In this document: piece after piece, positions 1-64,000 of the stretch
How positions within the stretch are numbered: position 1 is the stretch's first letter
Layout: every line of letters begins with the position of its first letter
Sequence record: PV577657
DNA: 64,000 nt
Reading direction: 5' to 3' (one strand)
From: Escherichia phage vB_EcoS_MM-1
Translations under genes and position numbers: made by a program
The notes under the pieces: model-generated
The model's database searches: none
What the model saw: only the letters and a program-made list of their open reading frames with translations
Told to the model about the DNA's origin: nothing

Positions 1-126
1 TACCAACGTAGCCCCCATGGGTACGAAGATATTACTTGGAGTATTAAACAATATCTTAAAGATGTATACTCTAGTTTTTCTGATGAAGACCTAGAAACAG
101 TTGCAGTGGAGTTTAATAATGACTAA
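1..126 (+). CDS. 3' end of an upstream gene (partial), hypothetical protein
   Basis: Open frame runs from the window edge to TAA at 124-126; no start visible in window. Confidence 0.4.
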   Translation, partial: YQRSPHGYEDITWSIKQYLKDVYSSFSDEDLETVAVEFNND

Positions 127-325
127 GAATGTGAAACACCTTAAATATCGCTTAATTTACAACGGACGTATGGAAACGGAAGACCTGGCCAAATTAGCTA
201 TTAACTCTAATGAGGTTACAGTGCGTGCGCTGGCAATTGAAAAGTTGCGTGCCTCTTATGAAAATCGTGTTATGGAACTAGAGGAGAAACTTTATGGCAT
301 TCTCGAAGCCGATGCTACCAGATAA
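119..325 (+). CDS. hypothetical small protein
   Basis: ATG at 119 preceded by GGAG at 107-110; ORF track frame (track start is TTG at 101). Confidence 0.5.
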   Translation: MTKNVKHLKYRLIYNGRMETEDLAKLAINSNEVTVRALAIEKLRASYENRVMELEEKLYGILEADATR

Positions 326-515
326 GGGTTTAAACGCCGCTTTGGAAAACGCATTAATGCAGCACTGGGAAACTGGCTATAAGGATGGTGTTGAATCCTG
401 CGCTACTATGCTAGAAGTTATTGCTAATACCTTAATGGAGAAAGGCAATAAAGAATTAGCTGAGCTATTAGACAGTATTGGGCAAAACTTCAGAGAACAG
501 GTGAAAAATGCGTAG
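294..515 (+). CDS. hypothetical small protein
   Basis: ATG at 294 with GAGGAG at 281-286; overlaps neighbours in the tight packing typical of phage operons. Confidence 0.55.
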   Translation: MAFSKPMLPDKGLNAALENALMQHWETGYKDGVESCATMLEVIANTLMEKGNKELAELLDSIGQNFREQVKNA

Positions 516-1344
516 ATTAATTATTATTAGCGGTGCAGGTTTGAGTGTTGAAAGTGGTGTACGAGCTTTTCGTACTGATACTGCTAGTGGTAAAGCATTG
601 TGGGATGACTATGATCTAGAAGAAGTATGTAATATTCATGCCTTTCGTGGTAATTTTTATCATAAAACCCACATGTTTTACAACAAGCGTCGTGAAGAGC
701 TAAAAACTGTTGAACCCAATCTTGCGCATTTGCGTATTGGTGAATGGTATAAACAATATCCAGGTCAAGTAGTAAACTTGACTACCAACGTTGATGACCT
801 TATTGAGCGTGCTGGCGTCCCACATAGTGACATTCTGCACATTCACGGATATTTAAAAGAGGTTGTTGTAGCTGATAGCTACAATAGTAGCAATAAACGG
901 ATTATTGATGTAGGATACAATTCTATTGATCCAGATGATTATAAATGGGTTAAACCTAATGTAATCTTCTTTGGAGAGCATGCTCCTGCATACGCAGAAA
1001 TGTATAATGTTTTTGATGGTATTACCAGTCAAGATATGATCATTGTGGTTGGTTGCTCTAACCAAGTAATTAACTTCTACTGGGAATTATTTCCTGTTCT
1101 TAATTTGACTGCTGCGAAACTTATGGTTGTTAACTACTATGATAGTGCCCTCGCAGCGGAACCGGTCTATCAAGGTATGACTCGTAGTGAGATGTACCAG
1201 CTGGAGGAACGCGGTATCCCTTACTGGAGTAAAGGTGCGGTAGATGCTTTCAGTGACCCTGATTTTATTGCTCGTGTAGAAGCTCATTTAGAGGGTAGAC
1301 CTTATGTGTCGAGAAGCAAGAGAAACAGGTATGTCCATAGTTAA
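508..1344 (+). CDS. Sir2-family (sirtuin-like) NAD-dependent protein, no zinc ribbon
   Basis: Sirtuin motifs in order: GAGLSVESGVRAFR (GAGIS-ESGIP-FR), LTTNVDDL..AG (TQNID-L), HIHG catalytic-His motif, PNVIFFGE; no CxxC pairs. Confidence 0.8.
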   Translation: MRRLIIISGAGLSVESGVRAFRTDTASGKALWDDYDLEEVCNIHAFRGNFYHKTHMFYNKRREELKTVEPNLAHLRIGEWYKQYPGQVVNLTTNVDDLIERAGVPHSDILHIHGYLKEVVVADSYNSSNKRIIDVGYNSIDPDDYKWVKPNVIFFGEHAPAYAEMYNVFDGITSQDMIIVVGCSNQVINFYWELFPVLNLTAAKLMVVNYYDSALAAEPVYQGMTRSEMYQLEERGIPYWSKGAVDAFSDPDFIARVEAHLEGRPYVSRSKRNRYVHS

Positions 1345-1513
1345 ATCTGTATATACACATCCCGACGATATATTTGTATGGGCAGATGGTAGTTGGTGCT
1401 ATCGCTGTGAGCTGTGGGAGATGGACTATAAATCCGATGACTATGGTGTTATATATGTTGATACGGTTGAGTATGATACGTTCTTAGAAAGGAACAAAAA
1501 TGGAAATAAGTAA
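1331..1513 (+). CDS. hypothetical small Cys-containing protein (start uncertain, alternative 1304)
   Basis: ORF track 1304..1513; internal ATG at 1331 sits after the Sir2 coding overlap. Confidence 0.4.
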   Translation: MSIVKSVYTHPDDIFVWADGSWCYRCELWEMDYKSDDYGVIYVDTVEYDTFLERNKNGNK

Positions 1514-2006
1514 TACTCCAATTATTTTTCTAGATATTGATGGGGTGCTCAATTCGAGCATCTCCCACCATCATGCACCTGATGACGAAAAGATTTTCTT
1601 TGGAAGTGACTGGGTTTTCAAGCCGCTTCTCAAGGCTTTTCAGGACTTTATTCGTCCTTCTCCAATAATGATTGTTGGAGTATCATCTTGGTTCTCTGTC
1701 AGAAATGAGATGGAGAACGTTCAGATTATGACCGGATTAGGTCTTATCGATCGTTTTCTTGGTACAACGGATTTTACTGGGGGTGGGTTATCTAGGGGTA
1801 ATTCTGTCCTTCGCTTCGTTGAAAAGCATAAGCTCAAACATTGGTGTGTTCTGGATGACGCTGGTGCTATGATGTATCAGTATCCAACGGTTATAGTCAA
1901 CGGTAGAACTGGAATAAATCTTCAAGATTTAATGGCTGTTAGCTATATGTTAGAGTTTAGTCCAGATCTTGAAATGTGTAAATCCTTACAACAATTTAAG
2001 GTGTAA
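1500..2006 (+). CDS. HAD-superfamily-like hydrolase/phosphatase
   Basis: N-terminal IIFLDIDGVLN matches HAD motif I (DxDGV). Confidence 0.6.
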   Translation: MEISNTPIIFLDIDGVLNSSISHHHAPDDEKIFFGSDWVFKPLLKAFQDFIRPSPIMIVGVSSWFSVRNEMENVQIMTGLGLIDRFLGTTDFTGGGLSRGNSVLRFVEKHKLKHWCVLDDAGAMMYQYPTVIVNGRTGINLQDLMAVSYMLEFSPDLEMCKSLQQFKV

Positions 2007-2008
2007 AT

Positions 2009-2437
2009 ATGTTCAATAATGTATTCTCTAAAGAAGCTAACCCAATTTTGGTTAACTTTTGGCGTACTCTCCCAGCTAGCCTGTATAATGAGGCTATTAA
2101 CTCCTTGAAAATATGGTGTGAGAATAACGAAATCTCCTTTGCTTTTAAAGATGATATTGATGAGGCCCCCTGTATTGGTTTAATTGTGCAGGTAGAGGAT
2201 GGTCTTGAAGAGATTGTCGGCTGGAAAGAGTTAGATGAAATGGGCTTAATTTTTGCGTTAAACTATAAGCTGTTTATGCCTGCTAAGCATCGCCTAGTTG
2301 TTAACTATAAAACTAGTGAATCTCCTGGTTTTCAGGTTAATGAACGTTATGGTTGGTCTTACTCACCGGAAGAAGTAAATGAGGGGATTCAGAAACTTCG
2401 ACGTTTCGGGTATATGATCCCAGGTTTAACTGCTTAA
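2009..2437 (+). CDS. hypothetical protein, paralog A of a tandem duplicated pair
   Basis: RBS AAGGTG before ATG; shares the block CIG..(W)(K/N)ELDEMGLI(F/V)ALN..LF.P with the downstream ORF. Confidence 0.65.
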   Translation: MFNNVFSKEANPILVNFWRTLPASLYNEAINSLKIWCENNEISFAFKDDIDEAPCIGLIVQVEDGLEEIVGWKELDEMGLIFALNYKLFMPAKHRLVVNYKTSESPGFQVNERYGWSYSPEEVNEGIQKLRRFGYMIPGLTA

Positions 2438-2446
2438 GGAGGCAGA

Positions 2447-2838
2447 ATGGAACAAGTATATTGGCGTCAGATTGACCCTAGTTTGGTGAAACGTGCGGAG
2501 AAGCTGCTACAACGTTGGTTGTGGGTAAGACAAGCCTCCTTCACTTTTCCGAGCAGCAAACAGATGATCCCTGTATTGGTGTTTTCCTATCCGGCTACGC
2601 CGGGGAATGGGAATTGGATTGGAATGAATTGTCTGCTATGGGTTTAATTGTTGCCCTAAATTTCTCTTTGTTCCATCCACGTGGGTTGGCCATACGTCGT
2701 GTGCCGGGTGATGGTTGTTCGCCCCATTTTTTACAGGTGGAAGATGATATTTGGGAGTACACTCCAGATATTCTCGCAGAAGCTAAAGAACAATTAAATC
2801 GTGTTGGGATTTATGTTCCAGGCCTAAATGATGAATGA
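2447..2838 (+). pseudogene. paralog B of the duplicated pair, interrupted by an apparent 1-nt frameshift (frame of 2447 switches to frame of 2515 near 2545-2551)
   Basis: Strong RBS AAGGAGG at 2434-2440 and ATG at 2447; the conserved domain continues in the 2515..2838 frame; adding one T to the T4 run at 2545-2548 restores ...SFTF-SEQQTDDPCIG, aligning with paralog A ISFAFKDDIDEAPCIG. Confidence 0.5.
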
Positions 2839-2906
2839 TTTTTATTAGCTGAAATTTGTAATCCGGGCTATTAGTGCTCGGATTATTACATAATCTTTTC
2901 AGTCGA

Positions 2907-2960
2907 TTGACAGTCAAAATAAATTGTCGTTGACAATTTGGATGGATTATGTAATAATAT
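2907..2960 (+). promoter_or_regulatory. promoter with two operator-like inverted repeats upstream of the HNH gene
   Basis: TTGACaGTCAA (2907-2917) and ATTGTC-gtt-GACAAT (2923-2937); -35 TTGACA 2931-2936, -10 TAATAT 2955-2960. Confidence 0.45.
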
Positions 2961-2977
2961 ATGTATTGGAGGTGAGG

Positions 2978-3430
2978 ATGTCATTCACACAGCAAGAACT
3001 TTTAGATAACTTCCGATATGAAGATGGTAAGTTATTTAGAACTACAGGAAGAAATGCAGGGAAAGAATGTTGTGTTTCTACAGGTAACGGATATTATCGT
3101 ATATCTCTAGGGAATAGGACTATGCTTCGGCATAGAGCAATATTTTTAATGCATCATGGATACTTACCTGATTTAGTAGATCATGTGAATACTATAAAAG
3201 GTGATGATCGTATTGAAAATCTTAGAGAGCAGACAGTATCCGGTAATCTAAGAAATATCAAATATAAGAAAGGAATGCATGTTTACCCTTCTGGTAGTAA
3301 GAACTGGCAAGTGGTATTTACTATTAACCGTAAACGTATAGTTAAAGGAACATATGACAACTATGAGGTTGCATGTTCTATGGCCAAGATGTTTAGAGGT
3401 CAATTATACGGTAGGGAATCAATCCAGTAA
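2978..3430 (+). CDS. HNH homing endonuclease
   Basis: RBS GGAGGTGAGG then ATG at 2978; motif HRAIFLMHHGYLPDLVDHVN...DDRIENL typical of phage HNH endonucleases. Confidence 0.8.
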   Translation: MSFTQQELLDNFRYEDGKLFRTTGRNAGKECCVSTGNGYYRISLGNRTMLRHRAIFLMHHGYLPDLVDHVNTIKGDDRIENLREQTVSGNLRNIKYKKGMHVYPSGSKNWQVVFTINRKRIVKGTYDNYEVACSMAKMFRGQLYGRESIQ

Positions 3431-3438
3431 AATTTCAT

Positions 3439-3468
3439 TTGCAAGGGAGTATTATTTTATAGTATAAT
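3439..3468 (+). promoter_or_regulatory. sigma70-type early promoter (T5-like)
   Basis: TTGCAA, 18-nt spacer, TATAAT (3463-3468), then ATTCCCATAAATGAGAGA, resembling the PN25 downstream box. Confidence 0.5.
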
Positions 3469-3498
3469 ATTCCCATAAATGAGAGACATTAGTAAAAA

Positions 3499-3528
3499 TT
3501 GATTTTGCTAATTTTTCTTGTTTACAAT
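3499..3528 (+). promoter_or_regulatory. possible second promoter
   Basis: TTGATT, 18-nt spacer, TACAAT. Confidence 0.35.
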
Positions 3529-3534
3529 CCGCGA

Positions 3535-3953
3535 TACGGAACAGTTAGGCTGCCCCATTAAGGGTTGTTTTAACTGTTACGTGTTAGTTTTTAAACAAAT
3601 AGTTAATAGAATACTTAGCGATCTACATCCCGTAGGAACCCTGGTAAGGCCTCGAAGCAACCTAGTGTGAGGTGGTTGTGAAGTGAGACGGGAAGAGTGA
3701 AAAACTCTGAGAAGTGATGACGTAAGGTATACTGCATCTAGTATGAGCTAGTACATGAAGCATTAGGTGAGCAAATCTGGCTTAGCGGCCATCCTCAAGG
3801 ATTTGTGCGGTATAGTGAAGCGGCAGTGTAGCGTGAAAGGGGAAGTTGCCACCCCCCTTCAGTATTTGCGATTAATTTGTTGAGAAATTGACAGTAACAG
3901 TTGTTCTATTCTTTCTGAATAGTCCTAAAGAAAACTTATTTCATTTCCAACAC
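3535..3953 (+). ncRNA. candidate structured untranslated leader or ncRNA (no ORF of 60 aa or more on either strand)
   Basis: About 420 nt between promoters and the RBS at 3954; purine/G-rich composition unlike the AT-rich flanks; hairpins GAGTgaaaaACTC, ATCCTcaAGGAT and GGGG-N11-CCCC. Confidence 0.3.
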
Positions 3954-3965
3954 AGGAGTATTGTT

Positions 3966-6752
3966 GTGTTCTCAATCCTACAAGGTCATGCAGGATTTCA
4001 TCGCGATTTAGCCACAGGCATTTGGCGAGAAGTTAAAGCAGAAGACTATCTTTTTGCTAAAAGATTTTCCTCAAAGCATCCTGAAGGTAAACCAGCTTCA
4101 ATGCCCTTCAAGTTTGATGTAATTGATGAAGTTGATCCTCAAACCCTAGTAGAAATGCTCCCTCTTATGAGACGTTTAACGTCTGACCCTCATATCGTTG
4201 CGGTACGAGGTCGATGTCTTGCACCCAAAAATAATGTGCGGCGTAAGAAGGGCAACTTTAATGTATCTAACCCAAGTCATATAATTGCAATGGACGTGGA
4301 TGGTATTGTAGATACAGGTGGTTGTAACAAGTTTGATCTTGTTGGCATGGCTCGACATATTATTAGAATGTTAAATAGTATTAGTGAGGATATGTTTCCT
4401 CTTGATGCAGGGTTTATTGCTCATGCATCGTCTTCGGCTGGGCTAAAACCAGGTATCCGAATGCACTTAATACTAGAATCTAATGTTAAAGTAACTCAGG
4501 GTCAAATCAAATTCTTATTTACATCTATCAATGAAAGTAGTAGACAAAAGTATGGCTTTGATATTGCCGACTTAGCTTATTACTCTTCCGTACAGCTCCA
4601 TTATTTTGCAGATCCGTTATTTACCGATGGTATAGTAGATCCGTTTAAGGCGGAGGGTGCTTCACGTCTGGTATTTGTTAAGGGTTCTAAAGTAAACTTA
4701 CCTAATAATCTGGTTGACTATGAAACAACTAGAGGTGAGTTTAAGGAGGAGTTTTACTCTTTACTCGATCAAATTAAAGGTAAAAAAGCTGCCTCCGATA
4801 AAGTAGAGGAAACTATCAGCGAACTAGAAGAAGCTGAGGATGGAGTGTATCTACGTATCATACCTAAACTCTATCACAGAGCTTTAGAGGATGGTGTTGA
4901 TTTTGCATGGCTAGAAAAAGAAATCCGTCCAGCCTTATCAGAATATATTGCAACCAAAGATAATAGTCGTAATATTCAAGATTACTTTAATAACGGTCGT
5001 AAACAGGCTCTGAAAGCATTTGTTAATAATTCTAAACGCGATATACCTGATGTTTTAAAAGGTATTCCACTTAAAAAGCTAGAAACTAACTCTCTAGAAA
5101 CTGATAACTTCTTGAAATTAAATACTGTACCACCAGAAGGTTATATGACTTTTGTAAAAGCAAGTCTAGGTACAGGTAAAACTACGGCGGTTGTGCGTTG
5201 GTTAGATTCAGGAGTTATTAAAGGTAATTTCTTAGCAATTACCAATACTCGAGCACTGGTATCTTCAAATGCTAAGAAATTTAGTGCAGGACAATATGAT
5301 AAGTCTGTAGATATGCTTAATTTTAAGCGTGGTGCTATTGACCGTATGTCCACAACTATTCACTCTTTGCATAAGTTCAAGAGTTTTATTGGTCAAATCG
5401 ATGCAATCTTTATAGATGAATGTGATGCTGTAATGAATGACCTATTATTCGCCCCGGTTGTTAAACAACGTCGTGAATGTATTCAGGTTCTTCGGGATAT
5501 TCTTGCAACTGCAAAAATCATTATATTATCTGATGGGGATATTAGTGCAGAAACAATTGAAGCATATGGTTCTTTAATTGAGTTTGATAAACCGGTTGCA
5601 TTTTATAATCATCACCGAAAAATGCTATCAAAAGCTCATGCCTACGAGTTCCCTGATGAATCCAGTATTTGGGTTGCACTTCAGACTTCTCTAGAGATGG
5701 GTGAGAAATCTATCCTAGTATCTGACTGTGGGCCGGATGAACTGAATGAGAAGGGCATGGCGTTGCGTCGTAATACGGGTGCGTTAGTTAAGGAAATCCA
5801 CTCAAACTCTACGTCTGATGTAGATATTCGACGTATTCTGGATTACACAACTAATGAGTTAATTGACCAACAAATTGATTGCTTATTATGTAGTCCATCC
5901 GTAACGAGTGGTGTTGACTTCAACTATTTTGATAACGTATTCGTTATTACTAGAACCAGTAACCAAGCGCCAAACATGCGTTTTCAAGCAATCAGGCGCG
6001 ACCGTGGTGCTCAGAACATTTATTATTTTATTGATAAATCTACGAGTGGATTCTCCGCAGGCTCTGAACAATATAATATTGATGAAGGTTGGCTGGAGTT
6101 AGCACAGCAATTATACGCACGTCGTAGGGAGCTGGAGTCTAGGAACTATACTAGTACTTTACGTTATTACTTGCTTGATCAGGGTGCAACTATTGATATT
6201 TTCAGTGAAAGCTGGGGAACTATCGAAGGTGCAGGTAAAGAGTATACAGAAGAGCGAATCAAAGCCATTTTGTATTCAACTCCTGATTATTGTGCTCCAC
6301 GCCATGCAGATGCATATGAAGCTAAACTACTTCTTGTTCGCTATTATCATCTTGAGTCTATTAAAGATGTAACAGTTGAGCATGTTGAGCAATACATTAA
6401 GGATAAACCGAATGATCGAGCGGCATTCTTCCATAAAATGCACGAGATGTTCTGGGAAGATATTAAGAAGTGTTCAAATGTCACTATCAAACCATTCATA
6501 GAAGCTCTGAAAGGCAAGAAGAAAGATTTCTTCCTTAAAACAGGTCAGAGTGCTAACCCAAAATATGCCAGAATGTATCTTGGTATGATGGGTATTGGCA
6601 AGGATATGAACACGGAGAATATTGTAGACTGGTACAGAACTTATTGTAAAATCGAGTGTATGCCAATTCCTTTCAAATTCATGACAGAGGAAGAGAAGGC
6701 TATGGCAGAAGAAGTACTGTCCGAACTTGGAGCAACTAATGAAGACGCATAA
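3966..6752 (+). CDS. large replication protein: AEP-primase-like N-domain fused to a P-loop helicase domain (possibly the replication-origin-binding type protein of T5-like phages)
   Basis: In-frame GTG at 3966 with AGGAG at 3954-3958 (track start TTG 3888 is less likely); DxD motif IIAMDVDG, GIRMHLIL, Walker A ASLGTGKTT, Walker B IFIDECD. Confidence 0.6.
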   Translation: MFSILQGHAGFHRDLATGIWREVKAEDYLFAKRFSSKHPEGKPASMPFKFDVIDEVDPQTLVEMLPLMRRLTSDPHIVAVRGRCLAPKNNVRRKKGNFNVSNPSHIIAMDVDGIVDTGGCNKFDLVGMARHIIRMLNSISEDMFPLDAGFIAHASSSAGLKPGIRMHLILESNVKVTQGQIKFLFTSINESSRQKYGFDIADLAYYSSVQLHYFADPLFTDGIVDPFKAEGASRLVFVKGSKVNLPNNLVDYETTRGEFKEEFYSLLDQIKGKKAASDKVEETISELEEAEDGVYLRIIPKLYHRALEDGVDFAWLEKEIRPALSEYIATKDNSRNIQDYFNNGRKQALKAFVNNSKRDIPDVLKGIPLKKLETNSLETDNFLKLNTVPPEGYMTFVKASLGTGKTTAVVRWLDSGVIKGNFLAITNTRALVSSNAKKFSAGQYDKSVDMLNFKRGAIDRMSTTIHSLHKFKSFIGQIDAIFIDECDAVMNDLLFAPVVKQRRECIQVLRDILATAKIIILSDGDISAETIEAYGSLIEFDKPVAFYNHHRKMLSKAHAYEFPDESSIWVALQTSLEMGEKSILVSDCGPDELNEKGMALRRNTGALVKEIHSNSTSDVDIRRILDYTTNELIDQQIDCLLCSPSVTSGVDFNYFDNVFVITRTSNQAPNMRFQAIRRDRGAQNIYYFIDKSTSGFSAGSEQYNIDEGWLELAQQLYARRRELESRNYTSTLRYYLLDQGATIDIFSESWGTIEGAGKEYTEERIKAILYSTPDYCAPRHADAYEAKLLLVRYYHLESIKDVTVEHVEQYIKDKPNDRAAFFHKMHEMFWEDIKKCSNVTIKPFIEALKGKKKDFFLKTGQSANPKYARMYLGMMGIGKDMNTENIVDWYRTYCKIECMPIPFKFMTEEEKAMAEEVLSELGATNEDA

Positions 6753-7257
6753 ACCAATGCCTCCTATGGCATTTATCCTAGAAAAGCTTAGGTATGACGA
6801 AAGTACTGGGGACTTAATTTGGTTATCTGGCCCAAGGAAGGGAAAGGTAGCGGGCTCCAAAATGAAAACTGGGAGACAGCTAGAGTTTATGATAAATGGG
6901 GGGCGGACAGCTTACTTAGCCCATAGAATAATCTGGTTTATAAAGACAGGTGAAGATCCTGGAGATAAAACTATTGACCATAAAGACGGTGATAGTTTAA
7001 ACAACTTGTGGGATAATTTACGTAAGGCTACCTATTCCGAAAATGGAAAGAATAAGAAGTGTTCTACTAATTCTACCGGATTCACTGGAGTTGTAAAACG
7101 AGGTAATAGGTATATGGCCTACGCTTACTGCGATGGAAAGCAACATATTTTTGGTAGACGAGATACCCCGGAAGAAGCCCATCAGCTATACCTTAGGGGA
7201 GTTAAAGAGCTGTTTGGTGAATTTAATCCCTCGGAGAGATATGACAGTGAAGAATAA
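6727..7257 (+). CDS. HNH homing endonuclease
   Basis: AYLAHRIIWFIKTGEDPGDKTIDHKDGDSLNNLWDNL; start overlaps the 3' end of the preceding gene. Confidence 0.8.
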   Translation: MEQLMKTHKPMPPMAFILEKLRYDESTGDLIWLSGPRKGKVAGSKMKTGRQLEFMINGGRTAYLAHRIIWFIKTGEDPGDKTIDHKDGDSLNNLWDNLRKATYSENGKNKKCSTNSTGFTGVVKRGNRYMAYAYCDGKQHIFGRRDTPEEAHQLYLRGVKELFGEFNPSERYDSEE

Positions 7258-7474
7258 AAAATGGGAAACAAGGAAGTTTCCAGTAAAAGAACGTAAAGTT
7301 CCTGTTTATGATACTTCGGAGAAGCTATGTAGGGTGGTACCGCACAGATTAGCTGGCATCCCTAACATATCCGAGTGGTTACTTAAACAACGGAGGACTA
7401 GCGTATCCCTTCGCATAGGGTTTGAGTTAGATAAAGTATATGCTGAACTTTCTTCTTTGCTCAAGGAATCGTAA
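7241..7474 (+). CDS. hypothetical basic protein
   Basis: ATG at 7241 with GGAGAG RBS; in frame with track ORF 7133..7474. Confidence 0.4.
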   Translation: MTVKNKKWETRKFPVKERKVPVYDTSEKLCRVVPHRLAGIPNISEWLLKQRRTSVSLRIGFELDKVYAELSSLLKES

Positions 7475-7482
7475 AAATTTAT

Positions 7483-7511
7483 TTGCATAGTGCAAAAAAT
7501 TTCTGTATAAT
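7483..7511 (+). promoter_or_regulatory. PN25-like strong early promoter
   Basis: TTGCAT, 17 nt, TATAAT, then AGATTCATAAATTTGAGAGAGGAG, near-identical to the T5 PN25 core and downstream box; palindrome TTTGCA-tag-TGCAAA overlaps the -35. Confidence 0.75.
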
Positions 7512-7542
7512 AGATTCATAAATTTGAGAGAGGAGTTTAAAT

Positions 7543-8247
7543 ATGGCTGGTTCTCGTAGAAAGAAACATATCCATGAAATCCCGGATGAAGTCTTTAAAA
7601 AGGTTATAGAGCATCTGGAGAACGGTGGTACTAAGAAAGCAGCATGTGAAATGCTCGGCGTATCATCCAATCCAACTATGGAAAGGATGATTGAAGAATG
7701 GCAAGACCGCCAGATTCAAGTTGCCGAAATGAAGAAAAAGAAACGTGGCACACTCATTGAAGGCATTGAGTTAGCTAACGTTATTGAGCAGTATTTATCT
7801 GGTGATTCTTTTGAAGAAATTGCCGATCGTAATTACCGCTCTGTAGCAATGGTTAAATCTGTTCTGGAACGATATGGTGCTCTACTTCGTTTGAACGATA
7901 TTGTAGATCCATTGAATCCTCCAATTATTCCTGATGATGCTGTAGCAGAAGAATTTGCAGTTGGTGAGCTTGTTTGGGTTCCTGGATACCAGTGTATCGG
8001 TGAAATCAAAAAAGCAATGGATAATCCTGTTGGTTGCTACCGTGTATGGCTTCTATCCGAAGGCAAACAACAGAACGTTCATTATATGAATTACGAGCTG
8101 GCTTCTGTTAAACATCTGGAAAAGTTAGGGGTAGACGTAAAATCTCTAGGGTATAAGTGGACTCGTGAAGAAATTATTACGTTGATTAACGAAGCTGTTA
8201 AGGCTGCTCTGAAACTTGATAAAGAAAAAGGAAAACGCCGTGAGTAA
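7543..8247 (+). CDS. helix-turn-helix DNA-binding protein
   Basis: RBS GAGAGGAG; N-terminal GGTKKAACEMLGVS HTH-like segment. Confidence 0.55.
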   Translation: MAGSRRKKHIHEIPDEVFKKVIEHLENGGTKKAACEMLGVSSNPTMERMIEEWQDRQIQVAEMKKKKRGTLIEGIELANVIEQYLSGDSFEEIADRNYRSVAMVKSVLERYGALLRLNDIVDPLNPPIIPDDAVAEEFAVGELVWVPGYQCIGEIKKAMDNPVGCYRVWLLSEGKQQNVHYMNYELASVKHLEKLGVDVKSLGYKWTREEIITLINEAVKAALKLDKEKGKRRE

Positions 8248-8491
8248 GCTAACAGATTTGCTTAAGGATGGTGAAACAAAAACCGTGTATCGTAGAAGCT
8301 GGGATAATGACAATAATGGCTTAGTGTTACTAACTTTAGACGCTGACTCAGATGTAGCTACCCAACATACCTGGGTAGCTGGTAATTATCCCTATAGTGA
8401 GGTTGTTACGTTAACAGTATGCGAAGCTATTGCCGACGATTGGGAGATTGCCAGCATTGATGATATGCTTGCTGTTGGCCTGGTGGAGTAA
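8216..8491 (+). CDS. hypothetical protein (start may be GTG at 8240)
   Basis: ORF track; overlaps upstream gene. Confidence 0.5.
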   Translation: MIKKKENAVSKLTDLLKDGETKTVYRRSWDNDNNGLVLLTLDADSDVATQHTWVAGNYPYSEVVTLTVCEAIADDWEIASIDDMLAVGLVE

Positions 8492-8508
8492 CTACTGAAA
8501 AATTTCAG

Positions 8509-8537
8509 TTGCTTAATCCTATAATTCTTGATATAAT
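8509..8537 (+). promoter_or_regulatory. sigma70-type early promoter
   Basis: TTGCTT, 17 nt, TATAAT. Confidence 0.6.
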
Positions 8538-8594
8538 ATTCTCATAGTTTGAAAGAACTATTCTGTTTAATTCTTAATTAAGGAAATATAAAAT

Positions 8595-9005
8595 ATGACT
8601 ACTCCAACTCAGTGGACTGATGAACTGTTCGAAAAAATGTCTTCCGAATACGTTGCTCGTATGGAGCAATTCCCAGAGGATGAACGTCCGGGTGTTAGCA
8701 TGGAAATTGTTAGCGAAATTGCCCAGGAAAATGGTGTAACTCCGAACGGTTTTCGTATGAAGCTGACTAAAGCAGGTTTGTATATCAAGAAAGCTGCTGG
8801 CTCTGCTTCTAAATCTAGCGCATCTACTGGAGAAAAGGCTTCTGGTGGTTCTCGTACCTCCAAAGCTCAAGCTCATGCCGATCTTCGTTCAGCATTCTCT
8901 GATGCTGGCTTAGCACCGGATTTTCTGGATGATGCAATTATCGATAAACTGACCGGTAAAGCGGCTGCTCATCTGGCAGAAGCAATCCGAGCTATCACTA
9001 AGTAA
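8595..9005 (+). CDS. hypothetical protein with HeH/SAP-like motif; codon usage suggests high expression
   Basis: Motif EIAQENGVTPNGFRMKLTKAG resembles the repeats in 12003..12770; GCT/CTG-rich codon usage. Confidence 0.55.
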   Translation: MTTPTQWTDELFEKMSSEYVARMEQFPEDERPGVSMEIVSEIAQENGVTPNGFRMKLTKAGLYIKKAAGSASKSSASTGEKASGGSRTSKAQAHADLRSAFSDAGLAPDFLDDAIIDKLTGKAAAHLAEAIRAITK

Positions 9006-9041
9006 TTTTTAGATAAATCCACCAACAAAAGGAACACAGTT

Positions 9042-9338
9042 ATGACCAAAGCTGAAATTATCGCACAATGTGAAAAATTTGGTGAGTTTTATCTTCATTA
9101 CGAGAAACTTCGTCAGAAAGGAACCACGTATCTTCAGGGTACGATGGAATTTGATCCAGCCCAAGATAAATATCTAGCTGAGCGTATTAAACGTGAACGT
9201 ATTCGTAAAGCGAAAGATGATGAGATCCTTGTCTTCTCTCGTACTAATGATAGCTTCCGTTTTATTCCTGTCGAAAAAGTCCGTCGTGTGACTAGCCTCC
9301 AATCAGAGTTAGATCGTGCTTCTCCAGTAGGCCGATAA
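9042..9338 (+). CDS. hypothetical protein
   Basis: ORF track; terminator immediately downstream. Confidence 0.55.
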   Translation: MTKAEIIAQCEKFGEFYLHYEKLRQKGTTYLQGTMEFDPAQDKYLAERIKRERIRKAKDDEILVFSRTNDSFRFIPVEKVRRVTSLQSELDRASPVGR

Positions 9339-9348
9339 GAAACCAATT

Positions 9349-9371
9349 AGCCCCTATATGGGGCTTTTTGT
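9349..9371 (+). terminator. rho-independent terminator
   Basis: AGCCCC-tata-GGGGCT followed by TTTTT. Confidence 0.7.
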
Positions 9372-9388
9372 GTATTTGGGATATGTAA

Positions 9389-9697
9389 ATGAGCGAACAG
9401 GTAAATCAAAACTATGAAGGACACGTTGATGACCAGTCCATCATACTTTGGGAGAAGGAGGGAGAACAAGTAAGATTAACAGTATCTGAATTTCGTGGGA
9501 ATCTATACATGGGTATTCGTTACTGGCTTCTTGATATTAATGATGAGTGGTTTCCAACGAAATCTGGCTTCTCTTTTCCTTACACCCTAGAAACAACATC
9601 ACAGCTTTTCTATGCGTTTACACAGATTCTTAGCGAATCTGAGGTTTTACATGAAGTACAGAAACGAGCTGAAGAACTCAAAGCCAAGAATGCCTAG
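9389..9697 (+). CDS. hypothetical protein
   Basis: ORF track. Confidence 0.55.
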   Translation: MSEQVNQNYEGHVDDQSIILWEKEGEQVRLTVSEFRGNLYMGIRYWLLDINDEWFPTKSGFSFPYTLETTSQLFYAFTQILSESEVLHEVQKRAEELKAKNA

Positions 9698-9713
9698 TTC
9701 TTGGCTTTTTCTT
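9683..9713 (+). terminator. rho-independent terminator overlapping the stop codon
   Basis: GCCAAGAA-tgcctag-TTCTTGGC then TTTTT. Confidence 0.65.
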
Positions 9714-9724
9714 TATAAATGTAC

Positions 9725-9753
9725 TTGCTTTCAACTCAGTTTTGTTATATAAT
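9725..9753 (+). promoter_or_regulatory. sigma70-type early promoter
   Basis: TTGCTT, 17 nt, TATAAT, then ATTTATATAAATTAATGAGAGGG. Confidence 0.6.
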
Positions 9754-9783
9754 ATTTATATAAATTAATGAGAGGGTTGCAAA

Positions 9784-10056
9784 GTGAAAAAGATAAGTAT
9801 AAGTACACTTAAACCTTTCCCGTACATCGGACAGCCTCTTATACTTATGTGGGAGGAGAAGATTAATGGGGAAAAGTATACTAAAACTAGAAGTGGGTAT
9901 AAGCTGACTTCACTTCATTACGAAAAAGAAGTATTAGTAGCTGAAATATACTCTCCGTTGTCAGATAGGCTAGTAAAAACTACATATTTGCATCGTTGCA
10001 AAAATTATACATGGCACGGATCCACTAGACAACCCTCATACTGTGAGGCAGAATAA
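9784..10056 (+). CDS. hypothetical protein (GTG start)
   Basis: ORF track. Confidence 0.45.
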   Translation: MKKISISTLKPFPYIGQPLILMWEEKINGEKYTKTRSGYKLTSLHYEKEVLVAEIYSPLSDRLVKTTYLHRCKNYTWHGSTRQPSYCEAE

Positions 10057-11028
10057 ATGACCAATGTAAAAGACTTTATTAAACGCTGTCAAGAAGCATA
10101 TTATCAAGGTATGTCTTTAATCTCTGACGAAGAATATGATCGTCTGATTAAAAGATTTCCGTTAGAAGAAGAGATCGGGCCTAAGGGCGATATTCCACAT
10201 CTGTATCGTATGTATTCTTTACAGAAAGTTTATTATAATCGTGGAGATAAACCCCCGTTTAACCCATTAGGTCAGGTAGAAACTGATAAGTTAGATGGTT
10301 GTGCAATTTCTCTGTTATATATTAATGGCGAATTTGTTCAAGCACTAACTCGTGGTAACGGTATTCTAGGGAATGATGTCACAAGCAACGTAAGATTGCT
10401 GAACATCCCTAAAAAGATTTCCCAAAAAGTACCTACTCAAATCACTGGTGAAGTTCTAATTACAAAAGAAGTAGAAAATAAACGTAACTTTGCCTCTGGT
10501 GCTATTAACCTCAAAGATAGTGATGATTTTGTACAACGTATCGGAGAAGGTGGTTTAATCTTCGTTGCATATGGTATCCAGTGTTCTGCTGAATCTGTAG
10601 GTATTACAGAAGCATATTTAAAAGATATGCTTTGGCTGGAGAATGAGAACTTCTTAACAGTTGTTAATGTGCGTTCTTTCTTTAAATGGATTCCGACGGA
10701 CGGTAAAGTTGTTCGTATTAATGATAACAACAAATTCTTCCGTGAAGGCTGGACTAATAAATTCCCTCGTGGAGCATTCGCTATTAAAGAGGATGAAGAA
10801 GGCGAGATTACAACTCTTACTAAAGTTGAATGGCAGGTAGGAGCTTCTGGTAAAGTAACTCCAGTTGGTTATTTCGAACCGGTAATTATTGATGATGCTA
10901 CAATTGTTAAAGCGACTCTTAATAACGTTGATTATATTAACTCTCTTGATCTAGAGATCGGTTGCCAGATTCGAGTGATTCGTGCTGGTGGTGTAATCCC
11001 GTGCATAGTAGAGCGAGTATATGATTAA
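10057..11028 (+). CDS. NAD-dependent DNA ligase, adenylation and OB-fold part (subunit A of a split ligase)
   Basis: KxDG adenylation motif (KLDGCA), TRGNGILGNDVT, OB-fold end IRAGGVIPCIVERV. Confidence 0.85.
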   Translation: MTNVKDFIKRCQEAYYQGMSLISDEEYDRLIKRFPLEEEIGPKGDIPHLYRMYSLQKVYYNRGDKPPFNPLGQVETDKLDGCAISLLYINGEFVQALTRGNGILGNDVTSNVRLLNIPKKISQKVPTQITGEVLITKEVENKRNFASGAINLKDSDDFVQRIGEGGLIFVAYGIQCSAESVGITEAYLKDMLWLENENFLTVVNVRSFFKWIPTDGKVVRINDNNKFFREGWTNKFPRGAFAIKEDEEGEITTLTKVEWQVGASGKVTPVGYFEPVIIDDATIVKATLNNVDYINSLDLEIGCQIRVIRAGGVIPCIVERVYD

Positions 11029-11068
11029 TACATAGCCCTTTGCTACCCATCTACCATATCGGAATTAT

Positions 11069-11097
11069 AAAGTGGTTATTGACATTTTCGCCGCTTA
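11069..11097 (+). promoter_or_regulatory. sigma70 promoter inside the ligase spacer
   Basis: TTGACA, 17 nt, TATACT. Confidence 0.55.
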
Positions 11098-11171
11098 GGT
11101 ATATACTATTATCATTCAGTTGAGGGATAGAAAGTTATGGCGAGGGTAAGCAAAGTTAGTTAAAATTGTAG

Positions 11172-11200
11172 TTGCTAAATGCTTAAATACTTGTTATAAT
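11172..11200 (+). promoter_or_regulatory. sigma70-type early promoter
   Basis: TTGCTA, 17 nt, TATAAT, then ATTTATATAAATTGA. Confidence 0.6.
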
Positions 11201-11230
11201 ATTTATATAAATTGATAAGGAAGAAATTTG

Positions 11231-12010
11231 ATGAAAATCGAAATTCCAACACAATGTCCCTCTTGTGGTTCTAAGCTAGATCTTGTCAACGGACAATTAT
11301 TTTGTCGGAATAAGTCCAACTGTCCAGCGCAATCAAGTAAGTTAATTGAGAACTTCTGTACAAAAATGAAGTTAAAGGGCTTTGGTCCAAAAACTATTGA
11401 AAAGCTGGAGCTGACGAAGATCTCAGAACTATTTTACCTAACCGAAGAAGATTTGGTTAGAGCCGTGGGTAGCAAGGTTGCCGCTAAGTTAATTAGCGAA
11501 TTAAATACTAAAGTTCGCGGAGACATTGACTTTGGTTCAGTTCTCGGTTCTTTAGGAATCCCTCTAATTGGAGAGGTTGCAGCAAAGAAATTATCCCAAA
11601 ATTGCACTAGCTTCCACGATGTGAAGGCTGACGGCAAGGCTGGAGAAAACTACAAAGCCTGGCTAAATTCCCCGCAAGGCAAGGATGTTATCGAACTACC
11701 GTGGAAATTCTCAACTGGTATTAAGGGCACTAAAGCTGACGTCATCATTACAGATGAATTAGTTGCCCAGCCAAATGGAATCGCGGTATGTATTACCGGA
11801 TCTTTGCAAGATTTTGCAAATCGAACGGATGCAACAAACTATTTAGAAAGTCTAGGGTATACGGTTAAGAAATCCGTTACCAAAGACGTAAAATACCTGA
11901 TCTGTGAGGATGAATCAAAACGTTCTTCCTCATCTTATAAGAAAGCCGAAACGAATGGGATAGAAATCCTGTCGATTAAAGAACTATTGGAGAAAAATAA
12001 TAATGTCTAA
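11231..12010 (+). CDS. NAD-dependent DNA ligase, Zn-finger/HhH/BRCT part (subunit B)
   Basis: CPSCGSKLDLVNGQLFCRNKSNCPAQ matches the LigA zinc finger; BRCT-like C-terminus; RBS AAGGAAG. Confidence 0.85.
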   Translation: MKIEIPTQCPSCGSKLDLVNGQLFCRNKSNCPAQSSKLIENFCTKMKLKGFGPKTIEKLELTKISELFYLTEEDLVRAVGSKVAAKLISELNTKVRGDIDFGSVLGSLGIPLIGEVAAKKLSQNCTSFHDVKADGKAGENYKAWLNSPQGKDVIELPWKFSTGIKGTKADVIITDELVAQPNGIAVCITGSLQDFANRTDATNYLESLGYTVKKSVTKDVKYLICEDESKRSSSSYKKAETNGIEILSIKELLEKNNNV

Positions 12011-12770
12011 ACTGAACTGGAACGTAGAAGGTGTAACCGAGTCTCTGAAAGCAAAAGCCACTGCTCTGGGTGTTTCTGTAATCTCTCAAGAACAAGTAGC
12101 TGCTATCGCTGCTGAACTGGCTGCTGAAACTGGCAAAGATGTTACTGCTCGCTCTGTTGGCTCTAAACTGCGTAAAGAAGGTTTTGAAGTACAGAAAGCT
12201 AACGAAGTACAGAAATCCCCGTGGACTCCTGAGCAGGAAGCTGAACTGGTTGATTTCCTGAACGCTCATGCTGGTCAGTATACCTATGCTGAAATCGCTG
12301 CTGCTGTAGCTGGTGGTCAGTTCGGTGCTAAACAGGTACAGGGTAAGATCCTGAGTCTGGAAATGACCGCTTCTGTTAAACCAACTGAAAAAGCTGCTGC
12401 TGTTCGTTCCTTTACTCCGGATGAAGAAACTGATTTTGTTAATCAGGTTGTTGCTGGTGCTACTATTGAAGCTATCGCTGCTCACTTCGGTCGTAATATC
12501 AAGCAGATCCGTGGTAAAGCTCTGAGCCTGCTTCGTGAAGGTCGTATCGCTGCTATGCCGGTACAGGAAACTTCCAGTGCTAAAACTCGTGAAGATCTGT
12601 TAGAAGGTCTGGATCTGGTTAACATGACTGTTGCTGAGATCGCTGAGAAAACTGGTAAGTCTGAGCGCGGTGTTAAATCTATGCTGTCTCGTCGTGGTCT
12701 GGTTGCTAAGGACTATGATGGTGCCGCTAAGCGTGCTAAACTGGATGCAAAAGCTGCGGCTGCTGAATAA
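12003..12770 (+). CDS. abundant DNA-binding-like protein with three HeH/SAP-like repeats (possibly the D5-type protein)
   Basis: Internal repeats (VTARSVGSKLRKEG / AKQVQGKILSLE / IKQIRGKALSLLREG / ERGVKSMLSRRG); strongly biased GCT/CTG codon usage; size about 28 kDa. Confidence 0.5.
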   Translation: MSKLNWNVEGVTESLKAKATALGVSVISQEQVAAIAAELAAETGKDVTARSVGSKLRKEGFEVQKANEVQKSPWTPEQEAELVDFLNAHAGQYTYAEIAAAVAGGQFGAKQVQGKILSLEMTASVKPTEKAAAVRSFTPDEETDFVNQVVAGATIEAIAAHFGRNIKQIRGKALSLLREGRIAAMPVQETSSAKTREDLLEGLDLVNMTVAEIAEKTGKSERGVKSMLSRRGLVAKDYDGAAKRAKLDAKAAAAE

Positions 12771-12786
12771 TCTGGTAAATTAAACC

Positions 12787-12820
12787 TAAGGGGAGGGGGC
12801 TATGCTCCTTCCCCTTTTTG
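12787..12820 (+). terminator. rho-independent terminator
   Basis: AAGGGGA ... TCCCCTT stem followed by TTTTT. Confidence 0.6.
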
Positions 12821-12852
12821 CATTTAGAAGGCACGAAAGCGTGCAAAGGAGA

Positions 12853-14325
12853 ATGACCTTGTTTAACGTGCAAGCTGTAGTGTTGAAGATGCTTCTAGCT
12901 TCTGAACAGAAGCAAATAGCATTGGAAACATTCTCAAAACTGCATAAAGATCATTTTAATGACGCTTTCTCCTCAATTTACCAAGCCGTCCAGAATTATT
13001 ATAAAAAATATAACACAATGCCGTCCATTGACGCACTGATGCTTGAGGCTAATAGGAACGCCCGCCTTTCTCAAGCTCTAGTCGTTTTAGCTAACACTCA
13101 AATTCCAGAAGTGAGCATGGAACAGGCACTTGAAGTCCTAGAGGCCGAATATACACAGGATTTATTCCTAAAGCTTCTAGAAACAGACGTGCTTCAAGAT
13201 TTAACAATGCTGGATCAGGGAGAAATTCTCAACCGAGTTGCCTCCCTTCACTTAAAATTAGAAGAGAAAGTAACGAATACTGGAAAAGTATTCAACGCAG
13301 ATAACATGCGTATTTTCCAGAGAGAAGAAGATACCAAACTGAACCTAATCGCTCTTGGTATTTGTAATGAGTTCGACGCTCAAATTGGTTTAGCTCGCAC
13401 AGAAACGTTACTGCTTGGTGGTTGGCGTGGTACTGGTAAATCCATTATCTGTTCAAACATACAGGTTCAGCAATATTTGAATGGAGATATTGCTCCATAC
13501 TTCTCAATTGAGATGAAAGAACATGAAGTATTTAGACGTAATCTAGCCATGCTAGCTGGTGTATCAGCACTAGCAATGCGTAATAATACTCTAGAAGGTG
13601 CAGCTCTGTTGAGACTAGCCAGAACTAGAGCTAGGATGTTCAACGGTGGTGAAGAGCTTTTCGATAACTTCGTTAAACAGTATACAATGGCTAAGATGAG
13701 TGATTTCTACGATATGGAGAGTAAGCTAATAGAAGGGTATGAGCTACATACTCCTATGATTATTGTTTATGACCCTGAGTTGTCTATTACAACAGTTGAC
13801 GTAGAATTAAATAAATTAGTTGCTAGATATGGTGATAAAGTTACAGTAGCTCTACTTGACTATATTAACCAAACCCGACTTCCAGACTCTAAAACCATTG
13901 ATATGTATGACTGGAAAGAACAGATGGTTGTTAGCTCGTCTTTCAAATCTATCTGCCAGAAACATAACGTGGCTGGCGTAGCTCCTTACCAGATCGATCA
14001 AGACGGTAGAACACGTATGTCAAAGGGGATTCTTGATTCCGCAGACATGGCTGCTAATCTTAATGCTGCAAAAGCTGATAATGGTCAAGGTGCTATTATG
14101 TTTGACTTCGTTAAGACTCGTTCTTCTGATAGCGTGAAGTTTATGCCTAAAATGAACTGGGAAACTCTGCGAATGGATAACACTACCAACCTAGCAATGG
14201 AAGATATATCTCAAATGGAAGCTGAGTTCGTTATCCCTATTGAGAAGGATAAGCCGGCTCAACCTAAACGTGCTAAGAAAGACAAAGCTGAAAATTCAAC
14301 AGGTGAACAGGCCAGCGATATATGA
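12853..14325 (+). CDS. DnaB/gp4-like replicative helicase (RecA-fold)
   Basis: Walker A GGWRGTGKS; ATG 12853 with AAAGGAGA RBS (track start 12802 lies inside the terminator hairpin). Confidence 0.7.
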   Translation: MTLFNVQAVVLKMLLASEQKQIALETFSKLHKDHFNDAFSSIYQAVQNYYKKYNTMPSIDALMLEANRNARLSQALVVLANTQIPEVSMEQALEVLEAEYTQDLFLKLLETDVLQDLTMLDQGEILNRVASLHLKLEEKVTNTGKVFNADNMRIFQREEDTKLNLIALGICNEFDAQIGLARTETLLLGGWRGTGKSIICSNIQVQQYLNGDIAPYFSIEMKEHEVFRRNLAMLAGVSALAMRNNTLEGAALLRLARTRARMFNGGEELFDNFVKQYTMAKMSDFYDMESKLIEGYELHTPMIIVYDPELSITTVDVELNKLVARYGDKVTVALLDYINQTRLPDSKTIDMYDWKEQMVVSSSFKSICQKHNVAGVAPYQIDQDGRTRMSKGILDSADMAANLNAAKADNGQGAIMFDFVKTRSSDSVKFMPKMNWETLRMDNTTNLAMEDISQMEAEFVIPIEKDKPAQPKRAKKDKAENSTGEQASDI

Positions 14326-14855
14326 TAACACAGGAAAGGCTAAAAGAGTTATTTGATTACTCCCCAGGAACTGGGGAGTTTACTAGAAAAGTATCTAGAG
14401 GTAATCAGAAAGCTGGTAGTATAGCTGGTTCTTTAAGAAAAGATGATTATATATGTATATGGGTAGATGGAAAGCCTTACTATGCGCATCAACTAGCTTT
14501 TCTCTATATGGAAGGTTATTTACCTGAAGAAGTAGACCATATAAACCGTATACGAAGTGATAATCGTTGGGTTAACCTTAAAGATTCTTCTCACCAAGAG
14601 AATAGCAGGAATAAAGCAGCTAAAAGTAAATCAGGGTATATAGGAGTTAGTTGGAATAAACAAAGGCAAAAATGGCAAGTTCAACTAAGAGATACCAATA
14701 AAAAGAAAATATTCGGTGGATATTTTGAGTACCAGAATTTAGAATCAGCAGTAGATAAGATTAATAATCTACGATTACAATTTCATGGGGAAAATGCTAT
14801 TCAAGAAATATTCGACCCGTCTAATTATCCTGCATTAGAGGAGATAAATTCATGA
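14322..14855 (+). CDS. HNH homing endonuclease
   Basis: YAHQLAFLYMEGYLPEEVDHINRIRSDNRWVNL; overlaps both helicase end and primase start. Confidence 0.8.
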   Translation: MITQERLKELFDYSPGTGEFTRKVSRGNQKAGSIAGSLRKDDYICIWVDGKPYYAHQLAFLYMEGYLPEEVDHINRIRSDNRWVNLKDSSHQENSRNKAAKSKSGYIGVSWNKQRQKWQVQLRDTNKKKIFGGYFEYQNLESAVDKINNLRLQFHGENAIQEIFDPSNYPALEEINS

Positions 14856-15742
14856 GTAGAATAACAGAATTACTTGATCTTAAGGGAATTGAGTATAAAG
14901 ATACTGGTGGAGATATTTTAATCTGTTGCTTAAATCCATATCATGATGATAAACACCCAAGTTTGCGTATTGATCCTGAAACCGGGATTATGCACTGCTT
15001 GAGTTGCGGTTTTGGCAAAGGTATACCTAGTATTTATCATTATTTTAATGAGACTCAATATAGACAATCTCCAAGACTATCCCAAGTACGTAAAAAGATT
15101 TCAGAGATTAGAAATGGATCTACGAATCTTGCAATCCCAGAATCTGCCTGCCTTTTCGAAGGTGATTTCCGAGGTATAAGTTCTAAGACCTTGAAGAAAT
15201 ATTTTGCTTTCCAACACCAAGAGAACTGGGAAGGCAGAATTGTATTCCCAATCACAGATGCTGTTGGACGCAATATCCTATTTTTGGGTCGTTCTATAAA
15301 CAGTTCTGCCCCTCCTAAATACTTAGTAAAACCAAAACAGGTTTCACCACCAATTTTCCCTGTACGATATAATACTCCAGTTCTTATTCTAGTTGAAGGT
15401 ATCTTTGATATGCTGAACCTAGAGGATAGTGGTATAGACTATGCTTCTTGCTGCTTTGGTACACATCAGTTTACTTCAGACAACATTGCAGATAAGTTCA
15501 GTCCGTACATTATTGCTGGTGTTAAAGTTGTTGTTATCTTACTAGATAATGATGCTTCTGGTAATAAAGCTGCACAAGCACTGGCCAAGCTAATTCGTAC
15601 AAAAACGCGTTTAACACCTGTAGTTGCTAACTTTCTTCTGCCTGAAGGTAAAGACCCAGGTGACTTAAATAAAGAAGAAATTGATATGTTAGCAAAACGT
15701 ATTGAAATTTTAGTTGCTGAATCGCTTAAAGATTTGGTATAA
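14852..15742 (+). CDS. DnaG-like DNA primase (zinc-binding domain plus Toprim)
   Basis: CCLNPYHDDKHPSLRIDPETGIMHCLSCGFGK zinc-binding motif; Toprim-like LVEGIFD and LLDNDASG. Confidence 0.85.
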   Translation: MSRITELLDLKGIEYKDTGGDILICCLNPYHDDKHPSLRIDPETGIMHCLSCGFGKGIPSIYHYFNETQYRQSPRLSQVRKKISEIRNGSTNLAIPESACLFEGDFRGISSKTLKKYFAFQHQENWEGRIVFPITDAVGRNILFLGRSINSSAPPKYLVKPKQVSPPIFPVRYNTPVLILVEGIFDMLNLEDSGIDYASCCFGTHQFTSDNIADKFSPYIIAGVKVVVILLDNDASGNKAAQALAKLIRTKTRLTPVVANFLLPEGKDPGDLNKEEIDMLAKRIEILVAESLKDLV

Positions 15743-15768
15743 TAGTCCTAAATAACTGAGGAGTTACT

Positions 15769-16098
15769 ATGGAATATGTATATATTTATGCGGATGTTCC
15801 AGTGTATGATAGTATAACACACAAAGAGGTTAAACTAGAGCGGTTTACAACACTGGAGTCCCTTAACAAACGAAAGAATTTCCATTTATTTGGTGATCCT
15901 AAATTACCTGCATCTTATATTTACTTTAAAGTAAAAGATACAGGTCAAGAGGTATACCTAACATATGATTGGGCTGTTGTAGAAAATACTGAGCAATCTA
16001 TGAAAGCGCTAGATGCTTTTCTGCGCATAGATGAAGAATTTCGGGTACTAGAAAAGCAGCGCAATGAAATGCGTAAATTACTTCACACATATAAATAG
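15769..16098 (+). CDS. hypothetical protein
   Basis: ORF track; RBS GAGGAG. Confidence 0.55.
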   Translation: MEYVYIYADVPVYDSITHKEVKLERFTTLESLNKRKNFHLFGDPKLPASYIYFKVKDTGQEVYLTYDWAVVENTEQSMKALDAFLRIDEEFRVLEKQRNEMRKLLHTYK

Positions 16099-16101
16099 TA
16101 T

Positions 16102-16130
16102 TTGCTATTATCCCAATATTTTGATATAAT
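16102..16130 (+). promoter_or_regulatory. sigma70-type early promoter
   Basis: TTGCTA, 17 nt, TATAAT. Confidence 0.6.
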
Positions 16131-16191
16131 ATATTGGTAAGTTAGAGAAGAAACACTGAAGTTATACTTACTTACCAAGAGGAGATTAAAT

Positions 16192-18759
16192 TTGAAAATC
16201 GCAGTAGTTGATAAAGCTCTAAATAACACTCGTTACGATAAACATTTCCAGCTATATGGCGAGGAAGTTGATGTATTTCATATGTGTAACGAGAAGTTAT
16301 CTGGTCGTTTGCTTAAAAAGCACATTACTATTGGAACACCAGAAAACCCATTTGATCCGAATGATTACGATTTTGTTATACTAGTAGGTGCTGAACCTTT
16401 CCTGTATTTCGCAGGTAAGAAAGGCATTGGTGACTATACTGGTAAACGTGTAGAGTATAATGGATATGCTAACTGGATTGCGAGTATCAGCCCAGCCCAG
16501 TTACACTTTAAACCTGAAATGAAACCAGTTTTCGATGCAACAGTAGAAAATATCCACGATATTATCAATGGTCGTGAGAAGGTTGCAAAAGCTGGTGATT
16601 ACCGTCCTATTACTGACCCTGACGAGGCGGAAGAATATATCAAGATGGTGTATAATATGGTTATCGGACCTGTCGCATTCGACTCCGAAACCTCAGCACT
16701 ATACTGTCGAGATGGTTATCTGCTTGGTGTTTCTATGTCTCACCAAGAGTATCAGGGTGTATATATCGATTCTGATTGTCTCACCGAGGTTGCAGTATAT
16801 TATCTCCAGAAAATTCTGGATAGTGAAAACCACACTATTGTTTTTCACAACCTGAAGTTTGATATGCACTTTTATAAGTACCATCTGGGACTTACTTTTG
16901 ATAAAGCGCATAAAGAACGCAGGCTCCATGATACTATGTTGCAGCATTATGTTCTAGATGAACGTCGTGGTACTCATGGCTTGAAATCTCTAGCAATGAA
17001 GTATACCGATATGGGTGACTATGACTTCGAACTAGATAAGTTCAAAGAGGATTACTGCAAAGCACATAAAATCAAGAAAGAAGATTTCACCTATGATTTA
17101 ATTCCGTTTGATATTATGTGGCCTTACGCTGCGAAAGATACCGATGCTACCATACGTTTGCACAACTTCTTCTTACCAAAAATTGAGAAGAATGAAAAAC
17201 TTTGTAGTCTGTATTATGATGTCCTAATGCCTGGTTGTGTATTTCTCCAGCGTGTTGAGGATCGTGGTGTACCTATTTCTATTGATCGTTTAAAAGAAGC
17301 TCAGTACCAGTTAACCCATAATCTGAATAAAGCTCGTGAAAAACTGTATACTTATCCAGAAGTCGTTCAGCTAGAGAAAGATCAGAACGAAGCGTTTAAC
17401 CCAAACTCTGTTAAACAACTCCGTGTTCTTCTGTTTGATTATGTTGGCTTAACTCCAACAGGTAAATTGACGGATACTGGAGCAGATTCTACAGATGCAG
17501 AAGCTCTGAACGAATTGTCTACGCAGCATCCAATTGCTAAGACTCTACTAGAGATTCGTAAGCTAACTAAGCTGATCTCTACTTATGTTGAGAAGATTCT
17601 TCTGAGTATTGATGCAGATGGTTGCATTCGTACTGGTTTCCACGAACATATGACTACTTCTGGTCGTCTGAGTTCTTCCGGTAAACTGAACTTGCAACAG
17701 TTACCTCGTGATGAATCTATTATCAAGGGTTGTGTAGTAGCTCCTCCTGGGTATCGTGTAATCGCATGGGACTTAACAACTGCGGAAGTTTATTATGCTG
17801 CTGTTCTATCTGGTGATAGAAATATGCAACAAGTATTTATCAACATGAGAAATGAACCAGATAAATACCCCGACTTCCACTCTAACATCGCACACATGGT
17901 ATTTAAGCTCCAATGCGAGCCTCGTGATGTTAAAAAGTTATTCCCAGCTCTGCGTCAAGCAGCTAAAGCAATCACCTTTGGTATTCTGTATGGTTCTGGC
18001 CCAGCTAAAGTAGCTCATTCTGTTAACGAAGCTCTTCTGGAACAGGCTGCTAAGACAGGCGAACCGTTTGTAGAGTGTACGGTTGCAGATGCTAAAGAGT
18101 ATATAGAAACTTACTTCGGTCAGTTCCCGCAGCTTAAGCGTTGGATTGATAAGTGCCATGATCAGATCAAGAATCATGGATTTATCTATAGTCACTTTGG
18201 TCGTAAACGTCGTCTGCATAATATCCACTCCGAAGACCGTGGTGTTCAAGGTGAAGAAATCCGTTCTGGATTTAACGCAATCATTCAGTCTGCTTCTTCT
18301 GATAGTCTCCTTTTAGGTGCTGTAGATGCAGATAATGAGATCATTTCTCTTGGCCTAGAACAAGAGATGAAGATTGTTATGCTGGTTCACGACTCCGTAG
18401 TTGCTATTGTTCGTGAGGATTTGATCGACCAATACAATGAAATCCTAATTCGTAATATTCAGAAAGACCGCGGTATTAGTATTCCTGGCTGTCCGATTGG
18501 TATTGATTCAGATTCTGAAGCTGGAGGTTCTCGCGACTACTCTTGTGGTAAGATGAAGAAACAGCACCCATCAATCGCTTGTATTGATGATGATGAATAT
18601 ACTCGTTATGTCAAGGGTGTATTACTTGATGCAGAATTCGAGTATAAGAAACTAGCTGCAATGGATAAAGAGCATCCAGATCATAGCAAATACAAGGATG
18701 ATAAGTTTATTGCTGTATGTAAAGATTTGGATAACGTGAGAAGGATTCTCGGTGCTTGA
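16192..18759 (+). CDS. family-A DNA polymerase with 3'-5' exonuclease domain (T5 D7-D9 type)
   Basis: 855 aa (T5 polymerase size); TTG start after AAGAGGAG; polymerase motifs RRLHD, QLPR, KAITFGILYG, LVHDSV. Confidence 0.9.
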   Translation: MKIAVVDKALNNTRYDKHFQLYGEEVDVFHMCNEKLSGRLLKKHITIGTPENPFDPNDYDFVILVGAEPFLYFAGKKGIGDYTGKRVEYNGYANWIASISPAQLHFKPEMKPVFDATVENIHDIINGREKVAKAGDYRPITDPDEAEEYIKMVYNMVIGPVAFDSETSALYCRDGYLLGVSMSHQEYQGVYIDSDCLTEVAVYYLQKILDSENHTIVFHNLKFDMHFYKYHLGLTFDKAHKERRLHDTMLQHYVLDERRGTHGLKSLAMKYTDMGDYDFELDKFKEDYCKAHKIKKEDFTYDLIPFDIMWPYAAKDTDATIRLHNFFLPKIEKNEKLCSLYYDVLMPGCVFLQRVEDRGVPISIDRLKEAQYQLTHNLNKAREKLYTYPEVVQLEKDQNEAFNPNSVKQLRVLLFDYVGLTPTGKLTDTGADSTDAEALNELSTQHPIAKTLLEIRKLTKLISTYVEKILLSIDADGCIRTGFHEHMTTSGRLSSSGKLNLQQLPRDESIIKGCVVAPPGYRVIAWDLTTAEVYYAAVLSGDRNMQQVFINMRNEPDKYPDFHSNIAHMVFKLQCEPRDVKKLFPALRQAAKAITFGILYGSGPAKVAHSVNEALLEQAAKTGEPFVECTVADAKEYIETYFGQFPQLKRWIDKCHDQIKNHGFIYSHFGRKRRLHNIHSEDRGVQGEEIRSGFNAIIQSASSDSLLLGAVDADNEIISLGLEQEMKIVMLVHDSVVAIVREDLIDQYNEILIRNIQKDRGISIPGCPIGIDSDSEAGGSRDYSCGKMKKQHPSIACIDDDEYTRYVKGVLLDAEFEYKKLAAMDKEHPDHSKYKDDKFIAVCKDLDNVRRILGA

Positions 18760-19249
18760 TTTCAAATTGCCCGTATATGCTTTACGGGCTTTTGTATCAA
18801 TTGAGCAAGAAGGTGATTATTCCGTAATTACAACAAGATATAATAAATATGTACTAGATAACAGGAAGTTGCCTGGCACTTTTTCTCAACGTAGGCTTAT
18901 TCTATTTGAGAAACGGAAAGAATTACCATATAAGCTCTATCCTATTAGGGGCAGAATATCCATGTTGTCTCAATTAGTTGGGTCAAAGCGTAGCCAATTT
19001 ATAGATTCTGATGGAAATCTTATTAACTGGAAGAAAACTACGTTTTATGATGTTGTCACCTCTAAAGTTTTGCATTCAGCTAGAATTTACAACGGAAAAT
19101 ACCAATGCTATGTAGCTAAAGTTCCATATCCATTTGTATTATCCTATGTTCCAGCTTATATAAGCTATATTCTGGTAAATAATAGCCCTGTTATTTACCA
19201 AGTCCATCAAGAGGAGCCTGAAATTCCTAGACTTAGAATAAAATTATGA
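18752..19249 (+). CDS. hypothetical protein
   Basis: ORF track; coupled to flanking genes. Confidence 0.5.
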   Translation: MLDFKLPVYALRAFVSIEQEGDYSVITTRYNKYVLDNRKLPGTFSQRRLILFEKRKELPYKLYPIRGRISMLSQLVGSKRSQFIDSDGNLINWKKTTFYDVVTSKVLHSARIYNGKYQCYVAKVPYPFVLSYVPAYISYILVNNSPVIYQVHQEEPEIPRLRIKL

Positions 19250-20598
19250 AGGTTGTTATATCTAATAAAGCCTATTTCAAGCCCGATGATGAACTTTGGG
19301 ATTATTGTAGTAAACAAACCACTTATCACATTGAGACAATGACTAGTAAATACCCTATTATGTATAAGAATAGTGGTGTTGTTGCCAAAGAGATTAAGTG
19401 GATTCCTATCACGCGTCTGGATTTACTAGATGCTAAAGGAGTAAAATACGAATTAGTCGATAAACGCACATTAGCTCCAGTAGATATACCAAGACCTAAG
19501 TTCAAGCTGCGTGAAGAAGACCAGCTCCCAATATATGAAGAGTGCGATGATACCTGTATTATTAATGGTAAGCCTGGATTTGGCAAAACTATCCTAGCCC
19601 TGGCACTTGCGTATAAATTTGGCCAGAAAACTTTGGTAATTTGTACCAACACATCTATTCGTGAAATGTGGGCGGCAGAAGTTCGTAAATGGTTTGGGTT
19701 TGAACCAGGTATCATAGGTTCTGGAAAATACAATATTGATCCACCAATTGTGGTCAGTAATATTCAAACAGTGAATAAACATGCGAATAATCTTTCTAAA
19801 GTATTCGGTACTGTTATAGTTGATGAAGTTCACCATTGTGTGGCTACAACTTTCACTAACTTCCTAGAAATATCATGTGCTCGCTATAAGATTGGGCTAT
19901 CTGGAACATTAAAACGTAAAGATGGTCTACAAGTTATGTTCAAAGATTTCTTTGGATATAAGATCTTTAGCCCACCGGTTAATAATACTGTTGCACCTAC
20001 AATCCATAGGTATTCCGTACCTGTTGAGTTATCAGGAAATCAGAATGTGCCATGGGCATTACGTGCTAACGATGTATACAACCATCCTGAGTATCGAGAG
20101 ACTATTATAAATCTAGCACATTTATACGTGAATATGGGACATAAAGTACTCATTGTAAGTGATAGAACAGAGCTAATCCAAACAGTACTAGAAGCTCTTA
20201 CACAACGTGGTGTTACAACGTATGAAATTATAGGGGCAACCCACTTGGATGACCGATTAAAAATTCAGGAAGATATAGCAAAAGGTGGACCTTGTGTACT
20301 TGCAGCCGCTCAAAGTATCTTCTCTGAAGGTATTTCTCTTAATGAGTTGTCTTGTTTAATAATGGGAAGTCTTATTAATAATGAGTCTCTCATTGAACAG
20401 CTTGCAGGTCGTGTTCAACGTATTGTTGATGGTAAACTCGACCCGATTGTTGTAGATCTAATTATGAAAGGTGGCACTGGGCTAAGGCAGGCTTCTGGAC
20501 GTATGGCAGTATATCGTAACAACGGGTGGAAAACTATTACTATGACTCCAGAGAAAGCAGTTCAATTAGCTAAAATTGCATTTGGCAACAGCTCATAA
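19246..20598 (+). CDS. SF2 DEAD/DEAH-box helicase (T5 D10-like)
   Basis: Walker A GKPGFGKT, DEVH box VIVDEVHH; 450 aa. Confidence 0.8.
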   Translation: MKVVISNKAYFKPDDELWDYCSKQTTYHIETMTSKYPIMYKNSGVVAKEIKWIPITRLDLLDAKGVKYELVDKRTLAPVDIPRPKFKLREEDQLPIYEECDDTCIINGKPGFGKTILALALAYKFGQKTLVICTNTSIREMWAAEVRKWFGFEPGIIGSGKYNIDPPIVVSNIQTVNKHANNLSKVFGTVIVDEVHHCVATTFTNFLEISCARYKIGLSGTLKRKDGLQVMFKDFFGYKIFSPPVNNTVAPTIHRYSVPVELSGNQNVPWALRANDVYNHPEYRETIINLAHLYVNMGHKVLIVSDRTELIQTVLEALTQRGVTTYEIIGATHLDDRLKIQEDIAKGGPCVLAAAQSIFSEGISLNELSCLIMGSLINNESLIEQLAGRVQRIVDGKLDPIVVDLIMKGGTGLRQASGRMAVYRNNGWKTITMTPEKAVQLAKIAFGNSS

Positions 20599-20610
20599 AT
20601 GATGTATAAT
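20582..20610 (+). promoter_or_regulatory. sigma70-type promoter
   Basis: TTGGCA, 17 nt, TATAAT, then ATATACATAAATTTGAGAGAG. Confidence 0.5.
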
Positions 20611-20681
20611 ATATACATAAATTTGAGAGAGAAAGTTTCGGATTGATAAGAAAGTCCGAAGCAGAAAAATAAAAATTTTAG

Positions 20682-20711
20682 TTGCTAAATTCTCTCGAAA
20701 TCTAGTATAAT
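20682..20711 (+). promoter_or_regulatory. sigma70-type promoter
   Basis: TTGCTA, 18 nt, TATAAT, then ATATACATAAATTCGAGGAG. Confidence 0.55.
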
Positions 20712-20818
20712 ATATACATAAATTCGAGGAGAAAACAAAAATTAAATTCTTCGATTATGAAAAGCTATACTTACTAGCTAGAGGAAATTCCGACCTAATT
20801 ATTAAGTTATTCAAAAGA

Positions 20819-21103
20819 ATGCTTACAGAGCCTGATGCTCACCAATTGTTGGTCGGTTCCTCATTCATTTTGAATGAATCAACTATTGTTGATAATCCAA
20901 ATAAATTGTCTAATAGACAACTGGCAGAATATCTAGGAATTTTAAGTCTACGAAATTATGCCGAATACAAGTTTACAAACGATCCTAGTTTGGACATGCA
21001 ATATGTTCCAGTATGGATACCACGTTTAGTAATCGACACTAACCCATTAATCGCAATTAACAAATCAAAATTAATCTTTAAAGAGGAAATAAAATATGGC
21101 TAA
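20819..21103 (+). CDS. hypothetical protein (weak)
   Basis: ORF track only; poor RBS. Confidence 0.35.
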   Translation: MLTEPDAHQLLVGSSFILNESTIVDNPNKLSNRQLAEYLGILSLRNYAEYKFTNDPSLDMQYVPVWIPRLVIDTNPLIAINKSKLIFKEEIKYG

Positions 21104-21869
21104 GTCTTGGGGCGAAACTACTGGCGGTTCTAACGATAAAATCGAATTCCTGAAGTTCAACAACGGTATCACTCGTGTTCGTATCGTTTCTGGTGTTCTT
21201 CCACGTTATGTCTATTGGCTGACTAATAAAGAGGGTAACGTAGCTCCTTTCGAATGTCTCCGTTTTAATCGTGACAAAGAGAGCTTCGTTCGCGGTAAAG
21301 CTGATCCGGTTCATGAGATGGGCTTCTTCGAGAAAGAGCTGGATAAAGATGGTAATCGTGTTCCGCTGAAACCGAAGAAAAACTATATCGCTTTTGTTAT
21401 CGATCGCTCTGATAACAAACTGAAAGTAATGGAAGTCAAGGCTACTATTCTGAAAGGCATCCAGTCTATCATGAAGCAGTTGAGTCTGGCAACTCCGTTT
21501 GATATTGATATTTCTATCGAGAAAAAAGGTAAAGGTTTCGATACTGAGTATGATGTACAGCAGATTGCTGCTATGCAGTTCCAGATTAAGCTGCAAGATC
21601 CTAACAGTGCAGAATCTAAGCAATATGCTGCAGATGTAGATCTGATCGGTGAAGCTATGTGTGATGAAGATGGCGACATCATTAAGTTCGAAAAAGTTCC
21701 TTCTCTGGAACAAACCTATCCGGTTCCTACCTATGAAGAGCAGAAAGAAGCAATTCTAGCCTTCATGGAGGGTCGTGAGAATAAAGATGATGATGCCAAA
21801 TCTGGTAATAGCAATGCAGGCTCCCAGAAAGGTATTGACACAGAAGCTGCAAGCGATCTGGACGACTAA
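21096..21869 (+). CDS. putative single-stranded DNA-binding protein (gp2.5-like)
   Basis: Strong RBS AAAGAGGAAAT; acidic C-terminal tail EAASDLDD; position within replication genes. Confidence 0.5.
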   Translation: MAKSWGETTGGSNDKIEFLKFNNGITRVRIVSGVLPRYVYWLTNKEGNVAPFECLRFNRDKESFVRGKADPVHEMGFFEKELDKDGNRVPLKPKKNYIAFVIDRSDNKLKVMEVKATILKGIQSIMKQLSLATPFDIDISIEKKGKGFDTEYDVQQIAAMQFQIKLQDPNSAESKQYAADVDLIGEAMCDEDGDIIKFEKVPSLEQTYPVPTYEEQKEAILAFMEGRENKDDDAKSGNSNAGSQKGIDTEAASDLDD

Positions 21870-21875
21870 TAAATA

Positions 21876-21901
21876 GAGGGGCTTCGGCCCCTTTCTTTTT
21901 A
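21876..21901 (+). terminator. rho-independent terminator
   Basis: AGGGGC-ttcg-GCCCCT followed by a T-run. Confidence 0.7.
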
Positions 21902-21905
21902 ACCA

Positions 21906-22883
21906 ATGAGAATATTATTTAGTGCTGATCATCATATCAAACTAGGACAAGATAAAGTTCCAAAGGAATGGCAGAAGCGTCGCTTCCTGATGCTAGGAGA
22001 ACGGTTAAATGATATATTCCATAATCATAACTGTGATCTTCATATTGCTGGTGGTGATATACTTGATGTTGCCGACCCGTCATCAGAAGAAGTAGAACTG
22101 CTTGAACAGTTCATGTCAAGACTTGACCATCCAGGCAAAATCTTTACTGGAAATCATGAAATGTTAACGAAAACCATTTCATGCCTATATCATTATGCAG
22201 GAGTTATTAATAAAGTAACGAGTGGTAAGTGGGAAGTAATTACCAAACCATATCGTTCCCCTGAATTTGATATTGTTCCGTATGACGAAATCCATAAATC
22301 TAAGTGGAAACCATCTGAATCAAAACTATGTTTCACGCATGTTCGCGGTGAAATCCCTCCGCATGTAAAACCAGAAATTAATCTAACTAAGTACAACTGT
22401 TATGATACTGTAATTGCTGGTGATTTACATTCTTATACTAATAGCCAGACTATCGGGTCTACTAGACTCCTCTACCCAGGGTCTCCATTAACTACATCGT
22501 TCCATAGAGAACGCACAAAAGGTACAAATGGTTGCTTTATAGTTGATACCGACACATTAAAAGTAGAATGGATTGAACTCGGTGATTTACCACAACTGAT
22601 TCGTAAAACAATCGGAGCTGGTGAAGAGATGGAACCTAGTGATTATGATCGTGTAGTCTATGAAGTTACTGGTGACGTTGTTCAATTAAAGTCTATCAAA
22701 GACTCTGATTTATTAGATAAGAAGATTAACCATCGAGTTACTAAAGACGCTAAGTTAAATCTTGTTGATCTTGATATGTTAGGCGAACTTGAACTTTACT
22801 TCCGTGAAGTTGAGAAGCTATCTCAAGGTGACATTGATAGAATCTTGGCTAGAGCTGCGAAATATGTCAAAGATTACAATTAA
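21906..22883 (+). CDS. SbcD/Mre11-like metallophosphoesterase nuclease
   Basis: Calcineurin-like motifs FSADHH, GGDILD, GNHE. Confidence 0.8.
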   Translation: MRILFSADHHIKLGQDKVPKEWQKRRFLMLGERLNDIFHNHNCDLHIAGGDILDVADPSSEEVELLEQFMSRLDHPGKIFTGNHEMLTKTISCLYHYAGVINKVTSGKWEVITKPYRSPEFDIVPYDEIHKSKWKPSESKLCFTHVRGEIPPHVKPEINLTKYNCYDTVIAGDLHSYTNSQTIGSTRLLYPGSPLTTSFHRERTKGTNGCFIVDTDTLKVEWIELGDLPQLIRKTIGAGEEMEPSDYDRVVYEVTGDVVQLKSIKDSDLLDKKINHRVTKDAKLNLVDLDMLGELELYFREVEKLSQGDIDRILARAAKYVKDYN

Positions 22884-24702
22884 GACACTAAAATTTAGTA
22901 ACGTTATGTCTTACGGTAAGGACATCGTAATTCATTTCGACAAGAATCCAGTTACTCAACTAATTGGTGGCAATGGGCTAGGGAAATCCACCATCGCTAC
23001 GGTTATCGAGGAATTGTTTTATAACAAGAACTCACGGGGTATTAAGAAGGATGCTCTGTTCTCTTGGTCTTCTCCGAAAAAAGAGTATGATATGCACGCT
23101 TACTTCTCAAAAGATGAAGATGAGTATGAATTGCATAAAGTAGTTAAATCAACTGCTAAAGTAACCCTTATTAAGAATGGAGAAGATATTAGTGGACACA
23201 CGGCGACCCAAACATACAAGATGATTGAAGAAATTATGGGTGGTGACTTCCAAACATTCACCAAACTTATTTATCAATCAGTGGGTTCTAATCTAGACTT
23301 TCTAAAAGCAACAGATGCAACACGTAAGGCTTTTCTTGTCAACTTGTTCAATCAAGAACAGTACAAAGAAATGTCAGAAACTATTAAGGCTGACCGTAAA
23401 GAAATAGCAAATACCTTAAATAATTTGCAGGGCCAAATGGCTGTAATTACGAAAATTCTTAATGGAAAGAATAACTTGGGAACTTTGCAGGAACCTGTAG
23501 AAGTACCGGAGTTTGATGAAGAGCCGTTAGCACAAGAACTTACTGAATCGAAAATTAAGGCGGCATTAGCCAAGTCTCAAGAGGCTAATATTACTAAATT
23601 GCGTAATTTGGACAAAGCTGTACAAGTTGCCGAACAATCTTTCGAGCCTTTCAAAAATTTACCCGCGCCCACTGACCAAAATGAAGAGATCTCGAGTGTT
23701 ACGCGTGACCTAACGATTGTGACCTCACGTGCGAGCGAAGTTAAGAAACGTTATCAGAAGTTCAAGCAAGAGGCTTCAAATACTGAATGTCCTACCTGTG
23801 GTACTCATCTGGATACAACTGCTGCGCAAAAAGCAATGGATATGGCTAGAACAGAATATGATCCTCTGTTCAAAGAGAAGCAATCTCTTGAAGCTAAGCT
23901 AGAACAGTTGAAGAAGGAACAACTTGAGTACGTTGCGTATACTAGAGCAAAGGATGCTTTGGATAAGGCAGTGGTAGCTAGAGACGAGTTCAAAAATTCA
24001 ATGAGTGATGCTTCTTTTGAAGAACTCAATGTGCAAATCCTACAGGTGCAAATCCGACAATTAGAACAGGAAATAGCTGATGGACGTTCTAAGGTTGCAA
24101 TTGCTAAAGAACATAATGCAAATATTGAGTTAGCCAATGCAAAATATAAGGCGAAACTAGAACAGATTGAGAAAGCTGAGGCAGAAATGTCTGAGATTAC
24201 ATCCAAACTGGATGGAGTATCAGAAGCTGTTGCTGATCTCGATATTCTGATTGCTGCATTAAAGAATCTAGTAGGATATAAGCTAGAGCATAGTGTGAAA
24301 GTATTTGAAGAACTTATCAATAAATACCTTTCTATTATGACTGGCGGTAAGTTCGCACTTGGATTTGAACTTGATGAAACGAAATTGCAAGTAGTAATCT
24401 TCAATGATGGAAACCGTACCAGTATGGAGAATTGCTCTACTGGTCAGCAAAGTCGAATCAACCTAGCAACTCTGTTAGCTATTCGAATGCTACTAACATC
24501 TATTAGTAAAGTTAATATTAATCTTCTATTCCTTGATGAAGTAATTAGCTTTATTGATACTAAAGGACTTGACACCCTTGTTGAATTATTAAATGAGGAA
24601 GAAAGTCTAAATTCTATCATTGTTTCTCATGGGCATACGCATCCATTAGCCCATAAGATTACTGTCAAAAAAGATGCAGAAGGATTTTCCTACTTAGAAT
24701 AA
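22864..24702 (+). CDS. SbcC/Rad50-like ATPase
   Basis: Walker A GGNGLGKST, zinc-hook CPTCGT, Walker B LLFLDEV, long coiled-coil middle; ATG 22864 gives the typical MSKITIKTLKF N-terminus. Confidence 0.8.
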   Translation: MSKITIKTLKFSNVMSYGKDIVIHFDKNPVTQLIGGNGLGKSTIATVIEELFYNKNSRGIKKDALFSWSSPKKEYDMHAYFSKDEDEYELHKVVKSTAKVTLIKNGEDISGHTATQTYKMIEEIMGGDFQTFTKLIYQSVGSNLDFLKATDATRKAFLVNLFNQEQYKEMSETIKADRKEIANTLNNLQGQMAVITKILNGKNNLGTLQEPVEVPEFDEEPLAQELTESKIKAALAKSQEANITKLRNLDKAVQVAEQSFEPFKNLPAPTDQNEEISSVTRDLTIVTSRASEVKKRYQKFKQEASNTECPTCGTHLDTTAAQKAMDMARTEYDPLFKEKQSLEAKLEQLKKEQLEYVAYTRAKDALDKAVVARDEFKNSMSDASFEELNVQILQVQIRQLEQEIADGRSKVAIAKEHNANIELANAKYKAKLEQIEKAEAEMSEITSKLDGVSEAVADLDILIAALKNLVGYKLEHSVKVFEELINKYLSIMTGGKFALGFELDETKLQVVIFNDGNRTSMENCSTGQQSRINLATLLAIRMLLTSISKVNINLLFLDEVISFIDTKGLDTLVELLNEEESLNSIIVSHGHTHPLAHKITVKKDAEGFSYLE

Positions 24703-24705
24703 AAC

Positions 24706-25188
24706 ATGGCTGTAGATAGTAGAGAGAAAGGTAAACGTGGTGAATATCAGGTAAGAGATATTCTACGTGAGCGTACAGGTCTTGAGTGGGAACGTGTTCC
24801 TGGCTCTGGTGCTTTTGGCCAGAGCCACGGACTGAAGGGTGACATCTACCTTCCACCACAAAGTGGACACATTAGTAAATACTGCTTCGAAGTTAAGTGG
24901 TATAAAGATGATAATATCTCAAGTAATTTATTTAATGTTGGTGAATCCACTCTAGAGAAGTGGTGGCAGCAGTGCTCACGTGAAGGTGAGCAGATGAACT
25001 CCAAACCTGCATTAATATTCAAAAAAGACAGAGGACAGTGGTTAATAGCTTTGGATAGCTCAGACCCGATGGTTGACAACTTAATGAGTCGTACCCATAT
25101 GGTGTTAAATAAAAAAGACATGGAAATCGTAATTGGTTTATTTGAGCCGTGGCTACATCATGCATCTGTTGAGGACTTAATTAAATAA
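24706..25188 (+). CDS. PD-(D/E)xK nuclease, Hjc-like Holliday junction resolvase candidate
   Basis: KGKRGEYQVRDIL...GSG...GDI...FEVK matches the Hjc-type pattern. Confidence 0.5.
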   Translation: MAVDSREKGKRGEYQVRDILRERTGLEWERVPGSGAFGQSHGLKGDIYLPPQSGHISKYCFEVKWYKDDNISSNLFNVGESTLEKWWQQCSREGEQMNSKPALIFKKDRGQWLIALDSSDPMVDNLMSRTHMVLNKKDMEIVIGLFEPWLHHASVEDLIK

Positions 25189-26063
25189 TGAGTAAATCCT
25201 GGGGAAAATTTATTGAAGAAGAGGAAGCTGAAATGGCTTCCCGTCGTAACCTAATGATTGTCGATGGAACTAACTTAGGCTTTCGCTTCAAACATAACAA
25301 TAGTAAAAAACCATTTGCCTCAAGTTATGTTTCCACTATTCAGTCTCTAGCAAAATCTTATTCTGCTAGAACTACAATAGTTTTAGGAGATAAGGGGAAG
25401 TCTGCATTCCGCTTAGAGCATTTACCTGAGTATAAGGGTAATCGAGATGAGAAATACTCTCAGCGTACGGAAGAGGAGAAAGCGTTAGATGAGCAGTTCT
25501 TCGAGTATTTGAAAGATGCTTTCGAGTTATGTGAAACTACATTCCCAACTTTCACTATTCGGGGTGTAGAAGCAGATGATATGGCAGCTTATATTGTTAA
25601 ACTGATCGGGCATCTATATGATCACGTTTGGCTGATTTCTACTGACGGTGACTGGGATACTTTATTAACTGATAAAGTATCTCGCTTCTCTTTCACAACA
25701 CGTCGTGAATACCATCTTCGTGATATGTATGAGCATCATAATGTTGACGATGTAGAGCAGTTTATCTCCCTGAAAGCAATTATGGGTGATTTAGGGGATA
25801 ATATCCGAGGTGTTGAAGGTATTGGGGCAAAGCGCGGGTATAATATTATTCGTGAATTTGGTAACGTTCTGGATATTATTGATCAGCTTCCACTGCCTGG
25901 AAAACAGAAATATATACAGAATTTAAATGCTTCGGAAGAATTGCTTTATCGAAACCTAATTCTGGTTGATTTACCTACCTACTGTGTGGATGCTATTGCT
26001 GCTGTAGGTCAAGATGTATTAGATAAATTTACAAAAGATATTTTGGAGATTGCAGAACAATGA
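25188..26063 (+). CDS. 5'-3' flap endonuclease/exonuclease (T5 D15-like)
   Basis: 291 aa (T5 FEN size); LMIVDGTNL, VEADD, H3TH-like GDLGDNIRGVEGIG. Confidence 0.85.
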   Translation: MSKSWGKFIEEEEAEMASRRNLMIVDGTNLGFRFKHNNSKKPFASSYVSTIQSLAKSYSARTTIVLGDKGKSAFRLEHLPEYKGNRDEKYSQRTEEEKALDEQFFEYLKDAFELCETTFPTFTIRGVEADDMAAYIVKLIGHLYDHVWLISTDGDWDTLLTDKVSRFSFTTRREYHLRDMYEHHNVDDVEQFISLKAIMGDLGDNIRGVEGIGAKRGYNIIREFGNVLDIIDQLPLPGKQKYIQNLNASEELLYRNLILVDLPTYCVDAIAAVGQDVLDKFTKDILEIAEQ

Positions 26064-26506
26064 TTAAAATTAAATTAACTCATCCAGATTGTATGCCTAA
26101 GATTGGTTCCGAAGATGCCGCAGGTATGGATCTGCGAGCATTCTTTGGTACTAATCCTGCCGCAGACTTACGCGCTATTGCACCAGGCAAATCTCTTATG
26201 ATTGACACCGGTGTCGCGGTAGAAATTCCGCGAGGTTGGTTCGGTTTGGTAGTTCCGCGTAGTTCTTTAGGTAAACGCCATTTGATGATTGCAAATACCG
26301 CAGGAGTGATTGACTCAGACTATCGTGGAACTATTAAGATGAATCTGTTTAACTACGGTTCTGAAATTCAAACTCTGGAGAATTTTGAAAGACTTTGTCA
26401 GCTAGTAGTAGTACCACACTACTCAACTCATAATTTTGAAATCGTTGACGAACTAGGGGAGACTGATCGTGGGGAAGACGGATTTGGAAGTTCAGGAAGC
26501 AAATAA
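26060..26506 (+). CDS. dut: dUTP pyrophosphatase
   Basis: dUTPase motifs AGMDLRA, GVIDSDYRG, C-terminal RGEDGFGSSG. Confidence 0.85.
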   Translation: MIKIKLTHPDCMPKIGSEDAAGMDLRAFFGTNPAADLRAIAPGKSLMIDTGVAVEIPRGWFGLVVPRSSLGKRHLMIANTAGVIDSDYRGTIKMNLFNYGSEIQTLENFERLCQLVVVPHYSTHNFEIVDELGETDRGEDGFGSSGSK

Positions 26507-26732
26507 TTTTACTGATCCTAATATGATAGGTATTGATACTAATATGTCAACTTATCAGATTAAAACTGCTGAACCAGAAACGTTTGTGCTAAAAACAGAT
26601 AAAGAAGGTAATGTTACTTTCTGGGACCCTGAAGGTTTTGTAGAGCTTTGTACTAATACGGATAATGAGCATTTAAAACTACTATTAGCTATTTATAATC
26701 TTGGTATTATAGAAGGTTGTAGAAGCAAGTAA
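26469..26732 (+). CDS. hypothetical protein
   Basis: ORF track; start uncertain. Confidence 0.4.
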   Translation: MGKTDLEVQEANNFTDPNMIGIDTNMSTYQIKTAEPETFVLKTDKEGNVTFWDPEGFVELCTNTDNEHLKLLLAIYNLGIIEGCRSK

Positions 26733-26735
26733 TAG

Positions 26736-26772
26736 AAAAACCCCGGTGGATTTTGTCCACCGGGGTTTCTTT
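26736..26772. terminator. bidirectional rho-independent terminator between convergent early and late blocks
   Basis: CCCCGGTGGA-tttt-GTCCACCGGGG flanked by A-run upstream and T-run downstream. Confidence 0.8.
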
Positions 26773-26788
26773 GTACTATGTATATGTA

Positions 26789-29557
26789 CTATGAGTTATC
26801 TGGCTTAATAAGCTCGCTAACAAGTTTCTTCAGTTCGGTTAATTCTTGCTCAAGTTTGTTAACTTTATCAGCTTGATAACGAAATGCGCAAGCTAGGTCT
26901 GCCATAATGACGTTGTTATCAAGCGCTAATGTGTCATCTGCTTTGTCAACAACAATTTGACGATCTACATATTCTTCACCTTCATCGTTAACACCTACAA
27001 CATCTGCAAAAATATCACCTCCCGGGATTAATTTTACGTATTCGGGATCTATTTTTAGCAGGTCTTGGGCTATTAAGCCGAATCGTTGGATATCGCTACC
27101 GTTGTATTTAAACATCGTTGGCAACCACTGCATAACTCGGTCATAGCTTTCTTTTCCATCTGTATAAATTATATCGTGCTTTAAATCTCTGTCAGAGTTA
27201 GCGGCCTTTTGAAAAATGAAATTTCCACTTGATGACCATGTGGTTATATCGTTTGAGGCTGGCTGAAACTGGAAGTTACAGAAAAAATTACCATCACCAC
27301 GAAGTCTTAGCGAGCAAAAAGGCCAAGCATTATTTCCCTGTGGGATAAGTCCCCAAGTTGCGCGAATTGGATAACCACCAGTGGATTGTGTACCCCATGA
27401 AAGGCCAGGTGCCCATCCACCATCATTGTTAGCAATAGTCTCACCCCAAACAAGAGCATTACCCCAATAGTTAGGAGCATCCCATCCCATTTGTTGGGTT
27501 TTGCCAGTGTATTGAGCAGAATGCGTTCTGCCGTCAGGGTAAAACTTGTGCATATAGGACCGTATCCCTGCTTGATACAACTCTATTCCAAAAGATTCAA
27601 CGTGTGTGTCGCCTCTTCTGATTAAACCAGCGATAGCGTAATCGTCATACCAGTTGTAACGACTTACACCAGTCCATGTGTTTATTGGTGGATTCATGAT
27701 TGAAAATAGTTGTGACGCATTGCGTTCATTCCCATCTGCATAAATACCAGCCCCAGGAGCTAAGGAAATACTTTTCGCTCCTGAAAAAGTACCATTTTCA
27801 TTAAACTGATAATACTGTGATGCCCCATTATGAAATACGCCTATTGTATGCTTTCCTACGCCTACTTGAGTCTCAAAATAAGACTGAGAAGAACCAATAT
27901 CTTCGCCTTGTGTATTCTTTAATTTTGAATGATATATACCTGCATTTGCAGTAGTTGCATTTTCCGTTTCGTTTTCAACATTAAGACTTAGGAACTTTGG
28001 TGCATGTTTCTCACCAAGCCCTATATTATTTCTGATACCATTCGCATCCTTAGCACCTGTACCACCAAATTGAATACCTAGTGGTAGCCATTGATTGGTT
28101 GTAGCATCATAAACGCCCCAATGATCCCCACCATCTGGAATGGTTAGATACTTGTTTTTATTTGGAGAATATAAAATTGTTTCACCAGAATTCTGAAACA
28201 GCCTATCAACTCCTAAATTATATCTAGCACCTTCAGGAGTATCTGCTCCTGTACCACCAGCCGCAGTTGATAATGGAAGAGTTTCCCATGATATTCCATC
28301 ACCTTTTGTATCTCTCTGAAGTACAATAAGACCATCATCTCTAATAACAAATCTATATAATCTATTATGTGAATATAGAAAAGTATGAACCCCATCTTGT
28401 ACAAGTGAGTCTATAAGGAGTGTCTGACGAGAAGCATTGATATTTGACAGATCTGAGAGATTATTTTCTTTTAGTAACGATTTACTAATGATACCTTCAG
28501 CTTTTCCAGCAGCTACTTCCGCACGCCCAGCGTCTGTAGATGCACTTTGTGCGCTACCAGCAGCATTGCTAGCTTGTTGTCCTGCTTCGGTAGCGCTATT
28601 ACTTGCTTGTGCAGCCGAGGCTGCAGCAGCATCTTTTAGCACTGTAGTTTCCGTTACCGCACTATCCTTAATACCTTGTGTGTCTGTTTTTAATTGCTCA
28701 ACATCAGATTTTAAAGCCGTTGTTTCACCTATAGTGCTGTCTTTAATTAGTTGAGTATCTGTTTTTAATTGCTCAACATCTGATTTTAAGCCTTGAATAG
28801 TAGTTACTGATTGGTTAGCTGAGGCTGCGGAATGGGCTGCATTAGTCTCACTAGTTTTTGCATTGGTTTCACTAGTTTTTGCATTGGCTTCACTAGCTTT
28901 TGCATTAGTTTCCGAGGTTTTTGCAGCGGATGCTGATGCGGCGGCTTGTGCAGAGAATATTTCTGCCCCATCTCTATAGCCTTTAGAATCCGAAGCAGAA
29001 GCAGCAGCATTAGTTTCACTAGCCTTTGCCTTATCTTCACTAGTCTTTGCTGCAATAGCAGAAGCAGCAGCATTAGTTTCACTAGCCTTTGCCTTATCTT
29101 CGCTAGCCTTTGCATTAGTCTCACTAGTTTTTGCGTTAGTCTCACTAGTTTTTGCATTAGTTTCACTAGCCTTTGCCTTATCTTCGCTAGTTTTAGCATT
29201 AGTCTCAGATATTTTAGCTGCAGCTGCTGATTCCTCCGATTTAGTAGCTGATGCAGCAGATTGAGTAGCAGATGTAGCGGACTGAGTGGCAGAGGCTTCA
29301 GAAGCTCCAGCAGAAATAGCAGCTTCCTGTTCAGAGTTCTTAGCATTAAGCTCCGAAGTTTTAGCCGCTATCTCAGAATCTTTTGCAGCTGCAGCAGACT
29401 TAGCTGCAGCCTCAATAGAAGATACTAACTCACTTGCAGTAATAGAGCTAATAGAATTACCTAGAGTTACTGTATATCTAGGAAACTTACTAGCAGTAGC
29501 TTTAGTATCATCAATATTTAATATTTGTTGTACAATAATTTTAGTAGTTACTGCCAT
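26789..29557 (-). CDS. L-shaped tail fibre (pb1-like) with C-terminal intramolecular-chaperone domain
   Basis: N-terminal Ala/Ser-rich heptad repeats (TSETNAK); C-terminal SDRDLKHDIIYTDG...FGLIAQDLLKIDPEYV resembles the S74 auto-processing chaperone domain. Confidence 0.75.
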   Translation of the reverse strand: MAVTTKIIVQQILNIDDTKATASKFPRYTVTLGNSISSITASELVSSIEAAAKSAAAAKDSEIAAKTSELNAKNSEQEAAISAGASEASATQSATSATQSAASATKSEESAAAAKISETNAKTSEDKAKASETNAKTSETNAKTSETNAKASEDKAKASETNAAASAIAAKTSEDKAKASETNAAASASDSKGYRDGAEIFSAQAAASASAAKTSETNAKASEANAKTSETNAKTSETNAAHSAASANQSVTTIQGLKSDVEQLKTDTQLIKDSTIGETTALKSDVEQLKTDTQGIKDSAVTETTVLKDAAAASAAQASNSATEAGQQASNAAGSAQSASTDAGRAEVAAGKAEGIISKSLLKENNLSDLSNINASRQTLLIDSLVQDGVHTFLYSHNRLYRFVIRDDGLIVLQRDTKGDGISWETLPLSTAAGGTGADTPEGARYNLGVDRLFQNSGETILYSPNKNKYLTIPDGGDHWGVYDATTNQWLPLGIQFGGTGAKDANGIRNNIGLGEKHAPKFLSLNVENETENATTANAGIYHSKLKNTQGEDIGSSQSYFETQVGVGKHTIGVFHNGASQYYQFNENGTFSGAKSISLAPGAGIYADGNERNASQLFSIMNPPINTWTGVSRYNWYDDYAIAGLIRRGDTHVESFGIELYQAGIRSYMHKFYPDGRTHSAQYTGKTQQMGWDAPNYWGNALVWGETIANNDGGWAPGLSWGTQSTGGYPIRATWGLIPQGNNAWPFCSLRLRGDGNFFCNFQFQPASNDITTWSSSGNFIFQKAANSDRDLKHDIIYTDGKESYDRVMQWLPTMFKYNGSDIQRFGLIAQDLLKIDPEYVKLIPGGDIFADVVGVNDEGEEYVDRQIVVDKADDTLALDNNVIMADLACAFRYQADKVNKLEQELTELKKLVSELIKPDNS
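28810..29260 (-). repeat. in-frame 21-nt tandem repeats encoding the TSETNAK heptads of the tail fibre
   Basis: Repeated GCATTAGTTTCACTAGCCTTT-type units on the plus strand. Confidence 0.7.
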
Positions 29558-29979
29558 TATTTAGTTACCCCATCACTGATAAATACTTTACCCTCCATTA
29601 TACGAAAGGAGCTAATTGCAGATCCTATAACATCTCTAGTCATAATTATATCATAGTATCCTGCGAATCGCTGACGAGGGTTATATTTATCTCTATCTTT
29701 AGATGCTCTAGCCCCTATATTTTCCACAGATTCTACTGGCAAACTTATAGCTACAGCCCCTTGAGCAGCATCAATAATATTAGTAGTAAAGGATGCTAAT
29801 ATCTCCGCATTCTCATCTAGGCTATTTTTTATAGTACCCCTTAGAGAATACCCGGTTAAGTTAACGGGGGTATTTGTAGGTGGATAAGTACTATCATCAA
29901 CATCTAAGAACCGCATCATTAAACCATATGGTACTTTCTCATCTATTACTAAATCTATAACTCTATTTTCAGTACTCAT
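29557..29979 (-). CDS. tail/collar protein (T5 p140-like by size and position)
   Basis: 140 aa, between pb4-like and fibre genes. Confidence 0.5.
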
Positions 29980-29982
29980 TAT

Positions 29983-32055
29983 TTACCTTATATGGATGTA
30001 CCCGTTTTGCAGGTCTATCTTCATTCTGTAATAGGCTTCCGGATTATCAGATAATGCAGCGTTTCTATCATAAATAACGTTAACACCGATCTGAGATAAG
30101 AAGGCATTATTTGCTACAATCTTACTGGCGGTTACCGTACCATTAACTATCATATCGCCATGCAGTACCATTGCTGGGTTAACCCAACCGGAACCATTCC
30201 ATTGACGAGTAAATGCAGATTGCGGAGCATTACTATTAAACTCTGTCAATACATCATATCTAACTGGAGGACTACCAAAGTTATTCTGGAAGAAGGCATT
30301 AGCCTGCCCATCATCCCAACCACCAAGACCAGGAATACCTAAGGAATACATTCCAGGACCACGTTGTCCATCATGTCCTATAGTACCTTCAGTACCACTC
30401 CACTGAACTACATCAGACCAGCTAGTACCTGCAAGTAGCTTATTAGTAACTGGGTCAAGTGTACCCGTAGTCGCATAGATATTTTGTGTCATATCTGTAC
30501 GATTAGGTGGAGTTTTTGACCAACCAGGAGGCGGATAATCTTGTTCTAGTGGCTTTGCTGGAAGTGCAGTTGATATCTTATAAACAAATACTGTTTGCTT
30601 GCCCTGTATACCTGTTTGGATATCTACATCGCCATTTGGTGTTCCAATTACTACTCCACTAGAAATACGTAGTACATCACCATCATAACGAATCCACTGT
30701 GTGGCATTACCAATGTCTAACTTAGCTTTGGCAGAGGTATTATCCATGCCCATCCAAATACCGGAGTTATTATCCCCCCAAGATTTACCTTGAGTGTAAA
30801 TTGCTGGATTATCCTTACCGGATAAGTTAGTCATGATAAAATTCGCAGCATTAATATCTCTAGTAATTACTTTACCATCAACGTTAACAACACGGTTTAT
30901 AGGATCAAAAGAAATAGGTGCTTTTCCCTCTTCATCTAGCAGACCAATGTTAATAGCACCAGTAGCTGCATCGATTAAGAATGTCTGTCTCCAGATTTCT
31001 CCATCTTTCATGCTGCCCTTAATAAAGGCATAGTTAACATCAATACCAGTCTCATTGACAAAGCTGTTATCTAGAGGAGTATCTTCATTCAATATAAATG
31101 TTACAGGAGCTGATTCTGTTATATCTTGTTTATTTGGTCCCCAGGCAATTGATGATACCTTAAAGGTATGTTCAACTTTCCATGGGAATGATATAATTGT
31201 TGCAGCTCTGGCAGCACCAACGTTTATCTTTTGAGCTTTAGCCCAGCCAGTCTTAGCGTATTCTTCAGAATTTATATATGTAACCAAGAACTCACGAACA
31301 TTAGCACCACCACCGCGTTCCCAATCCCACTCAATTCTAACATCATATCGTTCTTTACCATCAGCAATTCGTGCAGCTTTAAAAACAATATTGATAGGTG
31401 CAGTAGGAGGAACAAAATTATAAGCTACTGTTAAAATATTAGGGAATTCATAGTACCCAGAAGAATCAACTGTAACACCATCAGGCATAGTTACTTGACC
31501 AGATATTCTGATCTTATAATCTCCGATAGGAACTCCACCAAATTTAATAGTAGAACCTAAAGCCCCAATGTAATACTTAGTCCAAGGACTGTCTTCAGTA
31601 GCTGTACTTTTTAACTCAATAGTACAGTAGCTTGCTTCACCAGTTGTTTCTACGACAACTATCGGTGCACCTACCCCAACATCCACAGGTTCTGATTCAG
31701 ATCTTGCTGCAACAATTATTGGCTTCTCTTTTGTCCTAAAGTTAGTCTCATTAGAGAGATTGATACCAATCTTAGCCTCTAGCAGTTCAGAATCAATAAT
31801 AGAGTCGTAGAAAGCCCCTTGAATCTCGTAAGAGGTTGAAGGGGTCAGGTTATTAATCATTATGAAGAAAGTATCTATACCAGTATAATCACGTCTATCT
31901 ATACTTTCTCCTGTCTTTAACCAAAAAGATCTACCAATAACGTCATAGTCAGTATATATAGAGTGCTGGACATATGCCATTGTATATCCAGTCATTATAC
32001 TATTTAAAACCATTTTGGCTGGTGCATTATTCGAAATCATTAAATGGATGCCCAC
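29983..32055 (-). CDS. baseplate/tail-tip protein (pb4-like)
   Basis: 690 aa, follows the baseplate hub as in T5. Confidence 0.6.
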   Translation of the reverse strand: MGIHLMISNNAPAKMVLNSIMTGYTMAYVQHSIYTDYDVIGRSFWLKTGESIDRRDYTGIDTFFIMINNLTPSTSYEIQGAFYDSIIDSELLEAKIGINLSNETNFRTKEKPIIVAARSESEPVDVGVGAPIVVVETTGEASYCTIELKSTATEDSPWTKYYIGALGSTIKFGGVPIGDYKIRISGQVTMPDGVTVDSSGYYEFPNILTVAYNFVPPTAPINIVFKAARIADGKERYDVRIEWDWERGGGANVREFLVTYINSEEYAKTGWAKAQKINVGAARAATIISFPWKVEHTFKVSSIAWGPNKQDITESAPVTFILNEDTPLDNSFVNETGIDVNYAFIKGSMKDGEIWRQTFLIDAATGAINIGLLDEEGKAPISFDPINRVVNVDGKVITRDINAANFIMTNLSGKDNPAIYTQGKSWGDNNSGIWMGMDNTSAKAKLDIGNATQWIRYDGDVLRISSGVVIGTPNGDVDIQTGIQGKQTVFVYKISTALPAKPLEQDYPPPGWSKTPPNRTDMTQNIYATTGTLDPVTNKLLAGTSWSDVVQWSGTEGTIGHDGQRGPGMYSLGIPGLGGWDDGQANAFFQNNFGSPPVRYDVLTEFNSNAPQSAFTRQWNGSGWVNPAMVLHGDMIVNGTVTASKIVANNAFLSQIGVNVIYDRNAALSDNPEAYYRMKIDLQNGYIHIR

Positions 32056-34889
32056 TCCACAGACTGTTCTCCATCATCTCCTTCTGCTCTAATACGAAAA
32101 TATAGTTTTCTATTTATTCCTAGAGCATCACTGTTATGAAGAGCAAAATCTGCCTTATTATACATTAATAAATAGTCATAAGTATACTGATTTTCAATAC
32201 GTACACTTCTTAGCATTCTATTCTGGGAGTCATAGATTTCCAGAGTATAGAATATACTTTCTATTATATCTTCTTCTGGTATCCTATCCCAAGCTAGTTT
32301 TACATCTGGGCCTACAAATTCAGTTACATCCCCAGAAGCCGTATTAGTTACCCTAAAATTAGATACTATACTTAGGTTTTTAGCAGAGTTAAGTTCTATA
32401 GATAAGGTTACTGGAGAACTTCTTCTACCATTTATATCCACAGCCCTTATTTCAAATATCGCTAAGCCTGCAGGCTCTCCAATTATCTCTTGGATCATGC
32501 GTTCATTGGGATTTGTTTCTAGTTGCTGCACAATATAAGGCTCAGCATGCCCGGAATGCACGATAGAGTAATAAACTACGTTATTAGTTAAGCTTGGAAG
32601 CCAAGATAACTCACCATTTTTTCCTATAGAACCAACTAAACCACCGGGTGTAGGAGTATATTTAAAATCTCTAGGAGGAAGAACGTTGTTACTAATATCT
32701 GGTATATCATTACCACTATTATCTACTTGATCAGAGTTGATAAATACATCTTCCCCATACTCCTGTAGAGTAACATTTATCTTTCCTTCTCTAGAGTTTT
32801 CGACTTCATCTACTAAAAAGTACTTCTTATCCCATCCGTAACGGTCGTATGTAAATGCAATAGCATCGTTAGGCTCAATACCAATGAATTGATATGGTAA
32901 AGAAAATGAGAGGGTTCTAGAATACCTAGATTTCTTAAGTTCTCTGTCTGCAAAACTTCTAGCAGTATAGTAGTTAGTTATATTTGCAAAAGATAATTGT
33001 AATTTTTTATCTAAATTTTTATCCTGCTCTTTATATTTAGAGTTATAAAAGGTAATAGAGTTAGTTTTCCAGCTAAGAGCTGGGTCTACTATGGATGCTT
33101 GAACTGAGTTGAATTTATTTCTACCAGTAGTATCTGATAGCTCTAAATCACCATAAGTATCCAGAAAATTAATCTCTAATGGAGTATTAGAATATTTTTC
33201 TACAGTAATCCTATATTGACCAGATAAGTTGTTAATAGCCCCACCGTAGGATTCTAGTAAACCTTGCACATTTTTAAATACTGATTCAGATGTATCTAGA
33301 ATAGTATTCATTTGTACTATTTGTCTATTTTCTGCTAATGGATCAGTCCACCCAACATATCTCCAGTATGGCTGCCAGGATACTTGGTAAGATTCATCTA
33401 TAATATCTAAGATAGCAGCTTCTTGTACCAATTGTTGTAGGGGGAACTGATCAATAGCAATGTTTGCACCATACCTATCTGAAGTTAAGTAGTCAAGTGT
33501 TTGCCAAATACCATTTAAACTAGTACTATTAGCAGTTACTCTACCATCAGGATGATAGATTTTTATCTTCTTACCCTGAATCTCAGCACTAACTTCTGGA
33601 ATCTCAGTTCTATTTTCATTAATAGTAAAGCGTACTACCGCGTATGCAGTATCTAATAGTTTATATCTAGCATCCCAGTACTCAGGCCCATTACCGTTCA
33701 TATTTTGGAGATAGAACCCACGTTCCTTCGCTATATTTACTAATACTTCAGAAGCCGTTTGATCAGCTTTTCCATGATAAGTCCAAATCCTTATATCACC
33801 ATTACCATCATTATATTTATATTCCTGACCGTGCACAGAAGGACTACTAGAAGATATTCCTGATGCTATTCTTTGCATGGTGTCTCCTGCTACTTTTTTA
33901 ACACCGAAACAGGTTCTAGCAGAGCTATCATTAGAGTCCATACAAATCATAGGGTTATCCCCAAAGGAAAAGTCAAGAAAACCGTCTATCTCTCCTTCAG
34001 CAAAAGCGTATACTACGTAAACTATATTAGGATTGTGTAATTCCGTATCCGCAAAAATAGGTATTCCCGGTATTTTCTGTACACCATAAACTACTGGTAT
34101 ATACTTAGCAGCAAGGTTAAAATCTATATCTACTTCTTTAGTAACAGTCTCATAATACTTTTTAAGACTATAACTTCTAGATAGTCCAAATAGCTTTTTC
34201 TTAGACTTTAGCTTGTATCTTTCTTCCTGTACCTGATACTTTGCTAGAATAGAGATACTTTTATTGGCATGAAAGAACCCATAATCTTCCTGGTACTCAA
34301 GTCTTTTAGCCCCGTTAGATGGAACTAATTGTCCTGCTACAACCTCAAGCCCTCTATGAGAAGCATCATCAGTAAACCTACCGTTAACCCTATCAAAATC
34401 ATAGAATTGGTTAGAACAATTCCAAGTAATTGTAGAGGTTCCAACCCCAGAAGTACTAATGTTGTCCTTAATACCTCCACCAGTAATTCTCCCTCTAAAG
34501 TATAATAAAGGGCCATTTGTGTCTGGGTCTACAGGTAAAATAGAACCATCCTCTGTAATAATTGCTTGATGAATTGATACTAGTCTATCTAAAAAGGACA
34601 CACCATTCTGCACTAATTTCAGTACTTCATCCTGCGCTGTACCTGTAATAGTAAAGGATAGGCTGCCAATAGATAAATCTCTATTTTGTTTATGTGTGCT
34701 AATAGACTTAACTTTACCGGCCTGGTACAAAATACCATTATATAGTACATCTCTAAAATAGTCAGTTAAGTAAATAAAAGCAGTACTAGTACCAGTAGAG
34801 CCGGGTAATTCTAGAGAAATTAGACTAGCAGTTTTTATTCTGCTATTATTTTTTAAGTAGTTTCTAGCACTATCTAATATTTTTTTCAT
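32040..34889 (-). CDS. baseplate hub / tail-tip protein (pb3-like)
   Basis: 949 aa, same as T5 pb3; downstream of distal tail protein. Confidence 0.7.
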   Translation of the reverse strand: MKKILDSARNYLKNNSRIKTASLISLELPGSTGTSTAFIYLTDYFRDVLYNGILYQAGKVKSISTHKQNRDLSIGSLSFTITGTAQDEVLKLVQNGVSFLDRLVSIHQAIITEDGSILPVDPDTNGPLLYFRGRITGGGIKDNISTSGVGTSTITWNCSNQFYDFDRVNGRFTDDASHRGLEVVAGQLVPSNGAKRLEYQEDYGFFHANKSISILAKYQVQEERYKLKSKKKLFGLSRSYSLKKYYETVTKEVDIDFNLAAKYIPVVYGVQKIPGIPIFADTELHNPNIVYVVYAFAEGEIDGFLDFSFGDNPMICMDSNDSSARTCFGVKKVAGDTMQRIASGISSSSPSVHGQEYKYNDGNGDIRIWTYHGKADQTASEVLVNIAKERGFYLQNMNGNGPEYWDARYKLLDTAYAVVRFTINENRTEIPEVSAEIQGKKIKIYHPDGRVTANSTSLNGIWQTLDYLTSDRYGANIAIDQFPLQQLVQEAAILDIIDESYQVSWQPYWRYVGWTDPLAENRQIVQMNTILDTSESVFKNVQGLLESYGGAINNLSGQYRITVEKYSNTPLEINFLDTYGDLELSDTTGRNKFNSVQASIVDPALSWKTNSITFYNSKYKEQDKNLDKKLQLSFANITNYYTARSFADRELKKSRYSRTLSFSLPYQFIGIEPNDAIAFTYDRYGWDKKYFLVDEVENSREGKINVTLQEYGEDVFINSDQVDNSGNDIPDISNNVLPPRDFKYTPTPGGLVGSIGKNGELSWLPSLTNNVVYYSIVHSGHAEPYIVQQLETNPNERMIQEIIGEPAGLAIFEIRAVDINGRRSSPVTLSIELNSAKNLSIVSNFRVTNTASGDVTEFVGPDVKLAWDRIPEEDIIESIFYTLEIYDSQNRMLRSVRIENQYTYDYLLMYNKADFALHNSDALGINRKLYFRIRAEGDDGEQSVEWASI

Positions 34890-35500
34890 AGACTTTCCCG
34901 TAAATTTAATGAGATGTTGGAGTATGTTCCGTTATTATTTAGTGTAGATCCAAAAGCATCACCATTCATGAGTTTTGTTCTAAATAGTATTCCATTAAAT
35001 ACTGGCTTCTCCGCTCCAGTAGTAGTTATAAATAAATCAGGGTATAAGTTTATGGACCATGTATTACCTGATTTGTTAAATGATGTTATTTTATATACTT
35101 TTGGGTGGTTAGACAGCTTAAACAGATCTCCCGGTTTTGGAGTACCTGTAAGAAGTCCTTTTGTATCCATAGTTATATTAGAACCTTTCTGTCCAGCAGG
35201 TATATTTACTAGACTAGTATTACCTCTAACTCTAAAAGCTTCGTATTGGGGTAATATAACATCTATATAACCACCAGTCCTTTTGTATTCTAGAATAAAA
35301 GCATCTAGAACACTATATTCATCTGGAAATAATTCTGGATAAGAAATATTTATACCCCAGTATTGAGCAGATACCTTAACTTCGTTAACTTTACCATTTG
35401 GTAACTCATCACGAATTACTGGGTCATTATCAATCAGGTTAACACTTTCGAATCCTAAGCCTGAAAGTTCTGGATTCGTGTATGGGTCTGGTAATCTCAT
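34886..35500 (-). CDS. distal tail protein (pb9-like)
   Basis: 204 aa, immediately after the tape measure gene. Confidence 0.6.
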   Translation of the reverse strand: MRLPDPYTNPELSGLGFESVNLIDNDPVIRDELPNGKVNEVKVSAQYWGINISYPELFPDEYSVLDAFILEYKRTGGYIDVILPQYEAFRVRGNTSLVNIPAGQKGSNITMDTKGLLTGTPKPGDLFKLSNHPKVYKITSFNKSGNTWSINLYPDLFITTTGAEKPVFNGILFRTKLMNGDAFGSTLNNNGTYSNISLNLRESL

Positions 35501-35569
35501 AGTTAATTTCTCCTCTTTAATAACAATATTATAATAGTATTAGAAAATTTTATCAAGAAATTTTTATTT

Positions 35570-35603
35570 TTCCATAAAGAAAAGGAGGACTCAAAGTCCT
35601 CCT
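35570..35603 (-). terminator. hairpin terminator/attenuator after the tape measure gene
   Basis: AGGAGGACT-caaa-GTCCTCCT with T-run on the minus strand. Confidence 0.5.
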
Positions 35604-35609
35604 CCAGTT

Positions 35610-38600
35610 TTAAGAGTTTCCTAATGTTTTCAGACTAGCACCGTTCTCATTCAGAGCTAATTCTACTGCGTCTCTTAGAGCACTACTATTACTAGAAGCA
35701 AACTCTCTGAAACTTGCGGCATCCATAGCACTAATATTCAAGATGATAGGTCTTCCTGAAGTTGAGTTAGATGAGGCTTTTAGCTCATCATTAGGTGTAG
35801 CTTTCATAGGAACCATAGGGGTAACTACTTCTGTACCATGTTCACCCATTTGGTAACTAACCCCTGGGTACATATTACCACCTTCAGCACGAGGAACGAA
35901 AGAGTTGGCACTACCTATACCTTGATCGCCACGAATATAAGATAGTTCACCTGCATTAGCAGACATGGACACATCTATATTCTTTTGACGCTCTCCTAAG
36001 GTTAAGTAACTAGTTGTATCAGCTCCCGAATCAGCAATACTCGACATACTCGATGCAGAGGATGCTTGGGCGAGGGCCAGAGCACCTGCCAAACCTGCCG
36101 CTACCATCAGAGGGATAGAGAACGGGTATGGAACAGCTGTTGCCGCCTGCATTACAGCTACTGCAGTTTGGATGATAATCTGCTTCTTAGCTGCGTCTTG
36201 TTGAATCTTCAGCTTTTCAGCTTCTAACTTTTTCAGTTTAGCTTTAGATGCCTCAGATTTACCATCTCGTTTCTGCTCTGCTGCAATAGCCTGATCAATT
36301 GCACTAACCTGTTGACTAGTACTATATTGAATCATAGAGGCCACAGTCTGCATACCTGAAGCAATCATAGATGTAGTATCTAAAGATCCCTGGGAGAATT
36401 GAATCATAGCATTGGTTAGGTTACCCATGCTTTGAGCTACAGCGGTTGCTTCAGAGTTTAGCTCAGATAGTTTAGAGATTGCCTGATCATAAGAAGCCAT
36501 TCTATTTTGCATATCAGCAAAATCTTTATCTTCTCCAGATAATCCAGTTGTAGGGGTATACACAGCACCTACAGAAGACCCTACCTGTTGCTGCATCTGG
36601 CTATCTCTCTGTTTTCTAAGCTGTTCTAAGGCTGCTGAAGTTTTATAAATCTCATTACGATATTTAATTTCTTCTTCAGTATTACCTTTAGACAGCTCCA
36701 GCTGCTGCTGCAGAATAGATAACCTTTCAGTGAGAATCTGGGACTGACCAGTGACATTTCTCTGCGTTTGGCTAACCTCTAAGGCATCCATAAGGGCGGA
36801 TACATGAGTAGCAGTAGCTTGTTTCTCTGCTTCCCATAACTCTCTACTTATCTGTGCTTGAGCACGTCTAGACTGTTCTGCCTCTTTTTGTTTATCCGCT
36901 TGTTTTAAGTACCACTCATATTTTTCTTCCTCTATAGTTAGTTCTAGCTTTAACTGTGCTAATCTATACTGAGTGCTAGTCATAGTACGGTCATTCAGAA
37001 GAGCTATCTCACGATCTACACCCAGAATTTTATCTGTGTAATCCTTGACCTTTTTCTGGGCTTCCATACCCTGATTAGTAAGCTTAAGTTTCTCCAGCTG
37101 AATTTTTTCAATTTCTTTCTCAACAGCTTTATTTCCCTGGTTTGTTTGAAGAACACGGCGTAAAGCAGCTTCTTGCTCTTCTAACTGTTGGAGTTCTAAA
37201 TGCCTACCAGCTTCCTGTGCTTTTTCTTTATCCTTAGTTTGGTTATATACATCAGCTATCTTCTGTTGAACTGCTAACTGATTTTTAGTTTCATTACCAG
37301 TTAGTTTAACATACTCAGATAGAGCCTGAGATGCAGTTTTCATTTCAGATAGGGTGTTAAACCCTAAGTTGAGACTTTTAACGTACTCATCAGCACTCTT
37401 ACCAGTTCCTGCGGATAGAGACGATACGTTTTTAATTACTTCTTCAAAAGTTGCACTGGTTTTAGCGGCAGTATCTGTGCTAGTAGCTATATTTTGAAAG
37501 TCATTAGCTAAATCACTAGACGTTTTCTTAGTTTGGTTATATGCTTTTTGTTGCTCTGTCAGACCCTTTAGAGCAGCAGAATTAAAGTCATATACAGCAT
37601 CTGGGTCATATACATCTTTCTGTAGATTAATCTGTTTCTGGAACTCCGGATTAGCCTTTGCAGCAGCAGCTCCTGCAGTTTGGAAGGCCGATTTCCAAGC
37701 AGTAAGGTTTTCAGTAGAATCTTCTACTTCTTTATCTAACCTACTTACTTGTAGACCCATAGCGGCGGTTTCTGCTACAAATTGCTTATTGGCCTCCGAA
37801 GCACCTGCTGCTGCAAGACCAACAGGAATACCTTCACCAACTTGACGTATAGCTAGTTTTGTATAGAAATCTGCTTGTTCCATTCGTTTATCGAACTCAG
37901 ATTTTAGCTTATTACGCTTATCAAGAGATTCCTTATACATATCTAGAGCTTTATTATAGCCTTCTTCAGAAGCAGCTAAACTTAAAGCAACAGCACCAAC
38001 GTTGGTAGGGTCTATCTGTCTATTAGTTTTTTCTTGGGCCCTAGCTGCCTCAGCAGATATAGAAGCCTGAGATGTATAAAATACTGTGTTGATAGCATCA
38101 ATTACTGGCCCTAAATACTTAGCAGCAGCTTGTTGTATTTTTCTTAGTGCAGCATCTGCATTAGCAGCAAATTGCTCCCATGGGGTTGCACGTAGTACTT
38201 CATCTAGGTAGCCAAACCGCTTAGTAGATTCAGCAATTACCGCGTTAGCATATGCTTGTTGTTTCTGGAAAGTGGTAAGACTATTAACATTATATGTTAT
38301 ACCTGTGTTTGCAGCATTTAACTGTTTAACATAATCAGCGTATGCGTCATTAAGACGGATGGTGACACCAAGTTCATCCAGAAGTTCAATTTCTTGTTTA
38401 GATACGCCCTTAATTACACGGTTAAGTGCATCAGTCATATCAACGCCAAGAACAGCAGCAGCACGACGAGCTACTAAACCAAATTTATTAAGTTGTTCAG
38501 CATCAAATCCATAAGCAGATGCTGAAGATGCCTGTCTCATTGCTTCCTCAAAAGAAATAGCATATCCAGCAGCTTCTTGTAGTGATCTAGCAAGGGTCTG

Positions 38601-39290
38601 AACAGGAGTACCTGTCTGAGTACCTACTATAACACCAAATTTTTCTAGACGATTTAGCTGATCACCTAGTTTAAGTTGTTCAAATGCTGATTGCAAAACG
38701 AAGATGTTGGAAGCAAGAGCTGCGTACATAATAGGTAAACTACCACCTATCTTAGCCATTGCCGCAAAATCACGAGTTGCACCACGTGCTGAACCAGAAG
38801 TATTACCAATAGCTCTAGAAGCTCTACCAGCGGCACCAGCAGTGTCGTTAAAACCTCTAGCTGTACCACCTAATGCTCTATTAGTATCGTATAATCTATC
38901 CTGGACTTTTTCTGTTGCAGCTGCAACATCATTACCCATTGTTTTAACAGATCTAGAAACTCCATCAAATCCGACTTCTAATTTATCTGCTACTTCAATC
39001 ATTGTAATAGCGAGGTCGTCTAACTTAGCCCCTATATCATTAATAGATTTAGTAACACTAAGCATACCCCTACTAGCTTGCATTTTAGTAAGACTTTTCG
39101 CTGCTCTGTCTGCTGCCCTCTCAATGGAATAAAGAGTTCTGGGCATTTTACCTAACTGCTCATTTGTCAGTTCGGAAGCAGCAGCAGCATTTTCCAACGC
39201 ATCAGATACGTTTTCAATAGACTTTGCAGTACGAGTTGCCCCCTTCTGTTTAACGTCTATTAGTAATTCTCGTATTAGCTTATCAGTCAT
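35610..39290 (-). CDS. tail tape measure protein (pb2-like)
   Basis: 1226 aa; long coiled-coil middle, hydrophobic Ala-rich segments. Confidence 0.85.
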   Translation of the reverse strand: MTDKLIRELLIDVKQKGATRTAKSIENVSDALENAAAASELTNEQLGKMPRTLYSIERAADRAAKSLTKMQASRGMLSVTKSINDIGAKLDDLAITMIEVADKLEVGFDGVSRSVKTMGNDVAAATEKVQDRLYDTNRALGGTARGFNDTAGAAGRASRAIGNTSGSARGATRDFAAMAKIGGSLPIMYAALASNIFVLQSAFEQLKLGDQLNRLEKFGVIVGTQTGTPVQTLARSLQEAAGYAISFEEAMRQASSASAYGFDAEQLNKFGLVARRAAAVLGVDMTDALNRVIKGVSKQEIELLDELGVTIRLNDAYADYVKQLNAANTGITYNVNSLTTFQKQQAYANAVIAESTKRFGYLDEVLRATPWEQFAANADAALRKIQQAAAKYLGPVIDAINTVFYTSQASISAEAARAQEKTNRQIDPTNVGAVALSLAASEEGYNKALDMYKESLDKRNKLKSEFDKRMEQADFYTKLAIRQVGEGIPVGLAAAGASEANKQFVAETAAMGLQVSRLDKEVEDSTENLTAWKSAFQTAGAAAAKANPEFQKQINLQKDVYDPDAVYDFNSAALKGLTEQQKAYNQTKKTSSDLANDFQNIATSTDTAAKTSATFEEVIKNVSSLSAGTGKSADEYVKSLNLGFNTLSEMKTASQALSEYVKLTGNETKNQLAVQQKIADVYNQTKDKEKAQEAGRHLELQQLEEQEAALRRVLQTNQGNKAVEKEIEKIQLEKLKLTNQGMEAQKKVKDYTDKILGVDREIALLNDRTMTSTQYRLAQLKLELTIEEEKYEWYLKQADKQKEAEQSRRAQAQISRELWEAEKQATATHVSALMDALEVSQTQRNVTGQSQILTERLSILQQQLELSKGNTEEEIKYRNEIYKTSAALEQLRKQRDSQMQQQVGSSVGAVYTPTTGLSGEDKDFADMQNRMASYDQAISKLSELNSEATAVAQSMGNLTNAMIQFSQGSLDTTSMIASGMQTVASMIQYSTSQQVSAIDQAIAAEQKRDGKSEASKAKLKKLEAEKLKIQQDAAKKQIIIQTAVAVMQAATAVPYPFSIPLMVAAGLAGALALAQASSASSMSSIADSGADTTSYLTLGERQKNIDVSMSANAGELSYIRGDQGIGSANSFVPRAEGGNMYPGVSYQMGEHGTEVVTPMVPMKATPNDELKASSNSTSGRPIILNISAMDAASFREFASSNSSALRDAVELALNENGASLKTLGNS

Positions 39291-39302
39291 GTTTTATTTT
39301 TC

Positions 39303-39337
39303 CCAATAAAAAAGGCTCTGGGCAAATCACCCAGAGC
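39303..39337 (-). terminator. hairpin terminator/attenuator upstream of the tape measure gene
   Basis: GGCTCTGGG-caaatca-CCCAGAGCC with T-run on the minus strand; flank TTTTCCCAATAAAAAAGG shared with the 44306..44337 element. Confidence 0.55.
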
Positions 39338-39373
39338 CAAGCCTCATCGTGGAACGCCCATTGGAGGAAACTT

Positions 39374-39742
39374 TTACCGTGCACGAGATCTAGCATGTGG
39401 CTTAACGTTAGGAATCCTTCCGTTTTGCGGTTTATGCTTCTCAGCACGTTTACGTGCAGCATCTACAGCTTTAGCATCAAATATATTGATAATGTGTAGA
39501 ACAAATTCTTTTTCTATAGGATCAGTAATCCCATAAATATCAAATAAAACACCTAGTGCAGCCTTATCCTTACCTATAAAAATAGGAAAGTCACCCGGTA
39601 TGAAACAGTCAATCAGACTGTTATAAATATTCATACTAATAGATACAATAGGTGGAAAATCTTCGAGTTCAACGGGCATAGCCTTAGGATCAGGCTCTAT
39701 ACCCATTGACTCGCAAAGTATTAAATATTGTTGTTTAGTCAT
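39374..39742 (-). CDS. tail assembly chaperone-like protein (by position), possible frameshift extension product
   Basis: Lies just upstream of the tape measure gene; its frame is open upstream to 39829, overlapping the end of 39804..40208. Confidence 0.45.
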   Translation of the reverse strand: MTKQQYLILCESMGIEPDPKAMPVELEDFPPIVSISMNIYNSLIDCFIPGDFPIFIGKDKAALGVLFDIYGITDPIEKEFVLHIINIFDAKAVDAARKRAEKHKPQNGRIPNVKPHARSRAR

Positions 39743-39803
39743 TTTAGATGCTGAGCTTTTAATACATTTGTCTGCAAAATCAGCAACAGCATCTAGAAGT
39801 TCT

Positions 39804-40208
39804 TTACGCTTTTGAGCTACGAAAAGTGTCTAAGTGGAACACTGTCTGGTTGATCCAAGAATCAAACGCAGCAGAGTTCTGCATGAGCATTACAGCATTA
39901 TCGCGGCTAAAAGGAACTTCAGTAGCAGGATCAGCATCTGTTTCAATCAGCATCAGTTTTTCAACGTCACCTACAGTCAAACCAGTCCAACCTTTAATAG
40001 CTGCGTCAACAAAGGCTTCAATGAACTTATCATCATCCTGTACCTGAACCAAAGTACCATTAACCCATTCATCGCGTTTAGCAGAAGAAATAACACGTTT
40101 AGAGGTAGCACGAGACATATAGTTAAGTTCTAGTTTAAAGTTCGGCATACCTGGGTAGGAAAGAGTAATAGTACGAGTATCAAGAGTAATATCTTTTAAA
40201 TTAATCAT
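39804..40208 (-). CDS. tail assembly chaperone-like protein (by position)
   Basis: 134 aa between tube and tape measure genes. Confidence 0.45.
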   Translation of the reverse strand: MINLKDITLDTRTITLSYPGMPNFKLELNYMSRATSKRVISSAKRDEWVNGTLVQVQDDDKFIEAFVDAAIKGWTGLTVGDVEKLMLIETDADPATEVPFSRDNAVMLMQNSAAFDSWINQTVFHLDTFRSSKA

Positions 40209-41104
40209 TTTTTAATTTCTCCAAAGAAATCTATTCTCACTGGGTCTGAAGAAGCAGTAGGTATAATGTCCCACTCAACTCTATACACATCTGAGAACTC
40301 TAGGCGTTTTGTAATACGTGCTGAAGGAAAATCTATAGAAATATTATTATTTCTTATCGTTAAAGGTAGATCTGTCTCCGGTTCGATAGTGTAAACCATA
40401 TCTCCTGCAAAACGTTTTAAGTAATATAGAGAAATGGTTGCCGAAGCATTCATTTCATTTACATAAGCTCTTTTATTATTATAAATTTTATTTATATCAA
40501 AAACACTCTTATCTTCTCTCCAAGAGCACTGCTGTTGGAAAGATAAAGAGGCAGAAATAAGACCGGGTAAGATGCTGCCATTAGTAGAAGCTATTACTGG
40601 GCTGTAAGACATTACTTCACCCTGTATAATAGAAGCTGCTTCTCTATACGTAGATACTTCGGAAAATTTTCCCGATTCAATACCAACATTAAGAATTGGT
40701 ATGTTCTTATCTAAAGAAAAATCTACCGTAGATACATAACAGTTTTCAAAATATACACAGTTATTATCTTTATTTACTATATAGATATTGAACATAATAG
40801 GTTCAATATTACTACTATATAGTGGGAGTAAGAAAGTATTACCTTTTCTATCAAAACCTAACCATTCAAAGAAGTTAGCCTCAGTAAGAGTATTACTGAA
40901 ATTTACTGCTAGAGAGATAGAAGAGGGGGTTTGAGCATTTATAATAGAGTCTGCATAGTTAGTTCTACGATGAACAGTCCTACGAAGAGTCTTGAATTCC
41001 TCGTAGGAAGTCTGTATATCATAGTTTGATAGGGCATCAAAATGAAATGCCCTACCATCATACTCAACTATAACTTTTGACTCTCTCATTAGAGAGTAGT
41101 ACAT
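40205..41104 (-). CDS. tail protein, function unknown
   Basis: 299 aa, immediately after the tube gene. Confidence 0.5.
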   Translation of the reverse strand: MYYSLMRESKVIVEYDGRAFHFDALSNYDIQTSYEEFKTLRRTVHRRTNYADSIINAQTPSSISLAVNFSNTLTEANFFEWLGFDRKGNTFLLPLYSSNIEPIMFNIYIVNKDNNCVYFENCYVSTVDFSLDKNIPILNVGIESGKFSEVSTYREAASIIQGEVMSYSPVIASTNGSILPGLISASLSFQQQCSWREDKSVFDINKIYNNKRAYVNEMNASATISLYYLKRFAGDMVYTIEPETDLPLTIRNNNISIDFPSARITKRLEFSDVYRVEWDIIPTASSDPVRIDFFGEIKK

Positions 41105-41108
41105 TTAA

Positions 41109-42503
41109 TTAGCCACCTGCTGTTACAGTAATCTGTTTAGTACCTTTAACTCCAGAACCATCTTTAGCAGTAGCTTCTACAGTAACTGCACCAGTTTTAC
41201 TAGCATCTGCTGTTAACAGTCCGGTCGCACTGATAGTAGCTGCATCGCCGGCAGTGATAGCCCAAGTAACTTCCTTATTCTTTGCGGAAGAAGGAGTAAC
41301 TTCAACACTCATTTGAAGAGTAGCCGAGTTGTTTACTGTAGTAGCATCACCAGCAGATTTAACAGTAATTGCGGTTACAGCATTAGTAGCACCATCACCA
41401 TTAACAATCAAGTTATTAATAGTTGTTTTGGTATATTTACTAGAGAAGCCTAAGTAACCTTCATCACCAGCATCCAGATCAGATGGAATAGCTTTAAACT
41501 CTACTGAAGTACCAAGTACATCATCAGTTTCAATAGTAGGAATATTAACGTGTGCTTGTTTAGCTACCAAAATAGCCGCAGGACGTTCTTCATCGTATTC
41601 GCCACCAAGTACTAGAGCAATTTCGAAGCGGTTAACTACCTTCAGAGTTTTGATAAGATCTTTATACAGCTCCATAGAACCAAGAGATTTATCATTCAGA
41701 TAAGCAGTTAATGAACCAGTTAGTTCAAATGCGCCAGTAAATGAACCGATCGGAATATTTACACGGGACATAATATTTGGGGTTAGATACGTGATATTAT
41801 TATTAATGGTGAAAGTACCACCAGTAATAGGTATGTCATAAGACTTATTGGTATCCATATCCTTAATTTTCAAGATAGTCAGTTTGTTCTTAATATAAGA
41901 ACCCTGGATAGTCATATAAGTTTCATCATCAATACCTACCTCATCTGGATCAAATGGTTGCTCATCCAGAGGAATAAGCTGATTACCATTACCAGACCAA
42001 GTTACACGGCCAATATCTTCAATATCAACATTAACTTCTGCCTGATTAATCTGACAGGAATCAATATAACTCCATGCTTTATCAGTCAGAATATAAATAT
42101 GTAACATTGCTAACTCGTGATAAGAGTTATCTTTGAAGTTAACCATAAAGTTAGCTTCGTTATTGTGTGCCCCTGTATTACCCCCTAAGTTAATAGCTTT
42201 ACCACTAGAAAGTGCATGCCATAACATATAGTCAGGAACGATTTGCTTCTGATCCTCTTTATTGATATAGGGCAGGATGTAAGTGGAGAAACTCCACTCA
42301 GCTGCGTTTAAAGAGTCATTAAAACGTTTAGAACCACGAGTTGGACGCGGACCAGCTTCATTAACAGTAATATCTGTTGAGTTACTGTCCTGACCCCAAG
42401 AAATATCATCCTGAACTAGAATCTCTTGCGTGTTGGTCTTATTATGACCAGTCTTAACCGTAGACACGAAGATTCGAGTATTACGTAATAGTTGTAAAGA
42501 CAT
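41109..42503 (-). CDS. major tail tube protein (pb6-like) with C-terminal Ig-like (Big_2) domain
   Basis: 464 aa, same as T5 pb6; C-terminal Ig-like segment. Confidence 0.8.
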   Translation of the reverse strand: MSLQLLRNTRIFVSTVKTGHNKTNTQEILVQDDISWGQDSNSTDITVNEAGPRPTRGSKRFNDSLNAAEWSFSTYILPYINKEDQKQIVPDYMLWHALSSGKAINLGGNTGAHNNEANFMVNFKDNSYHELAMLHIYILTDKAWSYIDSCQINQAEVNVDIEDIGRVTWSGNGNQLIPLDEQPFDPDEVGIDDETYMTIQGSYIKNKLTILKIKDMDTNKSYDIPITGGTFTINNNITYLTPNIMSRVNIPIGSFTGAFELTGSLTAYLNDKSLGSMELYKDLIKTLKVVNRFEIALVLGGEYDEERPAAILVAKQAHVNIPTIETDDVLGTSVEFKAIPSDLDAGDEGYLGFSSKYTKTTINNLIVNGDGATNAVTAITVKSAGDATTVNNSATLQMSVEVTPSSAKNKEVTWAITAGDAATISATGLLTADASKTGAVTVEATAKDGSGVKGTKQITVTAGG

Positions 42504-42529
42504 TTAATTATTTTCTCCTAATCTGTAAC

Positions 42530-43015
42530 TTATCTGCGAAGTGACCTACGTGGAGGCTGATACCTCACTGTTACATTTATTTCTGCTAAACCATATGGGG
42601 CCAGTAGACCCTCATCTGTACTAACTGATGTAATGATCATATCAGTTGCCTCACATGGGAAGGTCGATCCATTAGGTTTACTAACAGTATATTCTAAATT
42701 TCCACCTGTGTCAATAACGGTTTTTATATCCGCTACGAGTTTTTCAAGTTGCTCTTGAATGTCTGTTTTCTCTTTATCGTACACCAGGATTGGAAGTTCT
42801 AAAAACATCCACTGTTGGCCCGAAGGAAGATACTGCCCAGTTTCAGTTCCGATATGGACTGCCACATAAGGAAACTCTCGTATTTCCTCAAATTTATAAG
42901 TTTGACGAGAAACGTTTCCATATAGGTTATTAAAATATTCATCAGGTTGAGAGCCATCCAACTGTTTAGATATACGGTCAACCAGAGCTTGTGCAATACT
43001 TGTTCTATGATCCAT
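42530..43015 (-). CDS. tail completion/terminator protein
   Basis: 161 aa, upstream of the tube gene. Confidence 0.5.
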   Translation of the reverse strand: MDHRTSIAQALVDRISKQLDGSQPDEYFNNLYGNVSRQTYKFEEIREFPYVAVHIGTETGQYLPSGQQWMFLELPILVYDKEKTDIQEQLEKLVADIKTVIDTGGNLEYTVSKPNGSTFPCEATDMIITSVSTDEGLLAPYGLAEINVTVRYQPPRRSLRR

Positions 43016-43018
43016 TTA

Positions 43019-43786
43019 TTAGGTTCCTTGATTAACCTTGATTTTATATCTAGAGTGAATCAGGTCTCTTGCAGCTTTTGCTATAGCCTCACCAATAAGT
43101 TTTTGGGGGTTTCTAGCGCCTGGGTAAGGTCGTAGAGATAATCTTCGATATGTAGATACTGCTGGATTAAATACAGAATATGGACGTACCATATAATTAT
43201 ACGTCACGTTTAGTTCGGGGGCACCTTTACTAGTCTCTGCATCCCTAAGCATAACATCTTTAATTTTTAGAGAATTTGCAAATCTACCAGTTCTAAACTT
43301 TAATGGCGCTCCTGCCTTTTTCATATCTTTTATCAAATATTCCTTAGCAACTATTTCAAGAATAGTACGCATATTACTATTTGATACAAAACGACCGGAA
43401 GCACCTGTTACTGCACCAGAATAACCATCTTCCACATCTCTAGGATCACCGAAGTTTACCTGTACTCTACCTGTAGAACGTTTTTTACCTACAGCAGATT
43501 TTTTACCCGCGGTTGCTTGTATTAAGTTCTCTAGAGCACCTAAATCTCCCGAAAGATCTAAACTAGAGGATACCGCTTTTAGTATAGAGGCTGTTCTAAC
43601 ATCAAGAAGATCTTGTGATACGGGTTTTGAAAACTTAAAAGATACTTGAGCAACAGTACCATCTCTGGTAGGATCTTTTAACCCTGTCTCAACAGAGTAC
43701 ACAACAGTATTCTTATTATTTTCAGATCGTCCTGCAGTATCTAGCTGCTCTTTAATAATTTGTTTAGCTAGATCGGAAAGAGACAT
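43019..43786 (-). CDS. head-tail joining protein
   Basis: 255 aa, between capsid and tail genes. Confidence 0.45.
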   Translation of the reverse strand: MSLSDLAKQIIKEQLDTAGRSENNKNTVVYSVETGLKDPTRDGTVAQVSFKFSKPVSQDLLDVRTASILKAVSSSLDLSGDLGALENLIQATAGKKSAVGKKRSTGRVQVNFGDPRDVEDGYSGAVTGASGRFVSNSNMRTILEIVAKEYLIKDMKKAGAPLKFRTGRFANSLKIKDVMLRDAETSKGAPELNVTYNYMVRPYSVFNPAVSTYRRLSLRPYPGARNPQKLIGEAIAKAARDLIHSRYKIKVNQGT

Positions 43787-44298
43787 TATACTCTCCTGTA
43801 TACTTCAATAATAGTACGAATATGCTCTGGAATACCAGACTTAGTGCTATTGAAGGTTACTGTTTCACCACCAATTGTTTTAGCTTGGCGATAATCTTGT
43901 TTATGCCAATGATCTACTAGCATACACGCTGCTAACTTAAGATCTTCAGGCACTGGGTTAAATCCACCTTGTGTATACGCTACGTCCATATAACCTTCTG
44001 GAGGATTAAATTTGAGAAGGATAATACCGTCAGAGTATAGTTTATACTGCTCTGGGTCAATCTCATTATCATTAATCGTCACTTTAGTTACGGAGGTAGC
44101 AGATGGTGAACTCAGAAAATATTTCCTACGTGTAGGTTTTGTATTGATTAACTGGTCTACCGCATCAGCATCATCCATGCCTAGAAGGCTCGTAATCAGC
44201 GCATTGGCAGCAGTAATCATCATTTCTACACCGGATTCTAGTTCAGGTCGCTTTAAGCTACCATATAATCTATAGTCTTCGGCTGTAATGATTTGCAT
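43786..44298 (-). CDS. head completion/adaptor protein
   Basis: 170 aa, follows the major capsid gene. Confidence 0.45.
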   Translation of the reverse strand: MQIITAEDYRLYGSLKRPELESGVEMMITAANALITSLLGMDDADAVDQLINTKPTRRKYFLSSPSATSVTKVTINDNEIDPEQYKLYSDGIILLKFNPPEGYMDVAYTQGGFNPVPEDLKLAACMLVDHWHKQDYRQAKTIGGETVTFNSTKSGIPEHIRTIIEVYRRV

Positions 44299-44305
44299 TT
44301 ATTTT

Positions 44306-44337
44306 TCCCAATAAAAAAGGAGAGCCGAAGCTCTCCT
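44306..44337 (-). terminator. hairpin terminator/attenuator after the major capsid gene
   Basis: AGGAGAGC-cgaa-GCTCTCCT with T-run on the minus strand. Confidence 0.55.
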
Positions 44338-44357
44338 TATCGGCTGAAAAGCCTGTA

Positions 44358-45734
44358 TTAAGATGCAGCGTAAGCACCAGATACAACGCCGTTATTAAAG
44401 TAACGTTGCAGGTTAACACGCTGAGTAACGTAGTACGCATCACGCTGTTTACCAGCTTGGCGCTCACGTTCAACAGTAACAGCACGCTGACGCGGCATTA
44501 CGAAGTTATCTTTATAAACAATAACTGCGAACTCTGCAGAGTTAGCTTTAGCCGGGAAGAACTCAGAAACTACAACCGGCAGACCGTAAATACGACCAAC
44601 CTGACCTTGCAGTTTAACAGCATCATTACCAACTTGGGCAACATCCTGCCATTCTTCATCTTCCAGCAGATCGTAATAAGCATCCATAGATACAATCAGT
44701 ACCAGTTTGCTCAGTTTCAGACCATGACGGCCCAGTTTACGGCGCAGTTTAGAGATAGTTTTAGCAGTTACCAGAACAGAACCATCAGCTTTAGCTTCAG
44801 TAATAACTTTAGCACTATCGCCTTCAGCCAGTTTCAGCAGACCCTTAGGCTTACCAGTACCGTCACCAGTCATGAAAGCTTCTTCGATAGAAACAGCGTG
44901 TGCTTCAATCAGACGCTTACGCAGCAGCGGTAGCAGGGAGAAGATTGCATCTTCTTCAGTTTCATCAGTAATGAAGGACTTAGCAGCCAGTTTATAGGTT
45001 TTGAACTGAATTTCAGTCAGAGCACCTTTAACTTCGTCACCAGTAGTAGCATCAGTACCATATGCGCTAGCATCTACCCAAGTAGCTTTACCAGCATCTG
45101 GTTCAACCAGCATAGTAAGAATTTTGCTGGACATTGGCAGTTCTTCAAACAGAGCACCAACTACTAGTTCTTTCTGCAGGTCACGAATAATACGCTGGGA
45201 GAAAATAGTTTCGTAGCTTTCACTAGAAACTTCTACTGAAGAGGACTGGTTTACAGTTTTCAGGTGTCTCTGGCCATGTTCGGTATCAAATACACCTTTT
45301 TCCATCACGTAAGACAGAAGAACCAGTTTTTCAACTTCATCTTCAAAGTTTTCCTGAGTACCGTACAGTGCTTTAGTTACGCTATCACCAACGAAGGAAC
45401 GACCTTCACGAGCTGCTAGCAGAGATTTGATTTCGTCCTGAAGACCAACAATAGTTTCCTGCTGTTTTTCTACAGTCTGTGCAAACAGTTCTGCGCTCTT
45501 CTTAGATTTCTCATCCAGGGATTTAACCAGTTCCAGAGCTTCTTCTAGCTTCTGACGATCTTCGCCAACTGCTTTAGAAACCAGGTCATTCATACGAGCC
45601 AGTTCTTTTTCTTCCTGCTCTTTACGCATACGTTCAGCTTCAGCAGCTTTCTGAGCAGCGGTCAGACCTTCCAGAGATTTAGCCAGATCACCCAGACCAA
45701 GTTCTTCTTTCAGCTTATTAATATCAATAGTCAT
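44358..45734 (-). CDS. major capsid protein precursor (HK97 fold, pb8-like) with N-terminal scaffolding delta domain
   Basis: 458 aa, same as T5 pb8; coiled-coil N-terminus (EELGLGDLAKSLEGLTAAQKAAEAERMRKEQEEKEL). Confidence 0.85.
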   Translation of the reverse strand: MTIDINKLKEELGLGDLAKSLEGLTAAQKAAEAERMRKEQEEKELARMNDLVSKAVGEDRQKLEEALELVKSLDEKSKKSAELFAQTVEKQQETIVGLQDEIKSLLAAREGRSFVGDSVTKALYGTQENFEDEVEKLVLLSYVMEKGVFDTEHGQRHLKTVNQSSSVEVSSESYETIFSQRIIRDLQKELVVGALFEELPMSSKILTMLVEPDAGKATWVDASAYGTDATTGDEVKGALTEIQFKTYKLAAKSFITDETEEDAIFSLLPLLRKRLIEAHAVSIEEAFMTGDGTGKPKGLLKLAEGDSAKVITEAKADGSVLVTAKTISKLRRKLGRHGLKLSKLVLIVSMDAYYDLLEDEEWQDVAQVGNDAVKLQGQVGRIYGLPVVVSEFFPAKANSAEFAVIVYKDNFVMPRQRAVTVERERQAGKQRDAYYVTQRVNLQRYFNNGVVSGAYAAS

Positions 45735-45751
45735 TTTTAAATAATTCTCCG

Positions 45752-46384
45752 TTATTCTTTAACGTAGCCTAAAGCTATCGCAAGTTTTTCTAGTTCAGAA
45801 AGATTACGTTCTTGAGCTGGGACAGCTTTAGAACTTATTGCAGTAAAAGATTTACGCCATTCAGTATAATCATGACCATTCATACTCTTAGCGAGATTGA
45901 ATGTTGAGTCCTGATTACAAGGTACAGAAACTACCGAAACTTCGTATAGTTCTAAATCTTTAATAATAAATATATCAGTAGCTTCATCCCACTCTGCATC
46001 TAGGCAGCGGAATCCGATACTAAAAGTTTTCAGTACACCGTTTTTAATTAGCGAAAAGATAGCCGGGTCAGAACTTTCATAGATCTCACATTCGATTTCG
46101 AGACCCATTTCAGTAGGATTAAGATCAATACACTTGCCGATTGGACGACGATGGTCGTGTCCGAAAAGAATAATCGGGTTTTTCATGTAGTTAGCAAGTG
46201 CATTAGATGTTTTCCATGCAGAGGCAGGAATTACATCACCAGCGCGATCTTTACTAATTGTATTAGCGAATCCACGGATTTTTACAACACCCTCTTTGGA
46301 TTCGCTATCAATAGATTTAATATAAGCATCTAAATGAACCGGTGCTGATTTTAACTTGTTATAGTCAATAGCAGCTTGTGTCAT
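45752..46384 (-). CDS. prohead protease (pb11-like)
   Basis: 210 aa, same as T5 pb11; between decoration/portal and capsid genes. Confidence 0.7.
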   Translation of the reverse strand: MTQAAIDYNKLKSAPVHLDAYIKSIDSESKEGVVKIRGFANTISKDRAGDVIPASAWKTSNALANYMKNPIILFGHDHRRPIGKCIDLNPTEMGLEIECEIYESSDPAIFSLIKNGVLKTFSIGFRCLDAEWDEATDIFIIKDLELYEVSVVSVPCNQDSTFNLAKSMNGHDYTEWRKSFTAISSKAVPAQERNLSELEKLAIALGYVKE

Positions 46385-46387
46385 TTA

Positions 46388-46870
46388 TTAGCCTCCAACA
46401 CCGGGATTAACCGTTACTGTGCATGCAGTAGAAGGTTTACTAACTTTCTTGCTATCTGTAACCGTTACTTTATAGACTCCCGAATCATCAGTAGCTGCTG
46501 CAGGCTTAGTATAGGTAGCTCCTGAAGCATCTGGAATAGGAGAACCATCTTTAGTCCATGCATAAGTATATGGACCAGTACCGCCGGTTGCAGTAACTGA
46601 AAGGGTTAATGCTGCTCCCTCTTCAACGGACATGCTAGCAGTTAAATCTTTAGAAAGAGTTAATGGTGGAGCAGGAGGAACTGCTTTACCATATGCCTCT
46701 ACAAATTTCTTCCATACTTTACGGTTAGTATGCGCAGATGAAAGTCCTAGTTCTCTACGCAGAAAAGCGTAACTAGGAACATATTTATGCGCAGCAACCG
46801 TAGCAAAGAAGATATGAGATTCTGGCAGTTTTTCACCAAAAATGGTCTTTAGACCATTATAATCAATCAT
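46388..46870 (-). CDS. capsid decoration protein with Ig-like domain (pb10-like)
   Basis: C-terminal Ig-like segment TYAWTKDGSPIPDASGATYT. Confidence 0.6.
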   Translation of the reverse strand: MIDYNGLKTIFGEKLPESHIFFATVAAHKYVPSYAFLRRELGLSSAHTNRKVWKKFVEAYGKAVPPAPPLTLSKDLTASMSVEEGAALTLSVTATGGTGPYTYAWTKDGSPIPDASGATYTKPAAATDDSGVYKVTVTDSKKVSKPSTACTVTVNPGVGG

Positions 46871-48084
46871 TCTTTATCTCCCTCGGTGGAACCTTGAGGT
46901 CTACCACCTTCTTGACCAGACACACCTGTTGCAGAACCAGCAACGTTAGCAGGAATACGAATCTTATCCATCTGCTCATCATCTAAAGGTTCAAGGTTCA
47001 GCTCTAAACGAGCTTCGTTACCAGTCATAATACCATTATTAACCAATGAGGTTAAATGTTTAGCCTCAGCTTCTTTATCTGGTGTTAATGCAGCTACTTC
47101 CTTAGTATTAGGAGTAATCTTATAACCAAAAAAGAAAGTAAGAGAACTAGTCAGTTTGTTCAGCATAGGAATGATAGTCATGTAATAGAACAGTTCGATA
47201 TTTGGTCGAATGTTCGCGTTATTACCACCATCAAGTAACACTTGCGGAACACCAAAGGCTAGACAGATAGATTTATTAAATCCTTCAATGTCTTCCTTAA
47301 AGTCTAGATCTTTAAAAGAGGATATTTGGGAGTACGGTTTAGCTTTCATACCACCATCTAGAATCAGGACAGAGGACTGACCAGTACTAGGATTATAATC
47401 TAGTTGTAATTCTTCTTGTTTACGCTCACGCAATTTCTTGTTCAGGATTTCATCCGTCTCAAGAATAAGTCCAATCACGGTTCCGTTATCGAGGAATTTC
47501 TCTTTAAAGTTAAGCATCTTAGAACGCTTCTCAAGAGAATCAATAACAGTAGCAACACGAGATTGTCCAGAAATTTGAGAATTTGTGCCACACACGTAAC
47601 TGTTATCCTTTATAAAGATAATCTCATCTACGCGATAGTCTATCTGGTTATTAAATATAAATTTTTTGATAAACTTATTGGCATCTGCCTCTACTTGCAT
47701 TAATGCAGCAGGGACATGGTAAAGTGCTGTGCCATCCCAATAGATGTATGCACAACCTTCAAAAAGTAGGTCAGTGACTACAAGTCTACGGAATGTGCTT
47801 ATATCCATGAATGGATTAGGTCGTACATTTAAGAGAGTGTCTAGAGTCTTTGCCTTGATGCCATTGGCATACGTGACAATATTATATTTATCTCCGACAG
47901 TATAAGAACACTCCGCCGCACTATCTATAACCATATTAGCAGTTCTATTGAGAATCTCAATTTTACTGTAGGCTTGTCCAGTGGTAAAAGGCTTACGGTT
48001 AGTGCGATGACTAACTGGTTCCATGTCTCTTATAATACGTTGACCCGGATTTAGCTTTTCAGTAATCCAGCTTTTAAAACCCAT
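46867..48084 (-). CDS. portal protein (pb7-like)
   Basis: 405 aa, directly downstream of terminase/HNH. Confidence 0.8.
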   Translation of the reverse strand: MGFKSWITEKLNPGQRIIRDMEPVSHRTNRKPFTTGQAYSKIEILNRTANMVIDSAAECSYTVGDKYNIVTYANGIKAKTLDTLLNVRPNPFMDISTFRRLVVTDLLFEGCAYIYWDGTALYHVPAALMQVEADANKFIKKFIFNNQIDYRVDEIIFIKDNSYVCGTNSQISGQSRVATVIDSLEKRSKMLNFKEKFLDNGTVIGLILETDEILNKKLRERKQEELQLDYNPSTGQSSVLILDGGMKAKPYSQISSFKDLDFKEDIEGFNKSICLAFGVPQVLLDGGNNANIRPNIELFYYMTIIPMLNKLTSSLTFFFGYKITPNTKEVAALTPDKEAEAKHLTSLVNNGIMTGNEARLELNLEPLDDEQMDKIRIPANVAGSATGVSGQEGGRPQGSTEGDKE

Positions 48085-48521
48085 TATAAGAACCTTGCGA
48101 ATCCTGATTTTGTTTCAGTCTTGACTTGTGTCTTTTCTTGAGGATTCTGTAATTTGTCTTTCTGCTTTTGAACCCACACTTTTTGCTTATTAGCAGAAAA
48201 TAAAGGAGGTTCTTTTGTGTAAACCTTATGTAATAATTGGTGATGGTGTACACAAAGGGTAACAGTGTCTTCTACTAGCTCATGCCTATATCGATCATAG
48301 AATGCCGTCCTATTTGAAAGGACTATTTCTTCGTCAGTGAAATCCAATTGGAGTTCTTTAGCAAATTTTTTAACTAGTAGAGACACCGTATGGTAATGAT
48401 GAAGCTCTAATTCTTCAGCACAACCGCAGATAGCACATTGAGAGTCTTTTTTATATTGACTTTTTATTCCGTCTCTCATAAGGGATATAGCATCGCGTTT
48501 ATATTTTATATTGCTTGCCAT
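48084..48521 (-). CDS. HNH endonuclease inserted between terminase and portal genes
   Basis: CAICGCAEELELHHYH...CVHHHQLLHK; start taken at MASNIK with GGAGAA RBS (track start 48608). Confidence 0.7.
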   Translation of the reverse strand: MASNIKYKRDAISLMRDGIKSQYKKDSQCAICGCAEELELHHYHTVSLLVKKFAKELQLDFTDEEIVLSNRTAFYDRYRHELVEDTVTLCVHHHQLLHKVYTKEPPLFSANKQKVWVQKQKDKLQNPQEKTQVKTETKSGFARFL

Positions 48522-48635
48522 AGTGTTCTCCTCAACTGTATGAATATAGTATACATAATCGTATCGAATTTGTAAAGGGGATTTTAAAATGCAGGAATGG
48601 GATACCAACTGAGTAGTATCCCTTCCTATACTTAT

Positions 48636-49952
48636 TTATTTACCACGGGAAATAGAGTAAATTCCATAGCGCAGAGCATCACAGAGGTGAGAGTTAGCAT
48701 CATGACGTGGTTTTTCACGTGATAATTTTTCTTCACCTTCTTGGAAATCCCACTTGTAATTCTGCAATGCGTGAATTAATGAGGAACATGAAGCATCCAC
48801 AATAATCTTGCCTTGTTGGAATAGTGCTTGTAAACATGCTAATCCATCTAGGACAGATTTTTTAGCTGGAGCCGATGCAATTTCATGTTCATAAGCTAAG
48901 TCCTGACGGAACTGAGCTGCGGCAGAGTCAACAAAAACACGATCAACTTTATAACGATCTATACAGTGCTGAATGTAAGCCGCATGCTGAGCTGTGGTTT
49001 TCTCCGCCTGCTGGTACTCTTCTAATACATAGTAGGTATCTGTATCATAGTGGTACTTAATAGTAAGAACTGCTGTAGGATCACGATAACCAACGTCAAT
49101 ACCAAGCAACGTTTCGAATGCTTCATCATCTTTAAAGAAGTGACGCATACCTTTAAGGTCTTTAACATGGTCTATAGCATTAAAGGTATCAAAGATCTGA
49201 CCTTCGAATACAGAGAAGTCAGCCTCATATTCCTGACGAAAGTAGTTTTTACTAACTGTACGACGTGCTTCTTCGATATCATTCAGATCAGCACGTGGGT
49301 TATCACGATACGTACCATGAATAGATACCCAGTTAGGTAATGTATCATCAAATCCATAGGCATAAAACTCTTTAAACCAGTTACCACCACGAGGAGTAGA
49401 GATAAATAGAGCCTTAGAGTTTGGTTTATCTAGGGTAGGACGCAACTGAACTCTAAAGGCATCACCACCCACATCGGAAATTGCCGCCTCATCAAAGATG
49501 ATAAAGTCATATGAACGCCCAACTGCGGAGTCAGCCTGCGCCGCAGAAGCTAGTTTAAACAGAGAACCATTAGCTAACTCAATCTCTTTATCTTTAGCAT
49601 TCTCACGTTCGGTTTGTAGGCCATATTTTTTAATAAGACCACGAATCTGAGACCATCCGATGTTGGCCAGTGAGTAGTTAGGAGCAACTACTAGCACCTT
49701 TACGTTAGGCTCCAGCAACTTTAGAAACCCAAGTGTGTATGCGATGAAGGATTTACCTACACGGCGTGATACACACGCCGTTACAAAACGATGTCTAGGG
49801 TCTTCTAGCGCATTGATAATCGCTATTTGAGGACCATTAGGTGTAATACCCTCTTGAGCTAGTATTCCTGAAACAGGTAGACGAAAGAAACGTTTGTCTA
49901 TTCCGAAATCAATAACATCAACTGTGTTAACGTAGGGTCTTGATACTTCCAT
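48636..49952 (-). CDS. terminase large subunit
   Basis: 438 aa; Walker A-like CVSRRVGKS; C-terminal nuclease-like region. Confidence 0.85.
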   Translation of the reverse strand: MEVSRPYVNTVDVIDFGIDKRFFRLPVSGILAQEGITPNGPQIAIINALEDPRHRFVTACVSRRVGKSFIAYTLGFLKLLEPNVKVLVVAPNYSLANIGWSQIRGLIKKYGLQTERENAKDKEIELANGSLFKLASAAQADSAVGRSYDFIIFDEAAISDVGGDAFRVQLRPTLDKPNSKALFISTPRGGNWFKEFYAYGFDDTLPNWVSIHGTYRDNPRADLNDIEEARRTVSKNYFRQEYEADFSVFEGQIFDTFNAIDHVKDLKGMRHFFKDDEAFETLLGIDVGYRDPTAVLTIKYHYDTDTYYVLEEYQQAEKTTAQHAAYIQHCIDRYKVDRVFVDSAAAQFRQDLAYEHEIASAPAKKSVLDGLACLQALFQQGKIIVDASCSSLIHALQNYKWDFQEGEEKLSREKPRHDANSHLCDALRYGIYSISRGK

Positions 49953-50434
49953 TACTTCTTACCTCCAGTAGCTAGGGAAGTAATTAAGTCCATGTAGTTT
50001 TGATCCCCAGCTCCAGCAATAATATTATTCTGGATATTGGTCTGATTAGCAGGAGCACGGACGGCAGCTTTAGCTTTTTCTAGCTCCACCATCATTTTCA
50101 TCTCTTCCATCTTCATTTTATGTGCCTTCCAGAGAATATCCATAATATCCTGGTCAGAACCCATGCCAGTTTCTTCCAGTTCCTCCAGCTTACGTTTAAT
50201 AACTTCATCTAGAACACCGAACAAACGATCTCTGTTACGGAATCCACTCTCCATAAAAATATCGTTCAAGTAATTCTTAACTTCACTACGATTCATAATA
50301 TCTCGGAAAGCAATTTCAGACATTCCAAGACTACGTGCGGCAGAAGGCACATCGCTACCGCACTGTAAATAAGCTTCAATCACATCCATCCCTTCAGGGG
50401 ACATAAGATCTGGTACTAATATATCATTTGCCAT
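49952..50434 (-). CDS. terminase small subunit candidate (HTH)
   Basis: 160 aa immediately upstream of the large subunit; HTH-like [17 protein letters not shown]. Confidence 0.5.
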
Positions 50435-50444
50435 ATTTCCTCCT

Positions 50445-52202
50445 TTAGGTAAGGCGTTGAACTGTTACTCTTAATCTAGGTAGAAAAACTGCACTACCTA
50501 AACTTACGTGCATAACTACCCCTAACTCTACATTTCCATTCCCCAGATTTTTAGCAGTATATATAAAACTATTTCTACTTAGGGCATTGTTAGGTGTGTA
50601 TCTAAAAGCAGATGTAGTATGAAAAGGTACTAAATACCCTACTGGTAATGTTAAAATCTGGTGGAATATCGCGTCACCATTACTATAACTATATGCTCTT
50701 CTTCCTTGCACCTGAAACACACCGTTATTCCATGTATTAGCAGGGACACCTGCACAGTTAAGATTACCTGATATAACTTCAGTGGTAAGAATTACTGTAG
50801 CATTGCCACCCGGTATACCTAGCCCAATAGTTGATAAACCAACGTATCTATCTCCTGTTCCTGGGTAGCTGGGGGTAATATCATCTCCCATATAAGAACT
50901 ACCTACATTTCCACCAAAAAGTCGTAATGGAACTGCTGATGGTCCCCAAACAACCCCGTGTTCATTACCGATAGTATTATCATTAGAGTTTACGTACCAT
51001 TGCTTACCAGCTCCGAATTTGTAAATACTAATTTGAGACTTAGCCCCTCCATAGTCCACAGGAGACCATAAACTCCCGTTACTAGAACCTACAAGTTCAC
51101 ACCTTGCGGTGGTATCCCCAAAGGCCCCAGTATATGCTGCATTATTTCCAATATATTCCATATCTGGTCTATAACCTAAGTTACCGAAAGCGTTCTGGTT
51201 AATAAACTTGTATCCAGTATTGGGAAGACTAACCCCTTTAATTATGAAATTAGAAGGAGATATAAGAATATCTGAACCAGTAAAAGGATTACCAGAGATA
51301 CTCATACCACCATTTGAGTATCTTAAATTCAAAACGTACCAAATAACTTTAGTAGGAGTTATGTTATACCAATCTTGTAGTATTGTAGAATCACCAGATT
51401 GATTAGCTAAATTAGTTGTAGAACCCCTACAAACAAACCTATTACCCCCATCATGATACATAGTATTTACATTACCAGGAAGACCTTGTCTTACCCCACC
51501 ATACCCACGTATGTTAGAGTTACAAACATAGAACCAATCGTGCCCTCTGTGTGCTGATCCTAAAGGAGACATCCATCCTGGGTCCCAGTAATTTTGGTTA
51601 TTCCCATCTATAGGTACTGTACTACTATTAGTAGGGAATCCTAACTGTGCAAAAGCTTCTGCAACAGTAACCCCTACTGGAGCTCCTGCACCTGGCCTAA
51701 CTATACCATGATACGTACTATGTAGGGTAGTTCCACCAGTACCATTCCTAGAAATAGATTCTTCATGCCCTATAGATGGATTATAGTTATATGTACCAGA
51801 TGCCAGGCTATTACCAAATGCAAATCCACTAGTCTGGGAAACACTAGCAAAAGATCTAAAAGGATCTGCTTGAGTGGCAACTATAGTTTGACCCACCTTA
51901 CTCTGAGTACCATTAAGAAAAGCTCTGTGAGTACCATTAATCTCAATAGCAGTTAATATAACTCTACCAGGATCGTTAGATTTAATATTTATTATGTCAG
52001 AGGGCATCTGACATACAAAAAACCCATTTCCGGCATTTCCTAACCCAGCCTCATAAGTACCATCAACTAGGACAAATGGCATATCACTATGAAAAATACT
52101 ATTGGCATTTGGACTATAGTGACGATTAATGTCACCACCAGATTCAGTATTTAAAGATAGTACGGTCTTACCATCGCTATATTTTCCAGCGAAAAAACCC
52201 AT
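50445..52202 (-). CDS. receptor-binding tail protein (pb5/Oad-like)
   Basis: 585 aa, Gly/Asn-rich, divergently adjacent to the llp-like lipoprotein as in T5. Confidence 0.6.
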
Positions 52203-52227
52203 ATAATCTCCTATTATAAAAATGTAT

Positions 52228-52256
52228 TTGCTTTCATCCCTCTATTTTGCTATAAT
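52228..52256 (+). promoter_or_regulatory. PN25-like early promoter driving llp
   Basis: TTGCTT, 17 nt, TATAAT, then AGATTCATAAATTAGAAATGGAGAG. Confidence 0.65.
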
Positions 52257-52287
52257 AGATTCATAAATTAGAAATGGAGAGATAAAT

Positions 52288-52554
52288 ATGAAAAAGTTTG
52301 TGATTGCACTAGTTGCCGCAGTTATGTTATCTGGTTGTGCACCTGCTCCCAAACCATTTTGTACTGGATTTGTAAAATCTTTTGGTGGTGCGGGAGAAGA
52401 ACATTACGGCCTCAAGGTTCAAAAAGTTCGTATTAAGGGAGATCGCTTCCCAGTAGTACAGCTCCGTACTAAGTTTGGATGGTGGGATCTCAGTCAGTTT
52501 GACCTTAAATATGGTGATTGTAAATTTAAACTAGAGCAATCTAACTACATGTAA
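52288..52554 (+). CDS. llp: lytic-conversion lipoprotein (Llp-like), receptor-blocking superinfection exclusion
   Basis: Signal peptide with lipobox LSGC; small size; divergent from the receptor-binding gene. Confidence 0.7.
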   Translation: MKKFVIALVAAVMLSGCAPAPKPFCTGFVKSFGGAGEEHYGLKVQKVRIKGDRFPVVQLRTKFGWWDLSQFDLKYGDCKFKLEQSNYM

Positions 52555-52731
52555 TTAGTATAAAGCAAAAAGACATCTAAGTAAACTAAATTTTTTATTT
52601 TTTGGATGGTATATTGGCAGAAACCACTATGTAAGAAAATGAGAAGTCCTTCTAGGAAGTCACAAGCATGGTTGGTTATATACAAATTATAAAATATTTT
52701 AAAATACCATACTCATAGGAGCAAGAAAGAT

Positions 52732-52860
52732 ATGTCAAATAAAAGAAAGAACAGACGCGGAGAAGTGTACGAAGCGTGGATTAATATTTACGGATTTGGT
52801 TTTGTATTATTCCTAATCTTCGTAGGTTTTTGGTTAGCAGCTATGGCGGGGTGGATTTAA
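52732..52860 (+). CDS. small basic protein with one C-terminal transmembrane helix (42 aa)
   Basis: RBS AGGAGCAAGAAAG then ATG; MSNKRKNRRGEVYEAWINIYGFGFVLFLIFVGFWLAAMAGWI. Confidence 0.45.
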   Translation: MSNKRKNRRGEVYEAWINIYGFGFVLFLIFVGFWLAAMAGWI

Positions 52861-53015
52861 TGGAATGGGTAATTATTGGCATATTCGTCTTATTGATACT
52901 TCTCTTTGTAGGCTTACGTGTAATAGATACCTCTGTAACCCAAACAGAAATTAAATTAATGCAGTTGAGTAATAGATTATCTAGAATTGAAACTTTATTA
53001 GAGGAGCGTAAATAA
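52860..53015 (+). CDS. small single-pass membrane protein, paralog 1 (51 aa)
   Basis: ATG overlaps previous stop (TAATGG); MEWVIIGIFVLLILLF...RIETLLEERK. Confidence 0.5.
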   Translation: MEWVIIGIFVLLILLFVGLRVIDTSVTQTEIKLMQLSNRLSRIETLLEERK

Positions 53016-53122
53016 TGGAATGGGTAATTATTGCACTACTGGGGATTGTGATTATTGGGCAATGTATTTTAGATAATTATTTAGCTAGAATTGAAACCTT
53101 ACTATCGGAGAAACGTAAATGA
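53015..53122 (+). CDS. small single-pass membrane protein, paralog 2 (35 aa)
   Basis: ATG overlaps previous stop; MEWVIIALLGIVIIGQ...RIETLLSEKRK. Confidence 0.45.
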   Translation: MEWVIIALLGIVIIGQCILDNYLARIETLLSEKRK

Positions 53123-53313
53123 TGGAAGTGGGAATTACACTAATAGTAATATTAGTCTGGGTAATCCTCATTGTCTCTCGTATAGTGTATCTCCGCCTAA
53201 AAACTCTAGAAGCTCAGGTGAAACAACAACAAGTTATTCTAGAAAAGTTAGTACTACTGCAACGTTGTGATAGCACCCGTATTCTGCAAATTGAGAGGGA
53301 ATTAGATGTTTAG
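53119..53313 (+). CDS. small single-pass membrane protein, paralog 3 (64 aa)
   Basis: ATGA overlap with previous gene; MMEVGITLIVILVWVILIV then amphipathic helix. Confidence 0.5.
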   Translation: MMEVGITLIVILVWVILIVSRIVYLRLKTLEAQVKQQQVILEKLVLLQRCDSTRILQIERELDV

Positions 53314-53551
53314 TATTGTAATTGCTTTTATTATCGGGATACTTGCGGGAGTTTTCGGGACAACTGCGGCAATCAACAAGCATCGTAAATATATTGCGGA
53401 AGTATCGCGGGAGATTGCGGAAAGGGAGCGGAAGTTTGACGAGAAACGTGCGGAGTTTGAGCGGGAGTGGTCGGACGGATCTCGGGCGTCGCGGAAGAGA
53501 TTCCGTGAGTTCAGACCAGAACACAGGTTTGATGACCATTCTATGCGCTAA
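53306..53551 (+). CDS. small membrane protein with Arg/Glu-rich C-terminal tail (81 aa)
   Basis: 8-nt overlap with previous gene; N-terminal TM helix MFSIVIAFIIGILAGVFGTTAA. Confidence 0.5.
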   Translation: MFSIVIAFIIGILAGVFGTTAAINKHRKYIAEVSREIAERERKFDEKRAEFEREWSDGSRASRKRFREFRPEHRFDDHSMR

Positions 53552-53716
53552 TTTGACTTTTGCCAAATTTCATAAGATTACACATGGAGGTGTGTCCAGT
53601 GGGTCGGGGGAGAATACTTAGTCTGCTAACCGCCACCCCCCGTTACTATTATCATGGTAATTGTTTCACCCTGCAATTAAAATGGTTGCAGGGTGAAACA
53701 ATTTCAACTTTAATTA

Positions 53717-54493
53717 TTACGCAACTTTTAATTTCTCGATATATTGTTGCGGGCTGCAACTATATTCTGCGCGTTCTTCCTCGGTCATACCTTCCCAACA
53801 TAATTTCAAACGATCAGCTAGGAATTGATAATCATTATCATCATCGAGGGATTCATCAATAAAGGTTTCACCTATCAATGCCACGCCGATTGATAGAATA
53901 TCGTTAACGGCTTGCGCGTCCAGCGTTTTAAATCCGTATGATGCCGCCGCTGATAGTACACCCTTATGATCATCAATCATTGTAAAATCAGCGTTCGGAT
54001 ATAACTGTTTAAATAATTCAAAATAATAAGATTTATAAACTGCGTCTTTGCTGTGGTATATCTCGCTAACTTTATCAGCCTCAAAATATTTATGCAGTGT
54101 ATCGCGAGAAAACACGCGGATATTACTATCACCACGACCGCGCAAGCCTTGTTTGCGCAAATAATAATAGTCCGACTTGCTCATTAGTCGAGCGGTACAA
54201 ATAATGTTTAAAGTATTTGCGTCATTCATGCACTGGCGCATATATGTAACAAGGGGCAATAAAGTATCTTGCATTATTAAATCATGTTTGCAGGCTTCAT
54301 TTTTATACTTATTTAAATCTAAATTGCCCTCGCTATCAAAGCAAGGCGCTACACGATGGAAAGAATTAATGATAGTGCCGTCCAGATCCCAAATCATGAC
54401 GCGGGAAATATGCGGGAAATTACGGGTAATATTCATTTTAACTTGATTCATTTTGTTACGTTCTCCATTAAAGGGATTTAGTTTATCCAGCAT
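53717..54493 (-). CDS. dmp: HAD-family 5'-deoxyribonucleotidase-like protein (Dmp-like)
   Basis: HAD motif I MIWDLDGTIINS; first gene of the pre-early-like block. Confidence 0.65.
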   Translation of the reverse strand: MLDKLNPFNGERNKMNQVKMNITRNFPHISRVMIWDLDGTIINSFHRVAPCFDSEGNLDLNKYKNEACKHDLIMQDTLLPLVTYMRQCMNDANTLNIICTARLMSKSDYYYLRKQGLRGRGDSNIRVFSRDTLHKYFEADKVSEIYHSKDAVYKSYYFELFKQLYPNADFTMIDDHKGVLSAAASYGFKTLDAQAVNDILSIGVALIGETFIDESLDDDNDYQFLADRLKLCWEGMTEEERAEYSCSPQQYIEKLKVA

Positions 54494-54531
54494 TACCCGC
54501 TATTTATAAGCGGGTAATAATAAATCAACTA

Positions 54532-54924
54532 TTAAAGACCATAAGCCAACGCATCAGCGATAAAACTAACATCCTCACCGGATACGCTAGAACGAATCCC
54601 CGCGCAGGTGTATACCTTTGCGCTCGCTAGCTGATCATCAAGGCAAGCGGGGCAAGGCGCGACAACTGCAAAGGCTAGACCAGATTTTACCGCGTCAATA
54701 ATGATTGTTTCTTGTTTCATCGTGTCAACATAAACGCCTTTTGCTTTAATATGGCTGGTTAGTTTGCCTTGCGTATAGGCAAAGGTAGTAACCTGTAAAG
54801 CGTCATTGAAATCTAATAATTCATCAATAACGTGCCCCGCCTCGACGTGGTAACGTTCACCATTAGAATAAACCAGAACAATGGAAGACTGAGCGCGATC
54901 GAATGGAATATTTTGCTTTTTCAT
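54532..54924 (-). CDS. hypothetical pre-early protein
   Basis: ORF track; terminator hairpin downstream. Confidence 0.5.
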   Translation of the reverse strand: MKKQNIPFDRAQSSIVLVYSNGERYHVEAGHVIDELLDFNDALQVTTFAYTQGKLTSHIKAKGVYVDTMKQETIIIDAVKSGLAFAVVAPCPACLDDQLASAKVYTCAGIRSSVSGEDVSFIADALAYGL

Positions 54925-54963
54925 ACTTATAAAACTCCAATTAGTTTAATATAGGGATTTAAT

Positions 54964-55254
54964 TTATTTGATAATAATCTGCATCTGGTACGGCGTTAAT
55001 TCACCGTTTACGGGTAAATTATTATCGCTTAGCCACTCATAAAAAGCGCCATCATCATCAAAAGGAACAACATCATTATCACGATAATCGATGGAAATAA
55101 TGCCATCCGTATTAGTTTTGGCGGCTAGGATAGGCCCAAAGCTGTAAACTTTATCGGATTCCATTTCATCCGGTGAGATGAATGCTTTTTCGTCCAATGT
55201 TTTGGGTAATGTAACTTTCATTTTTTGACTCCTGTAATAGCGGCTATATTTCAA
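54964..55254 (-). CDS. hypothetical pre-early protein
   Basis: ORF track. Confidence 0.5.
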   Translation of the reverse strand: MKYSRYYRSQKMKVTLPKTLDEKAFISPDEMESDKVYSFGPILAAKTNTDGIISIDYRDNDVVPFDDDGAFYEWLSDNNLPVNGELTPYQMQIIIK

Positions 55255-55274
55255 GCCGCTAGGGGATAATTTAA

Positions 55275-56939
55275 TTACGCGAAAAATTTACCGTTTTTAA
55301 AGTCAATCAAAGTGCGCTGACCGTTTGCATAGGTAATTAAATGCGTTTGCGTCCAGCTTGACGCGCCAACGTTGTAACCCATATCCAGACTACCAGCTAC
55401 GCCAGCGGTATAAACGCCACCGTAAATGCTAGCGGTATGGGTGTGTCCCGTGTTTAGCTTGCCCAATTTCTTAAACTGTTTAGGATTGCCACGACTGCCG
55501 TTAATGCCGTTGTGACCGTGTACGCCGCACTCAATGCCTGCAATCTTGAAAGATTGATCAGTGGTTAGGAAAATGGCGTTAAACTCACAACCTGCAACCT
55601 TGCGCAGCGCATAATCTAGCACGTTAAAAGTATCATCATGATCACTGATCGCCGCGTAAATTGCAGCATTCAGGCGGTGATATAGTTCGGCGTTGGCTGG
55701 ATCGTCTTTGATGTTAGCATTACGATCATCTAACCAGCGGGATAGCGCCAAATCGTGATTAGATTCAACAATGATTGTTTGAGAGAAATCACGTTCCATT
55801 GATTCCAGCACGCGCCCCGTATCGATAAGATCATCCAGAACTTTATCACGTCCAGCGGCATACTGTTTTGCTAGGAATACACCGGATGCACGGTTATGAT
55901 GATTGCGCGATGTAAAATCATGCACGTCATGGATAAACTGATATTTTGGTTTAAGAATATCAAGCAAGCTATTTTCGCCAGCCCATGACGCAACGGCACA
56001 ATCATCATCTAATTTTTCCGCATGAATATCGCCATACTGCAAGCCTAAAACATGCCCCGATGTTTCATAGCATCCGGCAGGAGTAGCGCAAACATTCAGA
56101 TCATAAAACACCCCGCTTTCGTCCATTGTTTCAAGCTGGCGAACAAAAAATTCCCCGTCCTCGTCGAACTCAACAATCAGCGCGCCGAAGTTATGCAGAG
56201 CTTCCGCTTTTTGTCCTGCTTTCTGCTGAATATAGTTTTTAAGCGTTGCCGTTCCGGTTGAATACATACGGCGCACTACTTCACCTTTTAAAGCTGGCAC
56301 GCTTTCAGCGGTGATTTTAGCGTGACCAATTGCCAGCCCCTCAATATTGAGCGCCGTTGCAGTTTCTGCAAATCCTGAAAGCGGGTAATCTGCGGTTGGC
56401 AAAACATTAATTTCAGCCATGAAAGCAAAACGGCGGTTATTTAAAAACACGTTTTTGCTGCAAATATATTTATCAAATGCGGGATCGTATTTGATACCGT
56501 CTGCACCTTCTTCATTCTGGAAGCCATTTTTATTATAAATATACTTAGAAACAAGCAAATCAGCACCGATATATTCAGCGAATTTTTCCAGACTTGCTAA
56601 AAAGTTTTTATGCGGGAAAGTATTATTTTGAATCGACGTAATAATAAAGCGTTTACCCTGTTTTACTTCCCATTGCTCAACCGTACTAGAAACAATTCCC
56701 GCCGCTTCTGGGCGCTCATCGTTTTTAATGGCTTTTGCTACTTTTGCCGCTTTCGGTTTAGCTGGTTTATTTGCTTCCAGCCAGTCGCAGATAGCGGTTG
56801 AATGCTTCGTTGTATCGTAGACCGCTTTTGATATATCGTCGCAGACTTCCAGTTTAGTAGCGCGCAGACGTTTACCATAGAAATTAAAGTCAGCGGCCAT
56901 TTTCAGGATAACGGTTTGTTTTTCTGCGGAAATAATCAT
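55275..56939 (-). CDS. A1: A1-like pre-early protein, metallophosphatase fold
   Basis: 554 aa (T5 A1 is 556); phosphoesterase motifs GDIHAE and GHTHTASI. Confidence 0.7.
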   Translation of the reverse strand: MIISAEKQTVILKMAADFNFYGKRLRATKLEVCDDISKAVYDTTKHSTAICDWLEANKPAKPKAAKVAKAIKNDERPEAAGIVSSTVEQWEVKQGKRFIITSIQNNTFPHKNFLASLEKFAEYIGADLLVSKYIYNKNGFQNEEGADGIKYDPAFDKYICSKNVFLNNRRFAFMAEINVLPTADYPLSGFAETATALNIEGLAIGHAKITAESVPALKGEVVRRMYSTGTATLKNYIQQKAGQKAEALHNFGALIVEFDEDGEFFVRQLETMDESGVFYDLNVCATPAGCYETSGHVLGLQYGDIHAEKLDDDCAVASWAGENSLLDILKPKYQFIHDVHDFTSRNHHNRASGVFLAKQYAAGRDKVLDDLIDTGRVLESMERDFSQTIIVESNHDLALSRWLDDRNANIKDDPANAELYHRLNAAIYAAISDHDDTFNVLDYALRKVAGCEFNAIFLTTDQSFKIAGIECGVHGHNGINGSRGNPKQFKKLGKLNTGHTHTASIYGGVYTAGVAGSLDMGYNVGASSWTQTHLITYANGQRTLIDFKNGKFFA

Positions 56940-57029
56940 AGTAATAAAACTCCATTAAAGGGATTAGATTAATAACGGCAATATTGCCAAATATAACGCC
57001 TCAAATAATAGGCGTTATAATTTGCAACA

Positions 57030-57227
57030 TTAATTTAAAGGCACTAGGCTAGAACTAACACCACAAGCAACGGCAGCGATAAAACAAAGCAAGCCCAAAC
57101 GTTTTGCTAATTTAGATTTACGTTTAAAATAATATGAATCTAAATCATTTTGAAAATAAGCGAACAATAACGAGGGCGCCATAATAAACAAGCCTAGAAT
57201 TAATGATTCAGTAGGATAAAAGATCAT
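57030..57227 (-). CDS. small hydrophobic protein
   Basis: ORF track; two hydrophobic segments. Confidence 0.4.
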   Translation of the reverse strand: MIFYPTESLILGLFIMAPSLLFAYFQNDLDSYYFKRKSKLAKRLGLLCFIAAVACGVSSSLVPLN

Positions 57228-57284
57228 TTTAAAAACTCCTGATTTAAGGGAAGAAAATAACTATCGCTAAACAGTTATATTATT

Positions 57285-57315
57285 GCCCCCTCACTAAAAA
57301 AAGGGGGGCAAGGTA
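57285..57315 (-). terminator. hairpin terminator after the A2-like gene
   Basis: GCCCCCT-cactaaaaaa-AGGGGGGC. Confidence 0.55.
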
Positions 57316-57321
57316 TAACTA

Positions 57322-57729
57322 TTATTCGCCTGCGGCTTGTTTTACTTCCTCGGCAACGCCTAACAATTGCGCTACTGCGTCCAGCGTTTCAAGTTTTGCA
57401 CTTTCAAGGCTTGCCAGATCATCGGCATCTTTGATAATGCCGGAATCGATAGCGTGTTTTGCAATAACGCGTACATAATGAGCTTTGCGGATTGAACTAC
57501 CGCCGCCAACTTTGCGGGGCTTACCGCTTTTTTGATATGCTTTTGCGCTGGTCAATTTTGACCGAACGGATACGGGAGAAGCCGCGCCTACTGCTTTTGC
57601 AATCTCTTTCAGGCCGTCGCTATTTGCGAAATCTAAACCGTTTTCATTAATTAACTGTTGATACATGGAAACAGCTTTCTGAGTGTTTTCTTCATTCCAT
57701 GCGAATTTTGCGGTTTTAGCGTTAGTCAT
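57322..57729 (-). CDS. A2: A2-like pre-early DNA-binding protein
   Basis: 135 aa, basic centre (KSGKPRKVGGGSSIRKAH), adjacent to A1-like gene. Confidence 0.55.
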   Translation of the reverse strand: MTNAKTAKFAWNEENTQKAVSMYQQLINENGLDFANSDGLKEIAKAVGAASPVSVRSKLTSAKAYQKSGKPRKVGGGSSIRKAHYVRVIAKHAIDSGIIKDADDLASLESAKLETLDAVAQLLGVAEEVKQAAGE

Positions 57730-57825
57730 GATGTAACTCCTATTAGTTTAATTTAAGGGATTAGATTAACTTAATGTTAATCGTTATATCCCCCTGAAAT
57801 AAGGGGATATAAAGTTAACACTAAT

Positions 57826-58077
57826 TTACAATACAGCTTCCCATTTTTCGTTGCGTTGAACAACCTTTACAACATCGCCGGATTTAACGCGAACGCTAAA
57901 AACGGGCTTGCCGTTGTTACTACGTTCATTTTCAGCGTATACCGCGTCGATTGTATCGAACGGCATAAGCGCCGCACCTTTAATACGTTCGGCCTTTCCG
58001 GTTAATTCATCCGTTTTAGTAACGAAAGGAATGAAGACGAATTGACCAACTTTCGGCGCGGTAATAACGTTTTGCAT
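57826..58077 (-). CDS. hypothetical pre-early protein
   Basis: ORF track; hairpin TATATCCCC-N9-GGGGATATA downstream. Confidence 0.5.
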   Translation of the reverse strand: MQNVITAPKVGQFVFIPFVTKTDELTGKAERIKGAALMPFDTIDAVYAENERSNNGKPVFSVRVKSGDVVKVVQRNEKWEAVL

Positions 58078-58307
58078 AATATAAACTCCTAGTTATTTGG
58101 GGATTGTTCCGCATTACCTGCTAGAAAGTAACAGCAGGTAATAAGTAACAATCCGCTCGCCAATATAATCAATTTTAAAGAACTCCACGTAGGCCGCTAT
58201 ATCCCGTTAGGGGGCGGGATGCATTATGGTAAGCACCGACCGTCAAATTTTATCAAGTTATCGCTCTTATCGAACTGGGTACATCTTAAAACCTATCGGC
58301 TAGGTTG

Positions 58308-58511
58308 TCAAACAATTTTTTGCAATTTTTTATGATTTTCTTTTAGGTCAATCATAATATTTCGCCAGATCATTTCCAGACCTTGCTGGCGACCTTTCTT
58401 GTACTGCGTGAATCTATATCTTACTGATCTTTGAGCTACTGTCAACAAATTTTTTGTTTTGCTATCTAGTGCCTTAATAGGCTTGCCAGTGATCAAAAGC
58501 GTTTGTTTCAT
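58308..58511 (-). CDS. small basic protein
   Basis: RBS AAGGAA on the minus strand before ATG. Confidence 0.45.
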   Translation of the reverse strand: MKQTLLITGKPIKALDSKTKNLLTVAQRSVRYRFTQYKKGRQQGLEMIWRNIMIDLKENHKKLQKIV

Positions 58512-58956
58512 ATCGTCGATTCCTTATAATGAATAAGTTTACCGCCGATAGGCTTTAAGATGTACCCAATTTTTAAAGAGCGTGGCGGTAAACTTCCCGC
58601 CGTGTAGTTCGTCATTGCCGCCCTACGAGATAAATAATAGGGGATTCCCGAAAATGGCGCAACCTTATTTTTGTAAAGAAATGTAAAGGTAAAACTCACC
58701 GGACACCGTGCGGCGACGGCCTAAAATTAAAAGAAACGGGCGCGCGAATACCACAAAATAAAGCAAATAGGCAAGTAATTTTTTCATTTATATTTGCTTT
58801 GCCCTACTTGACAAAATCTAAAAAGCTCGTGGTAACGATAAACGGCTTATCCCCTTATGATGGGATGGCTAAAAACTTTATTGCGTTCTGGAGCGTTTTA
58901 GGCGCATTCTAGCCTTGTTGATAACTTATCCCCAAAAGCAAAAATGAAATTTTCCT

Positions 58957-58993
58957 AGTTATCCACTTGACTTTTATTTTCCAGTGGATAACT
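58957..58993. promoter_or_regulatory. inverted pair of DnaA-box-like sites
   Basis: AGTTATCCACT ... AGTGGATAACT flanking TGACTTTTATTTTCC. Confidence 0.5.
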
Positions 58994-59255
58994 ACTTATT
59001 TTATGAAATAAATTAATTGACTTTTATTTGTTAGTATGCATCGGAAAGATAGCAGACTAATAATTGCTAGAATGATAATCATGCTGGTGGATTGTAACGA
59101 CCTGAATTATTAGCAGACTATTAATCACGGAAAAATCTCATTAGCCAACTAACTATTTCATGATATATAATATACATATAAATTAATGAGAAATAATAAC
59201 TATAAGAAATCATCTAGCTAAGTGAGAACCACTATCATTTAAGTTATACACAAAG

Positions 59256-59264
59256 TTATCCACA
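59256..59264 (+). promoter_or_regulatory. consensus DnaA box
   Basis: TTATCCACA exact 9-mer. Confidence 0.5.
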
Positions 59265-59333
59265 GCACTTTTTGACTTGACACGATAGGCGGCGATATAA
59301 GGACTTTTACACAGACTTATCTACAGGTTATTC

Positions 59334-59353
59334 CACTGTATAAATATACAGGG
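59334..59353. promoter_or_regulatory. LexA (SOS) box-like palindrome
   Basis: cACTGTATAAATATACAGgg = CTGT-N8-ACAG with AT-rich core. Confidence 0.55.
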
Positions 59354-59618
59354 TAAAAAGGTAGTGTTAACAACTGCAATCAATTTTAAGCGGCTTAAAT
59401 CGCATTCTAACGAGCTAAACGCTGCGGGGTAATATTAAAGTAAAGCCTTAATGCGTCGCCCTGGTGGCTTCGCCGTGGTTTGCTCTTTATTGCACCGCTG
59501 CGCGGTTAGCATAAAAATAGGCGCTAGGCAAGGAAAATAAAAAGGTAAAATAATATTTGCCTATGCTAGAAATTTACCTTTATCATTCACTCACCGATTA
59601 ACGAGGGAGGCCGAACAA

Positions 59619-60398
59619 ATGAGGCTTTATAAACCTGATAATGCCACCGTTTTAAAAGGTGCATTGCGCAACCTGCTGGATGGTAGCAAGTCAACCAGCA
59701 TTAAACATTTTATTAACAAGATTGAAACTATTCATCAAAACTTTTTTGATGATTATGACGCTTATGATATGGATAGTTTTCTACCCTTATATAGACAAGG
59801 GGCAACGCTAGTTTTATATAATCGGGATTGCCATATCTTTACAGGCAGGGGAGCGGGGCCGGATACCGATTTTATTGTTGCGCAGGGTAATAATATTGTT
59901 GCGTATCATAGCAATTCAGGCCGTCAATCATTTAATATAAATAGTTTTGAGCTTATTGGACTTGATCTGATAAATGGACTTTCTAGCATTGAGGGATTTT
60001 TAGATGTTATCTGGAAGTATTTACCCGCTGGATGGCATAAGCCGGATAACGACGGATCTCAATATACCGGTATAATGGCTTTTGATGGCGACGGTAATTT
60101 TTTGTTACCACGGGAGCTATACCCATATATTTATGATGGGGATATAGAAAGCGCTGGTTTTTCTTTCTGGAAAGATGAAGATCAGATTATTGACAGCGTA
60201 GAAAACCATGCTGTAAATTCTAACACTCAAAGCGTTAACACTCAAACTACTGAAAACAAAGGAAAAAACACTATGACCAAGATTGCTAACATCGTTGCCG
60301 CTAATAAATCCGCCGTTGTAAATGCTGCAAAACTGGAAGCGGGTAAAATTGCACTGACTCAAATCACGAAAGTAGCGGCTAAAAAGCACCGTTCATGA
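59619..60398 (+). CDS. hypothetical protein
   Basis: Strong RBS GAGGGAGG; 259 aa. Confidence 0.6.
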   Translation: MRLYKPDNATVLKGALRNLLDGSKSTSIKHFINKIETIHQNFFDDYDAYDMDSFLPLYRQGATLVLYNRDCHIFTGRGAGPDTDFIVAQGNNIVAYHSNSGRQSFNINSFELIGLDLINGLSSIEGFLDVIWKYLPAGWHKPDNDGSQYTGIMAFDGDGNFLLPRELYPYIYDGDIESAGFSFWKDEDQIIDSVENHAVNSNTQSVNTQTTENKGKNTMTKIANIVAANKSAVVNAAKLEAGKIALTQITKVAAKKHRS

Positions 60399-60628
60399 TT
60401 AAAGGCTATATTGATACGCCGATTGGTCGAGTAGTGATTGCTAACCTGCTAAGTGTAGCGGTTGACCAGTACGCACCGACTAACCAGAAAGCGAAAGCGG
60501 TAGCAGGGGCGGCTATGGAAGCGGCAATGCTGGAAATGGTGCAAAGTTTTAACATCGCTGAAATGATTGATGAAATGGTGAAAGGTATTGATATTTCTAC
60601 TTTTACCACTAGCACCGAAATCGAGTAA
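60395..60628 (+). CDS. hypothetical protein
   Basis: ATGA overlap with previous gene; terminator hairpin AGTGGGGA-ttatt-TCCCCACT after stop. Confidence 0.5.
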   Translation: MIKGYIDTPIGRVVIANLLSVAVDQYAPTNQKAKAVAGAAMEAAMLEMVQSFNIAEMIDEMVKGIDISTFTTSTEIE

Positions 60629-60693
60629 TAATATTTAGTGGGGATTATTTCCCCACTTTACTACTCCCTTGTTAATTAATAGGAGGCTAACTA

Positions 60694-61188
60694 ATGGCTG
60701 AGGAAAAATACGGCTTCTCGCTAGGAGAAGTGAGCACGGCTAAACATGATATGATCATTTTAGTCGATTGTCATACTGGCTATTGCGGAGAAGGGAACAC
60801 CGAAGAATACTTTGTTCCTGCTGGTACGGATCTGGACGCTTTCGCTCATGAAATGGCTATTGATAATGCTTCTCGTTTTGGTAGCGATGGCTATGAAGAC
60901 GAAGAAACTGGCGAATGGTATGAAAATGAAAACGTATATGCAAGCCTTTATCATTATCAGCTAAGTAAATCCGGCACATATGTAAACGGCGGCGATCCTA
61001 TTAATTCCGTCATGAAATTAATTATTAAATATGGTGGCGTCGAGATAATTGATAACAAAGCGGTAATATACGCAAACCGATTAAAACAGCTTGTTTATAT
61101 TCCTGATAGTACCCGATGGGATGAATACGCTGTTTTGCATGACGAATTGAAACGATGTTTCAATATTGAATCCCTGCAAGTAGTCTAA
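60694..61188 (+). CDS. hypothetical acidic protein
   Basis: Strong RBS AGGAGG; 164 aa. Confidence 0.6.
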   Translation: MAEEKYGFSLGEVSTAKHDMIILVDCHTGYCGEGNTEEYFVPAGTDLDAFAHEMAIDNASRFGSDGYEDEETGEWYENENVYASLYHYQLSKSGTYVNGGDPINSVMKLIIKYGGVEIIDNKAVIYANRLKQLVYIPDSTRWDEYAVLHDELKRCFNIESLQVV

Positions 61189-61293
61189 TGTAAAGTTTTG
61201 TAAAGGTCGCCTTTTATGGTGGCCTTTTTTGTTATAATGCTTTTACACCAAAACGGTGGATTGAAAATTTTCCCAAAAATTTGGAGGCTTAAA

Positions 61294-61524
61294 ATGGTTG
61301 CTTATTCTTCTGCTAGTCATCTGTTTACCGCGCAAGGCTGGGTATCTAATCGTGCTGTCATCTATGAAATGGTGCAGGAGTTCGGCATTGCTAAAACTTA
61401 TAATACCATTCAGGAACTATATAACGCCGATAAAATCGATCAGCAAACGGCTGGCTTTTTACTGGATACCCTGAAAGCTGAACATTGCACTAAAAAACAA
61501 GCCGCTAAAATTGTTTTAATGTAA
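61294..61524 (+). CDS. hypothetical protein
   Basis: ATG 61294 with GGAGG RBS (track start 61216); terminator CGGGGCG-ttacttt-CGCCCCG downstream. Confidence 0.5.
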   Translation: MVAYSSASHLFTAQGWVSNRAVIYEMVQEFGIAKTYNTIQELYNADKIDQQTAGFLLDTLKAEHCTKKQAAKIVLM

Positions 61525-61573
61525 TTAATAACGGGGCGTTACTTTCGCCCCGATAACTAGGAGGCTATCACAA

Positions 61574-61723
61574 ATGGTTATTTTTCGATCTATTTTAGCG
61601 GGTATCTTGGGCGCTATTTTATCGTTATTTGCGATAGCTTTCGGCGTTCACGCTGTTATTATTGGCGCTGGCATTGCTGCGTTTTCTTATCTGCTGGGCT
61701 GCATGACTAGTAAAGGAGAATAA
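61574..61723 (+). CDS. small two-helix hydrophobic protein (49 aa)
   Basis: RBS AGGAGG; Gly/Ala-rich TM segments; below ORF-track length cutoff. Confidence 0.45.
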   Translation: MVIFRSILAGILGAILSLFAIAFGVHAVIIGAGIAAFSYLLGCMTSKGE

Positions 61724-61725
61724 AA

Positions 61726-61938
61726 ATGATCCGCAACGTTTCCCTTGCACGTTCGAAAGGCTTTAAGCTGGTGGATGTTAACACGTTCGAGTGGGAAGAT
61801 TGTAAAATCGAATATGTAGCACGTAACAAAAATGCCTTTCGTGTTACCGAGAAAAAATTTGATAAGCGCGGCAACGTGATAGCTGAAACAGTTAAACATT
61901 TTGCCACCTTTTACGCTGCTTTCCGTGGGGTATTATGA
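61726..61938 (+). CDS. hypothetical protein
   Basis: RBS AAAGGAGAA. Confidence 0.5.
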   Translation: MIRNVSLARSKGFKLVDVNTFEWEDCKIEYVARNKNAFRVTEKKFDKRGNVIAETVKHFATFYAAFRGVL

Positions 61939-62057
61939 TTCAGCAAATTAAAACGGCTTTTCGTTTTTGGGGCGTCCTGCCTTCAATTGGTTTTATTCTG
62001 ATAATTATTAGTCAGCTAATGATCATCGGCGGAACTATTTGGGAGCTATGCAAATGA
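61935..62057 (+). CDS. small hydrophobic protein (40 aa)
   Basis: ATGA overlaps at both ends. Confidence 0.35.
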   Translation: MIQQIKTAFRFWGVLPSIGFILIIISQLMIIGGTIWELCK

Positions 62058-62398
62058 TAATTTATGAAGGCAATCGCTTTGTTGCTAATTGCCGTCCGGC
62101 ATTATTAGCAAACTATTTAAACCAGCTTTCCCCAGCTTATAAGGGCGTTATTAATATTTATGAGGGAAAGGCGCATTATAAAATTAATGCGGTCGTTGCC
62201 CGTGAACTAGCATTTCAATTTTTGACCTTTGCATCTTGTGACGTTCAGGTTATGGGTGAGGCATTAATCGCGGAAAATGAAGAGGATTTTATTAATATTT
62301 TCCGTAAGGTATGCACTGAGCGCTTGATAATGAAAGGCGCGTATATTCAATCAACTGCGGAAAGTATTGAAACAGCATTTCGAAAGGTGGCGCAATGA
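62054..62398 (+). CDS. hypothetical protein
   Basis: ATG 62054 (track start TTG 62039); 114 aa. Confidence 0.5.
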   Translation: MIIYEGNRFVANCRPALLANYLNQLSPAYKGVINIYEGKAHYKINAVVARELAFQFLTFASCDVQVMGEALIAENEEDFINIFRKVCTERLIMKGAYIQSTAESIETAFRKVAQ

Positions 62399-62498
62399 GA
62401 TTATATATTTTCGTTGGTAATGTTAAGGCAGCTAATGATTCCGCTGGTGGCGACAACGTTCGCCACCATTGGCAAAAATATATTTACTAGGAGTTATT

Positions 62499-62606
62499 AT
62501 GTCTGGTTTAATGTTTACCTTATTAGTAGTTTATAGCATAATTACGGCAGGAATAGTAACTTATGTTACTAGTAAAATTTGGCCGGGAATATATGGTAAT
62601 TTTTAA
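62499..62606 (+). CDS. small hydrophobic protein (35 aa)
   Basis: RBS AGGAG; single TM helix. Confidence 0.35.
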   Translation: MSGLMFTLLVVYSIITAGIVTYVTSKIWPGIYGNF

Positions 62607-62621
62607 TAACGGAGCGTTATT

Positions 62622-62825
62622 ATGAGCAATAAAATTATTGTAACCAAAATCAGTACAATGGTTGATGTTTTTTACGTGCCAGATACGCCGGAGAATCGGC
62701 AAGCGGTCGAGCGGGGCGAATATGATAAAGTGATTTATGATCACGATGGTTATTATCAGTATTTGGTGGATTCCTACGGGGAGGAGGAGAAGATCACGCA
62801 TCGACTACCGGAGGAGGGTTTATGA
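62622..62825 (+). CDS. hypothetical acidic protein
   Basis: RBS ACGGAG; 67 aa. Confidence 0.5.
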   Translation: MSNKIIVTKISTMVDVFYVPDTPENRQAVERGEYDKVIYDHDGYYQYLVDSYGEEEKITHRLPEEGL

Positions 62826-62980
62826 AACGATGGTTTAATCACTGGTACAAGCGGTTTTTAGTACGCCGTCGCAAGTCTAGGCATCAAGATGAGTGGCGGG
62901 AGTGGGCAAAGCGTAACGGTTGCCCGCTACTATAATAATCACGGGGCGCAACTATCGGGAAGTGCCCCCAATTCTCAAAT

Positions 62981-63001
62981 GAGAATCATTCTCATTTGAC
63001 C
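62981..63001. repeat. perfect 21-bp palindrome
   Basis: AAATGAGAAT-C-ATTCTCATTT; partial copies recur at the ends of the 67-bp repeats. Confidence 0.8.
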
Positions 63002-63192
63002 GCGCCCGCGATGGTTAGCCTGCTAATGATTAGGGTGTTACGTGTCGCCTTGTGTGATCGTTAGCGAGCTAACTAATTTTCAAGCCTCCTCCAATTTTGC
63101 CCTTGTTTTAGTATCTCCACCAAAATTAAACGCGTTAGAATGCGATCTAGGACGTTTTAACGCTATATTAGAATTATTCACTGCGTAGGAAT

Positions 63193-63212
63193 ACTGTATA
63201 TTTATACAGTAG
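63193..63212. promoter_or_regulatory. LexA (SOS) box-like palindrome
   Basis: TACTGTATATTTATACAGTA. Confidence 0.6.
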
Positions 63213-63219
63213 GATAAGC

Positions 63220-63302
63220 TGTGGATAAGTCTGTTAATAACACCCCAAAATGGCTAGGATTCTGTCAAGTCAAATCGTGCTGTTAATAAGTCTGTGGATA
63301 AC
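63220..63302. promoter_or_regulatory. two consensus DnaA boxes within an inverted motif pair
   Basis: TGTGGATAA at 63220-63228 and 63294-63302, each linked to GTCTGTTAATAA. Confidence 0.5.
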
Positions 63303-63317
63303 TTAAATAATAGTGTT

Positions 63318-63488
63318 TCTCACTTCCGTTCTTAAATACGAATCACTATCATTTGCGTTCCACTTTCTAAATGAGAATCATTCTGCTTTTTAAAGGAGAA
63401 TCGTTTCACTTCCTGAATAATTCTCACTTCCATTCTTAAATGCGAATTATTATCATTCTCATTCCGCTTTTTAAATGAGAATCATTCT
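63318..63488. repeat. two about 67-bp direct repeats, each ending in the AAATGAGAATCATTCT half-palindrome
   Basis: Units at 63318-63384 and 63422-63488 are near-identical. Confidence 0.75.
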
Positions 63489-63511
63489 CATTATCATTCG
63501 CATTCAGGCGA

Positions 63512-63529
63512 GCAGGGCAATTGCCCTGC
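63512..63529. repeat. perfect 18-bp palindrome
   Basis: GCAGGGCAA-TTGCCCTGC. Confidence 0.7.
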
Positions 63530-63535
63530 GCTTTT

Positions 63536-63758
63536 GTGCAAATCCGACATTGCTCCACGGGTGTTACGTGCGGGCGTGTATGTGCGAATCCGACAATTTT
63601 TGGTAGTGTGCAAATCCGACCCGAAAAATTTTTATAGTGTGCAAATCCGACAATGAATTTTCCTAAAAACTCCAGCAATCACGAACTGCGTTCGAATCCT
63701 GTGGGGTATGTGCAAATCCGACACGGTTTTTCTAGGATTAAGATGTGCGAATCCGACA
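63536..63758 (+). repeat. array of six direct copies of GTGC(A/G)AATCCGAC(A), irregularly spaced, each followed by a T-rich tract
   Basis: Copies at 63536, 63582, 63608, 63638, 63710 and 63745. Confidence 0.8.
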
Positions 63759-64000
63759 AGATTTTTGTGACTTCGATTGGAGGGTGTGTGATTGTGTGAG
63801 TTTGGGGAGAAGTTGAGAGAGCGAGAAAAATTTGAGGGAACTGCGGGAGGGGCGCATGTTTGGTGCGGAGCACCTGATTTGCGGGGATTTTGGGGAAGAG
63901 TTGAGAAGATTTGGGTTAATTTGAGATTAGTGCAGAAAAAGTAAAATTTTATTAGCTAAATGGAGCAAAATAGCTTGACAAGTGAAAATTCTTGTGGCTC

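What the first reader, a model, noticed from the sequence alone, without database searches (positions are those of the whole stretch)
63536..63758. Six-copy array of GTGC(A/G)AATCCGACA with T-rich tails
Six direct copies of a 14-nt motif occur within 225 bp at irregular 26-72 bp spacing, each followed by a T-rich tract, in a region with no credible ORF. The spacing and absence of cas genes argue against CRISPR. This fits a reiterated protein-binding site array, plausibly part of an injection-stop / terminal-repeat boundary, a partition-like centromere or an iteron-type origin.
Basis: seen in the sequence. Interest (0 to 1): 0.5.

Follow-up and report, generated by a model that had tools for sequence, protein, structure and literature searches.

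The report
T5 "DRD" repeats at terminal-repeat boundary
The six repeats are real and are the already catalogued "DRD" direct repeats of phage T5's injection-stop region, a deeply conserved array of probable protein-binding sites beside the right end of the terminal repeat, whose binding protein and function are still unknown.

Summary
Observation confirmed: six same-strand copies of GTGC(A/G)AATCCGAC at 63536-63758, against 0.38 matches expected by chance.

The window is the right-hand 64 kb of a T5-like phage genome (99.9% identical to ECOP18). Its last base is the last base of the 10.4-kb right terminal repeat, so the array lies 242-464 bp from the physical DNA end.

T5 has the same six copies at 9753-9975, inside its annotated "injection stop signal". 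The literature names them direct repeat DRD but assigns no function.

New here:
- The element is a sharply bounded, asymmetric 15-mer.
- Spacers, spacing and copy number vary while the core does not.
- All 70 copies examined, from nine phages in three subfamilies (down to Vibrio phages with 31% A1 identity), share one orientation.
- The copies straddle the right boundary of the terminal repeat. None lie at the left boundary.
- A conserved pair sits inside gene D13.
- Host genomes have no such arrays.

Best reading: binding sites for a conserved phage DNA-binding protein acting where DNA transfer pauses and restarts. A2 is the leading but unproven candidate. Packaging-site and iteron-origin readings remain open. 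CRISPR, centromere, promoter and nick-signal readings are rejected.

The feature is known and its mechanism is open, so interest is moderate.

The parts
63536..63549 (+). DRD copy 1 (GTGCAAATCCGACA), 4 nt right of the nick-site hairpin
   Evidence: equals T5 9753
63582..63595 (+). DRD copy 2 (GTGCGAATCCGACA)
   Evidence: equals T5 9799
63608..63621 (+). DRD copy 3 (GTGCAAATCCGACC)
   Evidence: equals T5 9825
63639..63652 (+). DRD copy 4 (GTGCAAATCCGACA)
   Evidence: equals T5 9856
63710..63723 (+). DRD copy 5 (GTGCAAATCCGACA)
   Evidence: equals T5 9937
63745..63758 (+). DRD copy 6 (GTGCGAATCCGACA)
   Evidence: equals T5 9962
63512..63531 (+). GC hairpin GCAGGGCAATTGCCCTGC followed by GC. It is terminator-like on the + strand. 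It is the equivalent of the T5 major nick site, with the - strand nicked between 63531 and 63532.
   Evidence: T5 annotation; terminator-like scan; nick contexts
63760..63970 (+). G-rich spacer almost free of C, between the last copy and the DNA end (GC skew +0.6 to +0.7)
   Evidence: measured on the 99.9%-identical ECOP18 locus; sequence
63975..64000 (+). Right terminal-repeat boundary element: TTGACA, then 20 nt, then the end (...GTGGCTC|). The window's last base is the last base of the repeat.
   Evidence: same boundary annotated in T5, MM-2 and EscoHU1; parallel contexts in My1 and Dax
53593..64000 (.). Right terminal repeat, 10,408 bp. It carries dmp, A1, A2 and the other pre-early genes, plus the noncoding repeat region.
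   Evidence: left boundary from blastn of T5 1-1380; right boundary
24031..24059 (+). Tandem pair of DRD copies (13/14 and exact) inside the D13 (SbcC-like) gene, encoding NVQILQVQIRQ
57322..57729 (-). A2, an essential pre-early DNA-binding protein and the leading candidate reader of the motif (inferred, not shown)
   Evidence: phrog_1725; alignments; model; literature
49970..50428 (-). Terminase small subunit, the alternative candidate reader
   Evidence: phrog_3802; alignment
63192..63301 (+). Neighbouring host-factor-like sites in the same noncoding region: a perfect SOS-box-like palindrome at 63192-63211, and DnaA boxes TGTGGATAA at 63220-63228 and 63293-63301
   Evidence: the DnaA boxes are described in Davison 2020

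Best explanation
The array is a set of reiterated, oriented binding sites (aT-GTGC-R-AAT-CCGA-Y-a) for a conserved sequence-specific DNA-binding protein. It sits at the junction between first-step and second-step DNA transfer of a T5-like phage. The proposed mechanism is as follows. After the left terminal repeat has entered the cell and transfer has paused, the newly made pre-early protein A2, with its partner A1, binds these sites as they are exposed at the entry point. That binding is what lets the rest of the genome come in. The copy in this window is the duplicate in the right terminal repeat. Shown: the motif, its copy layout and single orientation, its deep conservation, its position in the annotated injection-stop region and beside the repeat boundary, and its absence as arrays from host genomes. 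Inferred: that a protein binds it. Hypothesis: that the protein is A2, and that the role is restart (or arrest) of DNA transfer.
For: 1. T5 has the same six copies at 9753-9975, inside its annotated iss (9140-10149). They lie just to the right of the about 9618 shear point quoted by Davison.
2. The conservation pattern is that of a binding site. Over 70 copies from nine phages the core is invariant, while flanks, spacing (15-81 nt within a cluster) and copy number (3-7 on the inner side) vary.
3. The 13-mer is unchanged in Tequintavirus, Epseptimavirus, the Klebsiella and Enterobacter relatives, Pectobacterium My1 and Vibrio Dax.
4. The array is specific to T5-like phages. A two-copy pattern found only T5-like contigs in the viral collection, and no host arrays among 185,579 bacterial and archaeal species genomes.
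5. A viable T5 mutant lacks genes hegG to 017 and several other pre-early genes. [quoted passage not shown] A2 is described as a DNA-binding protein that may associate with viral DNA.
6. A2's basic blocks VSVRSKL...YQK and IRKAHYVR are conserved in all motif-bearing lineages despite 38-56% overall identity. They carry non-conservative changes (Q66V, Y85V, R87F) only in the Proteus phage, which has lost the array.
7. The A2 model (pLDDT 84.5) has two small helical domains joined by a basic linker. Its weak structural neighbours are Myb, homeodomain and transposase HTH folds, which read asymmetric sites.
Against: No binding data exist. The covariation signal for A2 (11 Proteus-specific against 13 Dax-specific changes) is based on small counts, and TerS shows the same pattern (12 against 16). 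The Proteus phage keeps A1 and A2 but has only one or two degenerate copies, so the array is not indispensable to every A1/A2 phage. Copies outside the repeat and inside D13 are not predicted by a pure injection role. The structural matches for A2 are not significant (best E = 0.63). The exact arrest point in T5 has never been mapped to the nucleotide.
Confidence: 0.35

Rival explanations
1. The array is a packaging or terminus-formation signal, like cosB or pacL/pacR. It recruits the terminase, or an accessory protein, to the concatemer junction. The right-end cut is then made between the two groups of copies, and packaging proceeds leftwards into the terminal repeat.
For: In T5, ECOP18, Stitch and EscoHU1 the copies lie at -466 to -254 and at +87 and +122 relative to the repeat's right boundary. 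In My1 they lie at -497 to -364 and +247 to +431. In Dax they lie at -331 to -62 and +30 and +153. There are no copies at the left boundary. All copies share one orientation, which fits a polar process. T5 injects its left end first, so by the usual last-in-first-out rule the right end should be packaged first, which puts the inner cluster on the side that enters the head first (inference from general phage biology). Arrays of direct repeats next to the cut site are the norm for lambda cosB and SPP1 pac (my own knowledge).
Against: The distance from the copies to the cut is not fixed across subfamilies: 49 to 351 bp on the inner side and 30 to 247 bp on the outer side. The predicted recognition helix of TerS differs among T5, My1 and Dax, although the motif is identical. 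The cuts have their own conserved local elements, TTGAC(A) on the right and RTTACACATGGA on the left. The boundary would fall inside the array zone fairly often by position alone, because the array fills about 40% of the 1.8-kb noncoding gap. The D13 pair is not explained.
Confidence: 0.25
2. The array is a set of iterons of a phage replication origin. A phage initiator binds the direct repeats next to the DnaA boxes and A/T-rich spacers and opens the DNA.
For: The array has direct repeats in one orientation with irregular spacing. Conserved DnaA boxes lie 235-315 bp to the left, and the spacers are A/T-rich. T5 encodes a UL9-like SF2 helicase that has been proposed as an initiator. [quoted passage not shown] The D13 pair could be a secondary origin, in line with the 'multiple origins' reported from electron microscopy.
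Against: No initiator gene lies next to the array. The helicase resembles UL9 only in the helicase core. In KKP_3711 the helicase is only 34% identical, yet the motif is unchanged. Electron-microscopy mapping, as cited by Davison, placed the origins near the genome centre. The strand bias could equally reflect rolling-circle replication. The unit is 15 bp, shorter than typical 17-22 bp iterons.
Confidence: 0.13
3. The copies are sites for a conserved host protein that holds the incoming DNA and causes the pause, in the same way that Davison proposes for DnaA at the nearby DnaA boxes.
For: The motif is invariant across phages whose own proteins are only 31-46% identical and whose hosts range from Vibrio to Escherichia. 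The neighbouring conserved elements, the DnaA and SOS-like boxes, are host-factor sites. Only host proteins are present when transfer first stops.
Against: No paired copies occur in any Enterobacterales or Vibrio genome. I could not match the motif to any host factor consensus I know (my own knowledge, not a database test). The Proteus phages have lost the array although their host has the same core proteins.
Confidence: 0.12
4. The repeats are residue of duplication with no function, or they belong to another known signal such as the nick site, a promoter or a terminator.
For: Copy 1 lies 4 nt from the T5 7.9% nick site. MM-2 lacks three copies and is still a viable phage.
Against: The core is conserved while the spacers have diverged beyond BLAST detection, across three subfamilies. 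The other three mapped nick sites have no DRD beside them, with a best match of 8/13. There are no promoter-like sites in the array, and only the upstream hairpin looks like a terminator.
Confidence: 0.03

Closest known systems
Direct repeat DRD of T5 'Repeat Region 3', the injection stop signal region (Heusterspreute 1987; Wang 2005; Davison 2015 and 2020)
   Same: Same motif, same six copies, and the same order relative to the SOS-like box, DnaA boxes, long direct repeats, nick hairpin and repeat end. The window's array is the orthologue, in the right terminal repeat, of T5 9753-9975.
   Different: Nothing essential differs. Spacing between copies 4 and 5 is 71 nt instead of 81, and between copies 5 and 6 it is 35 nt instead of 25. 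The literature counts nine copies by including those beyond the repeat end, and assigns no function.
Terminase recognition arrays (lambda cosB R1-R3; SPP1 pacL/pacR)
   Same: Several short direct repeats with irregular spacing that flank a terminase cut site and occur at only one of the two genome-end boundaries.
   Different: The geometry relative to the cut is not conserved between subfamilies, and the TerS helix-turn-helix does not co-vary with the motif. Binding has not been tested.
Iteron-type replication origins (P1 oriR, F oriS, pSC101, lambda ori)
   Same: Same-orientation direct repeats next to DnaA boxes and A/T-rich DNA.
   Different: The unit is 15 bp, no initiator gene is adjacent, the array is split by the repeat boundary, and the candidate initiator helicase does not track the motif.
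T7 SRL/SRR short-repeat arrays beside its terminal repetition (my own knowledge)
   Same: Arrays of a short oriented repeat next to the direct terminal repeat of a lytic phage, long known and still without a proven function.
   Different: The sequence is unrelated. The T7 arrays lie outside the repeat on both sides, whereas here the copies straddle only the right boundary.

Membership tests
T5 DRD repeats / iss Repeat Region 3 | Motif GTGCRAATCCGAC repeated about nine times at T5 9.75-10.5 kb | tested here: met
   T5 has copies at 9753, 9799, 9825, 9856, 9937, 9962, 10306, 10341 and 10478. The window's six copies align one to one with the first six.
T5 DRD repeats / iss Repeat Region 3 | Lies in the noncoding end of the terminal repeat, to the right of the DnaA boxes and long direct repeats, and inside the annotated iss | tested here: met
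   T5 annotates the iss at 9140-10149 and the repeat end at 10219. The window has the same order of elements and ends at the same boundary.
T5 DRD repeats / iss Repeat Region 3 | Acts in cis to stop first-step transfer | not testable with these tools
   The iss has never been mapped to the nucleotide. The literature still calls the mechanism unknown.
CRISPR array | Repeats of 23-50 nt at a regular period, with unique spacers of similar length | tested here: not met
   The unit is 15 nt and the periods are 46, 26, 31, 71 and 35 nt.
CRISPR array | cas genes or a leader nearby | tested here: not met
   The neighbours are T5 pre-early genes, and Pfam found no Cas domains among the ten terminal-repeat proteins scanned.
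Iteron-type origin | Several same-orientation direct repeats with DnaA boxes and A/T-rich DNA nearby | tested here: met
   Six copies on one strand, with TGTGGATAA boxes at 63220 and 63293.
Iteron-type origin | A cognate initiator encoded nearby, or one that co-varies with the repeats | tested here: not met
   Pfam found no Rep-like domain among the ten terminal-repeat proteins scanned. The UL9-like helicase lies about 57 kb away and is only 34% identical in KKP_3711, which has the same motif.
Iteron-type origin | Replication starts there | not testable with these tools
   There is only indirect literature: unidirectional replication from one end against origins near the centre.
Terminase recognition site (cos/pac type) | Next to the terminase cut that creates a genome end | tested here: met
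   The copies flank the right repeat boundary in T5-like phages, My1 and Dax.
Terminase recognition site (cos/pac type) | Fixed geometry between the binding sites and the cut | tested here: inconclusive
   The geometry is fixed within Markadamsvirinae (244 bp inner, 87 bp outer) but differs in My1 (351 and 247 bp) and in Dax (49 and 30 bp).
Terminase recognition site (cos/pac type) | Bound by the small terminase subunit | not testable with these tools
   The only indirect evidence is that the TerS HTH helix varies while the motif does not, which counts weakly against.
Partition centromere (parS type) | Palindromic or boxed sites with adjacent parA/parB genes on a replicon that must segregate | tested here: not met
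   The motif is asymmetric. The phage is lytic, its repeat region found no match in the plasmid collection, and Pfam found no ParB domain among the ten terminal-repeat proteins scanned.
T5 nick-site signal | Present at all mapped major nicks | tested here: not met
   DRD is next to the 7.9% nick only. At the 18.5, 32.6 and 64.8% nicks the best match is 7-8 of 13.

The most novel reading that the evidence does not exclude
The DRD array is the specific loading site for the essential A2/A1 proteins (or for another conserved phage protein). It physically controls the pause-and-restart of T5 DNA transfer and, because it straddles the repeat boundary, possibly also where the genome end is cut. That would give the fifty-year-old 'injection stop signal' a defined 15-bp recognition element shared by the Demerecviridae lineages examined, with the exception of Proteus Novosibvirus.
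Probability: 0.3. Interest if true: 0.65.

Novelty: already known. Interest (0 to 1): 0.35.

Why it matters
Two-step DNA injection by T5 has been studied since the 1960s. The cis-acting stop signal and the role of A1 and A2 are still unexplained, and 2026 papers say so. Recent attention has gone to the DnaA boxes. This analysis shows that the DRD motif is at least as deeply conserved. It persists from Escherichia phages to Vibrio phages. It has the signature of a protein-binding site, is strictly oriented, and brackets the terminal-repeat boundary. That makes it a concrete, cheap experimental handle: a 15-bp element for gel shifts, pull-downs, ChIP and scrambling mutants. These experiments could separate the injection, packaging and origin roles. 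The repeat itself is not a discovery, because it is already catalogued in T5.

Tried and rejected
- **Plasmid or partition reading:** the region has no match in the plasmid collection.
- **Promoter or terminator reading:** there are no promoter-like sites in the array. Only the hairpin to its left is terminator-like.
- **Nick-signal reading:** the other T5 nicks have no DRD beside them.
- **Host regulon reading:** no paired motifs occur in Enterobacterales or Vibrio genomes. Of the 14 hits, 12 are unrelated tandem repeats and 2 are T5-like contigs binned into MAGs.
- **UL9-type origin-binding idea:** UL9's site contains TTCGCAC, which resembles the reverse complement of the DRD variant. However, the homology is limited to the helicase core, and the helicase does not track the motif.
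- **Synonymous-site test on the D13 copies:** no power. 4 of 9 third positions vary, against a background of 44%.
- **Four-taxon covariation test:** it raised both A2 and TerS above the controls and could not separate them.
- **Pfam on A2 and nine other terminal-repeat proteins:** no DNA-binding family found.
- **PDB sequence search and fold search for A2:** nothing significant.
- **Davison 2015 and Bourguignon 1976:** not held in the library.
- **Recombitron paper:** the text does not say which T5 strand is favoured.

Full report
**1. What is there.**
Positions 63536-63758 hold six + strand copies of GTGC(A/G)AATCCGAC, with start-to-start spacing of 46, 26, 31, 71 and 35 nt. Allowing two mismatches, the window has 8 matches against 0.38 expected, and no shuffle reaches 8. 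The two extra matches form a tandem pair at 24031-24059 inside a gene. Only short ORFs of 40-80 aa overlap the array.

**2. Where the window comes from.**
The region is 99.9% identical to Escherichia phage ECOP18, and 452 T5-like phage records match it. No plasmid record matches.

T5's curated record annotates the left terminal repeat as 1-10219. It marks an 'injection stop signal (iss)' at 9140-10149 and a major nick at 9748/9749. T5 has the same six copies at 9753-9975. It has more copies at 10306, 10341, 10478 and 12154.

The window's last bases...GTGGCTC, are exactly where T5, MM-2 and EscoHU1 independently annotate the end of the repeat (...GTGGCTC|TAAAAACTC). T5's first 1380 bases align from window 53593 onwards. 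So the window is the right-hand 64 kb of a linear genome. Its right terminal repeat is 53593-64000, and the array lies 242-464 bp from the physical right end.

**3. What is already known.**
Davison's preprint (10.1101/866236) lists 'nine copies of direct repeat DRD' in T5 Repeat Region 3 (9194-10409), following Wang 2005 and Heusterspreute 1987. It gives them no function. Its own model rests on the DnaA boxes at 9332-9462, with the shear point at about 9618. Papers from 2026 still describe the iss as a noncoding region rich in repeats with an unknown mechanism. They describe A2 as an essential predicted DNA-binding protein that may act on viral DNA. The feature is therefore catalogued, but its function is open.

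**4. Anatomy and conservation (new here).**
A profile of 70 copies from nine phages gives a sharply bounded, asymmetric 15-mer, aT-GTGC-R-AAT-CCGA-Y-a. There is only a weak T bias at +18 to +22. Every copy has the same orientation relative to the repeat.

Relative to the right repeat boundary, the copies lie as follows:

| Phage(s) | Inner copies | Outer copies |
|---|---|---|
| T5, ECOP18, Stitch, EscoHU1 | about -466, -420, -394, -363, -285, -256 | +87, +122 |
| Pectobacterium My1 (another subfamily, A1 66% identical) | six at -497 to -364 | four at +247 to +431 |
| Vibrio phage Dax (third subfamily, A1 31%) | six at -331 to -62 | +30, +153 |

In Klebsiella SEL21 and Roth39 and in Enterobacter KKP_3711 the flanks are too diverged for BLAST. 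Even so, 8-10 copies persist in two clusters.

Copy number is flexible. MM-2 lacks copies 2-4, EscoHU1 lacks copy 5, and Stitch has a seventh. No copy lies at the left repeat boundary.

The Proteus phage M4H10_20 (Novosibvirus) keeps the surrounding architecture but has only one or two degenerate copies.

A two-copy pattern scanned across 185,579 bacterial and archaeal species genomes found no array in any Enterobacterales or Vibrio genome. It found only unrelated tandem repeats and two T5-like contigs. In the viral contig collection all 48 hits are T5-like.

An invariant core with free spacers, free spacing and free copy number is the signature of a reiterated protein-binding site. That is an inference, not a demonstration.

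**5. The copies inside D13.**
The pair at 24031-24059 lies in the SbcC-like gene D13. T5 has it at 78936-78964. The second copy is exact in 27 of 28 Markadamsvirinae loci. Third-position variability there is not clearly below background, so that test has no power. My1 lacks the pair.

A Vibrio-type locus has a 12/13 copy in a different reading frame, 27 nt from the homologous codons. That is hard to explain by protein constraint. I have no explanation for these internal sites. An exact 13-mer is expected about 0.007 times in a 111-kb genome, so chance is unlikely.

**6. What it is not.**
- It is not a CRISPR array. The unit is 15 nt and the periods are irregular.
- It is not a centromere. The motif is asymmetric, no ParB domain was found among the repeat proteins scanned, and the phage is lytic.
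- It is not a promoter array.
- It is not the nick signal. The four mapped T5 nicks share CCYGCGC|N~30 RTTACR, and only the 7.9% nick has a DRD copy, which sits in the spacer.

**7. Who might bind it.**

*Pre-early proteins.* A viable T5 mutant lacking hegG-017 and other pre-early genes leaves only A1, A2, hdi and 009.

*A2* (window 57322-57729, phrog_1725):
- It is 56, 38 and 43% identical to My1, Dax and Proteus A2.
- Its basic blocks VSVRSKL..YQK and IRKAHYVR are conserved in all motif-bearing lineages and in 28 homologues.
- Those blocks change non-conservatively only in the array-less Proteus phage (Q66V, Y85V, R87F).
- The predicted structure (pLDDT 84.5) has two helical domains joined by a basic linker.
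- Its PDB neighbours are non-significant Myb, homeodomain and transposase HTH folds.

*TerS* (49970-50428, phrog_3802) has a helix-turn-helix region that differs among T5, My1 and Dax, although the motif is identical.

*Four-taxon count.* Proteus-specific against Dax-specific changes are 11/13 for A2 and 12/16 for TerS. The controls give 28/85 (A1), 30/60 (TerL) and 12/28 (Dmp). This is suggestive for both candidates and decisive for neither.

*The UL9-like helicase* (T5.108, called 'D2' by Wong 2013) matches UL9 only in the helicase core. It is 34% identical in KKP_3711, which keeps the motif.

**8. Mechanism.**
I rank four readings.
- **(i) 0.35.** Binding sites for a conserved phage protein, most likely A2 with A1, acting where transfer pauses and restarts.
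- **(ii) 0.25.** A cosB/pac-like recognition array for the right-end cut. It is supported by the way the copies straddle the boundary in three subfamilies, by their single orientation, and by the expectation that the right end is packaged first. It is weakened by the variable distance to the cut, by the variable TerS HTH, and by the cuts having their own conserved local elements (TTGAC(A) on the right, RTTACACATGGA on the left).
- **(iii) 0.13.** Iterons of an origin. This is supported by the neighbouring DnaA boxes and by a report of unidirectional replication from one end. It is weakened by the lack of a co-varying initiator.
- **(iv) 0.12.** A host factor that causes the arrest.

These roles are not mutually exclusive, because the same DNA is both the transfer junction and the concatemer junction.

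**9. Verdict.**
The element is the known DRD repeat of T5, so its novelty is low. The value added here is the defined footprint, the strict orientation, the family-wide conservation, the bracketing of the boundary, the D13 sites and the absence of host arrays. Together these make a long-standing open question directly testable.

Noticed in passing
window 63524-63575; T5 9748, 22336, 39746, 78573: The four mapped T5 major nick sites share a longer, two-part context than the annotated NPu|GCGCN: CC(C)TGCGC|, then about 30 nt, then (G/A)TTAC(G/A)(C/T)GTG. The window's equivalent is ccctgcgc at 63524-63531 and gttacgtgcggg at 63564-63575.
   Followed up: partly
window 62980-63496 and 53826-53840: Palindromes of the TGAGAATCATTCTCA type match the Fur 7-1-7 box TGATAATNATTATCA. 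The window has 21 hits at up to 3 mismatches against 9.6 expected, and 13 of them fall in the terminal repeat. One at 53826-53840 is a perfect match. T5's receptor FhuA is Fur-regulated, so the pre-early region may sense iron or Fur.
   Followed up: partly
window 63192-63211 and 59334-59353: TACTGTATATTTATACAGTA at 63192-63211 is a perfect LexA/SOS-box-like palindrome next to the DnaA boxes. A weaker copy lies in the other repeat region of the terminal repeat. The element is conserved in T5, the Proteus phage and Vibrio phage Dax.
   Followed up: partly
window 53575-53592; My1 locus L119 5654-5671: Just outside the left boundary of the terminal repeat, the window (ATTACACATGGAGGTG|) and Pectobacterium My1 (GTTACACATGGATGGGG|) share RTTACACATGGA. 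This is a candidate left-end cut signal. Its RTTAC(A/G) core also appears in the distal half of the nick-site context.
   Followed up: no
window 63760-63970: The roughly 210 bp between the last DRD copy and the DNA end are G-rich and almost free of C on the + strand (GC skew +0.6 to +0.7). They contain internal repeats of the GATTTTGGGGAAGAGTTGAGA type. TTGACA follows, 20 nt before the end.
   Followed up: partly
window 63536-63758 (motif core): The core GTGC(A/G)AATCC differs by one base from the tRNA T-arm consensus GTTC(G/A)AATCC, and has the purine polymorphism at the same place. A 2-mismatch hit in T5 at 41440 lies in the stable-RNA/tRNA region. This may be coincidence.
   Followed up: no
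locus L012 and record PP579741 (Enterobacter phage KKP_3711) 86285-88927: This member of the Markadamsvirinae has a T5.108-type helicase only 34% identical to the window's protein. That is lower than in Vibrio phages (39-46%), which suggests replacement of this replication gene by a distant allele.
   Followed up: no
window 59619-60628: Two adjacent ORFs (259 aa and 77 aa) match consecutive parts of one Pfam family (DUF7566, profile positions 5-256 and 260-334 of 336). In this phage a single pre-early gene, the T5.011 homologue, is split or frameshifted.
   Followed up: no
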